Source of the DNA: Pseudogymnoascus verrucosus
Lineage: Eukaryota
Assembly (NCBI GenBank): GCA_001662655.1
Contig: KV460218.1
Reading direction: 5' to 3' (one strand)
Length of the DNA stretch: 64,000 nucleotides
The notes under the pieces: model-generated
Told to the model about the DNA's origin: nothing
Databases searched by the model: none
What the model saw: only the letters and a program-made list of their open reading frames with translations
Shown: piece by piece, positions 1-64,000 of the stretch
Position numbering within the stretch: the stretch's first letter is position 1
Layout: every line of letters starts with the position of its first letter
Translations under genes and position numbers: made by a program

Positions 1-54
1 ACGTTAAGACGACGTCTGTAAAAGAAGCCTTAGCTATGCTTGGCTACTCTTGGC

Positions 55-180
55 ATGTATCCGGATATATACTCGAGAGTATCCGGATACGCCGGATACT
101 CTTCAAATATTGCCGGGTAGGTATATACTCGAGGATATACCCGGATACCACGGGTATATTGGTATCCGTGCCGAACACTG
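55..180. mobile_element. Probable terminus of a hAT-like DNA transposon or MITE; the rest may lie left of the window
   Basis: The minus strand from 180 begins CAGTGTTCGGCACGGATACC, a CAGTGTT start seen in hAT TIRs. It is followed by a dense cluster of short GGATAC/GTATCC/GTATAT subterminal motifs. The partner TIR is not in the window. Confidence 0.45.
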
Positions 181-183
181 AAA

Positions 184-390
184 AGCATTGCGCAGTACAA
201 TATAATCGCTGGGCACTGAAGTGCCAATATTCCTTGTGTAGAATTTAAGTCCCAAATGAAAATTCAAAACGCAACAATTCCAAAAAATCAAATCTTGAGC
301 ATTGTGTAGTAAAATATAATCGCTGGGCACTGAAGTGCCAATATTCCTTGTGTAGAAGCAAGTCCCAAATAAAAATCCAAAATCCAAAAC
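184..390 (+). repeat. Two tandem copies (period about 114 bp) of a unit with hairpin GGCACTGAAGTGCC followed by CTTG (Helitron-like 3' end)
   Basis: AATATAATCGCTGGGCACTGAAGTGCCAATATTCCTTGTGTAGAA is identical at 199-243 and 313-357; the flanks are diverged copies. Confidence 0.7.
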
Positions 391-440
391 ACAAAAAATC
401 CAAAACCCAAATCATATCTTGCTATCCAATCTGTAGTCCC

Positions 441-2726
441 CTAATACACTGGATTTCCGTCGGCGGTCCAGTACGGCTTGCGCTCCTTCGGCACTCTTGG
501 CTGGCCCCAGACGCCGTTCTGAAAGTAATCGGTCTTCCAGCCATCACCCTGGCTAAACCCTGTCTCTGGTTTGTCTTTGTCGATAACGTCCACCGGATGG
601 CGAGCTTCGGGCCATTCGTGACCGGGCTCCCGCTTGGGGGGTTCGATGTTTTCAACGCCACGCTGGGCCCAGTAAAGCGGGTGTCTCGGTTTGCCGATCT
701 TTTTGATCAGGTCTTCGGACCACGCCTTATCTTGCTCAAAGGGAGACGGAGTCTTGAACGGATCTTTCAAGTAATCGAAAAACTCGGGGGCGTATTCCTC
801 GATATTAGAAACGGCTTTGGATTTGGCTTTGGGGTTGGCGAAGACGGGAACGTGGGGATTCTTCGCTTTGGCATCTGCCTCTTTGGACTTTCTCTCCCAT
901 ATCTGCTTCTTCCAGGCCTCGAAATCCTTTGTATACCGACCCTCTGCCTTCTGTTTCTCAAATTCTTCCCTGGACGCCTTTTCCTCGGCCTGTCTGGCCT
1001 TCGCGGCTTCTACCTTGGCGGCTTCTTTTGCTCTCTCCTTGTCGGCCTTTTCCTTGGAAGCCTTATCCTTGGCAGCTTTTTTCTCGGCATTTTCTTTTCT
1101 ACGTGTTTCAAAAGCTTGCACGAGTTCAGGCATAGCAGCATCCTTAGATTCTCTGCGTCTTAAAGTTGGCTCGGAAGGTTCCTCAAGGTCGCTGGTAGCC
1201 TCTTCGAAGTCGCTGGTATCCTCTTTGAAGTTGCTGTTATCCTCGTTGAAGTCGCTGGTATCCTCCTCAAAGCATCTGGTGATATTTACCGCAGTCCCGT
1301 TGGTGGTGTTGTTAAATGTAGTCCCATTGATGGTGGTGTTAAAGCCAGTTCCATTGAATTGTAGCGGCCCGGCACAAGGAAAAGGAGGTCCCGCAAGACG
1401 ACCCGGACGGCGGCTATTTCTGTCACCAGGCGTTGCAGGAATATACCTAGAATCCTCGTAATCCGAAGACTCAGGATTGTAATCCGAGAGAATAGGAAGA
1501 TCAACCGGCATTTCTTCTTGGTCATCGAACTCTTCATAATCATAATCCGAGGGAATAGGAAGCTCCACTGGCATTTCCTCAACGTCATCAGACTTCCCAG
1601 GATAATAATCCGAGGGAATAGGAAGCTCCACTGGAATTTCCTCGACTTCATCAGACTTATCAGGATAATGATCCGAAGAGATAGGAAGCTCCACCGGAAT
1701 TTCCTCTTGGTCATCAAACTCTTCATAATCATAATTCGAGGGGAGCGGAAGATCAACTGGAATTTCTAGACCTTCAGACTCTTTTGGTTCTTCAGACTTC
1801 GCATCGATGGGAGTGCCGATCTTAGGACCCAAGTGATGATCATCTGGGTGAGGCAGTCTATCAGCGTTGTCGATGGCTCTCGCACTGATGGGAGTGCCAA
1901 TCTTCGGGGGTAGGAGATGTCCATCCGGGCGCGGACGATTTTCGGCGTAATCGATAGCTCTCGCATTGATGGGAGTTCCAATCTTCGGAGCCAGGTGATG
2001 ATCATGGGAATAAGGCCGTTCGGTGTTGCCGATGGCCCTCACATCGATGGGAGTGCCAATCTTCGGGGTGAGGAGGTGGCCATTCGGGCGCGGAAGAATT
2101 TCGGTGTAATCGATGGCTCTCGCATCGATGGGAGTGCCAATCTTCGGAGCCAGGCCCGGATGATGGTCATCTGGATGGAGACGATTTTCGGTGTTGTCGA
2201 TGTATCTTGCATCAATAGGAGTGCCGATCTTCGGAGGGAGAAGATGCCCATTCGGGTGCGGAAGACTTCCAGTGTTGTCGATGGCTCTTGCATTAATGGG
2301 AGTGCCGATCTTCGGGCCCAAGTAATGGTCATTCGGGTTGGGTCTTTCCGTGTTGTCGGCGTTTCTCACTTCCTGACGGAAACCTCTCGAATGGACCTTC
2401 CGGTCACCGTCAAAGAGTTCGACGTGCTCACGCTCTTTCCCATTAGTGGGATCGGCAAATGGGCGATAGGGATGAACAATGATTTCTTCCTTGGGGGTAG
2501 CTATTTTGTTGTCGCGGGCTCCCATCATTCTTTTCAAGCCTTCGTCAGTCACCCCGTCGGCGAAGTGGTGGGGTGAAGTATGCTTGGCTGGCATGGGAGT
2601 GCCAACGAGCTGCGGAGGAGAGAAAGTATCCAGATTGAGAACGATTTTGGCATCTGGGTTCGCAACCGGAAGAGCACCGATCAGAGCAGGTGCGATGAGC
2701 ACCGCTGCAATGAGCTTGGAACGCAT
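441..2726 (-). CDS. Secreted 761-aa multi-repeat protein: signal peptide, 7 x ~27-aa PKIGTP repeats, 5 x 21-aa acidic repeats, short TSDFEE repeats, RRR site, charged C-terminal region
   Basis: Long uninterrupted ORF; hydrophobic N-terminus MRSKLIAAVLIAPALIGA; in-frame repeats visible in both DNA and protein. Confidence 0.85.
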   Translation of the reverse strand: MRSKLIAAVLIAPALIGALPVANPDAKIVLNLDTFSPPQLVGTPMPAKHTSPHHFADGVTDEGLKRMMGARDNKIATPKEEIIVHPYRPFADPTNGKEREHVELFDGDRKVHSRGFRQEVRNADNTERPNPNDHYLGPKIGTPINARAIDNTGSLPHPNGHLLPPKIGTPIDARYIDNTENRLHPDDHHPGLAPKIGTPIDARAIDYTEILPRPNGHLLTPKIGTPIDVRAIGNTERPYSHDHHLAPKIGTPINARAIDYAENRPRPDGHLLPPKIGTPISARAIDNADRLPHPDDHHLGPKIGTPIDAKSEEPKESEGLEIPVDLPLPSNYDYEEFDDQEEIPVELPISSDHYPDKSDEVEEIPVELPIPSDYYPGKSDDVEEMPVELPIPSDYDYEEFDDQEEMPVDLPILSDYNPESSDYEDSRYIPATPGDRNSRRPGRLAGPPFPCAGPLQFNGTGFNTTINGTTFNNTTNGTAVNITRCFEEDTSDFNEDNSNFKEDTSDFEEATSDLEEPSEPTLRRRESKDAAMPELVQAFETRRKENAEKKAAKDKASKEKADKERAKEAAKVEAAKARQAEEKASREEFEKQKAEGRYTKDFEAWKKQIWERKSKEADAKAKNPHVPVFANPKAKSKAVSNIEEYAPEFFDYLKDPFKTPSPFEQDKAWSEDLIKKIGKPRHPLYWAQRGVENIEPPKREPGHEWPEARHPVDVIDKDKPETGFSQGDGWKTDYFQNGVWGQPRVPKERKPYWTADGNPVY

Positions 2727-3202
2727 GGTTACAAAACCGTCGGTATAAGCTGGAAGCTAGGCTTGCGGTATTGAGACTACTATATCTAAGAGAATATGAT
2801 AGGAGGAGTGTTGAAAGCCGAGGATTCCAAAAGTATGAACCAAGATGACGATGTGATAATTTTTGGGGAGAGAGAGAAGGAAAGGGAGGAAAGAGGGAAG
2901 AAGAGACGAATACATACACCCTTTCCAGACCATATGAAAATGAACCCCTATGAGTATTCACCTACCGCTAGAAGCTTCACTAGAAGGTCGAAGTTAGAAC
3001 GGTGCCAGCTAGCCTCCAACTTGACTTCGCCGGCGTCGAGCTATTTCGGGTAGCGCAATCTGATATGGCAGCACAGCAAATATCACGCTGTCAAATTTTG
3101 AAGGCAGCACTGGAGACAAATAAACTGAAATAGATGCACCCAGCTCCAAGATAAACGCCATGAAGCCCGCTCTAACATATAACATCGGCCAGAGTTCTAG
3201 TA

Positions 3203-3946
3203 TTAACTCTTCAGTGCCTCCAGCCGGCCCCTCATTTGACTGAGCATCTCCTCTGCATCTTCCTCCTCCTCTTCTTCTTCTGCAGGTACGCTCGGCGCCG
3301 CCTCCACTGGCGTGGCACCAACCTTTCCCATTTTGTCCTTCAAGATCTCGCCCAGTACCTTGTCTACTTCGCTCTCCGCCTCCTCCTCGTCTTCTTCGTC
3401 CAGGCTAAGCTCCGGTAGCATATCCGCGCTCATCTCCTCGATGACTCCTGCCTTCACTAGCTCCCGGCTAAGCTCTTGCATGGTGCCCATAAGTTCAGGT
3501 AGCCTGATAAGATGATTCACATCTTTCATGATCCCAGTGCTAGCACGTAAACTCCCCTCGATCTTCTTTGTCGCAAAAGCCTCCGATACCTGCATCGACA
3601 CACTCTGTAGTTGCGCCTTGCTCGTAATCAGCCGACTCGTAGTTTTCCTCGCCCGTATCAGTTCCCGCGCAAAGACTCTCGTCTCCGCGCTCGCCTGCTT
3701 CGCCTGTGCGGGGTTGCGCTGCGCCCGCCGCGACGCTTGGCGGATGAGGTCTTTCGTCTTATTCTCGACAGTCTTGAGTTGCGCAATGTCGCGATCGAGT
3801 TTGCGTGTGTTCGCGCGGATGAGCTGGTTGCATTTCCGGACCTGCAAGGTGTCAGACAGTCCTGTCATTTGGGCCGATGATGGCGGGGTGGTACCTACCT
3901 GGGCCTGCGGGTCCGGCTTGAAGAAGACAGACCTGATGGACTCCAT
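3203..3946 (-). CDS. VPS24: ESCRT-III subunit Vps24 (Snf7 family); one 57-nt intron at 3842-3898
   Basis: Motifs RKLDRDI, ARELIRARK, SKAQLQSV, MQELSRELVKAG and C-terminal MIM MRGRLEALKS; GTAGGT...CTGAC...CAG intron. Confidence 0.92.
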   Translation of the reverse strand: MESIRSVFFKPDPQAQVGTTPPSSAQMTGLSDTLQVRKCNQLIRANTRKLDRDIAQLKTVENKTKDLIRQASRRAQRNPAQAKQASAETRVFARELIRARKTTSRLITSKAQLQSVSMQVSEAFATKKIEGSLRASTGIMKDVNHLIRLPELMGTMQELSRELVKAGVIEEMSADMLPELSLDEEDEEEAESEVDKVLGEILKDKMGKVGATPVEAAPSVPAEEEEEEEDAEEMLSQMRGRLEALKS

Positions 3947-4552
3947 CGTGAGGAAAGGCCGCTGGGTTCGAGATAGAGGCTATGAGCTGTCGCCAGCTAT
4001 TACTCTAATTGTTGATAGAGCTTGTTCATGCGCGGTTGTGTGAATGATTGCGGCGGCGACTTTGGTGAGTTGCCTTGATTGACAGTGTTCGAGGTCACTT
4101 GAGGCTCAACCATCGCCAATCAGTGACGTGTGGTAGCTTTTAATAGCGAACTGGGTGGGGTCATGATTAAAGTTGAATCAGTCCTACAGGCACAACTTAA
4201 ATAAATCGTAAATAAATTGAAGACAATATATCGCGGTACGGATTAGATAAATTAAACATGAATATAGAAATGATTATTTAATTGTGAATGACCAATGGAC
4301 AACCTGTTGTTGTAACCTGATTTCCAAACCTGGGGAGCCTTGTGGGCAATTCTCCAAGATTCGTTGGCCTTCTTTATTTCTCCACCACAGCCTCGTCTGG
4401 CGTCAAGCGCCGCACAACCTCAAATCGTCTCGGAAGCGACTTTCTGGTCTGGACTCTCTACAAACAGACGAAGCATCTGAATTCCATCTCAACGACACAT
4501 AAGCTGAATACAAGAAGCTCATATTTTTGACTTCAATTCTACTTATTATATT

Positions 4553-5473
4553 ATGTCTGCCACTACAGTTACCCCAGAGGGTGAGTTCACCCCCCTCCAA
4601 TGGCTGGTTGAAGACCTCAAGGCTACATCGACGATGCGCCTCTATCAAGCCGCGGTCGTGCCACAATCCCATCACAGATTGATGTCACATCAAGAGCAAT
4701 GACTAATAATTCACAGTCCTCTGGGCCCAGCGCTCAAACGCAACCGAGCCAGAGAAGAACTACATCTACCTCACCATCTCCGTGCCCGACTGCAAGAAGG
4801 AGGACCTCAAGCTTGATCTCAAGCCCACCGGCCTCACCTTCAGCGGCAAGTCCGACAGCCTGAAGAAGTCGTACCACGTTGAGCTCGAGCTCTTCGCCGA
4901 GATCGATGTCGATAACAGCAAGATCAACCACACCTCCAAGAACATCGAGCTGGTTCTCAGGAAGAAGGAGGCCAAGGAGGAGTTCTGGCCAAGACTCCTC
5001 AAGGACTCGAAGAAGGTCCACTACCTGAAGACTGACTTTGACAAGGTACGTTTGCCTTACAGCAATGGGCGGTGAACTAGATACTGATATTAGCAGTGGG
5101 TTGATGAGGATGAGCAAGAGGAGGCACCAGAGGAGGACCTCGGTGGAATGGGCGGCATGCCACCAGGTAAGCAATAACGCTCGTCATATAGTATCATATC
5201 TAACAAGTCATAGGAGGAATGGGCGGCATGGGCGGTGCAGGAGGAATGGGTGGTATGGACATGGCCTCCATGATGGGCGGCATGGGCGGTGCAGGCGGCG
5301 ACTTTGGCGGCATTGATTTCTCCAAGCTCGGTGCGATGGGCGGAATGGGAGGAATGGGTGGAATGGGCGATATGGATGATGAGGGAGAGGATGATGATGA
5401 GCTCCCCGCGCTCGAGGAGCAGGAGGGAGGTGACAAGGCAAAGTCCTCCGACAAGATTGAGGAGATCAACTAA
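4553..5473 (+). CDS. SBA1: Hsp90 co-chaperone p23 (Sba1/Wos2); multi-exon, first intron 4581-4717
   Basis: Spliced reading MSATTVTPE-VLWAQRS, FWPRLLK, YLKTDFDKWVDEDEQ, then a Gly/Met-rich acidic tail ending KIEEIN. Confidence 0.93.
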
Positions 5474-6098
5474 GCGCGTATGGGGTGTCGATAGACCGCC
5501 TGTGTCTGTGACGTGGGCCTAGGTTGGGGAGTATCAAGAAAGGGTTATTTGGCAGAGGAAACTAAAATAGCATTTTCTTGTTGAATATTTCCACTACATA
5601 TCGGACTGGGTTTCACGTGTTATTTGACTGACGGTGTGATTGTCACTTGCTTACTTTTGAACCGAACGAGGCGCTAGGAGTCCAAATACCGGCCGTGGTC
5701 CTTCGCGAATTTCCATATATTCCTTGCTGGAGAATACAGGGCGGTGACTCCACTCATCAGTCCTCAGTCCTTCTCAACATCCATCTTCTTTGTTCTTACA
5801 CGCAACAGTGTTTCGTCTCCCACGACTACCTGTCCAATGCCTCATCTCCCAGATACTCTCACTTGTACTATTACATGACATTGTGATATAGTGGTTCTTT
5901 TGAGCGGTCGAAACAGGAAACGGACACTATTATAGAATGGTTGGGTTTATTTTCTGGGCACTATTTTTGAAGTTCTGACAATCCTCAAGGCAGAAGCATG
6001 CAGCACCGCCTCACTCACAACCTATATAATCCACCTCACCCCACCCCACCTCACCTCACCACAGCCCTCCCTAAACTAAATTCACCCATCCACCCACC

Positions 6099-6692
6099 AT
6101 GGAACAACCACGCCAATACATAATCCAACTATCCGGCCTCCCCGGCTCCGGCAAAAGCACCATCGCCCACCGCCTCGCCCGCTCCATAGACGGCATAGTA
6201 ATAAACCACGACCTCCTCAAATCCTTCTTCCTCGACACCTCCGCATCCACCTCTACCTCCACCGCCACCAGCCTCGACCAAGCCGCCAAGCTCGCCTACA
6301 CGCTCGACTGGATCCTCGCCGAGGACCTCCTCAAGCAAGGCCGCAGCGTCATCATCGACAGCGTGTGCAACTACACCACGCTGATCGAGAAAGGTGTAGA
6401 ATTAGCGGAGAAGTTCGGCTGCGAGTATCGCTTTGTGGAGTGTAGGGTGCAGGATGTGGAGGTGTTGGATAGGAGATTAAAGGGGAGAGTAGCGATGAGG
6501 AGTCAGAGGACGGGGATTGATGCGCCGCCGGTGGATGCGGAGGGGGTGGGGGAGGGGAGTGTGGATCATCGCGAGGTGCTGAGGAGGAAGTTGGAGAATC
6601 CGGTGCGTCCGGGTAGTGGTGCTATTGTTGTGGACTCGAGTGGGAGTACGGAGGAGTGTGTGGAGGAGATTTTGAGGAGGATTGTGCTTTGA
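6099..6692 (+). CDS. P-loop nucleotide kinase-like protein (AAA_33-type)
   Basis: Walker A GLPGSGKST, Walker B-like SVIIDS, lid motif RRLKGR; single exon. Confidence 0.85.
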   Translation: MEQPRQYIIQLSGLPGSGKSTIAHRLARSIDGIVINHDLLKSFFLDTSASTSTSTATSLDQAAKLAYTLDWILAEDLLKQGRSVIIDSVCNYTTLIEKGVELAEKFGCEYRFVECRVQDVEVLDRRLKGRVAMRSQRTGIDAPPVDAEGVGEGSVDHREVLRRKLENPVRPGSGAIVVDSSGSTEECVEEILRRIVL

Positions 6693-7032
6693 GTGACTGG
6701 TGTGAGATGAAGGAGTCGTGCAAGTCTAAATTGGGAGATGAGGTGGGTAGAAACTGTCGATTAGGATCGGGGTTATGGACGCCAGACCGGACTATGAACA
6801 GAAAGATCCAGTCCGCATTCTTTGAACTGTGAGATTCTGGTTGGTGTAAGTCGTGCTATAGGTACTAGGAAGCCCCAAATCGACTTATACTACCTATCAA
6901 CTCAGATATTAGGCCGGAGAATTCAAGATAAAGGGGTTGTCCGATAGTATCCCAAAGCCATTTCGTTTTCTTTCTCTGCATATGTAAAAAGGGCCGTGGC
7001 CACCTAACAAAATGGAGAATGACCGCTGCCAC

Positions 7033-7640
7033 TTAATTGCTGCTCCTCCTGCTAATGGCCTTCCGGAGAACCTCTCGGACTACGATTTCATCGTCGCCCA
7101 TCGAGGAGGAAAGTCGCGCCGCCGGAATCTCTTGAAGCTTTTTCTCCGCAAGTTCCTGAATCTGCTTTAGCTTTTCGGTCCTGGTAGTACTCTCGCTAGA
7201 CTCTGGCAAGGTTTTATTTGCTGCTATGTGGAGGAGGGCGTAAAAGTTTGTACCTGGCGTTAAGGTCGATTCCGTGTCGAGAGAGATGATTGTGTAGGAG
7301 ATAGAGCGGCAACGGTCCGGGAGGAGACGAAATGGGAGAAGAATAGGAGCGAGGGGTAATAAGAGAGTAAGAGAGAGGGGGAGAGGAGAGTAATTACGGT
7401 TGGGAAGCTGAGCGGAATAATGATAGCACCGTAGAGGAGGGAGGAGATGGTTACAAACTGAGATATAGAGACGGGCGAAGCGATAACCCCATTTATGAGG
7501 AAGCAGCGTAGCATCGTATCTGTATGTTGATAGAAGAGGAAGAGAGACTCTACTATGGTCCGCTCTCAAGAGGACCTTACGAGTAACATCCTATGGTCTA
7601 CGTTTATGGGATATAAATCGGTGCGCTGTTATGAAATTTG
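7033..7640 (-). pseudogene. Possible degenerate gene of unknown function
   Basis: A protein-like frame (HRFISHKRRP*DVTRKVLLRAD...WGYRFARLY...ELAEKKLQEIPAARL) is broken by a TAG that could be a mutated TGG, and has no clear ATG. Confidence 0.25.
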
Positions 7641-9579
7641 AAACGAGAATGAAGGTGTTATTTTTTTAAGTTCATATTTATATTTATATTTACTATTTTG
7701 GCCATTAATCACCTCACGCTGTAAGTTACATATCACAGCCTTTCAATGAGGCTAGTACTCAGATATCAAGTCCTAGATATGAATCCCCAGCTATTCACAG
7801 TCCCCCCTCCTCCTCTATCCAGCACGATCTCCTTCTCATCCCAATATCAACCCCTTATCAAAATGAGAACTCACCCCCCCCCCCCATCACGTGAAACACA
7901 ACATATAAAAGCCTACTAAACCTACACTCACAAACTACCTCTAGCAAACCAACCTACCACCTACCTACCTCCCATCTCTCATCTCCCAATCCCTAAACCC
8001 TCAGCACATTCGACTCACAATGACCTGTCTGTCTAACAACACATCCCCAAGGCAACACAACCCCGTGACCCCATCCCCAACCGCCTCACCCCCCAAGCCT
8101 CGTCACCTCCCAAGGTCACGTCCACAACCCAGCCCAGCCCAGCCCACGTCACCACCACCAGCCTCACCCCCAACGCCCAACTCCCCCCATCCCCTCACGA
8201 GCCACCACCACCAGGCACCCACCACCGCATCATCCCACGCCCCCCTCACCAAACCCATCACCAAGCCCAGGGCGCCTAACTCCCACCCCCGATACCGCAC
8301 GATCGCCAGATCCTCTCTCGCTCCCGCATTCCCGTTCCTGGCATACGAACGCGTGCCAAGGTGTGATGGGGGTGTGATGACCCTCTCTAGTCTGCCTATG
8401 AACTACTGTGCCAGAAACGTGATGGACGACGCACGCGAATGAGGGTGTTCATCACGTTTTTTTGGGTGGTGTGGGATGGAAGGGGTGGGGGCGTGGGGTG
8501 TGGGGGTTGTTGTTGTGGTTGTGGTATTTTTGGGATCGTGGTGGTGGTGGTGGTGGTGGGAGGATGTGGCTTGGAGGGAGGGAGAGGGAAGGTGGTGGGA
8601 GGTAGGAAGAGGGGAAGGAGGAGGAGGCTTGGATCAGGCGTGTGGGGGCGTGGGATAAACACCCAGAGGCAGGCTCACGCGTGCTTAATCCTCTGGCTAC
8701 GCGCGTCCCAACTCTCATATCGCGATCGTCGCGTCGCGGGTGTATTTTATGGTTATACTTCCTTTTCGCGACGATACTCACTCAGGAGTTTCAATATTGT
8801 CTGTCGACGGAAAGGAAATATGACAAGACAGCGAGATGAGAGTGACAGACAGACAAAACAAAGGAACAAAGAAACCAACAAACATAGCCCCCACGAAAGG
8901 AAAGGGTAATTCCCAAGAACTGCACAGGATCGAGATCCCATCACCCATCACACCACTATCACACACCACTATCTCATCACGTTACCCCTCCCCCTCCTCT
9001 CACCACCCCTTGCCTCCTCCCAAAGTCGTCCGTACCATACAGCACCACCGGCTCACACCCGCCTTCTCCCCGCCCCTCGATCGACGCACAACAACCCCAT
9101 CGCGATCTCAGTACAACAGCGGAATCCAAAAAAAAGTGACAGCTCCCCCCGTCTCATCTCAGCACACACAAAGCCCGCGACGTCGCATCCAAGAGCGCCC
9201 TCCCGCTGCGTCGGGACGGAAGGGGGAGTAACATCACACCACCGCTGTACTCCAGTGCTTGGGTAGGTGAGTGTACGGGAGATCCTTGGCAGGGTTGTTT
9301 GTCGGTTTGGGAGGGCGGGGAGATGGAGCGGTGCGCCGCGGTTGGTTGGTCGGTGATGCAATTTACCGAGATTCCCCTTTGAGATTTATTTGGCTTGTGT
9401 GATGCGATGCGATGAGAGGGAGATGTAGGTACGGTACGGGGCCGTTATGCATGGCGGGAAGGCGGCTGCGCGCCGGCATGAATCGTATACGCGCTGTTTG
9501 TCTTGTCATGTCTTGTCATGTCAGGTACGATAACTCAAATTCGCAAGTTATAGTACATACATACATGATGTGGACCTAC

Positions 9580-10005
9580 CACCCGCGGCAGCTCGGGAGG
9601 GAGGGACGATAGCAAACCCAGCGATCTGTCTCTTCGGCTCTGCTAGTTACTCAAATCTCTTCATTTTCCAAAGCAGAGAAGCGTAGAAGATGAGTGGAGC
9701 ACCCGCGGGACCTCGGGAGGAAGGGAGGGAGGGACGATACGATAGCAAACCCAACGATCTGTCCTGTCCCCCCTCTCTTGTTACTCAAATCTCTTCACTT
9801 CCCCAAGCACGCAGCGTAGAGTACGAGGTGGAGCAGCCGCGGCAACTCAGGGGAGCGAAAACCCAACGACCCGTTTAACACATCCCCTACATCTAGTTTT
9901 TCTCTCTCCTCCGAGGCACTGTAGTGTCGCTCAGGCACTTGATCAAAAGTTACATGTGGAGCCCCCCCCGCGGAAGGAGGGAGGAAGCAGACCCAACGAT
10001 CTCTC
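9580..10005 (+). repeat. Degenerate tandem repeat, about 4 copies, period about 120-135 bp
   Basis: The core CCGCGG...GGGAG...ACCCA(A/G)CGA recurs near 9582, 9702, 9837 and 9968. The first two copies also share GTTACTCAAATCTCTTCA. Confidence 0.7.
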
Positions 10006-13000
10006 CACGCTCCTCCTCGGTATTCACTCCTCAAATCCCCAATCCCAATCCCAAGTGGACCTCGGCGGCGGGAACGAAAGGGGACCGACCAAACCAAACC
10101 CAGCCACCCGTTCTCCTCCTCCTTCCCAAAGCACTCTCGCCCCAATTCCCAAAAGTCAACTTAGCACCAAGTGGACCCCTCAAAAAAACCGTCTGGGAGT
10201 AACCCCGTCCCAAGTCCCAATTCCCACTCCTTCTCCCGCTCCCTCCCTCCCTCCCATCCCCCGTTCCTAGAGATTTTCACACACTACGGAGCACACCCAC
10301 ACCCACCAGCACGAGTTTACCCATAGTAGTACTCCGTAGTGGGCGGGCGGGGTGGAGTCATAAACCAGGGAGGACTGACTCCACCCCGAACCCGAGGTAA
10401 TGGGAAATTTTTCACTGACAAGGGAGGGGGTCCCCTTAAAATTGCGTTTGTTAGGGGTTCGGTGGATTAGGATAGGACCCGGTGCGGTGGAATTTCCTGT
10501 ACTATTGTGAAGTGGGCGGGGGGCGGGCAATTATCCCCGGCTGCTGGTATGATGCATAAAGTATACTTCTGCCCTGGCATTAGAGCATTATAGTATCATT
10601 CATAATCCCCCTCCTACCCTGCCCGCCGCCGCCGACGTGACGGCCAATTCTATCTACCTCGGTCAGAGTCCGGTAAAGCTAATCCCAATCCCAATCTTCC
10701 ATCCATCCCCTCGGCGCCGCCTTGACGGGCGCGGACCCGGAGAGTGGGGTACGCACAGGCAGCGTTTCCAATCCCTCGGTCTCCGTTCCTCCTTCCATCC
10801 TCCCCCTTCGTCCATCCATCTCCTTCCGTATTTTCAGGGGGGAGATGAGATGATCCGAGATTCACCACTCTCCAAAGTTTGGTTTAGCTTTACACCCCCC
10901 TGCATCTCCCCTGCTTTCCGACCTCCGCGGGTGGGTCGTATGGGGTTCTAAATAGGTCTGGGGGGGAAGGGAGAGAGGTGATTGGTGGGATTGCGCGGGC
11001 GGGAGGGAGGAAGAGGGACGTACCGTCCGTGTGGTAGGGGTGTGTGTGGGGGGGCGGAACGGGGAAGGGGGAGGAGTGGGTGGAAGGAAGTGGTGGAAGG
11101 AGTGTATTTTTGGACGAGGGGGGATGGATGGATGGATGGGTGGTGGGTGGTGGTAGTGGTGGTGGCTGGAGGATGGAGGGATGGATGGATGGATGGGTAA
11201 TGCTGGAGGTGGTGGAGGGATGTGCAATGACCCAAGTCCCCGGGCTGCTCATACATCCAGTATAGTATAGTACAGTATGGATTAAGCAATTCCCGTCCGT
11301 CTCGTCAGTCACGTCTCGGGGATGGAGGAGGGAGGTGTTTGTTTACAGTACGCGCCTCGCGACTCGCGCCTCGTACGATCCAATGTGATATGATGCAACA
11401 ATTCAGCTTCCCAGCTGCCACAGTTCCCAAAGCCAGCTCCAGACCGAAGAACCTCTGCACATACATGTACGTCTGTATGCTTCCGCTACAGCTCCGCTCC
11501 CCCCTCAAACATCGCCACCCCTCAGTCTCAGCCCATCCTTCAACGCCCACCTGTCACTCTCCCCCCGTTGCTTCCCCAGATCCTGTTCTCCCTCCTCCCC
11601 GCTACCCACCCGTTTCACCTGAACTGATACATCCCGCTGTCCACTCTCCGCATCCAGTCGTCTCCGCTCCGAGGAGTCCAACTATCGAACCGTCTGCGTC
11701 CGTGTTCCACACGTATCGAAAAGCAAGCTACAGCTCAGAATTAATCCGAGCACCGGTATTCCTGTCTCAACTCGGACAGCTCGCGGCATCTAGGCGAGCG
11801 CCGCGGACCAATGGGAAGGGTGGGAGGTGGGGGAGAGGCGGTCTGTTCACCGCCCGCTAAGACTACTGCAGCTCGAGATGGTCCAGCGATCTGGGTGCAG
11901 CGGAGATTAGGGTACGTACTGTACTCGCTGGTGTGGTGTGTGGTGTGGGTGGAGTCGAGGGCGACGGAAACGGAGACGGGATGTGGGCGCGCGGGGGGAG
12001 GGACCCGGATGGGGGATGGGAGGATGGGATATTGGAGTTGAAAGATGGGAATGTAGGCGCGGAGACGGGATGGAGGATGGGGATGCAAGTCAAGACGCAG
12101 CGAGATGATGAGATGGAGGGGAATGACTCGAGTGAGTCAAGTTTGTGAGATTGTTCAGCTGTTGATGGATGGAGCGGGGATGTAGGGACGGTGGATATGA
12201 CGACAATAGGAGCTGAGGGGTGTTTCTTATCGTTCGTTGTCCTGTTGTCGCGTCTTGCCTGTTGTCCTGTACTCTCCTCACCGTAAATGCGCACGTCTGA
12301 CTCTAAGTGCATCGTAGGTTCGCTGGTGTAGGGTGGTGTATGGGTGTGAGGTGTCGCGAGGGAAGAGGCGGTGACTTGGGAGGGGTGTACTGTTTGTGCG
12401 GTGAGGCGTGTGTGTGTGATATGGTATGTGTGGTATGTGTGTGTATGAACTTGCTTGTCTGCTATGGTATGGGTGGTGAACTGTGTGTCTGGTCTCTGGC
12501 GCCTGGTATGTAAGTATAGGGTATCATCATAAGTGACAGCGCGCTTTGGGCGTCGGATTCGCTGGTCGGTGCCCTATCGGACGCTGTTCGGGGGTGTTGC
12601 TCTGGTGTTGCTCTAACCGTCACGATGATGGGGATGTACTGGTTCGTTAGGTTGGAAGTATTGACTTATCGGATTGAGCGGTGATGAGAGGCGGTGATGA
12701 GTGGGAAGGTACTTGGGGTGTGGGCAGGAGGTGAGTGGAAGGTACGACTGACTGGCTATGCAATGAATGAGTGACTCCCATACAATTCAATACAGCTGGC
12801 CATACACAGGACACAGACAGCGCACACACAAACACATCTAATACATCCAATACACACAATACACCCAACAACACCACCAAGAACGCCTAACACGACTTTG
12901 ATAGGAGTGGCAGGAGTGATATGAGTGATACGGGTTATGGGTGTGATACGGGTGTGATATGGGTGACTCCTCCTCTCCCATCACCGCCACTCAGCATACC

Positions 13001-14398
13001 CATCACTCCCATCCATCACCCTCATCACAGTGACAGGTCGACCGTCTCCTCCCACCACCACCACCACCACAGCCCCCACGCCCAATCACGCCCTATCACA
13101 CCATCCCATCACCACCACGCAGCTACCACTCATCGACCGTCAAGATGCCACTCACCCCCCATCACCCCCCATCACCACCCATCAACAGCCATCCCTCCGC
13201 CATCACACCCGCAAGAGGAACAAATCCCACTAAATCCCACGCCCCCCGTCACTAAACTCCCCCATCACATCCCCCATCTCCCCCCGTCAAACACCCCCCC
13301 GCCCCCCCCCTACCACCCCCCCTGTCGTCACCCCCATCGCCAATCCCCACACACACACCGCGTCGTCGGGTCTCGTCCCCCTCCCCCATCCAACCTAGCG
13401 CGTCTTAGACCGCCGAACGCCACGCCCGTTCACGGCCCACGGCTGCTCTGCCGGCGGTACATCCGTGTTTGTACCCACGGAGCTGGCGTCGTTGTTTGGA
13501 AAAGCAAAAATCGACTAGGTACAGTTAAGGCGCCATGAAAAAGGGAGATCTGAGCATAATGTACTGTAGGGGGGGGGGGCGGGATATGGGGCGAGCGAAA
13601 GTGAGTGCCAGGAGATGATGGGTGACATGGGGGGGCGGTGGGGGAGGGAGGAAATAGACTACAGTACACGGGGGAGGTGAGGTGGAATTTTCGTATACAT
13701 ACTCCCCCAGGCCCATCTTGCTCAGTCTGTTCGCGGTGATTCTTGTTAAAGAGACAAAGACGGCTTACCTTCGAAAGACAGAGACAATACCATATCAGCT
13801 TCCATATCAGACACTACGATACCATACCAACTATAATACCAACTTCCAACTTCCTACCAACGACTACTACTTCTCACCCGCTCGGTACCTCGCCGCTTTC
13901 AACCATCCTCAACTCTCGGCCATTTTATCACCCACCGCCATCTCACCAACTTCACGTCTTATACCCAAAGCAACGCACCAACCCGTCTGCAACCTCCCAC
14001 AGACACACCGCTAGACATCATTCCACAACCCACAAAAAAACCAAGAAAACCATCAAGACATCCAGACCCCTCCGACTCACTCACCGCACCACCATAGCAA
14101 CAGCAACGCACCCATTCGTTTGCAGCCGCCAGACAGCAACGGTAACCCACACATCTGAGACAAAAAAACACCAACCGGTAATCGATCGGACGCGTGCGAC
14201 CACCTTCCCAGCGCCGCGGGTTGTTAATCGGGCCATATCTGGATCGCAGTGTCAGTGCTGTCATCGATCAGACGGACACCGCACAGTGTGATATAAATCG
14301 CCCTGCTCACCCACATCGCTTGGTTGAAGCAGTCAGATAGGCGATTTACGATATCCACCCACCACCACCATCACCACACACAACAAGGATAGTCGAAA

Positions 14399-14920
14399 AT
14401 GTACTTCCCATATCCCCAGTTCTTCACCTCCTCCTCGGCAACATCATCAGCATCCTCCTCAGCCGCCTCCTCACCCACATCTTCAGCGCCGTCGACGCCC
14501 CGCTCACACCCAACATCCTACCACGCCACCTCCCCCTACCAATCCAGCACCACATCCACCTCCCCCATCTCCATCTCCTCACCCTGCGCCTACCCATCCT
14601 GGCCCACGCGCCCGTCCCTCCAATCCTCATCGCGCCATGAAAACGCACCCTTCGCACACACAGCCGCGTCGAGTTACCTGTCCGACGACGATCTGAGTCC
14701 GTTGGATGAGGAGGAGGAGGAGCTGCTTGCGTTGCAAAGAGCGATGCCGATGAGGGCGTTGGTGGATACGAGGGCGATTAGGGAGGCGTTGGTGGAGGAG
14801 GGAGCGAGGAAGAAGGCGAGGAAGGTTAAGGTGGCGGGGAGGAGGGGGAGTGGTGGGAGTGAACGCGGGGAGAGGAGGGTGAAGTTGAGTACGATTGTTG
14901 AGGGGAGTTATGTTGGGTAG
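14399..14920 (+). CDS. Small Ser-rich fungal hypothetical protein (173 aa)
   Basis: ATG in good context (AAAATG), TATA-like TATAAA near 14292, and motifs SPCAYPSWP and SSYLSDDDL that I recall from a conserved Pezizomycotina family. Confidence 0.7.
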   Translation: MYFPYPQFFTSSSATSSASSSAASSPTSSAPSTPRSHPTSYHATSPYQSSTTSTSPISISSPCAYPSWPTRPSLQSSSRHENAPFAHTAASSYLSDDDLSPLDEEEEELLALQRAMPMRALVDTRAIREALVEEGARKKARKVKVAGRRGSGGSERGERRVKLSTIVEGSYVG

Positions 14921-15398
14921 ATGCCGTTTGTCTACCTTGGGGATGGTTTGGGGTGGTTTACTTCTCTTTGGCTTTGATGGGAGCGATCTTTTTTTTTATT
15001 ATACCCTTTTTTTTCGACGATGGAGGTCGGCAGCAACAGAGGAGGGAGTACTTCACAGTACGCACACAGCATGGCTTGGGAGGCATACATCTTAATTTTT
15101 TTCTTTGTCATCATAATATTTGCTTTTATCAGCGAGCGAAGCGGCATTGGATGGGGACCTTTGAGTCTACTAGGTTGGGAGGGACGGAAGAAAAGCATCT
15201 TTGGAGGTGGGAGCGAGGGAGGGAGAGACAGCTGGATACCAATGATATCGCTGTGGATGTAGGTAGTATAGCATAGTTAGGATAGGATAGTTAATATGAT
15301 ACCCCGATATATTTTTATATATACTTCTGGTTTTGTTTGCAGTTTGCAGTGACTGTCGTGATATGGGGAGAGTTAGGGGGGGGGTTGGCGAGTTTCTT

Positions 15399-15575
15399 GG
15401 GAATTAAGGAAGAGAATTTTAGGGAGAGGAATCGAGGGAGATGTTAGGGAGAGGAATTAAGGGAAAGGTATTAAGGGAGGGGGATTAAGGGAAAGGAATC
15501 GAGGGAGAGGATTTAGGAGAGAGGATTTCGGGGAGAGGAATTGAGGGAGACGAATCGAGGGAGAGGAATCGAGGC
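15399..15575 (+). repeat. Purine-rich minisatellite, about 12 degenerate copies of AGGGAGAGGAATCG
   Basis: The 14-bp periodicity can be read directly. Confidence 0.8.
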
Positions 15576-15779
15576 AAGTCTTATAGGGAAGAAGCTCGGA
15601 GGAGCAGAATGTTGAAAAATCCGTGCGATGCCCTATCCCTTCTGTTTATTATTTCATATTCTCAGTTTTGCCACCTTAATCTCCTATCTTGGTATATTTT
15701 TACCCCCTCGATCTTCTCCCTTGTGTTTCTTAAACTATGCCCCTTTTCACTCCCTACTACCTAAGCCCCCAAAGATGTT

Positions 15780-16774
15780 CTAATCAGAATACGCCCTACT
15801 CGCCCCTCTCAGAGCAGGAATGCGATATCGCATCAACATCGGCAATGCATCGAGTCTAATCTTCGAAACAAAAACTTCATCGCCCTCGATGGACATAACC
15901 TTGAATATTGTTCCAATCATCACAGCAGTCTGTACTGCCTCCCAATTCGCTTCCAAAGAATCACGAATTTCAGCCGGCGTGTCTTCAAGAAGCCCATCCC
16001 AAAACCCCCAATCAATAGCCTCAAATTCGGGGCGCTGGCGGAAGACTATGTCGATTATCTCTCCAGCCAGGAACTGAATACAGTAACACGCAACACCAAA
16101 TGGCTGAGGAGGAGGTGATAGTTCCCAGTCGATAACACCAGTAACTTCAGCGTTTTCTCCAACAAGAACATTCATCTCATTTAAATCGAGGTGCCCAAAG
16201 AATAGAGGGAGTTTTTTCAAAGCCGGAGCCTCCTCGATCAACTTGGAAATAAATGCGGAGAATGGCTTGACATCATCTCTTTCGAGGGCGAGAGCGCGAA
16301 TCTTGTGTAGATTGGGGATGATATCGGAGTCGACTACCTCGCCTGCGTTGCCTTCAACAAAACATCGAGCGAAGACACGACCTAGAGATTCGGAACAAGT
16401 AGCTCGCTGGGTTTCGTTCCATATATCTTCATACTCCATCCAAGGCTTTCCAGGAATACGGGTCATATAAAATGGCCATACTCCAGCTTCGACCAGTTCC
16501 AGGTCATGAGTAGCTTCAATCATGGGCACTATATCGCCGAGAAGATTGCGAGCATGGAAGAACGGCTCTACGTCTAGAGCTTCGATTCTGAATTGGATTA
16601 TGACATTCCGACCATCCTGGAGAAAGACCTCTAGTGTCTTACTAAAACATCCCTGGGTAGTCGTGAGCTGAGCCGATATTGCTTTGATTCCAAGGTGTTG
16701 CGATGCAAGCTCTTTTGCTTTGTTGATTTGCTTTCAGCGTTATTCAACGATGTAGGGAAATCGGAGTCTGACAT
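15780..16774 (-). pseudogene. APH/choline-kinase-like phosphotransferase with a 1-nt frameshift near 16732
   Basis: Motifs QGCFSKT, HLDLNEMNVLV and GVIDWE. The ATG at 16774 is out of frame with the domain ORF; adding one A to the A3 run (plus-strand T3 at 16732-16734) restores it. Confidence 0.7.
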
Positions 16775-17302
16775 AGTTTTTAAGTAATACTACTTGATAG
16801 AGACGTAAAATCATTATGCTGAACAACCAATATCATCATGTAGGACCCTTCCCCATCTTGCGTCCCGTTACTGGATTTACCCCGCTCCTAGCCTACCCGG
16901 TAGTACATCTGTTCTGGTCTAATCGTCAATTCAAAGTAACTATCACTGTAATTTCTATGTAAAGTTACTTATTCGCAAGGTACTATTAAAGCTGCATACT
17001 TTCGTCGCTAAAATTTGCAGTGTGGATATATTTAATTCGTCGATATAGTCAAGAGCCTTCATCGAAGAGGCTGAGCATTGTGAAGTAACGAGGCGGTATG
17101 TGTATGTGGGCTGAGCAAGGCGAGGCAGACTCGCCAGCCACAGTAGCACCGAATAATATGTTCATAAGTAAATGACTATACCCAGCTTCCCTACAGTCCT
17201 ATTTTCAAAGGGTCTTTTTCAGATTTTTTGGTTAAAAAGTCACTTGGTGTCCAATTTATCATACTATCCGTATCCGTTCAGTAACTCTTTAGATGGCCTG
17301 AA

Positions 17303-19086
17303 ATGGAACTTGGAACAGGATTGGCACTAGTAGCCTTTGCTGATCAATGTATCAAGTCAGTTACATGTAGCTACTAAAGATCCTTCCTAACCTATTTATA
17401 CTTCCCCTCATCACGTTGATTATATAAATTACTGTTCTAACCCTCCTGTACAGATACGGAACCAAACTAGTGAAACGATGCAAAAGTTATCGCCATGCAG
17501 TGGACGAGGCGAGGGCCTTTTTGGTCACAATCGAGCACAACTGGCGGAAGACCGAATCCCAAATCAAGTTCCTTAAATCAATCGCTACCACTTTAGACGA
17601 AGACTATCTCGAGATGCAATCGATCCTGTTATCTGAGCTAGAAGGCCAGCTAAAGACAGCGACGCTCACTTTAGACCAGCTGATTGAGAAAAGCAAGCGC
17701 GGGAAGTCGCGCACAGAGTCTAATATCATCGATCGCATGAAGAGTCTCGTAGTGATGACACCTGGCCAGAAGATCAAATATGCTTTCGAAAAGGGCACAC
17801 TACAGGACCTAGTCAATGGTCTTGAAAAGTGGCAGGGAAGATTCGATCCTTGCTGGATGCTGATAATGCGAATTGAATCCCGAAGCATCGACAACGAGCT
17901 GTCTCGGGAAACACAAAAACCCCCGGCTCAGCAGATTCCGTTCATTATGGCAGCAAAGGAGATGCGCGATGCTGTTCATGCGACTTTAGTGGAAAACCCT
18001 GCAGTCGAAGTTCCGATTTGGCTGGATGCGGACTCTTACCATTCATCTAACGATGTAATTGAGTTCTCTCCCATCTCAATTCATCTCTCAAAGTCGACTG
18101 GGAATAGTCTTATGATAGAGACAATGCGCTGCAACATCAGATCCGATATTGACAGGACCACGAAGGATGCTCGTGATCTTGCCCAAATCCTGCACAAGAT
18201 CAACTCCCCAAACTTCGGCCTACTCAAATGCCAAGGAATCATTAAAGAATCAGAGACTGTCACAGATCAGTTCGGACATCCTAAAGCTCTTCCAACCTTT
18301 TCATTCGTGTTTGAAATTCCCAAAGACTTTCGGAACCCGCGAACTCTCCGTGGCATTTTACAAGAAGCTGCTCCTTTCCCATTAAATGAGCGACTCGACC
18401 TCGCACGCCAGCTCACCTATTCAGTTCTGTATATCCACAGTGCCCGCTTCGTCCACAAGAGCATTCGGCCAGAAACGATTCTTGTGTTTGAGAATGAGAC
18501 GTCGAGTATTGGCGCGCCGTTCTTGGTTGGATTCGAGAAGTTTCGCCCTGCGGATGGACACACTTATTTGATTGGAGATGAGAGTTGGGAGAAGAATCTC
18601 TGTATGTTCTAAGCATCCTTTAATATCGTACGGCAAGTACTGACAGAATCTATAGACCGCCATCCAACACGCCAAGGTATTTTGCCCGAAGAGCAGTATA
18701 AGATGCAGCATGATGTATATAGCATTGGCGTAGTGCTTTTGGAGATTGGTCTTTGGACTTCACTTGTCACTTACCCTCAAATCTCAAGTCCGAACACGGA
18801 AGGTAACATTCCGGTCGCTTCGGAATATGTTAACCTCGTGTCGCCAGGCAAAGAGAAAGATCCTCGCCTGCGAGCATTTCGAGATAAAGAGATGTTAGAA
18901 AATCTCGCTGAGCGTGAACTGCCTCATAGACTTGGGAGAAAGTATACTGATATGGTATTGCTATGTCTGCGGTCTCTAGATAACCTAGAGACTGGTATTC
19001 CGGGCGGCGTGGATAAAGATGGAATAGGAATTGGCGTAAGTTTCGTTGAAACAGTGTTAGAATTAATACATGGGATTTCTCTTTGA
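17303..19086 (+). CDS. HeLo-like N-terminal helical domain + pseudokinase (543 aa; exons 17303-17355, 17454-18601, 18656-19086)
   Basis: N-terminus MELGTGLALVAFADQCIKYG resembles HeLo/HELL N-terminal helices. The kinase-like lobe has HKSIRPETIL in place of HRDLKxxN, GFEKFR in place of DFG, then YRHP and DVYSIGVVLLEIGLW. The splice sites restore the frame. Confidence 0.8.
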
Positions 19087-19547
19087 TTTGCTGAGAGATC
19101 GAGCGAGAGGTAGAGACACTAAGACACCGAGATACTGATTTCATAGCAGAGAGGCTAGGAGATTACGAGAGAAGCATAGACGCGGGGAGACACAGGGAGA
19201 GGCAGAGAGACTCAGACATCGAGGGGGAGAGAGAGGAACTGAGAAGCCAAGATACTAAAAGAGAGGGACGGAGGAATTAAGAGACCGAGGGACGGACTGA
19301 GAGGCAGAGGGTCTAAGAAATTGAGAGAGAGGCTGAGATGCTAAGAAATTAAGGGATACGTATAGAGATTGAGCGCGAGGCAGGGAGAGAGAGAGAGAAT
19401 AGAGGATTAAGAGAGGGAGGAGTAGATGTTCTACGAATATGTGATTTATAGCTTTAATTTTGCGTAATAACAATGGAGGAGTAACTGCAGTCTTTCGTCA
19501 TTAATGATTGCGTTTAATACATTGTGTTACTTCTCTTAACTCCTTAG

Positions 19548-22014
19548 TTACCCAACGCTTCGTTTTGCATCCTCTAGTGTCGGTTCATAAGATGCCAACA
19601 ATGGTTTGGTATCCTTCAATGCCTTAGCCTGAATTTGCCGCTGTTTCGCCGGGTCCTTTGTAAGGATCGGAAGTAGATCCCCTGGAATCGGGGCGTGAAG
19701 GTTGAAACTCTTAGAGAATGCTATCAAGTCGCCGAGCTTTACTTCTCGAGCTTTCCTAGCTTTCTCTAATCTGGTGGCTTCAGCTTCCTGTTTGATATGC
19801 AGCTTAAATTTTTCAAAAGCAGTAAGAGACGCCTTTGTTTTTGCTCCGGTGTCTGCTGTACCTAACGGATTTTCGTTTCTCTCGGGGGTATCCTTAGTCG
19901 GCAGATCACTCACTGGCCCGAGAACCGTAAAAGGATTCACTTCTACAACCGGAAGTTTCGCAGTAGAATTCTCGTACAGCTCTTTCGCTTTCTTTGCCTT
20001 TCGTTTAGCAGACTTGCTTAGCGGAGCATCCTCTATGCCTGCATTTGATTTCTCCGGAGCCCCGTAGCTGTTAGACCTTCCGTGAGAGGTCACTTGAGAA
20101 ACTGTAGGTGCGATTAAAGCGCTCGGTTTGACAATTAGACCACCGGAAACAGTATTGACTGGAGCTTCTGAGGCATGGGTAGAGGTGGCTGAGCGATAAA
20201 TATCCGGACGATTTAGTCCATGGCCGGCATCGCCTAGTGGCTTTGCCGATGGCAGCTTAACAATGTCACCTTCTGGATTCCTGATGATAATTGCTGCGCT
20301 CCTAGGGGTTGTGCGTTGGAAAGGGCTACGGGGAGCCACAGCCTTTGCCTGGGGAGTTTGGTGAATTACGGACGCTGGGATTGAAGGAGTTCGGGGCTGG
20401 CCTAGGTTGGAGTTTGGCCTTTCGGACATTTGCGGAGGAGTGAGTCCGGTTGCGGCTACATTAGCCCATGTTTGCCTAGGAGAATTTTCTTGTAAAAATC
20501 TCTCACTTTCCTTCCACACTTTCTCAATACTTTCTGCGAATTTAGGCGAGGATATATGTTCGTCCACTTGTCCTTCCTTCACTGGCATATCTCTAGTGAA
20601 CGTCTTGAATGTAGACTTGTCAGATTGCACATAGCCATCCGCATACAAGGGCGGAGCTAAGTCCGCAACTATCCTCTGAGTAGAGTTGTCGAGGCTCTCG
20701 TCGATATTTGTGCCATCTAAATGATTCGAGGTAGCTATGCCTGCAGCCAGAGATGGTTGACTTGTTTCCTTTGTAGTATGTAGTGGGATGGGCCTAAGAC
20801 TGGAGGGCGAGCCATGGCTGCTAATACTTTGGGTTGCTGATATGCTTTGCAAGCCAGCATGGGTCACAGTATCGTATCCCTCAGTGTTAAGAGTAGATTC
20901 CCAAGTAGTTCGTTGCCCGTAGTCACTAAAAGGAACTAGACCAGACGTGGAATTTAGATTTAAGCCTAGAAGCCAGTTAACAAATATACCAACAAATCCA
21001 TTCCTCACTTACCAATCTGCATCCAAGGATGGTCTAAAGCTTGCTGGGCATTCAGTCTATCCCGCGGAATTGGCGCAAGTAGACTTTGAATAAACTCTAT
21101 GCCAGATTGGTCCAATTGAAGAGACTGATACAGGAATCCCGATGGGTTTTCACAGAATTTATACAAGGAAGGGCCAGGTGGAAACGGGACAACTCCACTT
21201 CCCAGCCGATAGACGATGCATCCCAGTGCCCATAGATCTACGGCAGTTGTATATGCAGACTTGTGAGGGTCTTCTCGAGGCACGTAATCTAATATCTCAG
21301 GCGCCATGTATGATTCCGTGCCTGTTTGTGTCCGGTATGCGGTTTCCTCGGTGCGTCTTTTAGTTAATCCAAAATCGGCAAGCTTGACCCACCACTGGGG
21401 ACCCGTTCTACATACTAAAACATTCTAGGGAGATATCAGCACGTGTATCATGAGAATGTTAGCTAGTCGGTTACCTTGGGCTTTAGATCTCGGTGAACGA
21501 AAGATTCCGAGTGCATGATCTTCAGACCTTCTAAGATTTGAAAGGTGATGAGCCTGATTTCTGGTTCCACTAATTGTCCAGGCCTAGAGGGCACATTGTG
21601 CTCAAGGTCACCTAGGGGAATGTATTCCATAGCCAAGTATACGCTGTCAGAATCCTCGAACCAGCCTAAGAATTCCACAAACACGGCCGCCTCTTTGTAT
21701 TTCAATTTCGAGAACTCCACTAGAGCCTCAAGCTCCCTTTGATATTCCCTTTTCAGTGTCGATCCGCTTGTCCACAGACGCTTCACTGCCCTCTGCTCGC
21801 TCCCCTCCATGAGAACCTCCAAACGAATTTCGCCAAACGCGCCCTTCCCAATGATTCGCTCAACCCTCCATACTTTTTGTTTCGGGACACGTCTCTGACC
21901 AGATACCAGGTCGGATACCAAATGTGTCTCTACAACAAGGTTTGCTTCCCGGATAACTTGTGCGTTGATCTTCGTGTGGTCGAATTGAGAGAGATGGGAG
22001 AGATGGGAGGACAT
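19548..22014 (-). CDS. Ser/Thr protein kinase with long disordered C-terminal tail ending in a Pbp1/ataxin-2-like segment (789 aa; exons 22014-21475, 21424-21013, 20965-19548)
   Basis: Complete catalytic motif set: GKGAFG, AVK, HRDLKPKN, DFG, YMAPE, DLWALG. Both introns are GT-AG and keep the frame. Confidence 0.88.
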
Positions 22015-24173
22015 GGTGGACTCTGGTCATTACAGGGCGCAAGCCTGCGACAGCCTTGCGACAGACTTTATGCCTTTACTATCGCTCTCTATCAATATTA
22101 AAGCACTGTTAGTGTCACTTCCATATCATGGCTTCTAAAAGACCTCTGCAAAGAGTCGTTAAGGGTTATGGTGTTCAAGTTACGTCGATTAAATTGAGGT
22201 GTTGATCAGGCTTGCCCATCCATCGAATGAGCCTCACATGACGATGCAGGGATACATACCTTCTTATGACTAATCATACAGGACGACAAGGCTTACTTTT
22301 CGGATTCAAGAAATGTGCCTTGCCTCTGATAATTTACCGGTGATGGACGACCACTCTCCCCTTTAACTATGCCTCTCTCTACCATCGCTCCTCTCTCCTA
22401 ACATTCTTAGACCTACCACGCTCATTGTTCAACGCTTAGTCACTTCTACCCCAAAATAACACCAAGAGTGCCCAGACAAATACACACCATGGATAGGGCG
22501 CATCATTCGCATTATTTCGATGTTATGGCTTTGCATTATGAGATATCCCTCAGCTGGAGACGTTGAACTTATGTAGTAAACACTGCGACTTGGCTGCGCT
22601 CTTACATTACTGGTATTCATGGCGTAGCCTCTTAAGTATGAAAGAGCTTGTCACAGTGGAAAGGAGACCCGCCGCAGAAGATGGCGAAAAGATGAGGCAA
22701 AAGTGAGAGATATATAACAGAAACATAGATATGGGGCGGGGTTTCGCATACTTCGCGGCGGATGTGAGTGAGTTATATTCAGTACGCCGAGTTTAATACG
22801 TGGAATAGCAACAAAACGATGTAGTGTTCCGCCGAAGTTGCTATTCAACGGGACTGGTGTTGACAACAGGTCTTGGTAATGCAGTAGAGCCTCGTTGTAA
22901 GAAAAGCCTTCGGGTCTGCATTGTAAACCCTTATATACAGGACTACGGTACTGTGCTTCCATAATATCTGGAGCTATCGGAGACGACATGGAGGAACATA
23001 CTGTATATATCGGCTTATTATCATGGTTATTATCCCTAGTACGTAGACACGAAAGCTAGGGACGCCTCAAGATCAAGTGAGGGGCTTCGAGACTATGAGA
23101 TCGACACCTCAAGATCGGCTCTAAGAAACCAAATCTACCCGCCCGACTCTTAGACTAACAAATCCCCTAGACACACCTAACCCCCCCCTAGACTAATTCA
23201 AACCTACACCATCCCATAATAGCCCGTAATCGGCTAAAACAACGTAATTATTTAAGACAGTCCAGCAAGACTGGGAAATTTCGAATGCTGGCAGCCGTAA
23301 ATTGAACTCGAGACTCAGATGTTATATAGACAGGAAATTGCCGAACGATGCAGACGATCAATGATAGTTAACACGGAGGAAACATGTAAGTACTTTTGTA
23401 TTTGTATCAGGTAATGGGGCAAGATTAAGTTAAGTTATCACATTGGAGAAATGTCGTTGAGTTAAGGAATCAGATGGTCACTATAGTGGAACCGGGGTGG
23501 CCCGTGGCCGCTGGTCCGGATCCAAAGTCACACCTAGACCGGTGAGGCCCAGCGAATTTCGACCTTGGCCCTTGCCAATTCTGTAAATTGCCGCTTTAGA
23601 TTCACATCAAGGCTGTTGATTGCGGATCCTGCTGCGAAATAATAAGCTGCAGGAGTCGGCACAGAACCATATTGTGTAGTGGAAGAAAAAGGAGATGAAG
23701 AGTAATGATGACGACAGCACGTACACTCAAGTAGCAGACGAGGCGTTCCTTAAAAAATAAAATCACTTAACGCTGGCGGTTACTAGCAACTTAATGATGT
23801 GCCAGCAGTATTGGCTGCGGCAATAGGGTGCTTAGGATGCGCTGGATGACGTACAAGCGTACTACAAGGGACATTTTCTGTCTTCAATTATATTCTTGTT
23901 TCACTGAGGTGTCTTCGATATTTGTTTTGTATATATCTATATAACAAGTACTTTCTAGTAACGAGTAAAATTACAATCCCGCTACCTTCACTGAATGGAA
24001 CATTTCATCGGCAGGCCACAGGGGCCATCTGTAGTCTCTTCACCTTTCCGTTGGACCGTAGCTCTTTTGTGGGCGTCATCGCCTGCTGCCCTCACATTCT
24101 GACCTCTGTTGTTCGATTCCACCGCGTTCGAGCTGTCTCCAGTGGCAACAGTTCTACTCGGTGGTGCAGCTAG

Positions 24174-24973
24174 TCACGCGAAGTTAACCTTGTTGAGCGT
24201 GTTTCCAAAGCTCTCCCCCTGGATAGTTGCGATTTCTAATTCCAGGGGCGTTGGCTGTCTGGATCCATCGGATGCCTGGTAAGCGCCACACATGTCAGTT
24301 TAATCCTCATCATGGCGCAGATAGCATAGTTCCTTACCGCGAAAGTTCCAGCTCCCCAAGGAGAGCCTCCGTGAACCTCGGTCAGTCTCGAGATCTGCTC
24401 AAAGGCAGTCTTGTATCCGAGAGGGACGTAGACGATGCCGTGGTGTGCAAGCGTAGACATGGCGGAAATCACAGTGCTCTCCTGCCCACCGCCAGGTCCG
24501 GCAGTAGAGACGAAGACACCCGCATACTTGCCCCACAGAGCTCCGGATGCCCATAGTCCGCCGGTGGCATCCCAGAAGCTCTTCCACTGCCCCGGGAAGT
24601 TTCCGTAACGAGTTGGGATACCAATCAAGAACGCATCATAAGTCGCGAGAATTTCGGGGGTGATAATTGGGACATTTGGTTTAGCAGGAGCGTACATCTT
24701 CGTAAGCACCTCTTGTGGCAGGGTCTCTGGAACTCTATGGGGAAGATGCGGTAAGCATGTGGTACTGTACCAGGGATATGACTTTGTCCTTACTGATATA
24801 AATCGGCAACAATGCCAGCTTTCTTGAGACCTTCCTGCTCGGCAACCGCCAGCGTGTGGACGTGCCCATACATAGAGTACTAGAAACGAGGAAGATGTCA
24901 ATTCATGTCGTCATATCAGAACTGGGAGGCGGCGGTGGGAACGTACGAAGACAATTGCTACTTTAGGCGCCAT
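24174..24973 (-). CDS. Flavodoxin-like NAD(P)H:quinone oxidoreductase (WrbA/Pst2/Ycp4 family), multi-exon
   Basis: [53 protein letters not shown]. Confidence 0.92.
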
Positions 24974-25701
24974 TTTGATATCGGTTGTGGTGGAGATGGG
25001 GATCGTTGTGTGTTTTTATTTATTGTTGACTAGGCGGGATGATGGTATAGTGGAGGATATGCATAGGAAGGTGGGATGCGACGGCATTATATACTAATTC
25101 CCCCTCCATGGGATAATGTGGGGCACGACAACAAAAACAACAAAAACGAGTATACCTAAGTTCAACCCACTGAGGTGCTTGCCGCTCCAGTATCGTATAA
25201 TGAGTTGTGCGTTAGGTCCTTTGTAAGTGATTACAAGATTATATATCGTGGATTGCACATCATCAGTCAGCCTCTTTCCGTCTGCCCCACCTTACATAAT
25301 GCCAAACGGTGATGACTGAACCTACAGTACAACGGAGTCAGGGCCAAAAGTAGTTCGTATGGGTCTGTGCTCAAATTTCAGTAAACGAGTGTCTTTTTGT
25401 ATGGGAAAAAGCACAGACCCGTACGTATACTTATGGCGCCGTACTGTAAGTACCCTACACAGCCGCCGGAACGTCGTTGCCTTCCGGCGCTGAGGTATCC
25501 AGAAACGCAGACGTGGAGGCACCGTACCTGGTACCACCCGAACCAAAAGTCATTTCTCAAAAATCATTAATAAGAAATCTCATAGGCCCAGTTAATCCAA
25601 ACTATGTCTTTGGGTCTTTCAATTAAATTTTTTATTAACATAAGTAGTTATACTAAGCAACAGTAATCAACACGAAAAAAACCCCTCCTTAGCAATCAAT
25701 T

Positions 25702-26857
25702 ATGGATCCTACAGAGGTAAACGTCCCAGATGTCAAGGACATGAATATCGATAACATCACCCAAAACACCATCCTCATAAACTCCCAATGCGAAAGCGAG
25801 CGAGTCAAATATCTCTTCGAGCGCCTCGTCACGCATCTCCACGACTTTGCCCGCGAGACTAGGCTTAGTACACAAGAATGGAAAGCCGCCCTCGACTTCC
25901 TCGTTACCGTCGGGCAGATCAGCAGCGATGACCGACATGTAAATCCTTTTCCCAATCTTCGTTTTCTTTGGCAGAATGCAACCTAACACAGCAACTCAGG
26001 AATTCATCCTTCTCTCCGACATCCTCGGCCTCTCTCTCCTCGTTGACGCAATCGACCACCCTAAGCCCCCCTCCAGCACTGAAGGTTCCGTCCTCGGGCC
26101 ATTCCACAGCCATAAAGCCGAGGTCGTCCCCTCCGGCAGCGACATCTCGTCTGACCCCAAAGGCAGGCCCTGCCTTGTGCTCTGCACCATCAAAGACCCG
26201 TCCGGGGCGCCGATCGAGGGCGTCAAAATCGACATCTGGGAGACGGACAGCAGCGGGCACTACGATGTACAGTATGCGGAGCACGATCGCCCCGATGGGC
26301 GCTGTGTCATGACGAGCGATGAGGAAGGCAGATTCTGGTTCAACGCGATCGTGCCGGTCAGCTATCCGATTCCGCATGATGGGCCAGTAGGAAAGTTGCT
26401 CAAGCTCCTGAAAAGACATCCGTGGAGGCCGGCGCACATGCATTTTATGTTCGAAAAGGAGGGTTGGGATCATTTGATTACGTGAGTCTGGTCCGCTTTC
26501 TATCACTCCTTCACGTTGTCGCTGAGAGACGGACGCGAGAATTCTCAATTATAGCGTGGGCTGATCTTCTATATATGTAGGGCATTATATATCCACCCAG
26601 ACCCCTATCTCACATCGGACGCCGTCTTCGGGGTGAAGGACTCCCTGATCGAAAGTCTTGGAAGTGTCTCCGCGGAGCAGGCAAAGGCGTACGGAGTTCG
26701 AGAAGGCACGGCGCTGATATCGCGTGATTTCGTACTGGTGTCGGACGACGAGACGCAGCGGTTGAGGGATAGCAATGCACTAGCGGCGATGGCGGATTTG
26801 TTTCCAGGTAAGAAGATCAAGTTGCTTGATCATTTACCTGTGCCTGATCTCGATTGA
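25702..26857 (+). CDS. Intradiol ring-cleavage dioxygenase, hydroxyquinol 1,2-dioxygenase type; two introns
   Basis: EFILLSDILG, TEGSVLGPF, GHYDVQY, YPIPHDGPVG, WRPAHMHF, YLTSDAVFGVK (Tyr/Tyr/His/His iron ligands). Confidence 0.92.
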
Positions 26858-28058
26858 GCCGTATCATCTTTGTCGGCGTTACGCTCATAAACATCCTATC
26901 AAGATAACTCTAAGCAACTGTCCATAATCAATGTGATAACTGCCCATATATCATCCGTAGATCGAGCGCGTTGTCATCCAAATCTACGTAAATCATGAAC
27001 ACTCACCTCGCCACCCCCCATCCACAAACACATCCACGCAAGACATTTCCTCAACGGCCATACTACCCCCCTCTTGACATCTCCCTCACACCCATCCCAT
27101 AGCGCGTGCTAGCAACCCCGCTTCTCTGCCCGTGGGCGTTCAGCCACGGCGCGTTCAGCCACCCGGTTTCGCGGGGTGCCCGGAAGCATTCAGGCAGCAT
27201 CCCAGCATTTATTGACGCCGGACGTGCTCCTGACAGGACCGTGCCATATGTCCGGACTCCGACTTTGGAGCTCAATCCCGGCGCTGGCATGGCTGATGCG
27301 ATAGGTCGTTAATTCCACTCCGCAATGAGTGCGGGGATGGCTGATGGATGCTATATGCTAGGACTAAGCAAAAAAACGCCGTCTAGTTGTGGGGAGGGCG
27401 GGCATGCTAGTACCGGAGGAAGTTCACTGTGTAATGATACGGCTATGGTGTACGAGTCTGGGAGTTACGCCATGGAGCAAGAGTGCTCTGCTGCTTGCCT
27501 ACGGCTTGCTATCTGCGCCTCGTCGCTAATCGCCGCATGGCTCTGTGGCGGAGAAGTATGGGCGATGTACCACTGTTGAATATGTTTAGAGACACCATCG
27601 CTGTTACCGCGGGATGCAAGCCTTTTTTATCAGAGCCTCCTTTCTTTTAACGGACTTGTACGACACGACGACAATAATTGCACTATAGCCTATACATTAT
27701 TTGTATCGCGTATTTCTTACTCAAATCAACCATGGTACTTGTGATAGGTGGCGGCATCGCAAGTACTCACACCCTAGAGGAGAGTGAGGGATAAGGGAAT
27801 GTAACAGCGAGCGAATGTCTCCCTTCAGCCCATAAATTCCGGATTATAAGTCTGATTATAAATCTCTGTCATTTTGTTGAGATGATTAATAAAATTTCCA
27901 ATTATACACATGCTCTGAATCTCTAACAAATAAAGACACTTTCTGTTTGGTGGCTATTATCCACCATTAAATCCGCTCACACTATATGTCAAGTCTCGGG
28001 AAAAGATGTAAATTCAACAACCTAAGTAGCCTCATCAATAATACACTCAAATATTCCT

Positions 28059-29897
28059 CTAACTCGTCTTAAAGTGTGGTTGCCCAGCCCAAGCCCGCAG
28101 CTCCTTTCCATATCGTTGCAGGATTAATATGATGATGAATCCCGCAGCGCAGATACCGGCTTGAGTGCCGAAAGATTTCCTGGTGCCTTGTTCGTTGGCC
28201 CAGGTGACCTTTTTTACAATTAGTTTTTGGAACTGAAAGCGAGAATTCGCGTCATACGTACCTGGAAGTATGAAATAATAAAGCCACCCGCAGTACGTGC
28301 AAAGTTGACCCATGATGCGACTTCTCCCGAGGCCTGGAAAGAGATGTTAGCGCCTGAAAAGGAATTGTAGGAATGGTTTGCCGTCTCACCTCGGGATACG
28401 AGTCTAGGTTGTAAGCATTGACACCGACAGTGGCGATCATAACGCCAAAAACATACAGTCCCCATCCAACAGAGGTCACCATATAGTGATATTTCTCTTC
28501 CAAGCAAAATCCGAGAAGGACCAAACCCGCAATAATGAATGGCGTGCTAACCCAGATAACATTGAGGCGAGCCTCGGGCTCAAAAATACCATGGTTGCGT
28601 TTCATCGACAGGCGAGCGACGAAATCATGAAGCCAATGCCCGGCCAATTCCCCGAGAAGAGCGGCGACAACGGGAGTGAAGTAAAAAAAACCTGTGGTGA
28701 TCAGCAATGCAGACGGAAGGAACCCAAGACTGCGCTTACCAATCTGCTTAGGTCCAAAGCTGTACAATGGAGTCAAGAAGATTGAGAGCGTGGTGTTAAT
28801 TCCGACAACCCAGGCAAATGTAAGCATGTAGTAAACGACGGTCAAAAATACCGGCAGCTTGCTGATGGCAATGAAAGGTCGTAGGAGAGCTTGGGTGATG
28901 GTGTTGCGATGCCTACGACCCTTCCATTGAGCGATGCCGAGCATGCGGCTGACGTGAGAGCCGCGCGCCGGTTGCGCGTCTATAGGAATTCGGCGATCGT
29001 AGTATGTTTCGTCCGCGAATATCATGATCAAAATGAGGCAGAGGCCAGTCATTATAGTATAAAGACCGAATGCCCATTGCCATTTGACGGTATCAATTAT
29101 GAACGCTGTGAACATGGGTCCGAAGTAAGGCGAGAGAATGATGAATGCGGACCAGATGTTGATTTTTCGGGCGTGCTCATGGAAGAAGTACATGTCCTTA
29201 ATGAACATGAGCCCACCACCTTGCGCTACTGTTGAGAAGAAGCCATTGAGGATACGAGCGGCCATGAAGGAAGGAAAGGTCGTTGCTGCTGCACACCAGG
29301 CTGCAGTTCCTACAGCCAAGGCGATAAAGTAGAAGAGAACCGGATATCTTCCAAAGTATGCAGAGAGAGCAACTGCTACCACGCCACCAGCGCCGAGCAT
29401 GAACACGTTGCCTACTTGAGAGTGGTTGATCTCGTCTGGAGTCATACCCCAGGCTCTGAGCATACCGTTAGGATCAGCATGTGGACAAGTAACTGTCAAA
29501 ACAGGATGGCAATTGCTTACGCAGCTTGCGGCAAGAGAGTGACAGCACCAACGGCAGATCCAAAATCTGGCAGGAAAGCTACACAAAGTCAGTACCGTGA
29601 ACTAAAACCTCACTAGCGAATACTGGTCATACCAGTACAAGATATCACAAAGAGAATAACGTTCTTCTTTGTCTGACTCCAGTTTAATGGATCATTGGGG
29701 TCATCGCTAGGTTGGGGGACGAGGGTTGTACGGCCATCAGAGCTGGTTTTGAGATGCCCGGTGTCAACGTGGCCGAGCTCAGGGTTGAGAACGTAGCCCT
29801 CAAGCTCACCGAGCTTATCTAGGTCGACGACAGTTTCAACATGGTTGGTCAATTTCTCATCTACACTATGACCAAAGTCCTTTCCGTTGTAGGACAT
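28059..29897 (-). CDS. MFS transporter, multi-exon
   Basis: PQPSDDPNDPLNWS, YFGRYPV, MAARILNGFFS, EPEARL, many hydrophobic helices. Confidence 0.9.
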
Positions 29898-31129
29898 AGC
29901 GGTGATATGGGATCGTCTCTCGTTTCTAGAAATTGGATGCGCTGCGTCGATGAAGGACGAGGGGGGAAATTGGACAAGATTAAAGCACAGATGCTTAAAG
30001 GGAAAAGGGGAAGAATGTTGATGACTTTCTGGGGTTTCCTCAGATGCGTTTGGAAGAATGAGTCGAAGAGCGAGGAGGAATGGATCTCATATTTTAGAGA
30101 TCCGGAAGGCATGGGGCCCCACACTACACTTCTGATAGTTAATGCGGGGGACCCGGCTAGCTTGAGATATTTACGTAGCTTGTCTCGAAGCACATGGTTA
30201 CCCCGCAAGTGTGGAGGAGAAGTGCGCACTAATTGACGCTGCAGGCTATATCATAGTTTATCAAATGAGAATTACATGTAAGTTAGTGGGTTAATAATAA
30301 TCGATCCGTGTAAGAGTATTGTAGGAAGGTCCGTTAACGGATTCGATGTATCTCTTTGCTCCAACGCCTCCTTTCCTTGCATTTAGGTCACCTGTCGTGT
30401 AAAGTAAGTTTGTACGTATACCAAAGTAGAATGAATTCTAAATCAATTGTGCCGCTGTGTGTCGAAGTTGCTTGCATAGCATGGTTCGAGAGCGTGCCCG
30501 TATAGAGTTTATTAGTCATCTGTTTGATCTGGGTACTTACATCATTACCTAGAGTTGTGCCTGTCTGTCCGGAAGGCATCCATTGTCTAACTGTTGCGGG
30601 GATCACTACCGGCAGCGCTAGACACCCCTGCCGGCCGATTGAAGCCCCGTCTCCAAAATCGTCAAAACTCGCAGCCACTAGCCAACCGGACAAATGAGCC
30701 ACAAAATGCGAAAGATGGAGACGCCGAAGAGGTAACCACGGAGTACGAATGCATAGGAAAGGCTTGACTAGAAGGACTGATGGCTGGGCCGGGATCGCAA
30801 CGGTGTAAACTGCCGATTGACGGAGGAGACAGCGTCGAGAAGGAAGGCCTGACCGCAACATCTACCTGCACATCCGGAAAGAGCATATACACGACGGGCC
30901 ATGGGTCATCGACCCCTCAGTTTCCCGGATGTCTGCTTTGCAACTTTCCGGGGAACTGTGGGGGTCTCAAATTCACAGGTCAGCCATGACAAAGCGCGTC
31001 GCGCATAGGAGCTGTTAAAGATCTCGCCAACAACTAATCTTATTTATTTTTTGACGAATCAACCTTCCTTTTGCTGGCCTTGCTGTTCTCATATTGTAAC
31101 CCTTCTATTAAACTCTGCAAAATCCTACA

Positions 31130-33387
31130 ATGCCAGTCTTCACTGAGACATCAAGCTCATGGCGCGATCTTCGCATTTTGCCATCCTTTGCACCTCCCCT
31201 TCCTCGGCTGACCCCGCCGTTAGTAAGAAATGTAGTCGAGGAAGCAGAAAGATACGAAGTTGTTGTGATCGGAGTAAGTCAAAAGCTGACGATGTGTCGT
31301 GGCAGCTGGACTGACGCAACCAACCCCTAGGCAGGACCAGCAGGCCTATTTCTCACTACTTTACTCGCCCGTTATGGACTGTCTGACGAGTCTATGATCT
31401 GCTTCGATTCCAAACCTGGAACCTTGAAAGCTGGTCAAGCTGATGGTCTCCAACCGCGCACACTCGAGGTCTTTCAAAGTCTCAATCTCGCAACCGAAAT
31501 ATTAACAGAGAGCTGTCATATGACAGAGGTAGCTTTCTGGAACCCCAAAAGCAATTCAGCCGACGCTCCGACAAATGGATCCAACGGTGCCAAAGCAACC
31601 GAATCTGGCAGTAGAGGCATTGAGCGGACCTCGTTTGTACCAGACGTTGTGGTTGATGCAAGATTCAAGCATGAAATAACCATTCACCAAGGGCGCATTG
31701 AGCGGATATTGGATGAGAACCTTCACCGATACTCGAAACGGGGAATTATTCGCTCTACCGACTTCGAGCATTTTGAAATTGACGCAGCTTCTGATCCAGA
31801 GTACCCCGTCAAGATCACGCTTAGTTCCCCGATAGATGGAGCAAATAAAGGTTCCAACGCAGCGGGCCGGACTGTCCGATCCAAGTATCTGGTGGGAGCA
31901 GATGGTGCACATTCGCGCGTCCGTAAATGCATGGGCTTGAAACTTGAAGGGGAGACAACAGACCATATTTGGGGAGTATTAGACTTCGTCTGCGACACAG
32001 ACTTCCCCGACGTTCGAAAACGTTGCGCGATCCATTCTGATGCAGGATCCATTATGATCATCCCGCGGGAAAGAATAGCCACTGGCGAGTATCTCACTCG
32101 GCTTTATGTACAAATCAAGGAACAGATACCGACAGACGTCAATGAGAATGTGGAAGCCGAAGAAGCTCACAGGGCCAGCGCGAAACAACGTCGTTCTGCT
32201 ATAACCTATCAGTCTATTCTGTCGCAGGCCGAGAAAGTCATGTACCCATACAAGATTGGCGTGAAGGCTGGTACTGAACCAGATTGGTTTGCTGCGTACC
32301 AAATTGGTCAGCGAATGACACCAGAATTTACCATGAAAGATGCCGAGGGTATTGAGCGGGTATTCATTGTCGGTGATGGTAAGCTGCAGTTGCCATAAAT
32401 CTACATCATACCCATTCGGCTAATAATTTGCAAGCTTGCCACACACACAGTCCAAAAGCTGGCCAAGGCATGAATGTCTCTATGATGGACTCCTACAATC
32501 TGTCATGGAAGCTCGTACACAGCATCAACGGGCTCTCACCAAAGACGGTGAATCAGTCCGATCCAGTTCTCTCCACATTTGGCGAAGAACGCTTGACTAC
32601 AGCCAGACATCTCATTGATTTTGACACCAAGTTTTCCTCTATGTTCTCTGGCCAGATTTCTGAAGTGGGGGAGGCTACAGTGGCTGGAGGCCTGACACAC
32701 GATGACTTTCTTAAGATATTCCTGGATGGAAGTGGCTTCACAAGTGGCTGCGGTATTGAGTACCAAGAAAGCCGACTGGTGAGGAGCCCCTGCATGACTG
32801 AGGCGGGGAAAACTTTGATAGCAGGCACAGATTTCCTAGGAGGCACATTGAAGGCTGGAAGACGAGTCAACGACAGCATAGTGACGAGATTTGCGGATGC
32901 AAATCCCCGGCATCTCCAAGATGGTGAGTGCAAATATATCAATTCCATTATGTTTCCTTTCATAGCAACTAACGAAACGCTAGAACTTTCATCGATCGGA
33001 CGATACCGCATCCTTGTCTTCACAGCGCGAGACCTCGCATGTACTGGAAGCTCATCAGCAGATTGCCTCGTTCAATTATGCGACTCCATCATGCATCAAT
33101 ACCCTGCAGGAGTATTAGAGCTTCTCATCCTGTATCCTCCGCGCGAGAATCGATTCGAATGGGTTGACCTTCCCAAGTGCGTGAAACGAGATGCAGAAAT
33201 GAGAACTTTTGGTGCCAATGAGGAGGTGTATAACAAGTACGGCGTAGACACGACAAGGGGAGCCGTAGTTGTGGTTAGGCCAGATGGCTATGTGGGAACT
33301 ATATGCGCAATCGAGGATGGTGAGGGGCTTACGAGTTACCTGGATGACTGTCTTGTGCGCGTGGAAAAGACAAATGCGAGTGCATAA
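31130..33387 (+). CDS. FAD-dependent phenol 2-monooxygenase-like hydroxylase, multi-exon
   Basis: VVIG|[49 protein letters not shown], C-terminal VVRPDGYVG. Confidence 0.93.
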
Positions 33388-34070
33388 GGGAACAAAGCGC
33401 ATGACTGTATCACTGATTAGTTAGCATTGCGATTGGATAGGCGAATAATACATATTTTTCGATTAACTCAGCATTGACGTGAAAGCTGTCGGTTTGTATT
33501 AACAGCCTGGCTCCGCAGCGGTTTCCAACACAAATTGTGTAGGGAATTCAATGGTATCCCACCAGCTGGCGGTCCGCCAGCTAGACTGACGAAATTCCCA
33601 GGGGTTTTGGGTAGGCCCCTAGAACTCCTGAAATAATACGTAGGCCCATTAGATCGTATAGTAATCTAATTGATTCGTTTTATATACTCTACGGTGCTAT
33701 ATACCGTGACCGTTGTAGAGCCGCCGATCCGACTGCCGAAGTGTGAATTACTAGTCACAGGAGTACACTGGTCATATGCTCACGTGACCTCAGCGGGGCG
33801 ACTGAAATTTTGCGTGCTCTGTCAGTGCTTACAATTGGCGTTTCGCTGTGACCTGCTACCTCCACAGTTCAGTCCCACCCGTTCAAGCATGACAATTTCC
33901 TCATTAATCGTTTCATCAAGGGTTAAAACTCGCCTGTTCATTAACCTACTAATCATACTTTAGCTATCCTTTTGCTATCGATGCCTATCACTCACCAGCG
34001 AAACGACTTCATGTGACGTGCCACCCTATCAGAATCTACGACACTGCCCTGCATCTGGCTCCTGAGCACA

Positions 34071-37000
34071 ATGGAGACCACCTCTGCCTGTAATAATCAC
34101 TCGTTTCTTTGCCATTTCTCAGCAGTTCATCAGGCTGACGGGTTAAATAGCTCCTCCGCAGAATCGTAGGTCCCAGGCACGTGTGCCGCAAGCATGCCAA
34201 ATGTGCAAAATAAAAAAAACAAAGGCACGCTCAACCGGTCTATATGATGCGAATCCCTTCATGAATCAAGATTGTGGGCTGATCAGCTCATTACGTATAG
34301 TGTGGTCAGACTGTACCCTGTAAAAACTGTGAATGTATGCAGAGAGTTCTTTACAGCTTCTACGCCGGCTCAGCGACCACGGTAAGGTCGTCGGGTCGTG
34401 TATTCGCATTCGAAATTCTCTTTTGTTAAGATTTCAAGTGTTGTGCTAAGAGATGCGTAGCCCATGGCTGGACTTGTATCTACGAGAAGAAGAATCGAGG
34501 CAGTCTATCAGCGCATGGTACGAAGCGAAGCCAGGGTCAGAAGGCCGCGCTTGCAACGGACTCAGAAACTCCAGATCTAGCAGTTTTACAAGAAGTATCA
34601 GGAGCTCCAAGAGCCCAGAGTCTTTTATCTAAATCAGCAACCTTCAGCACTGCAGAATCGGGAGAAAGTATATTCTATGAAGACAACACGCCACCTGTAT
34701 CGTATACCTCACTCCGAGACAGAGAAAAAGAGCGAGACGGTAAGGCACTCTCAAGTTTAGGGGGTTAGTCTGCGCTGTGGTGGGGGATGTCGTGACGAAT
34801 CTAACTCTAGTGTAGAAGATCTTGAAACTGTCTCCGGCGAAAATTCGCAAGAGAGCGAGCCTTTACGCGATGTCAATCAGCACACGACGGGTAGAGAATA
34901 CTATGGGCGCTCGTCAAACTTCGCCCTTCTCGGACAACTGTTTGCCCATGCGCGCTCAAAGTTGTCTGCCAGTAGGAATTCCGTGCCGTGTCAACAGTCA
35001 GAATTGTTAGCAACTGCGGCTACCTCAGAAGGACCTATCCGTAACTCTGGACTCGATCCCCATCGTCCGGCAGGAGAGAGTCAGACGACCAACAAAAGTC
35101 CACTGGGAGCTGATAGGTTGTCTATCGTCAACCTACTCTACGATGATGAAACATCTGTCAGTGAACCAAATTCAAAGCTCCTCGTTGCTACGCATAAAGC
35201 AAACGTTCGACCAGACACTGCTGCTTATGTACACAGTCACCCCCAAAATAGAGATACAGATTCAAATGAATTCGCAACTACGGATGATTTTCACACTGCC
35301 AGGTTGGCAAACAAGACAGAACGAGTCGCCCCTGTTCACCCTTACAGGAGAGGGACTTTCCCAACTAATCAAGCAAGCGATAATTACGGACGAAGTCGTA
35401 CCGAGTTGGCAATAGAGAAGGAATACTTGAGAATCTTCTTCACCAATTTGTATTATATTCATCCTTTTCTTTCTCAAACGCAGTTTGAGGCACGTTGCGA
35501 AACAACGATCTGGTCACGATGGCCTTTGACGGAAATAGCCCGAGGCGACTTACATTTCGTCGCACTCTACAACGTTATTCTGGCTGTTGGTTCACTCATA
35601 GGAAGTCAGGACACATTTATGGGCCATAGGAAGCAGCTAGATCATGATCTCGGTGCTAGTCATAGTGATATGTCAACCGCTACCTCGTCTATCCAGCTTT
35701 CGAGGATCTTTCTGGATAGATCAAAAAGGTTACTTGGGGATTGCTTTGAAGTCTGCTCTTTAGAAAGCGCCCAAACACTGATGTTAATGGTAAGTCATCA
35801 CTTAGAGCTCAGCTATCTCGAACGAGAAGTTACTGATTCGAGTTTCGCTGTGGCAGTCACTGTATTGGCAGAATGCCTTGAAGCCTCATGCTTGTTATAT
35901 GTATAGTGGGATGGCTGTACGTACGGCTCTTGCCATAGGATTACCGGATGCATCGATGCCTCAATCGGTTGAATGGCGAAACTCCGCGAGAAAAACTTGG
36001 TGGTGAGTTAATTATGATCCTAACAACATTGTCCGAATGCCAAACCTCCCTGCGTCAAGCAGTACTGACAAGTTTACCTCTCGTGTAGGGCAATCTATTC
36101 TCAAGAAGTGTAAGGTTATGCCGTGTGTGTAATGGGGGGTTTTTTTTTCACAGCTGACAAGTATGTTCAAAGTGATATGTGTTGTTCCTCTGGACGAATG
36201 AGCAGTCTGTTGGATCCATCAAGCTATGATATTTCCTTCCCTGAGATCAGTGTATGCTATTCCAATTCAGCTCTATCTGAATATCGCATAAACTGACCAT
36301 GTGGGCGAGTTTAAGGGCACATCAAACTCCGCTAAAACCGACACTGAAGCAAACCACGTCGCCATCATTCCAGAAATGGTTAAATTTGCAGCGCTTCTGT
36401 TAAGAGCATCGAAAGAGATATATCATGAGGCAAAGCATCTATCCATGCTAGAAAAATCGAAGATTGCGTTTGACCTGGATTCATGCTTTACAGAATGGAG
36501 AAACAACCTTCCTTCATGGCTCGGTCCTGGTTCGAATGCTCTAAAAGAGCCTGAATGGGTTGGCAAACAAAAGCTTGTCTTAGAACTCCGTAAGCCCCTC
36601 ATCTATGCACAGTAAATGGTAGTAAATTAACGTATCTCGCAGGATATCAAAATGCCAAAATACTGCTGCATCGGCCATTCGTAGCTGCATCTGACGTTCA
36701 ACAGTCCCTTGGCTTCGGCGCCAACGTCGAAGCCTGCCTCACCGCCGCCCGTCGCACAATCAGCCTTCTCTATGAGTCCTACCTCCACCGCCACTACTTC
36801 CGTTCGTGGCGCTACAACACCACCTACACGATCTACGCCGCCACAATCATCCTATACCTGATCCTGCTCGACTACAGTGTCGTCTCCACTGAAGACCTGC
36901 TCGCTGACGTCCAGAAATCCCTCGACATCCTAGCCTCTATGGACGAGGCACGCGTTGCACGCCGCTGCTTCGACCTCATCCAGGAACTGCTGGAATTTAC

Positions 37001-37298
37001 ACAGAGCCACGTTCGGCAGCGCCAGCGGCTTGAGCGCCAGGATACCCGTCATGCGCAATATCCGCTTTCCATGCAGGATCCTGTGCCTAGATTTGAGATG
37101 GACAGAAGTGTAGAGGCGAATCAGGGGTTCTTAAGTCCCGCGCAATCGAATATGGATGGTGCTACTTGGGCGATGAATCCTTCGATGAGCGGGATATGGG
37201 CGAGCATGATGGATCCCATAGCTCTGGAGGGCTTTGTAGTCGGCGACGAACCGATTGAGGGGATGGTGTATGATAACTCTTGGTTTGGGGCGATGTGA
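34071..37298 (+). CDS. Zn(II)2Cys6 transcription factor with fungal-specific TF domain, many introns (start codon inferred)
   Basis: Spliced zinc cluster ACQMCKIKKTK|CGQTVPCKNCE|SHGWTC; middle region YYGRSSNF, FFTNLYYIHPF, CYMYSGMAVRTALAIGL, LLHRPF. Confidence 0.85.
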
Positions 37299-38284
37299 TG
37301 TGATGCAATAGGCAATTGGAGCAAGGCAGAGAGTACTAGTCGTTCCTTTCCCGTTCGCTGTCGGCCAAGTGACACAAATAAGTAGTCTGATTTATGATCT
37401 ACTGGAAACCTAGCTTTGGAAAATTGAATCAAATTTCCGAGTTCACACGGAGGCATTCCCCTTTGGTACGCACCCACCCTGCCTGATAATATTATCAACG
37501 AGTCCCTAGCAGTTATATATCGTCTCTGACCTTCCTCACCAGCAATCGAAACAACCAGCGTGCTCCCCTCGACTCCCACAACTCCAACTGTTACGAGGCA
37601 CTGCGACTACAATCGTCTGATTTTATTGCTCAAGAACTCACCCATCACGCAGCGGTTTCTCATTTTCAGAGGCGAATCCGTCTTTGCGCAAAGTTCACTA
37701 CTTATAGGTACTTGAGTGGGAACCGGATAGCGGCCCCTCATTGTCATCCTTTGATGAAAGAAGTTCGATAAATGTAGTAGTATCATGCGATACAATAGAA
37801 TCGCAAGCATGGCAACAAGTTTGTTGGTAGCGCCCTATGTGTGTGTAGGTTTAGCAAAGTCATACGAATGCATAACAATAAGTTATTATAGATATAGGCC
37901 GTCTCGGTGCAGCGGTGGCTTTGTGACTATCCAATTGTTGCCGATGACGTTGTGATGCCGGAATGACGGATCACTTTGTTTCGGAAGGTCTGGGTGGAAT
38001 TGCCATTGCTGCGGAGTGGTAGCGAATGCCTTCCGGGCGGGGTTCAGTGTTGGAGTAGCTGCCTTCCGGCCGGAAGGGGCCGGTCCCGGCATCTTGGAAA
38101 TCTTCCCGGCCAATGCATAGGGTTACTCTGTAAACTCTGGTAGAAGATCACAAGACTAACCAGTCTTCATTTGTTAGAAGCACGATTTATCTTCTTTTAT
38201 CTTCTTCTAGTTTCTTCTTTTCTTTTCTTCTTTTCTTCTTTTCCTTTATCCTTATTTTGAAATGAGAATAGTCTCCTCGGCATC

Positions 38285-39417
38285 ATGAGTGTCATGCAAA
38301 ACTTCACCTACAATGCCTCCCCTGTCCGGGTTGTCTTTGGTAGCGGTACTGTCAAGCAGCTCTCTGCGGAAATCTCCCGTCAGAAGCTGACTGCACCTCT
38401 GCTTGTCTCGACTCCAGGACAAGTCAATGAAGCAGAAACCTTGAAGACAAATCTTGATGGCAAGATCGCCGGCATCTTCACTGAGGCGACGATGCACACG
38501 CCGACAAACGTCACCGACAAGGCGGTTGAATTTGCAAAGTCCGTAAAGGCAGACGCTGTTGTGTCGATCGGAGGTGGAAGTACAATCGGACTTGGAAAGG
38601 CTATCAGTATTCGTACTGGTTTGCCTCATATCTGTATACCGACAACGTATGCTGGGTCAGAAATGACTCCGATTTTGGGCGAGACGGCAGATGGACAGAA
38701 GAAGACTAGGAACGATCCTAAAATTCTCCCAGGCACTGTCATCTACGATGTCGACTTCACCATGACTCTGCCGGTAGCACTGAGTGCCACGAGTGGTGTG
38801 AATGCAATTGCGCACTCAGGTAAGCTCCTGTAGTGCCTGTCCATGTATAGTCTTGCTAACAGATTTTAGTGGAAGCGCTTTATGCTCAGAATACCAACCC
38901 CATTATCAACCTTCTTGCCCTTGAGGGCATTAAGGCTCTCGCGGAGTCCCTCCCCATTATCGCAAAGTTGCCCTCGGATGTTGCTGCCCGCACAACAGCC
39001 CAATATGGAGCTTGGCTCTGTGGCATGTGTCTCGGATCAGTTGGAATGGCCCTCCACCATAAAATCTGCCACACCATTGGAGGATCATTTAATATGCCCC
39101 ATGCGGAAACCCACACGATCATGCTGCCTCACGTTCTAGCATATAATTCCCCAATGATCCCCGACGTAATGAAAAAGCTAGCCGACGTGTTCCCCGAGAG
39201 CAACGGCGATGCCGTCCATGGTCTCAACGTTCTCCTAACAAAGCTCGAGGTCAAACGGGGACTGAAAGACTTCGGATTTAAGGAGGAAGATATTGACAAG
39301 GCTGCAGATATTGCGGTTAGCCACCCTTATTACAATCCACGACCAGTTGAGAGACATTCAGTCCGAGAACTTATTCGAAGGGCGTGGGCTGGAGAGGAAG
39401 CTAAAGCAGATCTATAA
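38285..39417 (+). CDS. Maleylacetate reductase (iron-containing alcohol dehydrogenase family); one intron near 38820-38869
   Basis: RVVFGSG, MHTP, IGGGSTIGLGKA, PTTYAGSEMT, LHHKICH, HAETHT. Confidence 0.93.
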
Positions 39418-39599
39418 AACTGAATGACGAGGGAAGCAGACCAAACTTGGCATTTGTACCTGACGTATCACGCTATAGCGGAGATCTAGAGCAGGCGGCA
39501 TGGGCCTATAAGGATATCAACGCAGTTGCAAAAATAACGAAGCCCGACTGCCGTTGTGGTAGCCGCTATCGAAGGGCTTAAGCGCTCTCACGTTGTCTC

Positions 39600-41500
39600 C
39601 TTTACTTACATAATCGCGGAACTACTAAATAATGGCCACCTGCCCCATGCTTAGCTTTGTTCTACAACTTGGCTGCATTATTTGGCCCCCTACTGTCATC
39701 CGCATCCTAAACATAAACTGTGCATCCGGTGGTCCCCCTATAAATTATCACCTACCCTTAGGTCAAATTCCTACTCTTAACGCAGATCCTAACTAAGTAA
39801 TTAAGCCTAAGTTATGTTAGTTAGAGATCGCCAAAACTTTGCCAGTCCGCAGCACGCCAGTGGCTGGTCCCCGATGCTGCTATGTGCATGGTGTTTTGCG
39901 AAAATAGCCCGTCAAAGTCGGAATCGGTGCTGTCTGTAGATCAATCTTCTGCAATGATTCGGCTTTGCCTATCCTCTAATGTTGGTGTTGACGGGGCCAT
40001 GTTAATTGAGTAACAGATCTAAACGATGGGTGAAGGAGCAATTTCTAGACTGATACAGAAGTTGGAGGGATATTGCTCTTTATAAGTAGGAGACCGCCTT
40101 CTTATATGCTCCTCCATACATCATAACTTGCGTTTCCAGTTACATAATCTACGCCAGCCGTCTTGTGGCAGTGCTCCGACCTAGCCATATCTACAGGGCC
40201 GATGATATGCGGAGCTATCTTAGCCTTGTCATCTAGTAAGAGTACTTAATTATTATCTTAAGAAATCTAGCTTTACCATTTTTAATGAGATACGAGCGGT
40301 TCAAGGGTGTGGAGTCTCTACCTCATACACTTCGACAGCGCTAAGATCGAGAATAACGGCAGTACAAACTCCTTTCCAACTAAACATAAAAGGGGCTAGG
40401 AAGCATCTAATGACAGCTAAAGTAATTTCAAGCCGCTAGTCTTGGGAGGGCTTTTCCAGCTACGCCACCACCCGCTCGTTGTTATAAGAACATCGCTTCT
40501 ACTCTTCAGCCTACCTCACTTCTAACTTCCCTTAATAACAACATCCTATTTCTAGGACCTTCTTGACAATGTTAGCTACTAATTCTTACTTAGTAAAACA
40601 TAGCGACAGTGCACGTTTTCAGGTGAAGAAGGATTGAAATATGATTGACCCTAGAGGTAAGTGATACCACATTACGGCGTCGTGTCTTGCTAATAGAGGA
40701 ACAGACTGTCTAGTAATAGTCTACGGCGCTATCCCCTCGAAGCCTACTAATTAACTCCCTCATAAGAAGCCACGGAAGGGAAAGAGGAGTTAGAAAATCG
40801 CTCAATACTACTCTTAGGGCAGTGCTTCCCGATCCGTCCTAGAAGACGAGGATTCGATCGTAGTAGTCCTTAGTATAATGCACTTAGAGATAAGAACTGG
40901 CTCCACAGACTCATGGATGCAAATGTCACGCAGCTACTAGAGCAGTCCCGACACTCTTTCTCCATTTCTACCGTAGATGTTAAAGAAGCCACCGTGAGTA
41001 ATAAATAAGCGTAGGGAAAGGATAAGCGTGCTAGTAAGATTACCCTAATAATATATATTTCTATCTAAACTCTAGGAGATGTTCTACTTAGAATACGCCT
41101 TACTTAACCCTCTTAGAGTAGCTATATACATGTCGGCGATTCTGCATTGGGAAATTAGGGGGTCTGTGATAGGGAAAGCGCCGCTATAGCGCCCTCGCTG
41201 TTCGAACGAATAGTACCCGCCCATGCTAAGGTGACGTCGAATATAAATCTAATGCTGTTTCCACCTCAACTTACCCTAACTGCTCTCGAACAACTGCCCC
41301 CAGTTCTCGCTCATCGAGCAGAGGCCTCGCAGCCTACAACCTTATCTTGCTCGTTCTTCGTAGGCCTAGCCTCTAAGACCCGCATTTCCTACGAGTGCAT
41401 CCATCTGGTTGACCCATGTGTTTCACAATGTAGTGGCAGCTTTGATAGCTCATTATTCGAGCTAAGCCCTGCATTAGGCGAGAGAACCCCAGTTACCTGC
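39600..41500. pseudogene. Degenerate TpA/TAG-rich relic DNA (RIP-like decayed gene or transposon)
   Basis: No ORF of 60 aa or more for about 1.8 kb, visibly abundant TA/TAG/CTA, and a residual GTAAGT...CTAAT intron-like signal near 40657. Confidence 0.45.
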
Positions 41501-41517
41501 TACCTTATAATAAGAAC

Positions 41518-43219
41518 TTAGTTAATATATCTAACCCTCTCGGATATATCTTCTTCTTGATTAACTGTTTCCTTCTCACCACCTTCCGAACTGGTGTCAA
41601 TTTTCGTTGGCTCGGTCTCTGGTCGGCCAAGAGACTTATCTGTAACGACTCTATTGTCATCCCAGTCCGAGCCTTGCCATTGCGCAGCAACCGGCCCTTT
41701 GAAATTCTTGCGTGCATGGACGAGATACCAGGCTCCGCTGATAGCGGCGAACCCGGCAAACACGACGCTAGCGTAGTTCATGGATGATGCGGTAACGGGG
41801 ATGGAGACGGGCATGCTGAAGATGATCACTGAGAAGAAGATCCATGCCACGCTAATGCCGTTCACAATGTAACCCGCGCGTTTGAGAGGGAAGAGCGAGT
41901 GTTTGACAGCTTCCCGGCCACGAAGAAGGTTGACAAGGATAGGGGTGCAGTAGGAGGCGTTCAGGCAGATGGTGGCCACTCCAGTAAACGAGTTGAATGC
42001 TGCAGAGGAGCCAAAATACAGACAACCAAGGGCGCAGTCAACAAACGCGGAAAGAAGCAAGGCTGATAGCGGGACGTTGAGTGTCTTGTTGACCTTTTTC
42101 CACAGCTTGTATCCAGGAATTGCGCCGTCTCTAGCAAAAGCGTATGTGCATCGAGAGGAAGCAGTCAAGGCGCCAACTCCGGCAAAGAAGAGGATCCCCA
42201 GAATCAGCAGTAGCAAGCAGAAGCCAGCAGTCTTTGAACCTGTGGCCCTTGTTAAAATAAGACCGATAGGCTGCCCATTGGCCACATCGAGGAGCAGTTT
42301 CACGTCTGGTAGTACGAAGAGGATGGGAATCAGATATACAACGCCAGTAAGGCCGGCTGCAGCAACTGAGAGGATGATGGCTTTCGGAACTTCGCGCTCT
42401 GGGTTCTGGACTTCTTCACACATGGAGGCAACCATGCCATATCCTGTTAGGACGTAGGCGCCTGCAGTTCGTTAGCGTCACTATCCATAATGGCAGTTGT
42501 ACGATATAAGAGGAGCATCCCGTACCTTGCAAAAGCCCAACAAAAAAGGACCAGCCCGCTGGCCAGCCACTAGCAGATGGATCGTAGTGGGTAAAGACCG
42601 TTTTCGCGGACCTCTTATGATCACACATGGAAAGCAGTGTAACCAATAAAATGAGGATGCTAATGCCCGTCCAGTAGATGCATACTTTGTTGATCTGGTC
42701 AAGATAGCGCGACCCAAAGGCATTGACAAGCGTGCAGATAAGCATGACAGCCCAGAAGCAAAGCACTGTCTGCCACTGATTAGGCGTAAACTCCTCATCC
42801 CAAATTGATATCGCGCTCAATATCAATTGCGCACCAGAGAAGTTGATAGAGAGTGTAACAGTCCAGTTGCCAACAAGGGTGAGCCAGCCAGCAATGAAGC
42901 TCACAACAGGTGCCCAGTGAGGAGTGCTGAGCATGGCAGACCAATAGTAGGTACCGCCCGCAGTTGGGTAGACGGCACATATCTCAGCAAGCGACGCAGC
43001 AATGCAGAGGGAAATAAGGGAGACGACGACCCAGCCCCAGAGAACGGCAACAAACTGGCCATTAGTCAAGGTGATGTACATTGTAGTAGACAGACCAAAG
43101 GGAACAGCCATGATGGCAAAGGACAGGCCGAGAATGCTCAACATGCTGAGGCTGCGAGGGAGCTCGGACTTGTAGCCCATCTGGCTGAGAGAGTTTTTGC
43201 CATCGCGCGTCGTCTCCAT
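41518..43219 (-). CDS. Amino acid/amine permease of the APC superfamily (Uga4/Hnm1/Tpo5-like); one intron near 42462-42524
   Basis: MGYKSELPRSLS, SLAEICAVYPTAGGTYYW, YGMVASMCEEVQNPEREVPKA, SRCTYAFARDGAIP, MNYASVV. Confidence 0.92.
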
Positions 43220-44775
43220 GGTGTTGTCGTGTGCCGTTGCGTCGATGGGTTTGGAGCTGATTCAAGAACTATGTTGGGGTAGTTTAGGAGGTGGTAGCAA
43301 GTTGTTGATGGATGAGAGACCGAGAAACGAATAGTCACGGCCTTGCATCTCGTAAGCCAACAAGGAGGGAATGGGAATGGAAATGGAAATAGAAATGGAA
43401 CTGGAAATGGGAACGGATTGGGAACGGATACTTATACTTATAGTGGAGTAATTGCATGTATCTACGTCAGTTGCTGGCGATAGGAGTATGTGTATCGGCC
43501 CGTGCTCGATCCACGATGCTGCTTTATCTTATCTAATACTTTGTACTACACATTTGCTCCAATTACAGCGTCGCTTTTAGCTATCAAGTAATCTCCCATG
43601 TAACTATATACCATTCTAGCTAACGGGGGGTATAGTTAGTATTAGGAGCGTTAATTAAGTTAAGGTGTTGCTTATATACTTCAACTTTTAAATGCGCCTA
43701 TAAGCTTTCAATTGGATTTAAATCAAGACTATAAGGTAGCCAATTAATAACATCAATTCTATGCTCATGTAGCCATGCGTTTATAATTCGACATAATGGA
43801 TCTCCTTGTAATCGTCGGAACCAACTGTTCGCTCCGCTCAAGTATTCGAGCTCGTGTTTCAACACTTAATTCAAGACCCCTAGGCATTGTTGAAGGTGTT
43901 CACAAAACAAACGATACGGCCGCGACAACTAAAGCAGCATTCATTTACTTCGTCTGAGCACAGGCCCGTACACATACTTTTGTCGCCCGTACTGTATCTT
44001 GGTGTACGCCGTACGAGGTAAGGGGTATAGGGGTGTAGAGTATGGGGTACGGGATGCGGGGTCCGGGGTGCGGGGTAAGAAGTACAAAGTACAAAGTACT
44101 CGTTACAAAGTAATAGGTGGTGTTATGTAGCACCGTCGAAACCCCCCAGAGTCCCAACGCACCGGTTGCCAATCAATCCACTACTACGAAACCAGCAGGT
44201 GCCACTGTTTGGGATTATAATATGACAGGGATTGCGGTGCGCGCTCGCTGCTATTCTGCATATGGTCTGGTGTCGAGCGCGGCAAGAGTTGCAATTGGCT
44301 CAAGCCAGCCACTAATGGGGCCCCTTAGCCCCTCGTAAAACGGGAACGAGCGTGGTATCGAGGGCGTGGGTGTCCACCTTTGATAGAGAAGCCTCCATAC
44401 TGTAGATCTCATAAATCAGTAACCCCGCTTGCCCATGCTGTATCGCAAGCGCTTGGGATTATGTAAGATTCTCTGACCATCGGACAGACGCTATCGCCAT
44501 CCATGCCCTTGAGTCAGTCAACTCCACACCATCACTCTCCAACAAGCCTACCTCCCCCGCATTCGAATCCACCACACGCTTGGATCTCTTGTTCTTCGGC
44601 CCCCGTCTCCTTCGGCGGTTGCCGATGGCCCAACTGCATTTTTGTCTCTTTGTCTGACTTTAGATGCCGTGGTTTGTCGCAAGGATTATGACCTAGACTC
44701 ACCGGACGATACTCTAGTTCCAGCATACCTTGTGAAAGAGGTCTGCGAGCATTCGACTCTACCCATCAGCACAAC

Positions 44776-46751
44776 ATGGCCCTCATCCGCCGAAGCAGAA
44801 CCGGCTGTTTCACCTGCCGCAGCCGTAAAAAGAAATGCAATGAGGCGAGGCCCATCTGCAGCGGCTGTCGGCGCAATGATCTTGAATGTCGCTGGCCTGC
44901 ACCACTGTCTTCTGCGAAGCGTCCCAAGGAGGGCCACATTAAACCGACTACCGCCGCCTTCCAGCCTGGGCCTTCCAAGACGCTTACCGCCTCTGCGTCT
45001 GGAGCTGTCATTCTTCGCCCACGGCCGGCGAGCTTTAGCCACTTCGTGCCCTCCCCTAAAGAGAACGGGATAGCAGCAGTAGCAACAGGAGAGGCAGCTC
45101 CAGCTACCCCTTATACACAGCGTGGTTATTCATTCTCGGCTCTGCGCCCGACAGATCACTTCTTTGATATTGCCGATCCTATGCCGATATTGGATACCAT
45201 AATAGTCGAAGCAAATGGCGCCGAAAGCTACTCGCGCTTTTCGACCGCCACGGATACCCAAGAGGTTGCCCCATCATCCCCAGCGCCCTCGAAATATTAT
45301 TCAGAGCTGTCTCCATCCTCGACGTCCCAGGGTTCGTCATCCTCGCCATCCTCGTCATCCTCACCACCACCAACCGTCGTCATTCCACCCAACGGTGTCG
45401 TCGGAAGCGGAGTCAGCGCCATCACAAATCTCGACGACAGTCCTTTTGATCCCAGCCCCGATCATACACACTCGCTACAGGACTTGCAACTCTGTTTGAC
45501 TAAACCCTTGTCTTTATTTCCGAATCATGGCGAACATTCCCCAGACCTCCTCGGCTTCTATCTCGACCGTACTGCTAACTGCATGGGTAACGGCTCGACC
45601 GACTCCAACCCCTTCATCACCAAACTCATCCCTCTCGCCTTTTCACACTCACTGCTTCTGCAGCTGATAATGGCCCAGAGCGCCGTCCACAGACAAATGT
45701 CCAAGGACCGACACCCTAGTGACGAGGTGGCTATAAGGTCCTACAGTGACTCGCTTCGCTATTTCAGAACCGTAGTTGACGGATATGTCTCCGGGAGGGA
45801 GGAAAATGCACTTGTCCTTACTGTCGGCAGCCTCATTCTTTCGCTCACAGAGGTACGTTGTCTGAATCCATCCACATGCCCCAATTTACGTCTTTGACAA
45901 TCACTACCCAGGTGGCCAGAGGAGACAGTCATGGAAGCACGTTCGACCATATTAGCGCCGCAAAATCTCTACTTCCTAGGCTTCTTACTTCGCCTAGACG
46001 GGATCTGAGCGACGATCTTAGGGGATTCCTCGTTGAATACTATACGCATATGTCGTCACTGAGTATGATCTCCATGGGCGCCCACCACACCGCACAGCCC
46101 CTTCCCGACCCCGACATGGAGCGCCTGGCTACTGGTCTTATTGAAAAACACTACATCGGCCAGCTCTGCGGTTGCTGGTTGGAGTTGCTTGTGTTGATCC
46201 CCAAGATATTTATCCTTGGGCAGAAGAAGATGGCATCCAAGTCGGATGGCCAGCCTTACTGTCTTTCACCAGATGACATCACCAACTATGGCTTTCTCCA
46301 GTCACAGATACTCGCCTTTTCCCCGCATCCATCTGCAAACCTAGATACGACACTTGCAGGCTTAGTATTTAAACAGGCCGTCCTCTTGTATCTATGGACC
46401 ATCTTAGCCAGCCCTCACCATAAAAGTGACAACAACGCCATGCTGTATAACCTTATTCAGAGCGCTGTCGCGGAAGCCTTGTGTCTCCTTGGTCAAATCC
46501 GAGATTCAAGCCGTATCAATACCAGTCTCTGCTGGCCGCTCGTAGTCATTGGTTGCTGCCTTTCGGACCCGGATGCACAACAGGTTTTACGATGTCGCCT
46601 ACAAATAATGCTCGACACTATTGCTCTTGGCAATATGCGAGAAACACTTTCAGTACTAGAGCATGTTTGGGCACAGCCACTAGAGGACAGGAACCCTTGG
46701 GCACTTTGCAAAACGATGCAGGAGCATCAGATTTTGATATCATTCGCGTAA
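44776..46751 (+). CDS. Zn(II)2Cys6 transcription factor with Fungal_trans_2-type C-terminal domain; intron 45853-45911
   Basis: RSRTGCFTCRSRKKKCNEARPICSGCRRNDLEC; DSNPF, LCWPLVVIG and GNM motifs. Confidence 0.9.
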
Positions 46752-46839
46752 CATACTAGAACAGCTACCCTCCCAAACCACTGGCAAAGAAACAAAACGC
46801 CATGTGCTAGCTTAACTCTGAAGACCTTCTAGTCAAACC

Positions 46840-47903
46840 CTAAGCACTACCTAAGTTCTTGGGCCCCTGCGTTGCTGGTCCTTCCGGGGTTACGTATGCC
46901 TTTGTCAAGCCTCCGTCTACCACAAAGTCGGTAGCATTGACGAAGCTGCTCTCGTCGCTGGCTAGGAAGACTACGGCATAGGCCTGCTCAATCGCCTCGC
47001 CAAATCGACCACTCGGGAAATGAACTTCCCGTCGAAGCCTCTTGGCTTGATCGTCTCCAAGCCAATCCTGCAACAGAGGTGTGCTGCCGTAATGTCAGCT
47101 CGATGCGTCAGATGAAAGAGGTAAAAGGCAGCGGTGCTTACTTGAGGGGTGCAGGACAGAGCGAGTTGAAGCGATACCCTGCGAACGAGTTATCAGATTA
47201 GAAAGGACAGGAGAGGAGCGAGCGGATTGTGATACTTACCCTCCCTAGCATGCACAATGGCCAGCTCGCGTGTCAAGGCTAAAACAGCTCCCTTGCTAGC
47301 TGTATACGCAAGTTGAGGTGTCGCCGCTCCCACGAGAGCCACCATGCTAGCCGTGTTGATAATGCTGCCCTTTTTCTTGCCGTGTTTCCGCAGCGAGCGG
47401 ACAGCATGTTTGGACCCGTACCAGACACCCTTGACGTTGATGTTCTGGGTCAAGTCCCATATAGCATCGGAGCACTCGTCGGCATCTCCATCCTTGGGGT
47501 GCATGATGCCGGCATTGTTGAATATGACGTCCAGTCCGCCCCAGGAGTCAAGGTGCGCTACGGCAGCTTCGACTTCACTCTCCTTGGACACGTCGACCAC
47601 TCGGGCTTCAAGCTTACCGGAGCGGTCGGGGACGATCTCCTTGACTTTCAGCAGGGCCCTTTCCAGTGCCGGTTGGGCGACGTCGGTTAAGAGGACGGAA
47701 GCTCCCTCTTTGCTCATCTGGATGGCTGTCTCGAGTCCAATGCCACTGGAACAAGACCGTTAGAAGACCATGCGACTAGTTAATTTTTTTGTTGACGTGG
47801 ACTGTTGAAATGGGACATACCCGGCGGCGCCGGTTACAATGGCGTTTTTCCCAGCAAGCCTACCAGCCGTGGTTGCGATATCTCTGTCAAGTGTAACTGT
47901 CAT
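46840..47903 (-). CDS. Short-chain dehydrogenase/reductase, multi-exon
   Basis: GRLAGKNAIVTGAAG|GIG, FNNAG, NTAS, YTASKGA (YxxxK), FLASDESSFVNA...DGG. Confidence 0.92.
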
Positions 47904-48156
47904 GTTTGATAAGGTACAGGATCACTAGAAAGTGAGGGAGAATGATAGAGAAGAAATATGCAGAGTAGTAGTAGGACTGATGCAGTTATTGCAAGGGAAC
48001 AAGTCCATCCACGTCCTGGCTTTATATGTAGTGAGCGCGGCATCAGGGCGCGCTTTTGACAAAACAACGTCCCATTCCTCCACGCTGTCTTGCCCACGAC
48101 TCTATTGAATCACTGTAACTGTAGGACGATGAGGTAATCTAGACGCCTATGCACTT

Positions 48157-48663
48157 ACACACTGCGGCTTAGAAAGGTTGCCGCGATAGCGTCGTGTAGC
48201 GCGGTTTCAGTTCGATTCCAGTTGGGGCGTGGCAACTCGCCCGCGGTGCGCGATGGGCATCAAATATGCGCCACATGGACTTGTAGCGGACCTCCTCACT
48301 TCTGAGGTTTCTAGTTGATCGACATCGTGGTTATCTGCGCTTTGGGTGTTATTAGTTTGGATGTTGCCTAAGTACTTAGGGCTCCAGGAGATGTAGACCG
48401 CGGTGCTACAACTCCATGTAGCGCGCACAGCTGAGGTCCGTTGCGCAAAGCGATCCACATACTATGCTCCAACTACAGTGAAATTAGAACCACACACTGC
48501 GGCTGGAACGGTTGCCGCGTTGCTGTGATGGCGTCGTGTAGCGCGGTTCCAATTCAACTCTAGTTAGATCATGGCAACTCCCCGCGGTGCGCGATGGACT
48601 TAGGCGTGAGCGCCACAAGTAGTTGATGCGGGGCTCCTCACATTCTGGGTTTTCTAGTCGACG
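48157..48663. repeat. Diverged direct repeat, 2 x ~170 bp, offset 335 bp, between the ALDH stop and the SDR start
   Basis: ACACACTGCGGCT...GGTTGCCGCG...GCGTCGTGTAGCGCGGTT...TGGCAACTC...CCGCGGTGCGCGATGG...CTCCTCAC begins at 48157 and again at 48492. Confidence 0.85.
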
Positions 48664-48801
48664 CCACTGTCGTAGCAGCTTACACGCTATCTTGTTTCCA
48701 AGAAGTCACGGTCAACGCGTCCAGCCGCTGCATGGAGAGTCTTTACAGATCAAAGTACCAAGTATGAAGCCAATATACATTTTGTTCCTACAATATTCTA
48801 T

Positions 48802-50398
48802 CTAGCATTGGATGTTTCTGATGTGATGACTCTTCATATTGACAAAGGCATCAAATGCGCGCGGTCCTAGCGTGCTGCCGAGACCCGAGTCCTTCCAACC
48901 AATCCAAGTAAGGTCCTAGTAGCACTCGTGTCAGTATTTAGAAGAAGCATGTTAAGCGATCGATACACTGGTACGACACAGAGCGGGCTGGCTGCTTACC
49001 GGGTTAGGACAGTCGGCACGGTTAACGAAAACTGTTCCAGCTTCCACTTCATTCCCAAGCTCCCTTCCGCGTGCAACGTCTTGAGTCCAGACGCTCGCCG
49101 TAAGTCCGTAGTTACTGTCGTTCATGAGGTCTACAGCCTCTTCATCACTCTGGACCTTCATCACTGGGATAATTGGACCGAATGTCTCCTTCTTCATGAC
49201 TTCCATGTCGTGAGTGACGTTGACCAGGATTTTGGGTGCGACGTAGCTGCCCGTCTGAGGCAGGGACATGAATGAGGTGTTGGTTGGAGTAGCATCGACA
49301 GCTCCTTTTAGGAGAGCATCCTCAACTTGGGCCAGGATGGCCTTGACGGCTGCGTGAGAAATGACGGGACCCACGGTCGTGGACTTGTCTGCGGGGTCAC
49401 CAAGTATGTAGCTGTGTTACTTCAGTCAGCATGAGGTAGGTATATTGCACAGTAGGAAGATAAACATACCCCTTAAGTTCACGTTGGAGCTCTCGCACAA
49501 ACTCGTCGTGGACATCAGCATGCACATACACCCTCTCCACAGCGCAGCAGCTCTGTCCAGAGTTAAACACCGCGGCGTCCACGATATTTGATGCTGTCCA
49601 CTTCAAGTCGGAGTCGGCGCGCACATAGGCGGGATCGTTTCCGCCGAGTTCAAGGTTCAGGGGGACGATACGATTTGCCGTTGCTTGCCGGAGCTCCAGT
49701 CCACCGACCGTAGAGCCCGTGAAGGAAATCTGCTTGATTTCCGGTAGTCGAACAACCTGTTTCAGCGTCTCAAGGCTACCAGAGTGAAGAACTTGGAGAA
49801 CGTCAGGTGGGAGACCAGCTGTATTGAAGGCCTCTTGGAAGGCGTCTGCCACGAGCGGTGTTTGTGGAGAGGGCTTTAGAATCACTGAGTTGCCAGCCAG
49901 CAGGGCAGGGATTAGTGTGTTTACTGTGATGATCCAGGGATACTGCGAGATGATGTTGGTGAATTCTATGCTTAGACTTTGGTCTGGGGTACTTACATTC
50001 CACGCCGAAACGATTAGGACAGGTCCAACGGCCTCTTTACTAATCCACCTCTGGAATCCATCTTCTTGACGGCCAGGCAAGTCCTCTAGCGCTTCAGATG
50101 CGATATCGAGAAGATACTCAGCACGCTTGCGCATTGTGTCAATTTCGACGTTGGCAAAAGTGATCGGTCTGCCCATCTGTTGGGATAGCTCTTGGGAGAG
50201 CCTTTCTTGCTGGGTGGCAACATAGTCCAACGCCTTGACGACTATGGATTTGCGCTGATCAAGGGAAGTTTTCTGGTAAGTCTTGAAAGCCGCCCGGGCA
50301 CGGCCGGCCACTAACCGGGCTTGCTCAACGGTGGTGCCATCGTGTTCGAAGATGAGGTGGCCGGTCGAGGGCGATACAGTCCGGATCTTGTCTGACAT
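48802..50398 (-). CDS. NAD(P)-dependent aldehyde dehydrogenase, multi-exon
   Basis: AWN|YP, KPSPQTP, FTGS, LELGGNDP, NSGQSCCA (catalytic Cys), ETFGP. Confidence 0.93.
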
Positions 50399-50813
50399 GA
50401 TTTGCGGAATATCACGTTGCCGTGAAACTTGAATTTGTAGATTATAAGAGAGAGGTGTTATAGTGTTGTTATGAGTTCGTTTACGGCGCACTATGAAAGG
50501 GTGGTGGAGAGGTGTGGGAGGTACTTATACTTGACGTCGGCATCCAGGCTCAGTTGCGCGGCTCGATGTGACACGTGGATCTCTCAAATATCATGTAGTT
50601 TATGCACTCCTTTCGAGACTGTCTGCCTCTTTCCCGATTTGTCCAGGTTATCCAATAGACCGTACTGGCGGTTCACTTGTCAAACTATATTTTCGGTTAC
50701 GAGGTTTGGGTCTGCAGATTACGAAGCGGAATATACTGGCTTTCACAATGGTGATACATATCAAGATCCATAGTTTTCATCCTAAATAATCCATTCCCTT
50801 TAGTTATAAATAT

Positions 50814-51683
50814 TCATCCATCAAGTAGAAACTGCCAAATAGCAGACGCCACCAAGTCCCCCCCATGTGGCTTTCCAACCTTCGCCATGCCGTCGTTGAA
50901 CATGGCATCATCAAAAACGTTCTGCACATGTCTCGTCTGAATTATTTGTCTCATAGTAAATTCATCAAACTCTGGGTGCGCCTGGAGCGACAGAATGCTT
51001 CCCTTTTTGTAAAGTCCTTGAATCGGACAGCTCGGGCTGCTCCCGAGATTAACCAACCCCTTTGGTACCTCTAGAACGGCGTCCTTGTGCATTTGATGCA
51101 GTGACTAATTTTAAAATTAGCATTTTTCAAACATGTTCCAAAGGTAACACTTCAGTACCAGGCTTGAAGTTCCGAAGAGCTGGCGGCCATGGCTGTTCAG
51201 ATCAATCGTGTTTACCGATACCTCCCATCCTCCGTGGCTCACGCCGACCGCGGCGCCCATCGCACGTCCGATTATCTGGTGCCCAAAACAGATGCCGACG
51301 AGTGGCTTCTGGTGCGTGGTGAGAATGTCTTTGACGCGGTCAACTAGCCGGACGATCCACGCGTCGTCCTCGAAAGCTGTGTGCTCTGTTCCGCCATGTG
51401 GTCAGAGCCATGTCGAACGTCATTTCCTCCTTCGACTGTTCACTAAGTACTCACTGCTTCCCGACAGCAATATCGCGTCTACTTCACGAATATCTGGAAA
51501 CGAGCTGGACCCAACGACATCCCACTTTGAGACACGGAGCTGGATGTCGCCGGCCGCTGGGCCACCTCTTTCCAGTCCCTTGGTGAGCAGCTCCTTGAAG
51601 ATGTCGCCATACGTGCCGCGAGAGGTAACGACTGTGTCGACTGGGGTGTCGCACTCCAGAACAGCAATGTGGTATACGCCCAT
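50814..51683 (-). CDS. Stand-alone class I glutamine amidotransferase-like protein (candidate gamma-glutamyl amide hydrolase), multi-exon
   Basis: LLSGS, VGICFGHQ (nucleophile Cys) and SLQAHPEF (His-x-Glu); no synthase domain attached. Confidence 0.88.
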
Positions 51684-52192
51684 TTTGATGATTGATTTTG
51701 ACGTTCAATAGATTTATTAAAAGTTTTCATTTCTTGACCAGGGCAGTCATATCTGTAGAGCGTTTTAGTATTCAATTAACCGCCCACCCTCCTATCCACC
51801 ATTCATTCCCAATAATGTTCCAGTGTCGCTCATTCAAAGGGCAAGCAGCAGATGATTTGGCGGCAAACACCCTGATTGGTAAAATTATAAAAAAATTAGC
51901 CGCTGTAAGTGGAGGGCGGCTCCATGATCGTAAGACCGCGCGGACCGCGTCTCGATGGGTCCCAGTTCTGGCGCAGCTCCGGGTGGGCCTTCAGCTAGGT
52001 CGAAACGGCTCCATGTAAGAGGATTCCAATAAGCACAACGTAGTTTATAATGCAGATTCCGGGTTGAAATATAATGACTGTATCCGCAACTGTTTCTAAT
52101 CTTCCACCTTTCTCTTAAAAGATAGCTACATATCTCTTTTTTTGTCTCTGGCCATACTGCGTCTCCCAGCGCCAAAATACAGGTTATCCACC

Positions 52193-53890
52193 ATGACACT
52201 CCTAACGCTGGACAACATCGCCGACTCCTTGAAAAATGACCTCAAAGTCAAAGTCGCCGGCGTCGACTCGTCAGGTATCCTCCGTGGCAAAGTAATGTCA
52301 AAAGACAAATTCCTCTCAACCGTCGAATCCGGCTTTGGGTTCAGCTCTGCCGTCTTTGGCTGGGACATGCACGACGCCCTATACGCCGATCCCGCAAGCT
52401 CGGCCATGGCATCGGAGAATGGAGGTTATTCCGATTTTATTGCTGTTGCAGACTTGTCGTCATTTCGAAGGTTGCCCTGGGAGGAAAACATCCCGTTCTT
52501 TTTGTTGCGCTTCACTGTCAACGATAAGCCGGTGGTTGCCTGTCCGCGAAGTATGCTTGCGGGCATCACGCAGAAGCTCGCGCAGAATAATATTAAAGCG
52601 CTAGCAGGCGGTATGATTCCCGATTCCGCATGACTAATTATAGGGCATGGAAGGACTACTTGTAAGAGTAAGTGCTGACAGCCATACAGTGGAACTGGAA
52701 TTCTTCAACTTTCAGACCCCAACCGAGGATGGATACGGTGTAGGCGGTAGCAGGCCGGATGTTGCGGGATTCCTAGCAAAGAATGCTCCAGGAGCTCTAC
52801 GGCCAATCACCCAAGGCATGTTCGGTTACAGCATGACCCGTCCAACTGCGTCCAAGAAGTACTTTTATGACATCTTCAACACATGCGTGTCGGTTGGCTG
52901 CGATCTAGAGATTCAGCACACGGAGAGTGGGCCCGGCGTCTATGAGGCGGTTTGTGACCCCCCCCTTCTCCCTCCCTCCCCCAGCCTTTAATACTCGTGA
53001 GGCTGGGGCTGACAACGACCATAGGCTTTAGCTGTGAAGGAAGTCTCAGAAATGGCTGATCGTGTCAGTTTGTTTAAGTAAGTGGCCGTCTTCCAGCTCA
53101 GAGAGAACCTGGCTAATTGAAAAAGGCTTACAACCAAATCAATTGCCATGGACCACAACATCACGCCCTGCTTCATGGCTAAGCCCTTATATGGATGGCC
53201 CGGAAGCTCGGGGCATATCCACATGTCGCTTACCGATGCAGACGGTAAAAACCTATTTGCCAGGGAGACGCGTGATGACTCGGCGCGCTGGAGAGATATC
53301 GCCAGCTTCTCCGATATGGGACGTCACTTCCTGGCTGGTATCCTCGATGCTCTCCCAGATATCATGCCCCTCCTCGCACCCAACATAAACTCGTACAAAC
53401 GCTTCGTCGAGAACTGTTGGGTCCCAGTTAGGTTGAACTGGGGCCTCGAGGACCGCCTTGTATCTGTGCGTCTCATTGCGCCCCCCGTGTGCAAGGCAGC
53501 GGCTACGCGCATGGAGATTCGAATCCCCGGCGCCGACCTGCACCCGCACTATGCCCTGTCTGCCTTGCTTAAGGCGGGAATGCGCGGTGTAGAGAAGAAG
53601 CTGGACATTTCGGTGCCTCCCGCATCGGCGAGGAGCAATGAGGAGGCGGCTCTGTTACCTAACACGCTTGACGAAGCGACAAGGCGATTCAAGGCTCCGG
53701 GGAGCGTGGCAAGAGAGATTTTTGGTGATACATTCGTGGAATTTTACGCAGCATCGAGCGAGCATGAACTGAGGCTCTGGAGAGAAGCGATAACGGACTG
53801 GTAAGTTAAATGTTTCTTTCACGACATATTGTGATGGTGACACTGACATTATCATCTAGGGAACTAAAACGGTATATTGAGACAGCATAA
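52193..53890 (+). CDS. Glutamine-synthetase-like gamma-glutamyl ligase (PuuA/GlnA3/GlnA4-like), multi-exon
   Basis: GILRGK, VELEFF, HTESGPGVYE, FMAKP, GSSGHIHMS, NSYKRF, WGLEDR, RMEIRIPGAD. The flap loop reads ENCWVP rather than the GYEAP of true GS. Confidence 0.9.
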
Positions 53891-53949
53891 CGTAATGCGA
53901 CAGTTGACTTTGTACAAGAATATAAAAACATTTGACTTACAATAGACAA

Positions 53950-55700
53950 GGACAACTTTCTTCTCTGTCATGAGTTCAAAGGCTCACGTCAAAGTGTAGC
54001 CTAATGCAAATGCAAATTTCTAATTTGAACATTTATTAAATCACCTCTTAATATCTTCCTTTTACATTTGCCTTAGAAACTAATGAATCGTTATGCATAA
54101 CGTAGTTCAGGGGCGTGTCGCCTACTAAAACACCAAAACGCGTCAAACCATCAATAGTTCACAATGCCACAACTAACACAAGCCTAATCCTTTAATTAGA
54201 GGGTAGCATAGTGTAATATCTTAACTATTTTATAAGGATGTTTAAATCTAAAGTTAAATCGTATGTTTCTAGGCTTATTAAGAAGAACAAACCTTAAGCT
54301 ATTATTATCTATATGATATATTACCCCTTTAAAACAAATGCATCTAAATAGGAGAGCTAGGTAGACTTACTACTAAAGTTAATAGGATATAACTAATTTC
54401 CTAGCTAACTACAGACGGCTATTAGTGCAATATATAAGCTTGCATCATAGCAGATCTAGATTCTAGGAGTGCTCGTAGTTCCGTGTGCTCTTTTTAAGTC
54501 TCTTAATAGGAAATGCGAAGCTAATTACATAGCTAGAGTAGAGTTAAGTGTAGAAGGAGGGCGTAAGATGGCATTATAGTTGAGTAAGGTCATAGACTCG
54601 TTCATCATAGCGCAGACAAACATCTGAGGTATAAAGCCATGTACTAATTACAATAACCTCGTGGATGTATAGGCGTACATATAGTCAGTACTGTCGTCTA
54701 TGTCGTTAGAGGATTTTATTTTTATTGCCATTAGTTAAGAATTGACGGTCAATAATATCTTGCAGCTGCTTAGTTACTCTTTCTTAAGTACTATTATCCT
54801 AGTGTGCGGCCTTTCGTGTTGCTAAACTTGGAGCGAGGTATGAGCGAAAGGATTGTCGTGCGTATAGATGCTAGTGAGATTGTTCATTAGGTACAAGAAG
54901 AGAGGAAGGTACTTTAGTTTATTCAACGTGATGTTGAGAGACTAGAGAATATATTAAAATTACCTACAAAACGTCATTTGTGCGTTCGATTAAACTATTA
55001 ATTGACTTACTTCAAGGTTACAGAGATCTAAGACTTCTTCTAGCAGAATTGAAATAGCATTTTGTGCTAGATGTAATATCTTCAAGGATCGAACAGAACA
55101 GATCTAAAAATATGTCAACGGATGAATCAAATACATTATTCTTCCAGAGACATCACAAACGAAAAGTACCGTCAAAACTGAACAAAACAAACAAAACTGC
55201 GGAATATAGCCTAGAAGAACGAAAGGTAAGAAGAGCCCTGCATAGTTAAAATCCCGCTGACTGATTCTAGAGCAGCAATGTGCATCGTCATATGGGCCAA
55301 CAAAGATCAGTTCAAGGAAGAAAGGACGAGAGTTGATGGAAAGCGGAGAAAATTTCGCAACGTATGGCAACGATTGACAACAAAATCTTCTTCCAGACGA
55401 GACCACCTGCCTCTAGGATATGCAGAATTGGCCTCTGGCCCCAACCACCAAGTTAGACCAATCTTTTTGAGGCGTAGATCTTTCACGCCAAGTGTGGAAG
55501 AGGTTGATACCTGTCTAGCCGAGTCAATTAAAGGCGTGGCATGACTTTGAGAGGGGGTGTGAGCTGTATGCAGCAAGGCTATTCTAAATCTGTAGACATT
55601 ATTGGCAATTTAGATCACAACGAAGTAATGCTCATTGTTTGTAGTTATTTGAATAGCGGCTAGCTAGACCCATCTCTTGCAATCAGGGCGGAAAGCAACG
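53950..55700. pseudogene. AT-rich, TpA-enriched relic region (RIP-like decayed element)
   Basis: Sharp drop in GC, abundant TAG/TAA/CTA, only short ORF fragments. Confidence 0.5.
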
Positions 55701-56096
55701 GACTTGGCACCCTCATTAGCCAATCCGTACTTTGGCGTTAAGCATATCAAAACCTGTGCACGCATCGATATCTGTTATATTCTACATCAGCTGTGTCCCA
55801 TGGCCACTCAGGATTCTCGCTACAACGGAAGGGACGTTACACCCTGTACGTTTAAGCAGACTCTCATTCCATACTGTTTCTCATTCAAATATGTGCTAAG
55901 AGCTTTCTACAAACGGCATATTTTGTTCTAACTATAAAGACTGGTAATCTGCTCGTCTTCGCACCCTTAGAGACGAGATGAAGTTAATCAGCGATGCAAG
56001 GCATATATGTCTGTCGCACGTGTTTTATTCTCAGGACGGAAACGCTGTAACTTGCAGCAGTCAAAAGCAAAAATGGCAAAATGGCAAAATAAAAAA

Positions 56097-56157
56097 ACAC
56101 ACAACACTGGGTATTCGCTGGTAGTCACCCACCCAACTACTTAAATCCACCGATCTG
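56097..56157 (-). rRNA. 5S rRNA gene fragment (3' half only) with its poly-T terminator; pseudogene
   Basis: The minus strand reads AGTAGTTGGGTGGGTGACTACCAGCGAATACCCAGTGTTGTGTG then T7, matching the box C and 3' stem of ascomycete 5S rRNA. I could not find the 5' half. Confidence 0.8.
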
Positions 56158-56160
56158 AAA

Positions 56161-56353
56161 GGGGTAGTTGGGATTGCATGTCTTCATACCAGGCTGATAT
56201 GTGAGTTTTGGATTTTCGGCATCCGGAACTCGCTGCTCGATCCAAGGGAAGCTGAAAGGAAAAAGGGGTAGGTTTGACTGCTTCATACTCGGCTGATGTG
56301 TGAGTGTTGAATATTCGGTATCCGAAATTCGGTGTCTGATCTAGGGCAAGCTG
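56161..56353 (+). repeat. Two diverged tandem copies (~90 bp) abutting the 5S fragment
   Basis: GGGGTAG...CTTCATAC..GGCTGAT.TGTGAGT...TTCGG.ATCCG.AA.TCG...GATC...G.AAGCTG begins near 56161 and again near 56265. Confidence 0.75.
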
Positions 56354-59300
56354 GCGGGTACAAGTATAGACTTAGGATTTAGCAAGAGGCTATGTGCATG
56401 AGTGTGAGTATATCTTGGGCCCGATCATGCAGACACTAGTAGCTAGATGATATATTTCCGGACCGAAGAGCAGAATATGAGAATGCGAGTTTACAGCTGG
56501 GATTTGGGATTTACTCCGAGGCCATGTCTCCAACTGCATCTCTGCCTCCGCCTCCGAGCATGCGGGTGTTGACCGATATCCTATCTCCAGCCAGCTAGGG
56601 AGCGCAGGATCTGGGAGTCGAGTACTCCCACTCACCTACACTAAAACCAACCCCAAAGCTGTGCGTCTGCACCTGTATTACACATCACCATCCCTAGGAC
56701 ACGGTCACTAGCCGCCACAATCCTACTTATAGTACAGCAAACCGGCTCTATGACAGGTGGTATTCAATAGGAATGCACCCAACCCGCCAGCAAGCTGAGG
56801 GTGTCCTCACAACCCAGCACCGATCAGGGAATGTGCAGCACATATGGTAAGTATTGCGAATTTGTGCGTGGGTGGCGCCTGCGCTATGTGTTTGTCTCCC
56901 CATCCAACAAAGCGGCAAGGGAGCGGCTGCCGCTGCGACGCAAGGGGCCGAAGCATGCATGATGGGTGTAGAATGGTGTTGGTGGAACGGGAGCCGGAGG
57001 GGAGATGGAGTTCTGTGGGAGTAGCGAAGGCTAAAGGCGTCCATCAAAGGAGGAGAGGAGGGAGGGATAGATAGGGGAATGGGATGAAGAATGCGGGATG
57101 GGAGAAAAAGGGGAAAGGGTAGGGATTGAAAAAGGAGAAAGGACAGGGAGTGTAGGGGGTGAAGTACAGGGAATAAAAGGAAGTGTGAAGGGTGCTGTGG
57201 TACTTGTGCTGCCCAAAAGACCGAAGAAATACTGTCACAACAGCCGCCTGTGTTTGCAGGGGCAATGATTGAAATGAAGGTGCTCAGTCACTAAGAGCTG
57301 CAACTAACATGATTGTTACCCATAAATAGAGCCCAAGAGATAAATTCTACTAGCGTAAATCGTTGATATCAATTCTCAGCCAAGGCAGTGTTCGGTAGTC
57401 GACGGAGGAGAAAGGGGATTCGGCATGGGCTGTGAGAGTACCATGGTAAGACGATGCATCAACCCAACCGCACCTTCTTGCCGCGACGTCCCAATCGAGG
57501 CACAACACCGAGCCCAACATCCTATCCAAACCAACCCCCAACACCTCGAGCAAGAGCGATCCAAAAATAACCCCGATACCACATCTTATCATTATCCACG
57601 ATCCCGCGGTACACCTCGCGCCATCTTATCGCCCCCCGATCTCGCCGTTCCTCCAGCCGCCCGATACGACCCCGGGATCCAGTTCCCGGAGCCCGATCTC
57701 AACCCCCCTAAGATCTAATCCCCTAGATCGACAGATACACACACCCCACGCGCCAGCCCGCCCGTGCACTATCTGCGATCGCGCGGGTGCGCGGGCGGCT
57801 CGTGTCGCATCTCATCGTCAGTGGCCTATCGCTTCGAACACTATGTCATCCCACCCGTCCGTCTCACATATCACCTCGCATCATCGACGGGGCATCCATC
57901 ACTCAACGCGGGGAATGACGCGCAAACCATACTATTAGCCCACAATGTTGCAGATCCTTATGTTGAGCGGCGCGGTGCATGCCGTTGGAGCGAAGGAGTG
58001 ATACGCATCGGCAGGAGATTGGCGCCGTGAGCAGCGGGTGATTGATGGGTGATGGGTGGTCGGGCTAACATGGATGTGGGCGCGCGGTTGGGAGGGCGGT
58101 TGGAGGAGGGATGAAATGGATGGGGGGTGGGAAAAATTGGAGGATGGGTGGAGGAATGGGGGTACTCCTGGAAGGGAGTCACGGGATGTTTTGTCTCTCA
58201 TCTTGCTGATTTTGATGCGCAATGGCTGTGACAGCCGGGGGGGGGGGGAGGTCTTCACCTAGCCGTCTTGTGAAAAGTCCCTCTCTCATGACTGGGAGCC
58301 GGGGAAAGTTCTTCATCTTGCTGTTTTGTCAAAGATTTCTCTCTCATATGATCACTGCATCTTCCAGTTCCCCTGCTTGCAAACTATCATTTTATTTATT
58401 TATAGCCGCCGGCTGTTAACCCCCAAACAAGCGACGGTGTTTGCTTCCAGGCCATACCTTGCTTCCGGGGACTGAGTGTTATACCGCCTATTATGCACGG
58501 GCATTTTCTTCTCGGACGCTCGGGCGGCATGGGTAGGTAAATGTACGTGATCCGGTACAGGAGCGGGAGCGGTACAGCAGCGATGTGGTGGGCCGCGGGA
58601 TGTATAGATGGGGCCAGGGAGACAATGGCCGAGCACGGCATATCGGAGATGGGAAGAGGCAGACCCTACTTTGTGCTCAGGGCAGTTGAGTACAACTAAT
58701 ATAAGCGGCAACTCTACTTGTGCCTTGGATGTGCTGTACGAGGAAAGTACGAGGATAGATGACAGACCGTCGGAGCACACCACATTCACAGCATTTCCAA
58801 GTGGACGTGAAAGCGGGAAAATTGGGAGGGTGTGGTGTCATTGACAACAAAGCACCGCACCAGCACAATGAGTTACCGACCGGGACTGCGATCCTTCGCC
58901 GGGGCTCACCCTGCGTTGATCTTCGAGCACAGTCCGCTATCACAGTGGAAGTGCAGAGCGCCCTTGAGAAACCCCCAAACACCCCCGCGGCCTCCGAGGA
59001 GGACGGCACGGCAAGGAACCGCACTCCACGCGAGGAATGGAATAAGCAAGGAAGCGATATGGAAGGAGGGAGGAGGAGAAACGTCGTTGTTTCCTCGTGG
59101 CAAGGGCGAGCGACAAATGATAACGAGCTCTCTACGATGATAGCGCCTCGGTCACCGCCTCAAATCACCCCGTCACCGTCACCGTCTCAGTCTGTGACAG
59201 TTGTCTCCACATCAGTTCCTCATCAATACTCGAGTAGCATCGCCTGAGTTGGCGGTGACGGCGATGTGATGCGCCTCATTGTGCTGCGTGACGACAAAGT

Positions 59301-61548
59301 GTGACGGTATGTGATGAGAGGACTCGGTCGAGTGTGATGGGATGTGAAGGGAAGGGATGAGATGGAGAAAGTACACCAGTTCCACGCCATGCACCGGCGT
59401 ACATCGAAGTACATCTCCCTCCATCCCCGTCGCATCCCCTCCCTCGTCCCCTCCCGTACCCCACTCCCCGCACCCATCACCAACCAGCGCACAGCTGTTG
59501 GCGCCTTACCAGCCCCCCCTTGCTATCGCTGCCCATCCCTATAGGGTCCTCTGCTTAAATCACAACGGAAAATGCAAAAATGCTAAAAAGGAATTATCTT
59601 ATTGGCTGACAAGTGTGCTATTTCTCTACAGAGGTGCTTTAGCGATGGGAACCTCAGAGCGGGGCGGGAGCTGCAGTTCCCGCCCCCCGCTGCACCCCCG
59701 CTGCGCTCTCCGTCCCCTGCAGGCGTTGCTGGGGTGTGAGCCTGTCGTGTGTGCGCCAAGACAACCAAGAAACGCCTGGTTAAGAGGTTGTTGGCGAATG
59801 AAGACGCTGAAGGACCTGTGCATAGAGATGCGCTAAAGACGTTATGGCTTGATATGGCTGGGAATGGCTGGTTGTAGAGTCGAGATGAACGTCACCTTTC
59901 ATCTTATACCCAATCAGGGTGCCTATAGGCCAATTCACACCCAGCCTCACCTTGCTTCGTCTGAACCCTGATATTCACCCTCACTGGCTACCCAACGAAG
60001 TAGTCCAAGTGTACTCAGACCAGCCAGACCACCTAGACCAGACCAAACCTACCAAACTTTCTGAACCAGCCAAAGCCACCACAGGAGGCCGTCCCAACAG
60101 TGCGAAGCCCCCATGAGAATGTCGAATTACCGATGCTGGCCACCACAGCCAGTGGTGATCGCCATATGCCCTCTGATCTTTATTTAGAGCATCACGCTGC
60201 GAGGTCATATTGCCTGCGTTGCCTCAAGTGGCAAGCTCCGGCTCTATTTACCGTGCGTGAGACGGGGACAATACCAACTGTGGCTACTGTAGGTATCTGT
60301 GCACTCTATACTGTGGTCGAGTATAATGCTTACTCGACTCTTCACTGGGTCGTACAAGCACAGGTGGTAATCTATGTGAGGAATAGTCCGTGGGGTGGCA
60401 GGAATACACTGGTCATCGTCCACAGGGACTGGCCGTACACAGTGTCTGAGGTGCTGTGCGGAGCGTCACTCACGTCCAGGAACACAACGCCCCCCTTATT
60501 CCTCTCGTGCAACTCCAAAAGATTGCGGATTGAGGGCCTGAGCAGATTCTTCTTCTTGCCCTGGTCTGGCTCCATCATCACACAAGTATTGACGCCTCAA
60601 TATGCCATAATATGCACAGTCCAGGGCATAGCTGGCCATACTGGGAGAAATATTGAGGGGAGGGGGTTAGGTACTTGGAGGTACACGCCCACACATCGCC
60701 CCCATGCTCCCCCCACCCTTGTCACCTATGCGGATGCGGTCCGGCTCATCTCTATCGACGAGTAGCAGCCCGCTACGGGTGCGTGCTCCCTGTATGCCTG
60801 TCAATCGCATCGAAGAGCTTGCCACTAACAACACAGAGCACACTGCTGTAGCCGCTCTGCTCAGACCGCGATGTCGAGAGCACCCGTTGCGACGAGCCAC
60901 TCGCTCCGTCGTCAGCGACCGGCGTCCCAATATCCCCCAGCAAGGCATAACGTACAGTGCTCCAGCCAGTACCGTACCATACGAGATCTACGCTTTGCTC
61001 CGACTCGCGAGAAGCGCCCTGCTTTGGGCGACTGCAATCTAACCAGCCACCGAAGTGGAAGGCCCATCCCGGCCGCACACTGGTCGTGGTCCGCCGTTGG
61101 CTCTTAGTGGCTACTGCGGCGACGGCTTTCTCATCCTCGGGCTCTTCAACGTTCTGCGATTCTCGCAAGACTCACCAGCACAGAAGCAACAACTTCTCAC
61201 CACCCTCCAAACACCACCTTTACAACGCAGACGACTCTCTGCAACGCTTTAATTTACCAACTACCTCTATCTGCAGCCAGCGCATGAGTTCGACGCCTGG
61301 CAATAACTCCATGTGACGACTGACAGAGGCGGGCGACCACATCCAAAGCCCTGTCACTGCAGGACAAGTCGCACAACAAGCGAGGCGGCCAGAAGACCGG
61401 GCACCACCGTGAGTTCCCTCCTCCTCCTCGCCGCTCCCTCGCCATCCCCAGCGACAGCGACCTCTGCAAACCTCCCAGTGTCGGCCCTCACCACCCCGCA
61501 CCGGCTAACCCGCCGTCGCAGACCCGCCCGCACGCTTCCACCGTCGCC

Positions 61549-64000
61549 ATGTCCTCCGGCGGGCAGCTCGCGCGCAACCGCGCGCTGTCGCTCGGATCGG
61601 GGCGCTCCTCCAAAGGCGGTCGCGCGGCCTCCATGGCCGACTTCAGCATGCCGGACTCCAAGCTGGCGCGCGATTTTGAGCCCAGCGACGCCACCGCCTC
61701 CATGTTCCTGTATGCGCAAGGGAACACGGTGGTTTGCGCTCACCACGATACGCTGACTATTGAGCGCCGCTTCTCGAGGCATAAAGAGGAGGTTCTGATA
61801 TTGGCCGTGGATAATGTGTCTGAGAGGGGAGCAGGGAGGCTGGTTCTGAGCTATGATGCTGGGCAGACGGCCATTGTGTGGGATTTGATGACGGGCGATG
61901 AGGTGGCGAGATTTGCGTCGTACAATTCGCTATCTGTGGCTGCGTGGATGAGGAATGGGAATGTGGCGTTTGGTGGGTTTTATCTGTCTTTTGTCTTTGG
62001 GAAGATTGTGCTAATTCTAGGGCAGGAAATGCGCAAGGAAATGTGATACTATTCGAACCGTCGACGTCAGAACATATCTCGGCGAGGACGATAGACCAGG
62101 TTCCAATTACTGCGCTTGCACCATCGGCGGATTGTCGGACATATGCCATTGGGTTTGTAACCCGGATCGGTTCGGAGGGCAATGGCTAACTTTTTCACAG
62201 TTATCAAAATGGAAGCTTATTGATTGCTTCACTACAACCGCGATTTACCATACTACATAACTTAACTACCTCAAGAGCACCGTCTCCAATTGTCACCCTT
62301 GCGTGGCACGCATCCTCCTCGCGGCAAAAATCGGACATGCTGGCAACTCAGACCCACGATGGTGACCTGCGCGTCTGGAGCATCGCGAAGTCGCCTTCGA
62401 GTAATGACGCGGCCAAGGTCGTACGAGTTCTCAGGAGGAGTGAGAATTCTATACCGGGTCCGAACTGGCTCGCCTGGTCGAAAAACGGTCGCATTATCCA
62501 GTATTCCGAGGGGTAAGAAACCCTTTTTTTTTAATCACGCACCTGTATGCGCGCGCTAAAAAACAAGTTTGCTGACTTATGAAACAATAGAGAGACATCA
62601 TCATGGGATGTTCGGACGAAGAATGTCACATATGAGACTGTACCTACTCTGGAACATGTGAAAGGTATCGCTATCTACGGACCAGGGGCTACCCTTTTCA
62701 CCCTTGGACGGAGTAACACGGCGCAGCAGTTCGATCTCAAGTCGCCCCCTGTGCTAGTAGCCAATGTCCAGCACCCGGCAAATCTCTTACCCCCCTCTCC
62801 GCCTGTCTCCATCGAGGAGCAGCAGAAGGGCATAGTGGCGAGCTCAAGCTCCCTGTCGGAGATTCCAATCAATGTTGATGTCTCAGAGAGCGACGAGGAT
62901 CACATGTCTCCGCTGGCAAGGATAGCGAGGGAGATGGACAAGCTGGAGGAGCGACAGCAGTACGGCCCTGACCGGAGTGGAACCCTGAGCCCCGCGTCGA
63001 GCGCCGCATCGTCGACGTCACGGTCCTCGGCAGGGTCTCGACCAGCCCGTCGACACGGCGGCTCCGTCTTATCCAAGGGCTATAGCGACCACACCCTCAT
63101 GTCGCCAGGGTCCTCCCTCCACTCCCGCGAGCCCTCCATCCTCTCCAGCCGCGACAGCTACTCTGTCAGCAGCGTGAGCTCCTCGCAGATGTCCGGCCGG
63201 TCTCGCCCTCGCGCCTCTCGCCTACGCCAGGAGGTCCTCCGTAGCCCCGAAGACAAGATCGTCGTCGACCTTTTCAAGTTCACCAAGAGCCGTCTCAGCG
63301 ACATCCCCTACGCACACCCACAGGTGCCCCAGAACAAGGGAATGTCTCACCACGAGCTGCGCCGCCAGATGCTCAATACGATCTTTGGGTGGAATGGTGA
63401 GGCGGATGATCTCGTTCGCGATGAGCTGAGTCGCCATCCGATGGGCTCCCCGAATCGGCTGCTGCTGACAAAGTGGCTGGGCGACATTGATACGGATATC
63501 ATGGCCACGAGCTCGGAGTCTATGACTGCCAGTGATTGGATGTTGCTTGCGCTCAGTGGGATTGGTGGGCAAACGTCGCAGCAGAAGGTAGCGCGAGCAT
63601 ACGTTCAGCGGCTACTAGAAAAGGGTGATGTGCACACGGCAGCAACGATCATGATTGGAATGGGCGACCAGAACGATGCCATCGAGATCTACGTCTCGCA
63701 CAAGTGCTATATGGAGGCGCTCATTCTTACGTGCATGGTGTACCCGGCTGATTGGGGTCGCCAGACTCAGTTACTCCGTAAATGGGGAGAGTGGGCCGTC
63801 CAGCATAGCCAGCAGCAGCTCGCCATCAGGTGTTTCTCGTGTACGGAAGAGTCGCCGGCTGAGTCGTCGTATGGGTCGCCCAACGCGCAATCCCTCACAT
63901 TCTCACCGCTCAACTCGAGTATTCCTGAGATGCTGAGCCCACCACTATCACCACCAGGTGTAGTTCCGCGCGGCCCGCAGCGCAATATGGCCAAGACTGC
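61549..64000 (+). CDS. WD40-repeat protein with Gemin5-like helical region; partial, runs off the window; three introns seen (near 61973-62025, 62152-62200, 62513-62590)
   Basis: WD-type strands (SYDAGQTAIVWD, HDGDLRVWS, LAWSKNG); a long open frame continues to 64000. Confidence 0.8.

Follow-up and report, generated by a model that had tools for sequence, protein, structure and literature searches.

The window analysed here is a stretch of 64,000 nt from Pseudogymnoascus verrucosus. It contains two convergent genes, termed A and B, whose features are listed in Table 1. An earlier note on this DNA had placed them tail to tail about 460 bp apart, a distance borne out by the spacer between their stop codons. 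Since the two genes converge, no promoter is shared in the window. The same note had seen neither an NLR nor an amyloid motif near the pair, and Pfam gave no NLR, HET or other death-domain family at E ≤ 1e-5 in the remaining window ORFs of 110 aa or more (113 scanned).

Table 1 Features of the A-B locus (positions within the window)
Feature	Position	Strand	Remarks
Gene A	17303-19086	+	3 exons, 543 aa, GT..AG introns; read by hand from sequence
Gene A exon 1	17303..17355	+	residues 1-18, start of hydrophobic helix 1; GT donor at 17356; matches P0004 residues 1-18
Gene A exon 2	17454..18601	+	remaining four-helix bundle, linker helices, most of pseudokinase domain; open frame 17428-18612
Gene A exon 3	18656..19086	+	pseudokinase C-lobe and stop codon; splice between T and AC restores NLYRHP
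A N-terminal domain, residues 1-197	17303..17991 (intron 1 included)	+	AlphaFold model of P0001; likeness to HeLo in ESM Atlas features
A pseudokinase domain, residues about 198-543	17992..19083 (intron 2 included)	+	
HKS replacing HRD	18454..18462	+	catalytic aspartate lost; loop FVHKSIRPE
GFE replacing DFG	18529..18537	+	VGFEKFR
Thr388	18562..18564	+	activation segment, candidate phospho-acceptor (putative role); conserved column
Spacer between stop codons of A and B	19087..19547	.	461 bp, GA/CT-rich
Gene B	22014-19548	-	3 exons, 789 aa, read from sequence
Gene B exon 1	21475..22014	-	N-terminal extension, N-lobe, HRDLKPK; Pfam Pkinase E 2.7e-20; 98% identical to P0068 residues 1-180
Gene B exon 2	21013..21424	-	N of HRDLKPKN, DFG, APE, C-lobe; Pfam Pkinase E 9.7e-24
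Gene B exon 3	19548..20965	-	low-complexity C-terminal tail of ~470 aa and stop; splice between G and GC keeps frame
B HRD	21495-21487	-	read in sequence
B DFG	21376-21368	-	read in sequence

The gene model of A was compared with its relatives. A tblastn search of the window with P0004 covers residues 1-18 and 18-533, and exon 2 is 98% identical to P0001. The intron position after CIK recurs in relatives, and the NLYRHP motif formed across the exon 2/3 splice is conserved family-wide. The C-terminus (...QGISI/L) is common to full-length homologues (P0004 and others), which supports the model. The opening residues MELGTGLALVAFADQCIK are hydrophobic, and the Gly/Ala-rich hydrophobic first helix is retained throughout the family. 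The helical domain and kinase fold ascribed to A are seen in predicted models.

In the AlphaFold model of P0001 (98% identical to A), N-terminal helices span residues 3-31, 33-64, 67-96, 109-117, 121-157, 161-171 and 180-194, with a block pLDDT mostly of 77-95 over residues 1-197. Four long helices thus form a bundle in the predicted fold. The earlier note had read this domain as HeLo, and a HeLo-like character of the bundle is partly shown. On the positive side, HeLo clusters rank first in the ESM Atlas for two A-family members that are mutually 32% identical (0.95/187 and 0.96/190 features), and next come PigL_N and SesA, which likewise are domains at the N-terminus of fungal NLR proteins; this likeness consists of protein-language-model features and is a lead, not an alignment. 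The predicted bundle also superposes on the N-terminal domain of MLKL, with fold scores within the range of any helical bundle. On the negative side, Pfam HeLo (PF14479) matched 0 of 16 full-length A homologues at E ≤ 1 and is absent among the 25 of 72 families listed for 117 further A-family members. PF17111 (HeLo-like) was hit by one of these 117, at E 0.029, which falls short of a Pfam match. A search of PDB sequences with the N-terminal profile returned no MLKL or HET-s chain at E ≤ 10, only a chance globin (E 0.83), and Foldseek with the N-terminal model returned nothing at E ≤ 0.001. The HET-s HeLo domain is not among the 50 structural matches listed, which carries no evidential weight. 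Searched against 1.84 billion representatives, the profile matched 711 representative clusters at E ≤ 0.001; the 150 listed all belong to the same family, with no bridge to annotated HeLo proteins among them. This N-terminal family is thus large and, as it lacks a Pfam entry, marks a gap in annotation.

The kinase fold of A was confirmed by Foldseek with the whole A model and by VIA-align on its Foldseek matches, both lists being filled by kinases. That full-length MLKL is not among the whole-A Foldseek matches listed says nothing for or against. As the earlier note had stated, the fold lacks the HRD and DFG aspartates, HKS and GFE being read at these positions. The catalytic residues of this kinase domain are lost family-wide: HRDxK occurs in 0 of 210 members, and the 143 catalytic loops found include 113 with HKN and 23 with HKS (136/143 together). 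GFE accounts for 77 of the 137 motifs at the DFG position, and Gly occupies that column in 66/66 aligned rows. The column of Thr388 holds Thr or Ser in 65/66 rows of alignment A1 and in 91/95 rows of alignment A3. DUF7580 (PF24476) is weakly matched by the kinase-like part only, in 12 of the 16 homologues (E ≤ 1), all 12 under the family cut-off of 27 bits, and in 28 of the 117 further members.

The earlier note had credited kinase B with the full set of catalytic motifs, and these are present in the window: GKGAFG, AVK, HRDLKPKN, DFG and APE represent the Gly loop, the VAIK Lys, HRD, DFG and APE, and two exons match Pfam Pkinase (Table 1). The length of B equals that of the annotated P0068, which is 98% identical; the kinase part shares 94-98% identity with P0068 and the tail 89%. 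The tail exon is based on a predicted splice and automatic annotation, and no Pfam family was found in the tail at E ≤ 0.01. The best solved relatives in the PDB are Rad53 (E 3.3e-33), CHK2 and CAMK kinases. By its sequence, B is a live serine/threonine kinase of the CAMK group whose C-terminal tail changes fast. Some relatives of B carry WD40 (P0075, P0229, P0319, P0336), ankyrin (P0309, P0325) or TPR (P0324) repeats in place of the low-complexity tail.

B is not a RIPK3-like kinase by sequence. Neither RIP-family (TKL) membership nor a RHIM was found, and the likeness is an analogy only, because the nearest solved relatives of B are Rad53, CHK2 and CAMK kinases. No conserved RHIM-like tetrad was seen by eye when B was compared with three homologues (P0068-P0071 in all). 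B has MQIG where its kinase domain ends; since P0069-P0071 do not retain it, it was taken as chance.

Conservation of the pairing, which the earlier note had proposed as a test, was examined in metagenomes, where 69 non-redundant loci carry an A homologue; a B-like kinase was sought within 3 kb of it. Such a kinase is present in 36 of the 69 loci; four with ample flanks are without one, and the other 29 are not long enough for a decision. The pairing proved conserved, with a B-clade kinase beside the A homologue in 36/40 informative loci and adjacent locus tags in three named species from two fungal classes beyond that of the window. The A-B pair persists across three fungal classes. The four exceptions, each flanked by 3 kb or more on either side, are L011, L027, L030 and L067. 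An A homologue is recorded for 15 named species, and for eight of them the 120 matches listed include no B-like kinase. For Thelonectria olida and Mollisiaceae sp., the A homologue and the B-like kinase listed come from contigs that differ in length. Among the 36 neighbour kinases, HRD is visible in 32 and DFG or DLG in 34; truncated contigs, or matches ending at the intron, account for the four kinases in which no HRD is seen and for the two that lack DFG/DLG. In 19 loci, tblastn splits its match to the neighbour kinase at residue 179-181, where B has an intron in the window.

The pairing of A and B exceeds chance. Kinases are numerous in fungal genomes, and nothing further speaks for two unrelated genes of kinase fold having come together by chance. 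This explanation is refuted by the distribution of B-like kinase matches, with 36 in 253.5 kb of near flank (≤ 3 kb) and a single one in the 309.5 kb that lie further out (3-10 kb), by the adjoining locus tags in the three named species and by the other neighbour of A, which recurs in 0/80 loci. That neighbour, an APH-type phosphotransferase gene (15783-16733), was rejected as a member of the module on the same count.

The 36 pairs are arranged head-to-head in 23 loci (455-957 bp between matches), in tandem in 10 and convergently, as in the window, in 3. The head-to-head majority is as expected for a shared promoter, so that A and B might be linked by shared regulation or descent only, their proteins having no direct interaction. 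Such a link is very improbable as the whole explanation, since the pair survives in the tandem and convergent orders, where there is no promoter in common, persists over three classes and joins two kinase-fold partners, one dead and one live.

A and B may well form an MLKL-like executioner pair, in which B phosphorylates A and the bundle attacks the membrane, resulting in cell death or a related response; we assign this reading about even probability. Filamentous ascomycetes would possess an old module of two genetically linked genes, of which the window holds one copy. A is built like MLKL: a probably HeLo-like four-helix bundle, which opens with a hydrophobic helix, is followed by a pair of linker helices and a dead kinase domain. 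B would be switched on by its tail or repeats and would then phosphorylate the conserved Thr/Ser (Thr388) in the activation segment of A. The freed bundle would oligomerise and attack the membrane, and the cell would die in a regulated way or respond at its membrane in a related manner. The indirect evidence for such activation consists of the conserved Thr/Ser and the linked live kinase. The mechanism is plausible; that A and B bind, which of them signals to the other, the phospho-site, the attack on membranes and the death of the cell are all inferred. A complex prediction for the pseudokinase domain of A and the kinase domain of B scored 0.00, with no controls, and counts neither for nor against binding.

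Pseudokinases often serve as allosteric activators, and the direction of signalling is not fixed by the present data. On these grounds, the order could be reversed: A would sit upstream as a sensor or adaptor, bind B and activate it, and B would phosphorylate other targets. We regard this order as improbable, because the parts that usually serve as sensors, here a variable tail or fused repeats, sit on the B side and because non-catalytic A still retains the activation-segment Thr/Ser in nearly all aligned rows.

Gene linkage and the dead/live status of the two kinases would fit a non-lethal signalling pair equally well. In such a pair, A would act as a scaffold or allosteric partner of B, and its bundle would provide oligomerisation or membrane anchoring in stress or developmental signalling; the missing Pfam HeLo match and the generic fold scores of the bundle also suit this role. 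It nevertheless appears rather unlikely in view of the ESM Atlas ranking, with HeLo clusters first for two distant members and other fungal NLR N-terminal domains next, and of the family-wide retention of the Gly/Ala-rich first helix. The WD40, ankyrin and TPR fusions of the B clade, which parts of PMC12881547 describe as typical of fungal immune-type sensors, likewise speak against a non-lethal role.

Compared with vertebrate RIPK3-MLKL, in which the kinase is of the RIP family, B lies on the Rad53/CHK2/CAMK side with no RHIM seen, and the fungal A and B genes are, unlike the vertebrate ones, physically linked. A has no sequence-level match to MLKL in the PDB profile search, and its function is putative. 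To our knowledge, vertebrates provide the only established case of a dedicated kinase that triggers death of the MLKL type. The fungal HeLo-type effectors known to us are activated by NLRs through amyloid templating. A resembles the HET-S/HELLP effectors in its N-terminus (HeLo-like by language-model features), its hydrophobic first helix and its two-gene cluster. Those effectors have an amyloid motif and a neighbouring NLR, whereas near A neither an NLR nor an amyloid motif was seen, and A further differs by its pseudokinase C-terminus, its kinase partner and the absence of a Pfam HeLo match.

According to parts of PMC12881547, two-gene clusters are common in fungal death pathways, and fungal proteins with a 'HELL domain with kinase/pseudokinase domain' are named in one figure-legend sentence. 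These parts mention neither a neighbouring active kinase nor a conserved gene pair, and the proteins may belong to the family of A. Plant MLKLs (Arabidopsis MLKL1-3, wheat Pm13) combine a HeLo-type bundle with a kinase-like domain and have a role in immunity, as set out in sections of 10.1101/681015 and PMC10951266, which describe no dedicated neighbouring kinase. They share bundle and kinase-like domain with A, belong to another kingdom and are likened to it by architecture. The literature searched contains one sentence on the domain order and no description of an A-like/B-like gene pair. The A-B pair is a new, widespread form of MLKL-type module.

A broader view is possible but tentative: an NLR- and amyloid-free necroptosis-like pathway might be widespread in filamentous ascomycetes, with a CAMK-type sensor kinase (variable tail or WD40/ankyrin/TPR) directly phosphorylating a linked MLKL-like executioner. 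The switch would then have been invented twice or be far older than animals. As the linked gene pair occurs in many other fungi, a phosphorylation-triggered fungal death switch becomes testable. The linked MLKL-like pseudokinase and live kinase in three fungal classes provide a concrete, easily cloned two-gene system that could probe phosphorylation-controlled membrane attack outside animals and the evolution of such switches. The contigs of a related strain (X5) cover both A and B, in the same order as in the window.

Metagenome contigs were scanned with the alignment of the gene A family, yielding 80 loci, and B-like neighbours were sought by tblastn with P0068, a B-like kinase of a sister species. 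A B-like kinase adjoins A in many of these loci. Collapsing A copies at least 90% identical left 69 loci, and a neighbour within 3 kb of A counted as B-like if its match reached 80 bits. This holds for 36 of the 69 loci; four others (L011, L027, L030, L067) are flanked by 3 kb or more on either side and show no B-like kinase, and the remaining 29, with flanks too short, were left out as uninformative. The pairing is present at 36 of 40 informative loci. As a control, 36 B-like matches occur in 253.5 kb of flank at 0-3 kb versus 1 in 309.5 kb at 3-10 kb, and the APH-type phosphotransferase, A's other neighbour, is found at none of the 80 loci. Chance adjacency is refuted by these controls and retains a negligible probability. 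A and B are genetically linked, and the conservation on which the earlier note had staked its interpretation is borne out.

The order of the genes varies among the 36 pairs: 23 are head-to-head, with 455-957 bp between the matches, eight are tandem with A before B, two are tandem with B before A, and three (L001, L035, L057, among the window's closest relatives) are tail-to-tail as in the window. That the linkage serves regulation only is quite improbable. Divergence from the window pair is correlated between A and the neighbouring kinase (Spearman 0.75, n=34, two loci with truncated B excluded), which fits inheritance of A and B as a unit, with relatedness alone also contributing. The neighbouring kinases appear live. 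HRD is seen in 32 and DFG/DLG in 34 of the 36, the four and two exceptions arising because contigs end early or matches stop at an intron; in 19 loci the B match breaks at residue 179-181, the position of an intron in B of the window. Other results speak against the pairing. The A homologue and B-like kinase listed for Thelonectria olida and for Mollisiaceae sp. lie on contigs of different length, and of 15 named species that have an A homologue, 8 show no B-like kinase among the 120 matches listed, in a search limited by protein length and shared words. Two metagenome loci carry a near-identical A gene (L008:9689-12429 and L009:8617-11375, 95% DNA identity) and diverge about 300 bp upstream of it, where L008 has the B-like kinase and L009 lacks B and has DNA that sits downstream in L008; the cause is a presence/absence rearrangement or else a chimeric assembly.

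Both gene models were built by hand from the sequence, and the positions and tail-to-tail layout described in the earlier note proved correct, with 461 bp separating the stop codons.

Features of the window and their positions
Feature	Position	Strand	Remarks
APH-family phosphotransferase	15783-16733	-	Pfam E 2.2e-6; third kinase-like fold within 7 kb
Gene A	17303-17355, 17454-18601, 18656-19086	+	3 exons, 543 aa
Gene B	22014-21475, 21424-21013, 20965-19548	-	3 exons, 789 aa
FMN reductase			probable aromatic-compound breakdown cluster
Catechol dioxygenase	25943-26482		same probable cluster
MFS transporter	28255-29601		same probable cluster
Phenol hydroxylase	31331-33384		same probable cluster
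Iron alcohol dehydrogenase	38261-39414		same probable cluster
Zn2Cys6 regulator	44692-46748		same probable cluster

The end of the A model agrees with the C-termini of full-length homologues, and a tblastn match of the homologue P0004 covers the 18-residue exon 1 as well as the remainder. B has the same length as annotated P0068 and is 98% identical to it. The window is fungal, and the closest database match of A is P0001 (VE04_07538), annotated as hypothetical in Pseudogymnoascus sp. 24MN13 (Leotiomycetes) and 98% identical. Its residues ~487-534 form a Gly/Arg/Glu-rich end that differs from all other homologues, and its model falls below pLDDT 50 from residue 492; the annotated C-terminus is probably mis-spliced, through a wrongly predicted intron running into the GA-rich spacer. 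Intron 1 of A (17356-17453) follows 'CIK/CLK' at residue 18, a position common to distant relatives (L002, L006, L012, L025, L028, L040, L041), and is missing from one subgroup (L052, L060, L062, L067, L071, L073, L075, L078). At 17293-17301, 10 bases 5' of the A start codon, is an upstream reading frame of three codons, ATG GCC TGA.

The catalytic loop was found in 143 of 210 A-family members, reading HKN in 113 and HKS in 23. A is a true pseudokinase, since the loss of catalytic residues runs through the whole family (HRDxK in 0 of 210). Thr388, in the activation segment, is a candidate phospho-acceptor: alignment A1 has Thr/Ser here in 65 of its 66 rows and alignment A3 in 91 of its 95, as expected for such a site though not proof of one.

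The N-terminal half of A is predicted to form helices at residues 3-31, 33-64, 67-96, 109-117 (short) and 121-157, with helices 161-171 and 180-194 connecting this bundle to the kinase fold. Family-wide, a hydrophobic, Gly/Ala-rich stretch makes up the first 17-20 residues. Because domain-alone searches required an intron-free copy, the copy folded in place of the window's was that of L052:9621-10205, a 32%-identical relative, with an alignment of 34 domains from the loci and the window (pLDDT 85.5). Foldseek of this model against the PDB gave no match at E <= 0.001, and a search of PDB sequences with the domain profile turned up no relevant chain. Among 16 full-length homologues, none matches Pfam HeLo at E <= 1; HeLo is also absent from the 25 families (of 72) listed for 117 further members, one of which matches PF17111 (E 0.029). 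In the ESM Atlas, HeLo clusters come first for residues 1-200 of P0001 (0.95, 187/256 features), and the L052 domain retrieves three HeLo clusters (0.96/190, 0.94/172, 0.91/156) followed by PigL_N and SesA clusters. Fungal NLRs carry PigL_N and SesA as other N-terminal domains of the HeLo-like kind. On good if indirect support, the N-terminus is probably a HeLo-superfamily bundle. At E <= 0.001 its family comprises 711 representative clusters, with 529 at 1e-10 and 186 at 1e-30, and Pfam has no dedicated model for it.

B carries every catalytic motif, and Pfam Pkinase is strong on both kinase exons. Among solved structures it is closest to Rad53 (E 3.3e-33), CHK2, DAPK-related and CAMK kinases, so B is not a RIP kinase; no conserved RHIM was seen in it. 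The RIPK3 likeness suggested earlier is an analogy only. What the earlier note observed is confirmed, and part of its interpretation finds support. The 470-residue tail matches no Pfam family and is entirely different between homologues; against P0068, it (19548-20965, minus strand) is 89% identical and the kinase part 94-98%. Within the tail, contigs of related strains (runs X5, X18) have raised depth and loose ends at 20237-20438, as if a similar piece were present elsewhere in their genomes. Elsewhere among fungi, kinases of the B clade are fused to WD40 (P0075, P0229, P0319, P0336), ankyrin (P0309, P0325) or TPR repeats (P0324), in sensor-like architectures for which no NACHT or NB-ARC domain is listed. 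According to PMC12881547, fungal immune-type sensors carry repeats of these types. From its variable tail or repeats, B would seem to be the sensing part of the pair; a reversed signalling order, with A upstream, is rather unlikely.

A dead kinase with a conserved hydroxyl residue, a HeLo-like bundle before it and a live kinase kept adjacent through several rearrangements together fit MLKL logic. B would phosphorylate the pseudokinase of A, and the bundle would then be freed to act on a membrane; this is the most likely mechanism, with about an even chance of being right. The dead and live kinases could also form a non-lethal scaffold-kinase pair, an unlikely but appreciable alternative. MLKL shares its type of architecture with A, and the A-like domain order is already published (passages of PMC12881547). 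What is new relative to the known MLKL-type architecture is the kind of partner kinase and the physical linkage: a conserved neighbouring kinase is mentioned neither in those passages of PMC12881547 nor in the literature searched in full text, and PMC9815663, in the passages covered, deals with NLRs whose N-termini are MLKL-like and not with kinase fusions.

Elsewhere in the window, 24239-39414 and 44692-46748 probably constitute an aromatic-compound breakdown cluster.

What the first reader, a model, noticed from the sequence alone, without database searches (positions are those of the whole stretch)
19548..20475. Kinase tail appears to be a mosaic of stress-granule/translation-factor motifs (integrated decoy?)
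Seen: in an otherwise disordered tail, AFEKFK...KAREVKLGDLIAFSKSFNLHAPIPGDLLPILTKDPAKQRQIQ (about 19630-19820), VNPFTVLG (about 19917-19940), PRSAAIIIRNPEGDIVKL (about 20253-20306) and QTWANVAA (about 20452-20475). From memory, the first closely resembles the conserved segment of fungal Pbp1/ataxin-2 (KLxELxKFSxxFKLxTPVPxDLVPILAKD). The others weakly resemble Stm1/SERBP1 NPFxLL, a fungal eIF4G SAAIVIK segment and G3BP/Bre5-type TWAxxA motifs. Inference: the tail is bait or a sensor coupling attack on the translation/stress-granule machinery (for example by viruses or effectors) to kinase activation and the neighbouring death effector.
Basis: partly seen in the sequence, partly recalled or inferred. 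Interest (0 to 1): 0.75.

Follow-up and report, generated by a model that had tools for sequence, protein, structure and literature searches.

The report
Kinase tail carrying a Pbp1 module
A fungal protein kinase ends in a piece copied from the stress-granule protein Pbp1/ataxin-2, belongs to a kinase family whose tails are swapped between relatives, and repeatedly sits next to an MLKL-like cell-death gene, which suggests a necroptosis-like sensor and executioner pair.

Summary
Only the first is more than chance. The last ~75-95 residues of the tail (window 19551-19838, minus strand) are a real copy of a conserved helical module of fungal Pbp1/ataxin-2: 404 hits at E<=1e-3, and 45% identity at E 2e-17 to the genus's own Pbp1. 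The Stm1-, eIF4G- and G3BP-like strings found no relative, and the eIF4G-like one is missing from more distant orthologs.

The tail is exon 3 of a 789-aa, apparently active Ser/Thr kinase, identical to an annotated Pseudogymnoascus protein.

Relatives of this kinase carry very different C-termini: WD40, ANK, TPR, SH3, WW/C2, ubiquitin, PX and others.

The neighbouring gene encodes a helical-bundle (HeLo-type) plus pseudokinase protein with an MLKL-like layout. A homolog of it lies beside a family kinase in 8 of 36 metagenome loci with enough flank and in annotated genomes of two other genera. The two partners' divergences correlate (r 0.57, p 0.0016).

Best reading: a sensor kinase plus MLKL-like executioner pair with a swappable input tail. 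Whether the Pbp1 module is bait or a docking site is open. Splicing and kinase-to-pseudokinase signalling are not shown.

The parts
21475..22014 (-). Kinase gene exon 1 (Met at 22014; Gly-rich loop GKGAFG, AVK lysine, HRDLKPK)
   Evidence: (Pkinase 2.7e-20). Its translation is contained exactly in P0375.
21425..21474 (-). Intron 1 (50 nt, gtaacc...ctaac...tag), splitting HRDLKPK|NVLV
   Evidence: Joining restores the HRDLKPKNVLV kinase motif found in P0003/P0375.
21013..21424 (-). Kinase gene exon 2 (DFG, APE, C-lobe, ends ...HPWMQI)
   Evidence: Pkinase 9.2e-24, profile 128-263 of 263.
20966..21012 (-). Intron 2 (47 nt, gtaagt...ttaac...tag). Unspliced, the frame stops at MQIGK*
   Evidence: Predicted only: no RNA contig bridges it.
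19548..20965 (-). Exon 3: 472-aa Ser/Pro/Thr/Ala-rich C-terminal tail plus stop codon (the finding)
   Evidence: composition; translation contained exactly in the 789-aa P0375.
20844..20879 (-). Post-kinase linker motif GYDTVTHAGLQS, shared with family members that have other tails. It ties exon 3 to the kinase
20451..20474 (-). QTWANVAA string. Conserved in tail orthologs and in the PX-tail relative P0007, so it is part of the shared stem, not a swapped piece. No link to G3BP/Bre5 was found
   Evidence: In module carriers the narrower pattern [ST]WA..[AVIL][AST] matched 1 of 144.
20253..20306 (-). PRSAAIIIRNPEGDIVKL string (said to be eIF4G-like). It lies in a lineage-specific segment absent from P0004/P0005/P0006. 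No homolog was found
   Evidence: (0 of 144 module carriers).
19917..19940 (-). VNPFTVLG string (said to be Stm1-like). Only NP[FY] is kept in orthologs. No homolog was found
19551..19838 (-). Pbp1/ataxin-2-type helical module (core 19629-19820), the last 96 residues of the protein
   Evidence: (AF2 pLDDT 85; helices 3-50, 59-65, 69-87).
17303..19086 (+). Convergent neighbour gene for a HeLo-type helical bundle plus pseudokinase, 543 aa. Exons 17303-17355, 17454-18601 and 18656-19086
   Evidence: HKSIRPET stands in place of HRD...N and GFEKFR in place of DFG.

Best explanation
SHOWN. Window 19548-20965 (minus strand) is the last exon of a 789-aa Ser/Thr kinase gene (22014 to 19548) that has all the catalytic motifs. 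Its 472-aa tail is mostly low-complexity. It ends in a ~75-95-residue helical module homologous to a conserved module that fungal Pbp1/ataxin-2 carries between LsmAD and PAM2. The tail copies form one clade on a long branch, inside a group that holds Leotiomycete Pbp1s. That fits a single capture in the Pseudogymnoascus lineage followed by divergence. The kinase belongs to a Pezizomycotina family built from a conserved kinase domain, a short linker motif (GYDTVTHAGLQS) and a highly variable C-terminus: WD40, ANK, TPR, SH3, WW(+C2), ubiquitin-like, PX, RhoGAP, ENTH, ACBP, zinc fingers, or here the Pbp1 module. Members of the family recurrently lie next to a gene for a protein with four long N-terminal helices, brace-like helices and a pseudokinase domain, which is the MLKL layout.

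INFERRED. The pair works like RIPK3 and MLKL. The variable tail is the input: it binds a ligand or target. Engagement activates the kinase, probably by clustering or by relief of autoinhibition. The kinase then phosphorylates the pseudokinase's activation loop, where a Thr (T388) is nearly invariant, and this frees the helical bundle to damage membranes. In this gene the input would be whatever binds that Pbp1 helix. That could be Pbp1's own partner; Mkt1 or Pab1 are candidates, both untested. It could also be a foreign factor that targets Pbp1. The QTWANVAA, PRSAAIII... and NPF strings are ordinary parts of a disordered tail.
For: Module homology: a profile search found 404 hits at E<=1e-3 and 74 at E<=1e-10, and in 146 of the 150 listed the best stretch lies in profile positions 285-489. 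Of 44 hits scanned, 21 carry LsmAD, with the module 100-200 residues downstream of it. [quoted passage not shown] The columns that are invariant or nearly so in an alignment of the window's module with three tail orthologs and 51 other module carriers are L44, F47, F51, D60, Q72, F14, F17, K52, L53, P56, P58, and those residues are also invariant among the four tail sequences. AF2 gives pLDDT 85 with helices. The tail copies form one clade (SH-aLRT 92, stem 0.95) inside a 39-row group (support 94) that holds Blumeria, Drepanopeziza and P. australis Pbp1.

Gene model: the splice signals are canonical, and the three exon translations are contained exactly in the 789-aa P0375. The family linker motif lies in exon 3. 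Relatives have kinase and tail in one intron-free ORF: L002 1146 aa, L013 737 aa, L005 and L014.

Variable tails: (PX in P0007, which shares the linker).

Pairing: a homolog lies adjacent in 8 of 36 metagenome loci with enough flank. Six of these are head-to-head with about 440-860 bp between the 5' ends. As a control, 5 other window proteins, including an MFS transporter and an FAD monooxygenase, gave 0 hits in the same 496,680 bases. Accessions are consecutive in Helicocarpus griseus (PGG98753.1/PGG98754.1, one 47,406-bp contig) and Xylogone sp. (KAH8808783.1/KAH8808784.1), and locus tags are consecutive in 5 Pseudogymnoascus genomes. Kinase and partner distances correlate over 10 pairs (Mantel r 0.567, p 0.0016). 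The window, Helicocarpus and Xylogone pairs are mutually closest in both genes although their tails differ.
Against: No transcript evidence exists for the exon 2-3 junction. The laid contigs do not bridge it, and none is on record as RNA. P0003 and P0375 are predicted models, not independent proof.

In the window the two genes are convergent (tail to tail), unlike the head-to-head layout of 6 of the 8 paired metagenome loci. The other 28 of 36 loci with enough flank have no such neighbour.

None of 39 homologs of the neighbour hits Pfam HeLo directly; 1 of 39 hits RPW8 at 7e-4. The fold searches were filled by the kinase domain, so the N-terminal bundle was never compared with MLKL or HET-S.

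No contact between kinase and pseudokinase, no phosphorylation and no cell-death activity was shown.

Among orthologs the module is no better conserved than the rest of the tail: 62% against about 70% in P0004. Its stem branch is long, which would also fit relaxed constraint.

The Mantel signal leans on one close trio, and the tree is a quick, unfinished search on 95 columns.
Confidence: 0.5

Rival explanations
1. Ordinary targeting module. The Pbp1-derived helix is a docking peptide that takes a conventional signalling kinase to Pbp1's partners on mRNPs, polysomes or stress granules, where it regulates translation or stress responses. The HeLo-pseudokinase neighbour is a co-evolving regulatory or scaffold partner, or simply a linked gene, with no role in cell death.
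For: The module keeps the residues conserved in Pbp1, so it probably still binds something. An unrelated kinase (P0120: kinase + ANK + module, with only generic kinase similarity) and non-kinase proteins (P0084, P0064, P0138) captured the same module independently. That fits a portable docking element. Many family tails are classic localisation or interaction domains: PX, SH3, WW, C2, ENTH, RhoGAP. In yeast, a two-helix region in the middle of Pbp1 is a mapped partner-binding site for Mkt1 (PMC12345631, passages read).
Against: This reading does not explain why an MLKL-like gene is the recurrent, co-diverging neighbour across different tails. It also does not explain why NLR-style repeat sensors (WD40, ANK, TPR) are the commonest tails in the family.
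Confidence: 0.3
2. The tail is a mosaic of four baits taken from Pbp1, Stm1/SERBP1, eIF4G and G3BP/Bre5, and it senses attack on the translation and stress-granule machinery.
For: The Pbp1 part is real. QTWANVAA and NP[FY] are kept in several orthologs. From my own recall, checked by no call, NPFxLLG does open Stm1-type proteins, and an [IV]xIR[DN]P..G string lies near the PABP-binding part of animal eIF4G.
Against: The three short strings have no detectable homolog. The eIF4G-like string is missing from P0004, P0005 and P0006. QTWAN is also kept in P0007, whose tail is a PX domain, so it belongs to the shared stem. Only 74 residues of the tail align to Pbp1.
Confidence: 0.05
3. No function. 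The Pbp1-like piece is a decaying relic of a partial gene duplication, or exon 3 is not part of the kinase mRNA and the fusion is an annotation artefact.
For: There is no RNA evidence for the junction. The stem branch is long and the module is no better conserved than its surroundings. Between close strains several changes in the module alter the protein (P0001 against P0002).
Against: The frame stays open for 472 codons and is kept in six named Pseudogymnoascus genomes as proteins of 787-789 aa. The family-wide linker motif sits in exon 3. The Pbp1-conserved residues are retained across orthologs down to 57% identity, and P0004 even carries a second copy of the module.
Confidence: 0.07

Closest known systems
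Fungal Pbp1 / ataxin-2 (LSm + LsmAD + disordered regions + PAM2)
   Same: They share one conserved ~75-residue helical module that in Pbp1 lies 100-200 residues after LsmAD and, where a PAM2-like string is recognisable, before it.
   Different: The tail has no LSm, LsmAD or PAM2 and sits at the C-terminus of a protein kinase. The rest of the tail is unrelated to Pbp1.
Yeast Pbp1 Mkt1-binding region (aa 491-549; PMC12345631, passages read)
   Same: Both are parts of the middle of Pbp1 with predicted helices. The paper reports two conserved stretches, of 4 aa (500-503) and 3 aa (536-538), which start 36 residues apart. In the module, FxxF and F[KN]L start 37 apart.
   Different: The paper says its region is conserved only in yeasts.
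RIPK3-MLKL necroptosis (animals)
   Same: An active Ser/Thr kinase is partnered with a protein built of a helical bundle, brace-like helices and a pseudokinase that lacks catalytic residues. A nearly invariant Thr lies in the pseudokinase activation loop.
   Different: No RHIM was looked for or seen. The kinase is CAMK-like by the names its nearest relatives carry, not a RIP kinase. The link here is genomic adjacency and co-divergence; no biochemistry is shown. The fungal kinase carries a variable sensor-like tail.
Fungal two-gene death modules (NLR + HET-S/HELLP; protease + gasdermin)
   Same: A variable, often repeat-bearing (WD40/ANK/TPR) upstream component is encoded beside a membrane-targeting executioner (review PMC12881547: passages, section 18).
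   Different: There is no NOD domain and no amyloid motif or protease; the proposed signal is phosphorylation. The review notes HeLo-like domains fused to kinase or pseudokinase domains, but in the passages read it names no paired upstream kinase.
Plant NLRs with integrated decoy domains
   Same: A conserved signalling chassis carries swappable C-terminal domains copied from host proteins. Here these are the Pbp1 module, ubiquitin, PX, SH3, WW/C2 and ACBP.
   Different: The chassis is a kinase, not an NLR. No effector or target relationship is known for any of these tails.

Membership tests
Pbp1/ataxin-2 family | LsmAD domain (PF06741), with the SM-ATX/LSm domain | tested here: not met
   Pfam scan of the tail ORF and both kinase exons at E<=1 found no LsmAD or SM-ATX. 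By contrast, 21 of 44 module-carrying hits have LsmAD.
Pbp1/ataxin-2 family | PAM2 motif | tested here: not met
   No PAM2 Pfam hit. A PAM2-like regex matched 14 of 144 module carriers, each downstream of the module, and it does not match the window's tail on reading.
Pbp1 mid-region helical module (no Pfam family found) | Significant sequence match over the ~75-aa module with the conserved F..F, L..L..F, F[KN]L, P.P.DL..I..KD..KQ..I residues | tested here: met
   down to E 1e-17 for LsmAD proteins; invariant and near-invariant columns; 45% over 74 aa, E 2e-17, to P. australis Pbp1.
Active eukaryotic protein kinase | Gly-rich loop, VAIK Lys, HRD..N, DFG, APE | tested here: met
   GKGAFG, AVK, HRDLKPKN, DFG and APE are read. 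Pkinase scores 2.7e-20 and 9.2e-24 on the two exons. Activity itself was not assayed.
MLKL-like protein (neighbour gene) | Kinase fold that lacks the catalytic residues | tested here: met
MLKL-like protein (neighbour gene) | N-terminal four-helix bundle of the HeLo/4HB superfamily | tested here: inconclusive
   AF2 gives four helices of 28-29 residues plus shorter ones. The nearest Atlas cluster carries HeLo in 67% of members. P0297 is named 'HET-s/LopB domain protein'. The L019 neighbour hits Pfam HeLo at 1.9e-7. However, 0 of 39 homologs hit HeLo directly, and the fold searches never reached this domain.
RIPK3-MLKL type signalling pair | The kinase binds and phosphorylates the pseudokinase | not testable with these tools
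   No complex model was obtained. The only support is adjacency and co-divergence.
Integrated decoy | The integrated domain derives from a host protein that a pathogen factor targets, and binding triggers the receptor | not testable with these tools
   Derivation from a host protein is met. No pathogen factor is known and no binding data exist.
eIF4G / Stm1 / G3BP-type motifs | Detectable homology of the three short strings to those proteins | tested here: inconclusive
   No listed hit, and no Pfam or PDB sequence hit. Strings of 8-18 residues cannot reach significance in these searches, and named eIF4G, Stm1 and Nxt3 sequences could not be fetched for a direct alignment.

The most novel reading that the evidence does not exclude
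Filamentous fungi have a phosphorylation-driven, necroptosis-like immune module. It is a two-gene cassette of a sensor kinase and an MLKL-like HeLo-pseudokinase executioner, inherited as a unit. The kinase's C-terminal tail is exchanged for repeat sensors (WD40/ANK/TPR) or for pieces copied from host proteins that act as integrated decoys. In this locus the bait is the Pbp1 helix, so the cassette would guard the Pbp1 mRNP axis against mycoviruses or antagonists' effectors.
Probability: 0.3. Interest if true: 0.9.

Novelty: new variant of a known kind. Interest (0 to 1): 0.7.

Why it matters
[quoted passage not shown] The activation routes described in the reviews I read are amyloid templating from NLRs. 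A 2025 review notes HeLo-like domains fused to kinase or pseudokinase domains and asks how far necroptosis is conserved (PMC12881547). In three full-text searches and the passages read (52, 54, 55, 60) I found no description of a paired upstream kinase.

A recurrent, co-diverging kinase and MLKL-like gene pair would make the question 'is there RIPK3-like signalling in fungi?' directly testable with two genes.

The family of swappable tails would also give a ready catalogue of candidate sensed targets. One of them is a conserved but functionally unassigned helix of Pbp1/ataxin-2, so finding what binds that helix would matter for ataxin-2 biology too.

Tried and rejected
RNA evidence: no RNA holder was listed for 19400-22200. 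The contigs of runs X1, X2, X3 and X7 gave no joint and no piece bridging 20966-21012. Short pieces identical to exon 3 come from runs that are probably DNA. This is inconclusive.

Whole genome: none is held for this window.

ESM Atlas on the module gave no usable hit. PDB sequence searches with the module and with the whole tail gave 0 hits at E<=10.

Complex prediction of the kinase domain with the neighbour gave no verdict, because no model was produced.

Fold searches with the neighbour's full model were filled by kinase-domain matches, so the N-terminal bundle stayed untested.

Pfam HeLo on 39 neighbour homologs: 0 direct hits.

Earlier notes of this scan: nothing.

Considered and dropped:
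(a) The whole tail derives from Pbp1. Only 74 residues align, and among 144 module carriers the TWA-type string occurs in 1 and the SAAII-type string in 0.
(b) The module is PAM2 itself. In the 14 of 144 carriers with a PAM2-like string, that string lies downstream of the module.
(c) The module stands out as a conserved island in the tail. It does not.
(d) The adjacency is chance. This was rejected on the control, the shared orientation and the co-divergence.

Literature on the module's function: the passages read in PMC4105795, PMC12898128 and PMC4310746 do not define it. The supplementary tables of PMC12898128 (IDR2 consensus patterns, Table S1G) were not opened and may bear on this.
Full report
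WHAT IS THERE

The finding lies on the minus strand inside a three-exon gene. Exon 1 is 22014-21475, intron 1 is 21474-21425, exon 2 is 21424-21013, intron 2 is 21012-20966 (gtaagt...ttaac...tag, 47 nt) and exon 3 is 20965-19548 including the stop. Exons 1 and 2 encode a complete protein kinase domain (Pkinase 2.7e-20 and 9.2e-24) with GKGAFG, AVK, HRDLKPKN, DFG and APE, so it looks catalytically competent. Without splicing of intron 2 the frame stops at MQIGK. With splicing it runs on for 472 codons. The three exon translations are contained exactly in P0375, a 789-aa protein annotated in Pseudogymnoascus verrucosus and strain VKM F-103. Five further named Pseudogymnoascus genomes carry models of 787-789 aa.

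These are predictions. I could not get transcript evidence: no RNA run is listed as a holder, and no laid contig bridges the intron. Independent support for the junction is that a short motif conserved right after the kinase domain in relatives with other tails (SFG.Y[DN]T.TH.GL[QK]S; P0154, P0155, P0156, P0160, P0166, L006) lies in exon 3 at 20844-20879. Also, several relatives have kinase and tail in one uninterrupted ORF (L002 1146 aa, L013 737 aa, L005, L014).

THE FOUR STRINGS

All four are present at the stated places; one is off by a single base. To test them together I aligned the tail ORF with three relatives (A1) and searched the profile against 1.84 billion representative proteins. 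It found 404 proteins at E<=1e-3, 74 at E<=1e-10 and 4 at E<=1e-30.

Of the 150 listed, four (P0004, P0005, P0007, P0008) match best on the proximal tail and are orthologs or paralogs. The other 146 have their best stretch within profile positions 285-489, the C-terminal part that ends in the module. Of 44 such hits scanned with Pfam, 21 carry LsmAD and 7 of these also SM-ATX, which is the Pbp1/ataxin-2 architecture. The matched stretch lies 100-200 residues after LsmAD. [quoted passage not shown] P0015 aligns to the tail at 45% identity over 74 residues, E 2e-17, and nowhere else.

No Pfam family covers it. AF2 on a 55-row alignment gives pLDDT 85 with a long helix (3-50) and two shorter ones (59-65, 69-87).

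The other three strings found nothing. No listed hit centres on them, and there is no Pfam or PDB sequence match. Among 144 module carriers, a TWA-type string occurs in 1 and an SAAII-type string in 0.

QTWAN[VI][AT]A is kept in tail orthologs and also in P0007, whose tail is a PX domain, so it belongs to the shared stem. Only NP[FY] of the 'Stm1-like' string is kept. The segment with the 'eIF4G-like' string (ORF residues 193-265) is absent from P0004, P0005 and P0006.

Such short strings cannot reach significance, so I call them unsupported, not disproved. The module is not a conservation island either: against P0004 it is 62% identical, compared with about 70% for the linker and for residues 266-356.

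ORIGIN OF THE MODULE

In a quick tree of 149 module copies (95 columns, unfinished careful search), the eight kinase-tail copies form one clade (SH-aLRT 92). It sits on a long stem (0.95) inside a 39-row group (support 94) that contains the Blumeria, Drepanopeziza and P. australis Pbp1 copies. That fits one capture from a Leotiomycete Pbp1 followed by divergence. P0004 carries two tandem copies.

The same module also occurs at the end of unrelated proteins: P0120 (a different kinase + ANK), P0084 (zinc knuckle), P0064 and P0138. It therefore behaves as a portable unit.

Its function in Pbp1 is not defined in the passages I read. A yeast study maps an Mkt1-binding region in the middle of Pbp1, with predicted helices and conserved stretches at 500-503 and 536-538 (PMC12345631). 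The spacing (36) resembles that of FxxF and F[KN]L in the module (37), but the paper says its region is conserved only in yeasts, and I could not align the two. This is a lead only.

THE KINASE FAMILY

A search with the kinase and linker returned relatives from Leotiomycetes, Eurotiomycetes, Sordariomycetes and Lecanoromycetes whose precomputed Pfam lists differ after the kinase domain:
- WD40-type propellers: 12 proteins
- TPR: 8 proteins
- ANK: 3 proteins
- SH3: P0164
- ubiquitin-like: P0166, P0169
- RhoGAP: P0194
- ENTH: P0198
- ACBP: P0204
- long disordered tails:

P0007 and P0008 share the window's linker and then continue into a PX domain and a poly-Asn tail respectively.

A metagenome scan (597 pattern matches, 503 confirmed relatives, 80 loci kept) added further tails: ANK (L002, L005), WD40 (L011, L029, L031, L032, L080), WW+C2 (L013), WW (L014), TPR (L030) and C2H2 fingers (L061). 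In L017 an ORF with an IBR domain lies further downstream of the kinase; that it belongs to the same gene was not checked.

THE NEIGHBOUR

The convergent gene at 17303-19086 (exons 17303-17355, 17454-18601 and 18656-19086; 543 aa; the last exon's translation is contained exactly in P0383, the first two were compared by eye) has weak Pkinase and DUF7580 hits. HKSIRPET and GFEKFR stand in place of the catalytic HRD...N and DFG motifs, and this substitution is invariant in 39 homologs. A Thr in the activation loop is nearly invariant (T388).

The ESM Atlas places it at 0.95 (213 of 256 features) in a cluster where 67% of members carry HeLo and 40% DUF7580. One homolog is named 'HET-s/LopB domain protein'. 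However, none of 39 homologs hits Pfam HeLo directly; one hits RPW8. The fold searches never reached the N-terminal domain. The MLKL-like layout is thus well supported for the pseudokinase half and probable for the bundle.

THE PAIRING

A tblastn search with the neighbour against the 80 loci found a homolog next to the family kinase in L002, L004, L009, L014, L022, L024 and L032, and weakly in L019. The upstream gene of L019 hits Pfam HeLo (1.9e-7) and DUF7580 (1.2e-11). That is 8 of the 36 loci with at least 1.5 kb upstream or 3.5 kb downstream; the other 28 show none. Six of the eight are head-to-head with about 440-860 bp between the 5' ends. In loci with 10 kb on each side, the homolog is always the immediate neighbour.

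As a control, five other window proteins, including an MFS transporter and an FAD monooxygenase from large families, gave no hit in the same 496,680 bases.

In annotated genomes, accessions are consecutive in Helicocarpus griseus (kinase with ubiquitin tail PGG98753.1 and partner PGG98754.1, on the same 47,406-bp contig) and in Xylogone sp. (KAH8808783.1 and KAH8808784.1, kinase with WD40). Locus tags are consecutive in five Pseudogymnoascus genomes.

Over 10 pairs, kinase and partner distances correlate (Mantel r 0.567, permutation p 0.0016). The window, Helicocarpus and Xylogone pairs are mutually closest in both genes although their tails are a Pbp1 module, ubiquitin and WD40. This signal leans on that trio.

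In the window the genes are convergent, not divergent. One further locus (L026) has a HET-domain gene in the divergent position.

READING

Three things are shown: the Pbp1-module homology, the family with swapped tails, and the non-random pairing with a pseudokinase of MLKL-like layout. It is inferred that the kinase signals to the neighbour as RIPK3 does to MLKL, and that the tail is the input. Whether the Pbp1 module is a bait (integrated decoy) or a docking site that takes the kinase to Pbp1's partners cannot be decided here. No model of kinase-pseudokinase contact was obtained, so that step stays open.

Three full-text searches, together with the passages read in three reviews, gave no description of such a kinase and HeLo-pseudokinase pair (52, 54, 55, 60). 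The 2025 review only notes HeLo-like domains fused to kinase or pseudokinase domains. Papers outside the held library were not searched.

VERDICT

I rate it a new variant of a known kind, with interest 0.7.

Noticed in passing
P0007 and P0008: Two relatives share the window's post-kinase linker at about 70% or more and then continue into different tails. P0007 continues into a PX domain (Pfam 5.3e-11), with the break right after the TWANITA string. P0008 continues into a poly-Asn tail. This looks like recent tail replacement within the clade.
   Followed up: partly
P0120, P0084, P0064, P0138: The Pbp1-type module also ends unrelated proteins: a different kinase with ankyrin repeats, a zinc-knuckle protein, a C2H2-like protein, and a Mytilinidion protein with three [RS]SYAAVASS repeats. 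Several short ORF-proteins carry it in tandem (P0010, P0012, P0017, P0021, P0031, P0038, P0072, P0128).
   Followed up: partly
L026:8632-9375 (minus strand): One family kinase has a HET-domain gene (Pfam 9.4e-30), not a HeLo-pseudokinase, in the divergent upstream position. This hints that the partner gene can also be exchanged.
   Followed up: no
window 19095-19340: The gap between the two convergent genes is purine-rich low-complexity DNA (GC skew 0.48; translates as ERE/RD repeats). Contigs of two runs break at 19411 with GA-repeat loose ends.
   Followed up: no
P0268 (VE04_07538) against window 18656-19086: The public model of the neighbour in one strain ends differently (…NLAEQAGIPGG…) from the window's open frame and from P0383, P0307 and P0297 (…LPHRLGRKYTD…CLR.LD…). 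This is probably a mis-predicted last intron in that record.
   Followed up: partly
window 15780-16733 (minus strand) and 6075-6692 (plus strand): An APH-type phosphotransferase ORF (Pfam 2.2e-6) lies just upstream of the neighbour gene. Further off is an AAA_33 / zeta-toxin-like P-loop kinase ORF (3.6e-14). With the MFS and FAD-monooxygenase genes at 28-33 kb, the region looks like accessory, non-core genome.
   Followed up: no
A3, column of P0383 residue 388: A Thr in the pseudokinase activation loop (…RPADGHTYL…) is nearly invariant in 39 homologs, alongside invariant H352/K353 and G377/F378. It is a candidate phospho-acceptor.
   Followed up: no

What the first reader, a model, noticed from the sequence alone, without database searches (positions are those of the whole stretch)
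41518..53890. Complete fungal gamma-glutamylation cluster for amine (ethanolamine-type) catabolism
Seen: six adjacent intron-containing genes encoding an APC amine permease, a Zn2Cys6 TF, an SDR, an aldehyde dehydrogenase, a stand-alone class I GATase with an intact Cys-His-Glu triad, and a GS-like ligase. The ligase lacks the Glu flap of true GS (ENCWVP vs GYEAP) and shares a ~500-bp divergent promoter with the hydrolase. Established: Streptomyces coelicolor clusters GlnA4 (gamma-glutamylethanolamide synthetase) with an SDR, an ALDH and a gamma-glutamyl hydrolase, and the E. coli Puu pathway uses the same protect-oxidise-deprotect logic for putrescine but with an oxidase. Inference: an SDR instead of an amine oxidase points to an amino-alcohol substrate: ethanolamine -> gamma-Glu-ethanolamide -> aldehyde -> gamma-Glu-Gly -> Gly + Glu. 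I do not know of a characterised self-regulated fungal version.
Basis: partly seen in the sequence, partly recalled or inferred. Interest (0 to 1): 0.85.

Follow-up and report, generated by a model that had tools for sequence, protein, structure and literature searches.

The report
Fungal gamma-glutamyl amino-alcohol breakdown gene cluster
Six neighbouring genes in this soil fungus look like a complete, self-regulated route that tags an amino alcohol such as ethanolamine with glutamate, oxidises it and then removes the tag, a route so far described only in bacteria.

Summary
Window 41518-53890 (a Pseudogymnoascus species) holds six intron-containing genes: an APC permease, a Zn2Cys6 factor, an SDR, an aldehyde dehydrogenase, a stand-alone class I amidotransferase-fold protein and a GS-like ligase. 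Spliced RNA contigs from three metatranscriptome studies confirm 9 introns in four of them.

The ligase keeps 11 of 11 GS core residues but has Trp in place of the flap Glu. The amidotransferase-fold protein is closest, by sequence and by fold (TM 0.86), to Arabidopsis gamma-glutamyl peptidase 1.

The SDR is 44-52% identical to seven bacterial SDRs, all of which lie beside GS-like genes. Among these are clusters of the Streptomyces glnA4 (ethanolamine) type, and one cluster carries an annotated ethanolamine permease. The nine closest bacterial ALDHs all lie directly downstream of the closest bacterial ligases.

In fungi the ligase/hydrolase pair is adjacent in 7 other genomes of three further classes. 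One metagenome contig carries ALDH, SDR, TF, hydrolase and ligase together.

The substrate is inferred, and the ligase is not a GlnA4 orthologue. I found no fungal description in print. It is a new variant of a known kind; interest 0.6.

The parts
41518..43219 (-). APC-superfamily permease, amino acid/choline transporter type; presumed importer of the amine. About 545 aa, two exons; the intron near 42462-42525 is approximate.
   Evidence: Pfam AA_permease_2 on both pieces (E 3e-34 and 2e-24). Best NCBIfam family is TIGR00907 (257 and 205 bits on the two pieces). It is 34% identical to the permease beside the GS-like gene of A. silvanus and 32% to that of S. viridifaciens, against 24% to PuuP. 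Several introns fit the frame; I chose the one that fits the Pfam profile coordinates. Unspliced parts are covered by RNA-library contigs.
44776..46751 (+). Zn2Cys6 transcription factor, about 636 aa; presumed pathway-specific activator. Intron near 45853-45911, approximate.
   Evidence: Pfam Zn_clus (E 3e-8) and Fungal_trans_2 (E 8e-10 and 8e-29). A homologue (44-47% identity over three stretches of 70, 132 and 286 residues) sits inside the related cluster on metagenome contig L029.
46840..47903 (-). Short-chain dehydrogenase, 289 aa, four exons; presumed gamma-glutamyl-amino-alcohol dehydrogenase.
   Evidence: Pfam adh_short. Best NCBIfam family on both exons is NF004713/PRK06057. The model is open, with N-terminal VTGAAGGIG and a YTASK motif. 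All three introns are skipped in one 1105-nt RNA-library contig (X1 record 2), and some are also skipped in X5, X6 and X3. It is 52, 47 and 46% identical to GS-linked SDRs of A. silvanus, Arthrobacter U41 and S. viridifaciens. Context: 7 of 7 against 0 of 4.
48802..50398 (-). Aldehyde dehydrogenase, 466 aa, four exons; presumed gamma-glutamyl-aminoaldehyde dehydrogenase.
   Evidence: Pfam Aldedh (E 7e-66 and 2e-38). ELGG and GQSCCA motifs are present. The model is open with three GT..AG introns; two of them are skipped in RNA-library contigs. It is 42% identical to the ALDHs of the Legionella and A. silvanus clusters and 40% to that of B. vietnamiensis, against 31% to PuuC. The top 9 of 9 plasmid-collection relatives lie directly downstream of GS-like genes.
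50814..51683 (-). Stand-alone class I amidotransferase-fold protein of the GGP1 type, 248 aa, three exons; presumed gamma-glutamyl amide hydrolase (deprotection step).
   Evidence: Pfam PF00117. The model is open, and both introns are skipped in RNA-library contigs. The triad C109/H195/E197 is invariant in 23 of 23 homologues. The best solved relative is Arabidopsis gamma-glutamyl peptidase 1: phmmer E 1.4e-19 against 1e-8 for GMP synthase subunits, and Foldseek TM 0.86, rmsd 2.1 A on a model of pLDDT 94. No BLAST similarity to PuuD (E 0.31).
51684..52192 (.). 509-bp divergent intergenic region between the hydrolase and the ligase.
   Evidence: Start codons at 51683 (minus strand) and 52193 (plus strand). 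The same divergent pairing occurs on L029 (about 755 bp between the matches) and L089, and in E. coli puuA/puuD.
52193..53890 (+). GS-like gamma-glutamyl-amine ligase, 478 aa, five exons (52193-52610, 52690-52949, 53025-53077, 53126-53800, 53860-53890).
   Evidence: 471 of 478 residues are identical to P0001 of Pseudogymnoascus sp. 05NY08. Pfam Gln-synt_C E 3e-77 on P0001. 11 of 11 GS core residues are kept; E327 is W342, D50 is Ala and S53 is Ala. The best solved relative is 5dm3 = Csal_0679 of C. salexigens (E 5e-42). Two introns are skipped in RNA-library contigs.

Best explanation
The six genes form a catabolic 'protect, oxidise, deprotect' pathway for a primary amino alcohol. Ethanolamine is the leading candidate.

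Proposed steps:
1. The permease imports the amine.
2. The GS-like ligase uses ATP to join the amine to the gamma-carboxyl of glutamate.
3. The SDR oxidises the free hydroxyl group to an aldehyde.
4. The ALDH oxidises the aldehyde to the acid. For ethanolamine the product is gamma-glutamylglycine.
5. The GGP1-type hydrolase releases glutamate and the amino acid (glycine).
6. The Zn2Cys6 factor switches the genes on.

What is shown here:
- gene content, splicing and transcription
- the active-site make-up of the ligase and the hydrolase
- homology of each enzyme to members of bacterial gamma-glutamylation clusters
- partial conservation of the cluster in other fungi

What is inferred: the substrate, the order of the steps, co-regulation, and the role of the TF and the permease.
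For: (1) Ligase.
- It has a GS catalytic domain, and 11 of 11 metal, ATP and glutamate residues are conserved.
- The flap Glu is replaced by Trp. The same Glu-to-Trp change is tabulated for PA5508 and FluG against B. subtilis GS in PMC6478659 (passages).
- The best solved relative is Csal_0679. It lies beside the ethanolamine-binding protein Csal_0678, in a locus that PMC10132767 cites as an ethanolamine pathway (passages).

(2) SDR.
- It is 52/51/49/48/47/46/44% identical to seven bacterial SDRs. Each of these lies within 4 kb of a GS-like gene. The next four relatives (38-40%) have no GS-like gene nearby.
- T. roseum has GS-like, SDR and 'eat, ethanolamine permease' in a row.
- Of 80 actinobacterial loci of the glnA4 type, 77 hold this SDR, 73 an ALDH, 73 a C26 hydrolase and 25 the permease. 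The commonest gene order matches Fig. 2 of PMC6529630.
- That paper shows GlnA4 to be needed for growth on ethanolamine and to glutamylate it in vitro (passages).

(3) ALDH.
- It is 40-42% identical to the ALDHs of the Legionella, A. silvanus and B. vietnamiensis clusters, against 31% to PuuC.
- The 9 best plasmid-collection relatives all lie directly downstream of 9 of the GS-like hits listed (H1-H3, H5-H9 and H22).

(4) Hydrolase.
- It is of the GGP1 type by sequence and by fold, with an intact triad.
- Its best bacterial relatives lie about 2.6 kb from the best GS-like hits in Photobacterium (two records) and Legionella. The Legionella operon is GS-like, ALDH, Fe-ADH, GATase.

(5) Fungal conservation.
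- Ligase and hydrolase are adjacent by locus tag or consecutive accession in Stylonectria, Fusarium nematophilum, Cosmosporella, Thelonectria, Xylariales sp., Phaeosphaeriaceae sp. and Penicilliopsis. They are adjacent in at least 9 Pseudogymnoascus genomes.
- In Xylariales sp. one gene model fuses GATase and ALDH in the window's order.
- L029 holds ALDH, SDR, TF, GATase and ligase. L089 holds ALDH, GATase and ligase.
- 23 of 27 fungal metagenome loci with at least 3.5 kb upstream of a GS-like paralogue carry a 50-86% homologue of this SDR.

(6) Transcription. Spliced contigs of the SDR, ALDH, hydrolase and ligase occur in RNA libraries of three studies.
Against: - No experiment bears on the fungal genes.
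- The ligase is only 29-35% identical to any bacterial cluster ligase. It falls in its own clade, outside the GlnA4-type clade and outside the Legionella/B. vietnamiensis clade, and the deep nodes are unresolved (quick tree of 51 rows that I chose, SH-aLRT support only). Substrate specificity therefore cannot be carried over.
- The hydrolase is only 25-28% identical to GGP1 and to the Legionella protein.
- The full cluster is rare. Of 15 fungal metagenome loci with at least 8 kb on both sides, only 1 has the GATase and the ALDH.
- No permease homologue was found beside the ligase in L029 or L089. The only permease match in the other fungal loci was a weak one in L086 (29% over 174 residues).
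- In Aspergillus felis a 68%-identical ligase is fused in a gene model to a D-serine-dehydratase-like protein, which is a different context.
- In Niveomyces the pair is 11 accession numbers apart. In Mariannaea the two best hits lie on different contigs.
- Co-induction was not tested. Contig depth cannot rank expression.
Confidence: 0.6

Rival explanations
1. The chemistry is the same but the substrate differs. The cluster degrades another primary amino alcohol (for example 3-aminopropanol, alaninol, serinol or 4-aminobutanol), and ethanolamine is at most a side substrate.
For: The ligase lies outside the GlnA4 clade and is 29% identical to the glnA4-type ligase. Relatives of the same ligase family serve isopropylamine/alaninol-type clusters (Paenarthrobacter, annotated ipuC in P. 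aurescens), diamines and aromatic amines (PDB titles). The Aspergillus felis orthologue lies beside a D-serine-dehydratase-like gene, which would suit a hydroxy-amino-acid product better than glycine.
Against: The SDR's closest relatives are those of glnA4-type clusters and of a cluster with an annotated ethanolamine permease. Ethanolamine is the commonest natural amino alcohol (general knowledge, and the introduction of PMC6529630).
Confidence: 0.22
2. The cluster is biosynthetic or detoxifying. Gamma-glutamylation serves as a transient protecting group while a small metabolite is made, or as a way to neutralise a toxic amine, and the cluster does not feed the cell.
For: Gamma-glutamyl tagging is used in biosynthesis elsewhere: FluG is discussed as acting on a gamma-glutamylated intermediate (PMC6478659), and a search listing names a gamma-glutamyl dipeptide as substrate of BesE. 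GGP1, the hydrolase's closest solved relative, works in plant secondary metabolism (recalled, not from a call). In Streptomyces the related enzymes also protect against toxic amine levels (abstract of PMC8998196).
Against: Pfam found no backbone enzyme (PKS, NRPS, terpene synthase) in the cluster or in the 42 other long reading frames of the window that I scanned. An importer-type permease, two dehydrogenases and a hydrolase that recycles glutamate fit catabolism. All bacterial counterparts found here sit with uptake systems.
Confidence: 0.08
3. The cluster is a Puu-like pathway for polyamines (putrescine to GABA).
For: The ligase is 27% identical to PuuA over its whole length. The divergent ligase/hydrolase layout is as in puuA/puuD. 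NCBIfam scores for aminobutyraldehyde dehydrogenase are among the top ALDH hits, though far below their cut-offs.
Against: The cluster has no FAD oxidase and no aminotransferase, whereas PuuB, or an aminotransferase, fills this step in the diamine clusters. The hydrolase is not PuuD-like (E 0.31). The ALDH is closer to the ALDHs of the Legionella, A. silvanus and B. vietnamiensis clusters than to PuuC (42% against 31%).
Confidence: 0.05
4. The genes are neighbours with no shared pathway.
For: Only 1 of 15 well-flanked fungal metagenome loci repeats the full set. Permease linkage was not seen in other fungi.
Against: The ligase/hydrolase pair is adjacent in four fungal classes. ALDH and hydrolase are collinear in Xylariales sp. 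and L089. L029 has five of the six genes. Each enzyme's closest bacterial relatives are clustered with one another.
Confidence: 0.03

Closest known systems
Streptomyces coelicolor ethanolamine utilisation cluster SCO1610-SCO1615 (GlnA4 = gamma-glutamylethanolamide synthetase; PMC6529630)
   Same: It has the same six functional classes: short-chain dehydrogenase, ALDH, GS-like ligase, regulator, amino-acid-type permease (present in most Streptomyces, absent in S. coelicolor) and amidotransferase-type hydrolase (Fig. 2 legend). The SDR is homologous at 46% identity and the permease at 32% (through the S. viridifaciens copy). The ligase and the hydrolase are transcribed divergently in the commonest Streptomyces layout (35 of 80 loci).
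   Different: The fungal ligase is 29% identical and sits in another clade. The ALDH is 33% identical. The hydrolase is of the GGP1 type, not the PuuD/C26 type. The regulator is a Zn2Cys6 factor. The genes have introns and separate promoters.
Proteobacterial ethanolamine pathway of the C. salexigens / Phaeobacter type (GS-like, ALDH, iron alcohol dehydrogenase, gamma-glutamylglycine amidohydrolase; PMC10132767, PMC9397018 Table 2)
   Same: The closest solved relative of the ligase is Csal_0679. The fungal ligase and ALDH are most like the GS-like/ALDH gene pairs of this operon type (35% and 42% to Legionella lytica). Legionella also uses a GATase-fold hydrolase, 28% identical to the fungal one.
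   Different: The alcohol dehydrogenase there is Fe-ADH (PF00465) and the hydrolase is usually a formylglutamate amidohydrolase (PF05013). Uptake is by a TRAP transporter. The only Fe-ADH in the window (38261-39417) is of the maleylacetate reductase type and belongs with aromatic catabolism.
E. coli Puu pathway (PuuP, PuuA, PuuB, PuuC, PuuD, PuuR)
   Same: The logic of glutamylation, oxidation to the acid and hydrolysis is the same. Ligase and hydrolase genes are divergent. A permease and a regulator lie in the cluster.
   Different: The substrate is a diamine, oxidised by the FAD oxidase PuuB, which has no counterpart here. PuuD is not detectably similar to the fungal hydrolase. PuuA is 27% and PuuC 31% identical.
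Arabidopsis gamma-glutamyl peptidase 1 (GGP1; PDB 9k7i-9k7l)
   Same: It is the closest solved protein to the fungal hydrolase in sequence (E 1.4e-19) and in fold (TM 0.86-0.87 over about 250 columns). Both are stand-alone class I GATase folds with a Cys-His-Glu triad.
   Different: Identity is 25%. GGP1 processes glutathione conjugates in plant secondary metabolism (recalled), not a catabolic gamma-glutamyl amide.
FluG of Aspergillus nidulans (amidohydrolase fused to a GS-like gamma-glutamyl ligase; PMC6478659)
   Same: It is a fungal GS-like ligase with the same flap change from Glu to Trp and with conserved metal and ATP residues.
   Different: FluG is a fusion protein involved in development, and its substrate is unknown. 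The window's ligase stands alone in a catabolic-looking cluster. FluG was not placed in my tree.

Membership tests
GS-like gamma-glutamyl-amine ligases (PuuA / PauA / GlnA3 / GlnA4 / IpuC kind) | GS catalytic domain with conserved metal, ATP and glutamate ligands | tested here: met
   PF00120 E 3e-77 on P0001. E141, E143, E218, E225, H274, H276, R336, R354, R359, E374 and R376 align with E129, E131, E212, E220, H269, H271, R321, R339, R344, E357 and R359 of E. coli GlnA. The E. coli residue list is recalled.
GS-like gamma-glutamyl-amine ligases (PuuA / PauA / GlnA3 / GlnA4 / IpuC kind) | Loss of the ammonium-site residues of true GS (flap Glu327, Asp50, Ser53) | tested here: met
   W342, A65 and A71 stand at these positions (the alignment of the N-terminal domain is less certain). 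The flap holds Trp, Phe or Tyr in all 6 bacterial GS-like rows aligned. The same Glu-to-Trp change is tabulated in PMC6478659.
GS-like gamma-glutamyl-amine ligases (PuuA / PauA / GlnA3 / GlnA4 / IpuC kind) | ATP-dependent gamma-glutamylation of an amine in vitro | not testable with these tools
   Needs an enzyme assay.
GlnA4 orthologues (gamma-glutamylethanolamide synthetase) | Falls within the GlnA4 clade | tested here: not met
   The glnA4-type rows form their own 8-row clade (SH-aLRT 100). The window's ligase sits in a separate 26-row clade (97). It is 29% identical to the S. viridifaciens copy. S. coelicolor GlnA4 itself was not among my rows.
GlnA4 orthologues (gamma-glutamylethanolamide synthetase) | Clustered with SDR, ALDH, hydrolase, permease and regulator | tested here: met
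SDRs of the GS-linked (SCO1611) type | Close sequence relationship to SDRs encoded beside GS-like ligases, plus the SDR cofactor and catalytic motifs | tested here: met
   44-52% identity to 7 such SDRs, 7 of 7 beside a GS-like gene, against 0 of 4 for the next relatives. Best NCBIfam family is NF004713 on both exons, below its whole-protein cut-off because single exons were scored. VTGAAGGIG and YTASK motifs.
Proteobacterial ethanolamine operon (C. salexigens type) | Iron-dependent alcohol dehydrogenase (PF00465) and formylglutamate amidohydrolase (PF05013) in the cluster | tested here: not met
   Neither family occurs in 41518-53890. The Fe-ADH at 38261-39417 matches maleylacetate reductases (E 1e-50 to 8e-58).
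E. coli Puu pathway | FAD-dependent gamma-glutamylputrescine oxidase and a PuuD (C26) hydrolase | tested here: not met
   No oxidase in the cluster. P0121 against PuuD gives E 0.31.
GGP-type gamma-glutamyl peptidases (class I GATase fold) | Stand-alone GATase fold with a Cys-His-Glu triad, closest to GGP1 | tested here: met
   Triad invariant in 23 of 23. Phmmer E 1.4e-19. Foldseek E 6e-22, TM 0.86, rmsd 2.1 A; the next fold scores TM 0.71. Model pLDDT 94.3.
GGP-type gamma-glutamyl peptidases (class I GATase fold) | Hydrolysis of a gamma-glutamyl amide bond | not testable with these tools
   Needs an enzyme assay.
Fungal cluster-specific Zn2Cys6 regulators | Zn_clus plus fungal TF middle domain, encoded inside the cluster and conserved with it | tested here: inconclusive
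   Both domains are present. A 44-47% homologue lies inside the L029 cluster, but that is one locus. No regulon data exist. A candidate site (GTTGCCG, 4 copies in the cluster's intergenic DNA) was found post hoc.
Amino acid/choline transporter branch of the APC superfamily (TIGR00907) | Best match to TIGR00907 over the whole length | tested here: inconclusive
   257 and 205 bits on the two exon pieces, covering profile positions 2-482, against a whole-protein cut-off of 598. The spliced protein could not be handed to the scan.

The most novel reading that the evidence does not exclude
Filamentous ascomycetes have an unrecognised eukaryotic gamma-glutamylation route for amino alcohols, and it comes in two layouts. 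The first is a very common head-to-head pair of GS-like ligase and SDR. The second is a rarer full cluster that adds an ALDH, a plant-GGP1-type hydrolase, a dedicated Zn2Cys6 regulator and a permease. The full cluster would be the first eukaryotic catabolic pathway of this kind, and it would give the GGP family its first catabolic role. Its parts resemble two different bacterial versions (SDR and permease: the actinobacterial/Deinococcota type; ligase, ALDH and hydrolase: the proteobacterial type). That pattern leaves open an origin by gene transfer followed by reassembly.
Probability: 0.5. Interest if true: 0.7.

Novelty: new variant of a known kind. Interest (0 to 1): 0.6.

Why it matters
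Ethanolamine is released wherever membranes decay. How fungi use it, or other amino alcohols, as a nitrogen source is poorly described. In seven full-text searches I found no paper describing a gamma-glutamylation route in any fungus.

If the reading holds, several consequences follow.
- Hundreds of fungal genes now filed as 'glutamine synthetase', 'GMP synthase' or 'anthranilate synthase component II' (names) would get a concrete function.
- A family of plant-type gamma-glutamyl peptidases would gain a catabolic role.
- A compact, inducible six-gene module would become available for study and for engineering.
- It would give a clear case for asking whether fungi assembled a bacterial-style pathway from transferred or from ancestral parts.

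Tried and rejected
- Whole genome: none is held for the window, so paralogues and a second ligase/SDR pair in the same fungus could not be sought.
I then used one bacterial protein and a closer fungal alignment on metagenome contigs.
- Vetting et al. 2015 (the C. salexigens pathway paper) is not held. What I say of it comes from passages of PMC10132767 and PMC9397018 and from the PDB title.
- Fe-ADH as a seventh member: the Fe-ADH at 38261-39417 looked like the bacterial ethanolamide dehydrogenase family, but it matches maleylacetate reductases and lies near a phenol 2-monooxygenase. Rejected as a cluster member.
- Growth data: PMC7536203 (Biolog data on Pseudogymnoascus) and its supplement 1 list O-phosphoryl-ethanolamine as a phosphorus source only. 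They hold nothing on ethanolamine as a nitrogen source.
- Earlier findings: look-ups by place and by sequence found nothing. The look-up by words gave two related notes.
- RNA contigs: none covered the TF intron, the permease intron, ALDH intron 49943-49996 or ligase introns 52611-52689 and 53078-53125. Those models rest on reading frame, GT..AG ends and homology only. Contig depth was not used to rank expression.
- TF-site search: GTTGCCG occurs 13 times in the window against 6.9 expected, and 3 of 100 shuffles reach 13. Four copies lie in the cluster's intergenic DNA, none lies in the hydrolase/ligase promoter, and one lies 7 nt from the ALDH start. The motif was chosen post hoc, so I keep it as a lead only.
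- Ligase model: it is mediocre (pLDDT 63, 12-row alignment). I used its fold search only to read PDB titles.
- Control genomes: the 14 named controls of the genome search do not include Streptomyces.

Full report
**What is there.** The window comes from a Pseudogymnoascus species. The last large ligase exon is 99% identical to a protein of Pseudogymnoascus sp. 05NY08, and my spliced ligase model shares 471 of 478 residues with it.

I scanned 14 long reading-frame pieces between 41518 and 53890 against Pfam, and 11 of them hit a family:
- amino acid permease, two pieces
- Zn_clus plus Fungal_trans_2
- short-chain dehydrogenase, two pieces
- aldehyde dehydrogenase, two pieces
- class I glutamine amidotransferase
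- glutamine synthetase catalytic domain

The 3 pieces without a hit are further exons of the amidotransferase and the ligase.

Open models with GT..AG introns give these products:

| Gene | Length | Exons |
|---|---|---|
| Permease | about 545 aa | 2 |
| Transcription factor | about 636 aa | 2 |
| SDR | 289 aa | 4 |
| ALDH | 466 aa | 4 |
| Amidotransferase-fold protein | 248 aa | 3 |
| Ligase | 478 aa | 5 |

The permease and TF introns are approximate. The outer limits of the models equal the finding's coordinates.

**Transcription and splicing.** I laid contigs of four public runs on 41000-54200. Three runs are on record as RNA libraries from three studies; for the fourth, RNA is only a guess. 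The contigs skip nine of the predicted introns, all with GT..AG ends on the coding strand:
- all three SDR introns, within a single 1105-nt contig
- two ALDH introns
- both amidotransferase introns
- two ligase introns

The contigs are 90-99% like the window, so they come from close relatives. They show that four of the genes are real, spliced and transcribed. They do not show co-induction.

**The ligase.**
- P0001 carries the GS catalytic domain (E 3e-77). It scores far below the cut-offs of the NCBIfam models for true GS and for PuuA.
- Aligned with E. coli GlnA, 11 of 11 core metal, ATP and glutamate residues are kept. The flap Glu327 is Trp342, and Asp50 and Ser53 align with Ala (the residue list is recalled).
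- All six bacterial GS-like rows aligned there also lack the flap Glu (four Trp, one Phe, one Tyr).
- PMC6478659 tabulates the same Glu-to-Trp change for PA5508 and FluG (passages).
- The best solved relative is 5dm3 (E 5e-42). Its PDB title names Csal_0679 of Chromohalobacter salexigens.
- Csal_0678 next door is the ethanolamine-binding protein, and the locus is cited as an ethanolamine pathway in PMC10132767 (passages).

**The hydrolase.**
- The amidotransferase-fold protein has C109, H195 and E197 invariant in 23 of 23 fungal homologues.
- It shows no BLAST similarity to PuuD (E 0.31).
- Its best solved relative is Arabidopsis gamma-glutamyl peptidase 1 (E 1.4e-19, against about 1e-8 for GMP synthase subunits).
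- A confident model (pLDDT 94.3) superposes on GGP1 at TM 0.86-0.87 and rmsd 2.1 A. The next fold scores TM 0.71.
- A gamma-glutamyl-bond hydrolase is therefore the best-supported reading.

**Bacterial counterparts.** The Fig. 2 legend of PMC6529630 lists, for the Streptomyces ethanolamine cluster, a membrane protein, a short-chain dehydrogenase, an aldehyde dehydrogenase, glnA4, a regulator, a putative ethanolamine transporter and a glutamine amidotransferase. The paper shows that GlnA4 is needed for growth on ethanolamine and glutamylates it in vitro, and it calls the enzyme specific for ethanolamine (passages).

I fetched 80 actinobacterial loci around relatives of a Streptomyces viridifaciens GS-like gene. 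Of these, 77 hold the SDR, 73 an ALDH, 73 a C26-type hydrolase and 25 the permease. The commonest order (35 loci) matches that figure.

Identity of the spliced fungal proteins to cluster proteins of bacteria:

| Fungal protein | Bacterial cluster relatives | E. coli Puu / GlnA |
|---|---|---|
| SDR | 52% Allomeiothermus silvanus, 47% Arthrobacter U41, 46% S. viridifaciens | not compared |
| ALDH | 42% Legionella lytica, 42% A. silvanus, 40% Burkholderia vietnamiensis | 31% PuuC |
| Permease | 34% A. silvanus, 32% S. viridifaciens | 24% PuuP |
| Ligase | 35% Legionella, 35% Pseudorhizobium, 29% S. viridifaciens | 27% PuuA, 28% GlnA |
| Hydrolase | 28% Legionella | no significant match to PuuD |

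**Context of the closest relatives.**
- Among the 11 best plasmid-collection relatives of the SDR, the seven at 44-52% identity all lie within 4 kb of a GS-like gene. The four at 38-40% do not.
- One of the seven, Thermomicrobium roseum, has GS-like, SDR and a gene annotated 'eat, ethanolamine permease' in a row.
- The nine best relatives of the ALDH all lie directly downstream of nine of the GS-like hits listed (H1-H3, H5-H9 and H22).
- The best relatives of the hydrolase in Photobacterium (two records) and in Legionella lie about 2.6 kb from the best ligase hits. The annotated Legionella operon reads GS-like, ALDH, Fe-ADH, 'GMP synthase'.

The enzyme that produces the aldehyde varies between bacterial clusters:

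| Step filled by | Where |
|---|---|
| Fe-ADH | Legionella; C. salexigens type |
| SDR | Actinomycetota, Deinococcota, Thermomicrobiota |
| GMC oxidoreductase | Rhizobium leguminosarum |
| Aminotransferase, with polyamine ABC transporters | Pseudorhizobium, Rhodobacteraceae M382 |
| FAD oxidase | E. coli |

**Limits of the homology argument.** I built a quick tree of 51 rows of my own choosing (SH-aLRT support only).
- The window's ligase lies in a 7-row fungal clade (support 100).
- That clade is sister to a second fungal clade, inside a 26-row clade (97) that also holds a Collimonas protein.
- The glnA4-type rows form their own 8-row clade (100), and the Legionella/B. vietnamiensis rows lie in a separate 12-row clade (98). 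The deep nodes are open.

The ligase is therefore a gamma-glutamyl-amine ligase but not a GlnA4 orthologue, and its substrate cannot be read from the tree.

**Conservation in fungi.**
- By locus tags, ligase and hydrolase are neighbours in Stylonectria norvegica, Fusarium nematophilum and Cosmosporella sp..
- By consecutive accession numbers they are neighbours in Xylariales sp. PMI_506, Thelonectria olida, Phaeosphaeriaceae sp. PMI808 and Penicilliopsis zonata.
- They are neighbours in at least nine Pseudogymnoascus genomes, one of which has two copies.
- They are 5 genes apart in six Clonostachys records, 3 apart in Capronia epimyces and 11 apart in Niveomyces.
- In Xylariales sp. one gene model fuses the hydrolase and the ALDH in the window's order.

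Of 80 fungal-like metagenome loci found with the ligase:
- L029 holds ALDH, SDR, TF, hydrolase and ligase.
- L089 holds ALDH, hydrolase and ligase.
- The rest carry ligase paralogues (45-57% identical).
- 23 of the 27 loci with at least 3.5 kb upstream have a 50-86% homologue of the window's SDR, and in 18 of them it lies head to head with the ligase.
- Only 1 of the 15 loci with at least 8 kb on both sides has the hydrolase and the ALDH.

Two earlier notes of this scan describe the same ligase/SDR pair in other fungi, and one search confirms that the pair is common. Against a uniform picture, the Aspergillus felis orthologue is fused in a gene model to a D-serine-dehydratase-like protein. No permease was found beside the ligase in L029 or L089, and the only permease match in the other loci was a weak one in L086.

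**Literature.** Seven full-text searches returned bacterial work and the FluG paper. None describes a fungal gamma-glutamylation catabolic cluster. The library lacks most subscription journals, so this is not proof of absence.

**Verdict.** The cluster is a eukaryotic variant of the bacterial gamma-glutamylation pathways for amines, built for an amino alcohol. Ethanolamine is the leading but unproven substrate. The cluster differs from every described version in four ways:
- its GGP1-type hydrolase
- its Zn2Cys6 regulator
- its separate ligase clade
- its mix of parts that resemble two different bacterial layouts

Noticed in passing
window 28252-39417: A separate catabolic-looking group of genes for aromatic compounds lies upstream: an MFS transporter (28252-29601), a phenol 2-monooxygenase (31331-33387; NF006144, 228 bits) and a maleylacetate-reductase-type Fe-ADH (38261-39417; best PDB hits 3jzd, 3hl0, 3w5s). 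Two long frames between them (34761-35906 and 36594-37298) have no family hit.
   Followed up: partly
window 54001-56000: An AT-rich, gene-poor stretch (GC 0.387 against about 0.5 elsewhere) bounds the cluster on the right.
   Followed up: no
window 44618, 48177, 48511, 50416 (plus strand): GTTGCCG occurs four times in the cluster's intergenic DNA, three times as the right half of a CGG-N12/13-CCG element (48165, 48500, 50405). In the whole window it occurs 13 times against 6.9 expected. It may be a site for the cluster's Zn2Cys6 factor, but it was picked post hoc and is absent from the hydrolase/ligase promoter.
   Followed up: partly
P0015 (Aspergillus felis), P0004 (Stylonectria norvegica), P0027 (Aspergillus hancockii): These are over-long gene models of the ligase orthologue. 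P0015 is fused to an alanine-racemase-N / D-serine-dehydratase protein, so in that Aspergillus the ligase has a different neighbour. P0004 and P0027 have long extra parts with no Pfam hit.
   Followed up: partly
P0244 (4424 aa), P0285 (2757 aa), P0378 (1356 aa): Giant unnamed proteins in the representative library carry 7, 3 and 3 stretches that match the GS-like ligase. I do not know what they are.
   Followed up: no
Pseudogymnoascus sp. WSF 3629 (P0433/P0455 and P0435/P0449): This strain has two copies of the adjacent ligase/hydrolase pair (VE00_10835/10836 and VE00_06439/06440) on different contigs.
   Followed up: no
window 43366-43410: A short stretch of low-complexity sequence in the permease/TF intergenic region attracts unrelated metatranscriptome contigs that run on as loose ends on both sides (tables 7 and 8).
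   Followed up: no
L009 (Arthrobacter sp. U41 plasmid): The GS-like, C26 hydrolase, ALDH and SDR operon lies near genes annotated as choline kinase family, inositol monophosphatase family, amidase and a sodium:solute symporter. This hints at a link to phospholipid head-group breakdown.
   Followed up: no
L180 (Rhizobium leguminosarum plasmid): A further bacterial variant: a PuuD-family hydrolase, a GMC oxidoreductase, a GS-like ligase and an ALDH lie in one stretch. A flavin alcohol oxidoreductase stands where other clusters have the SDR or Fe-ADH.
   Followed up: no
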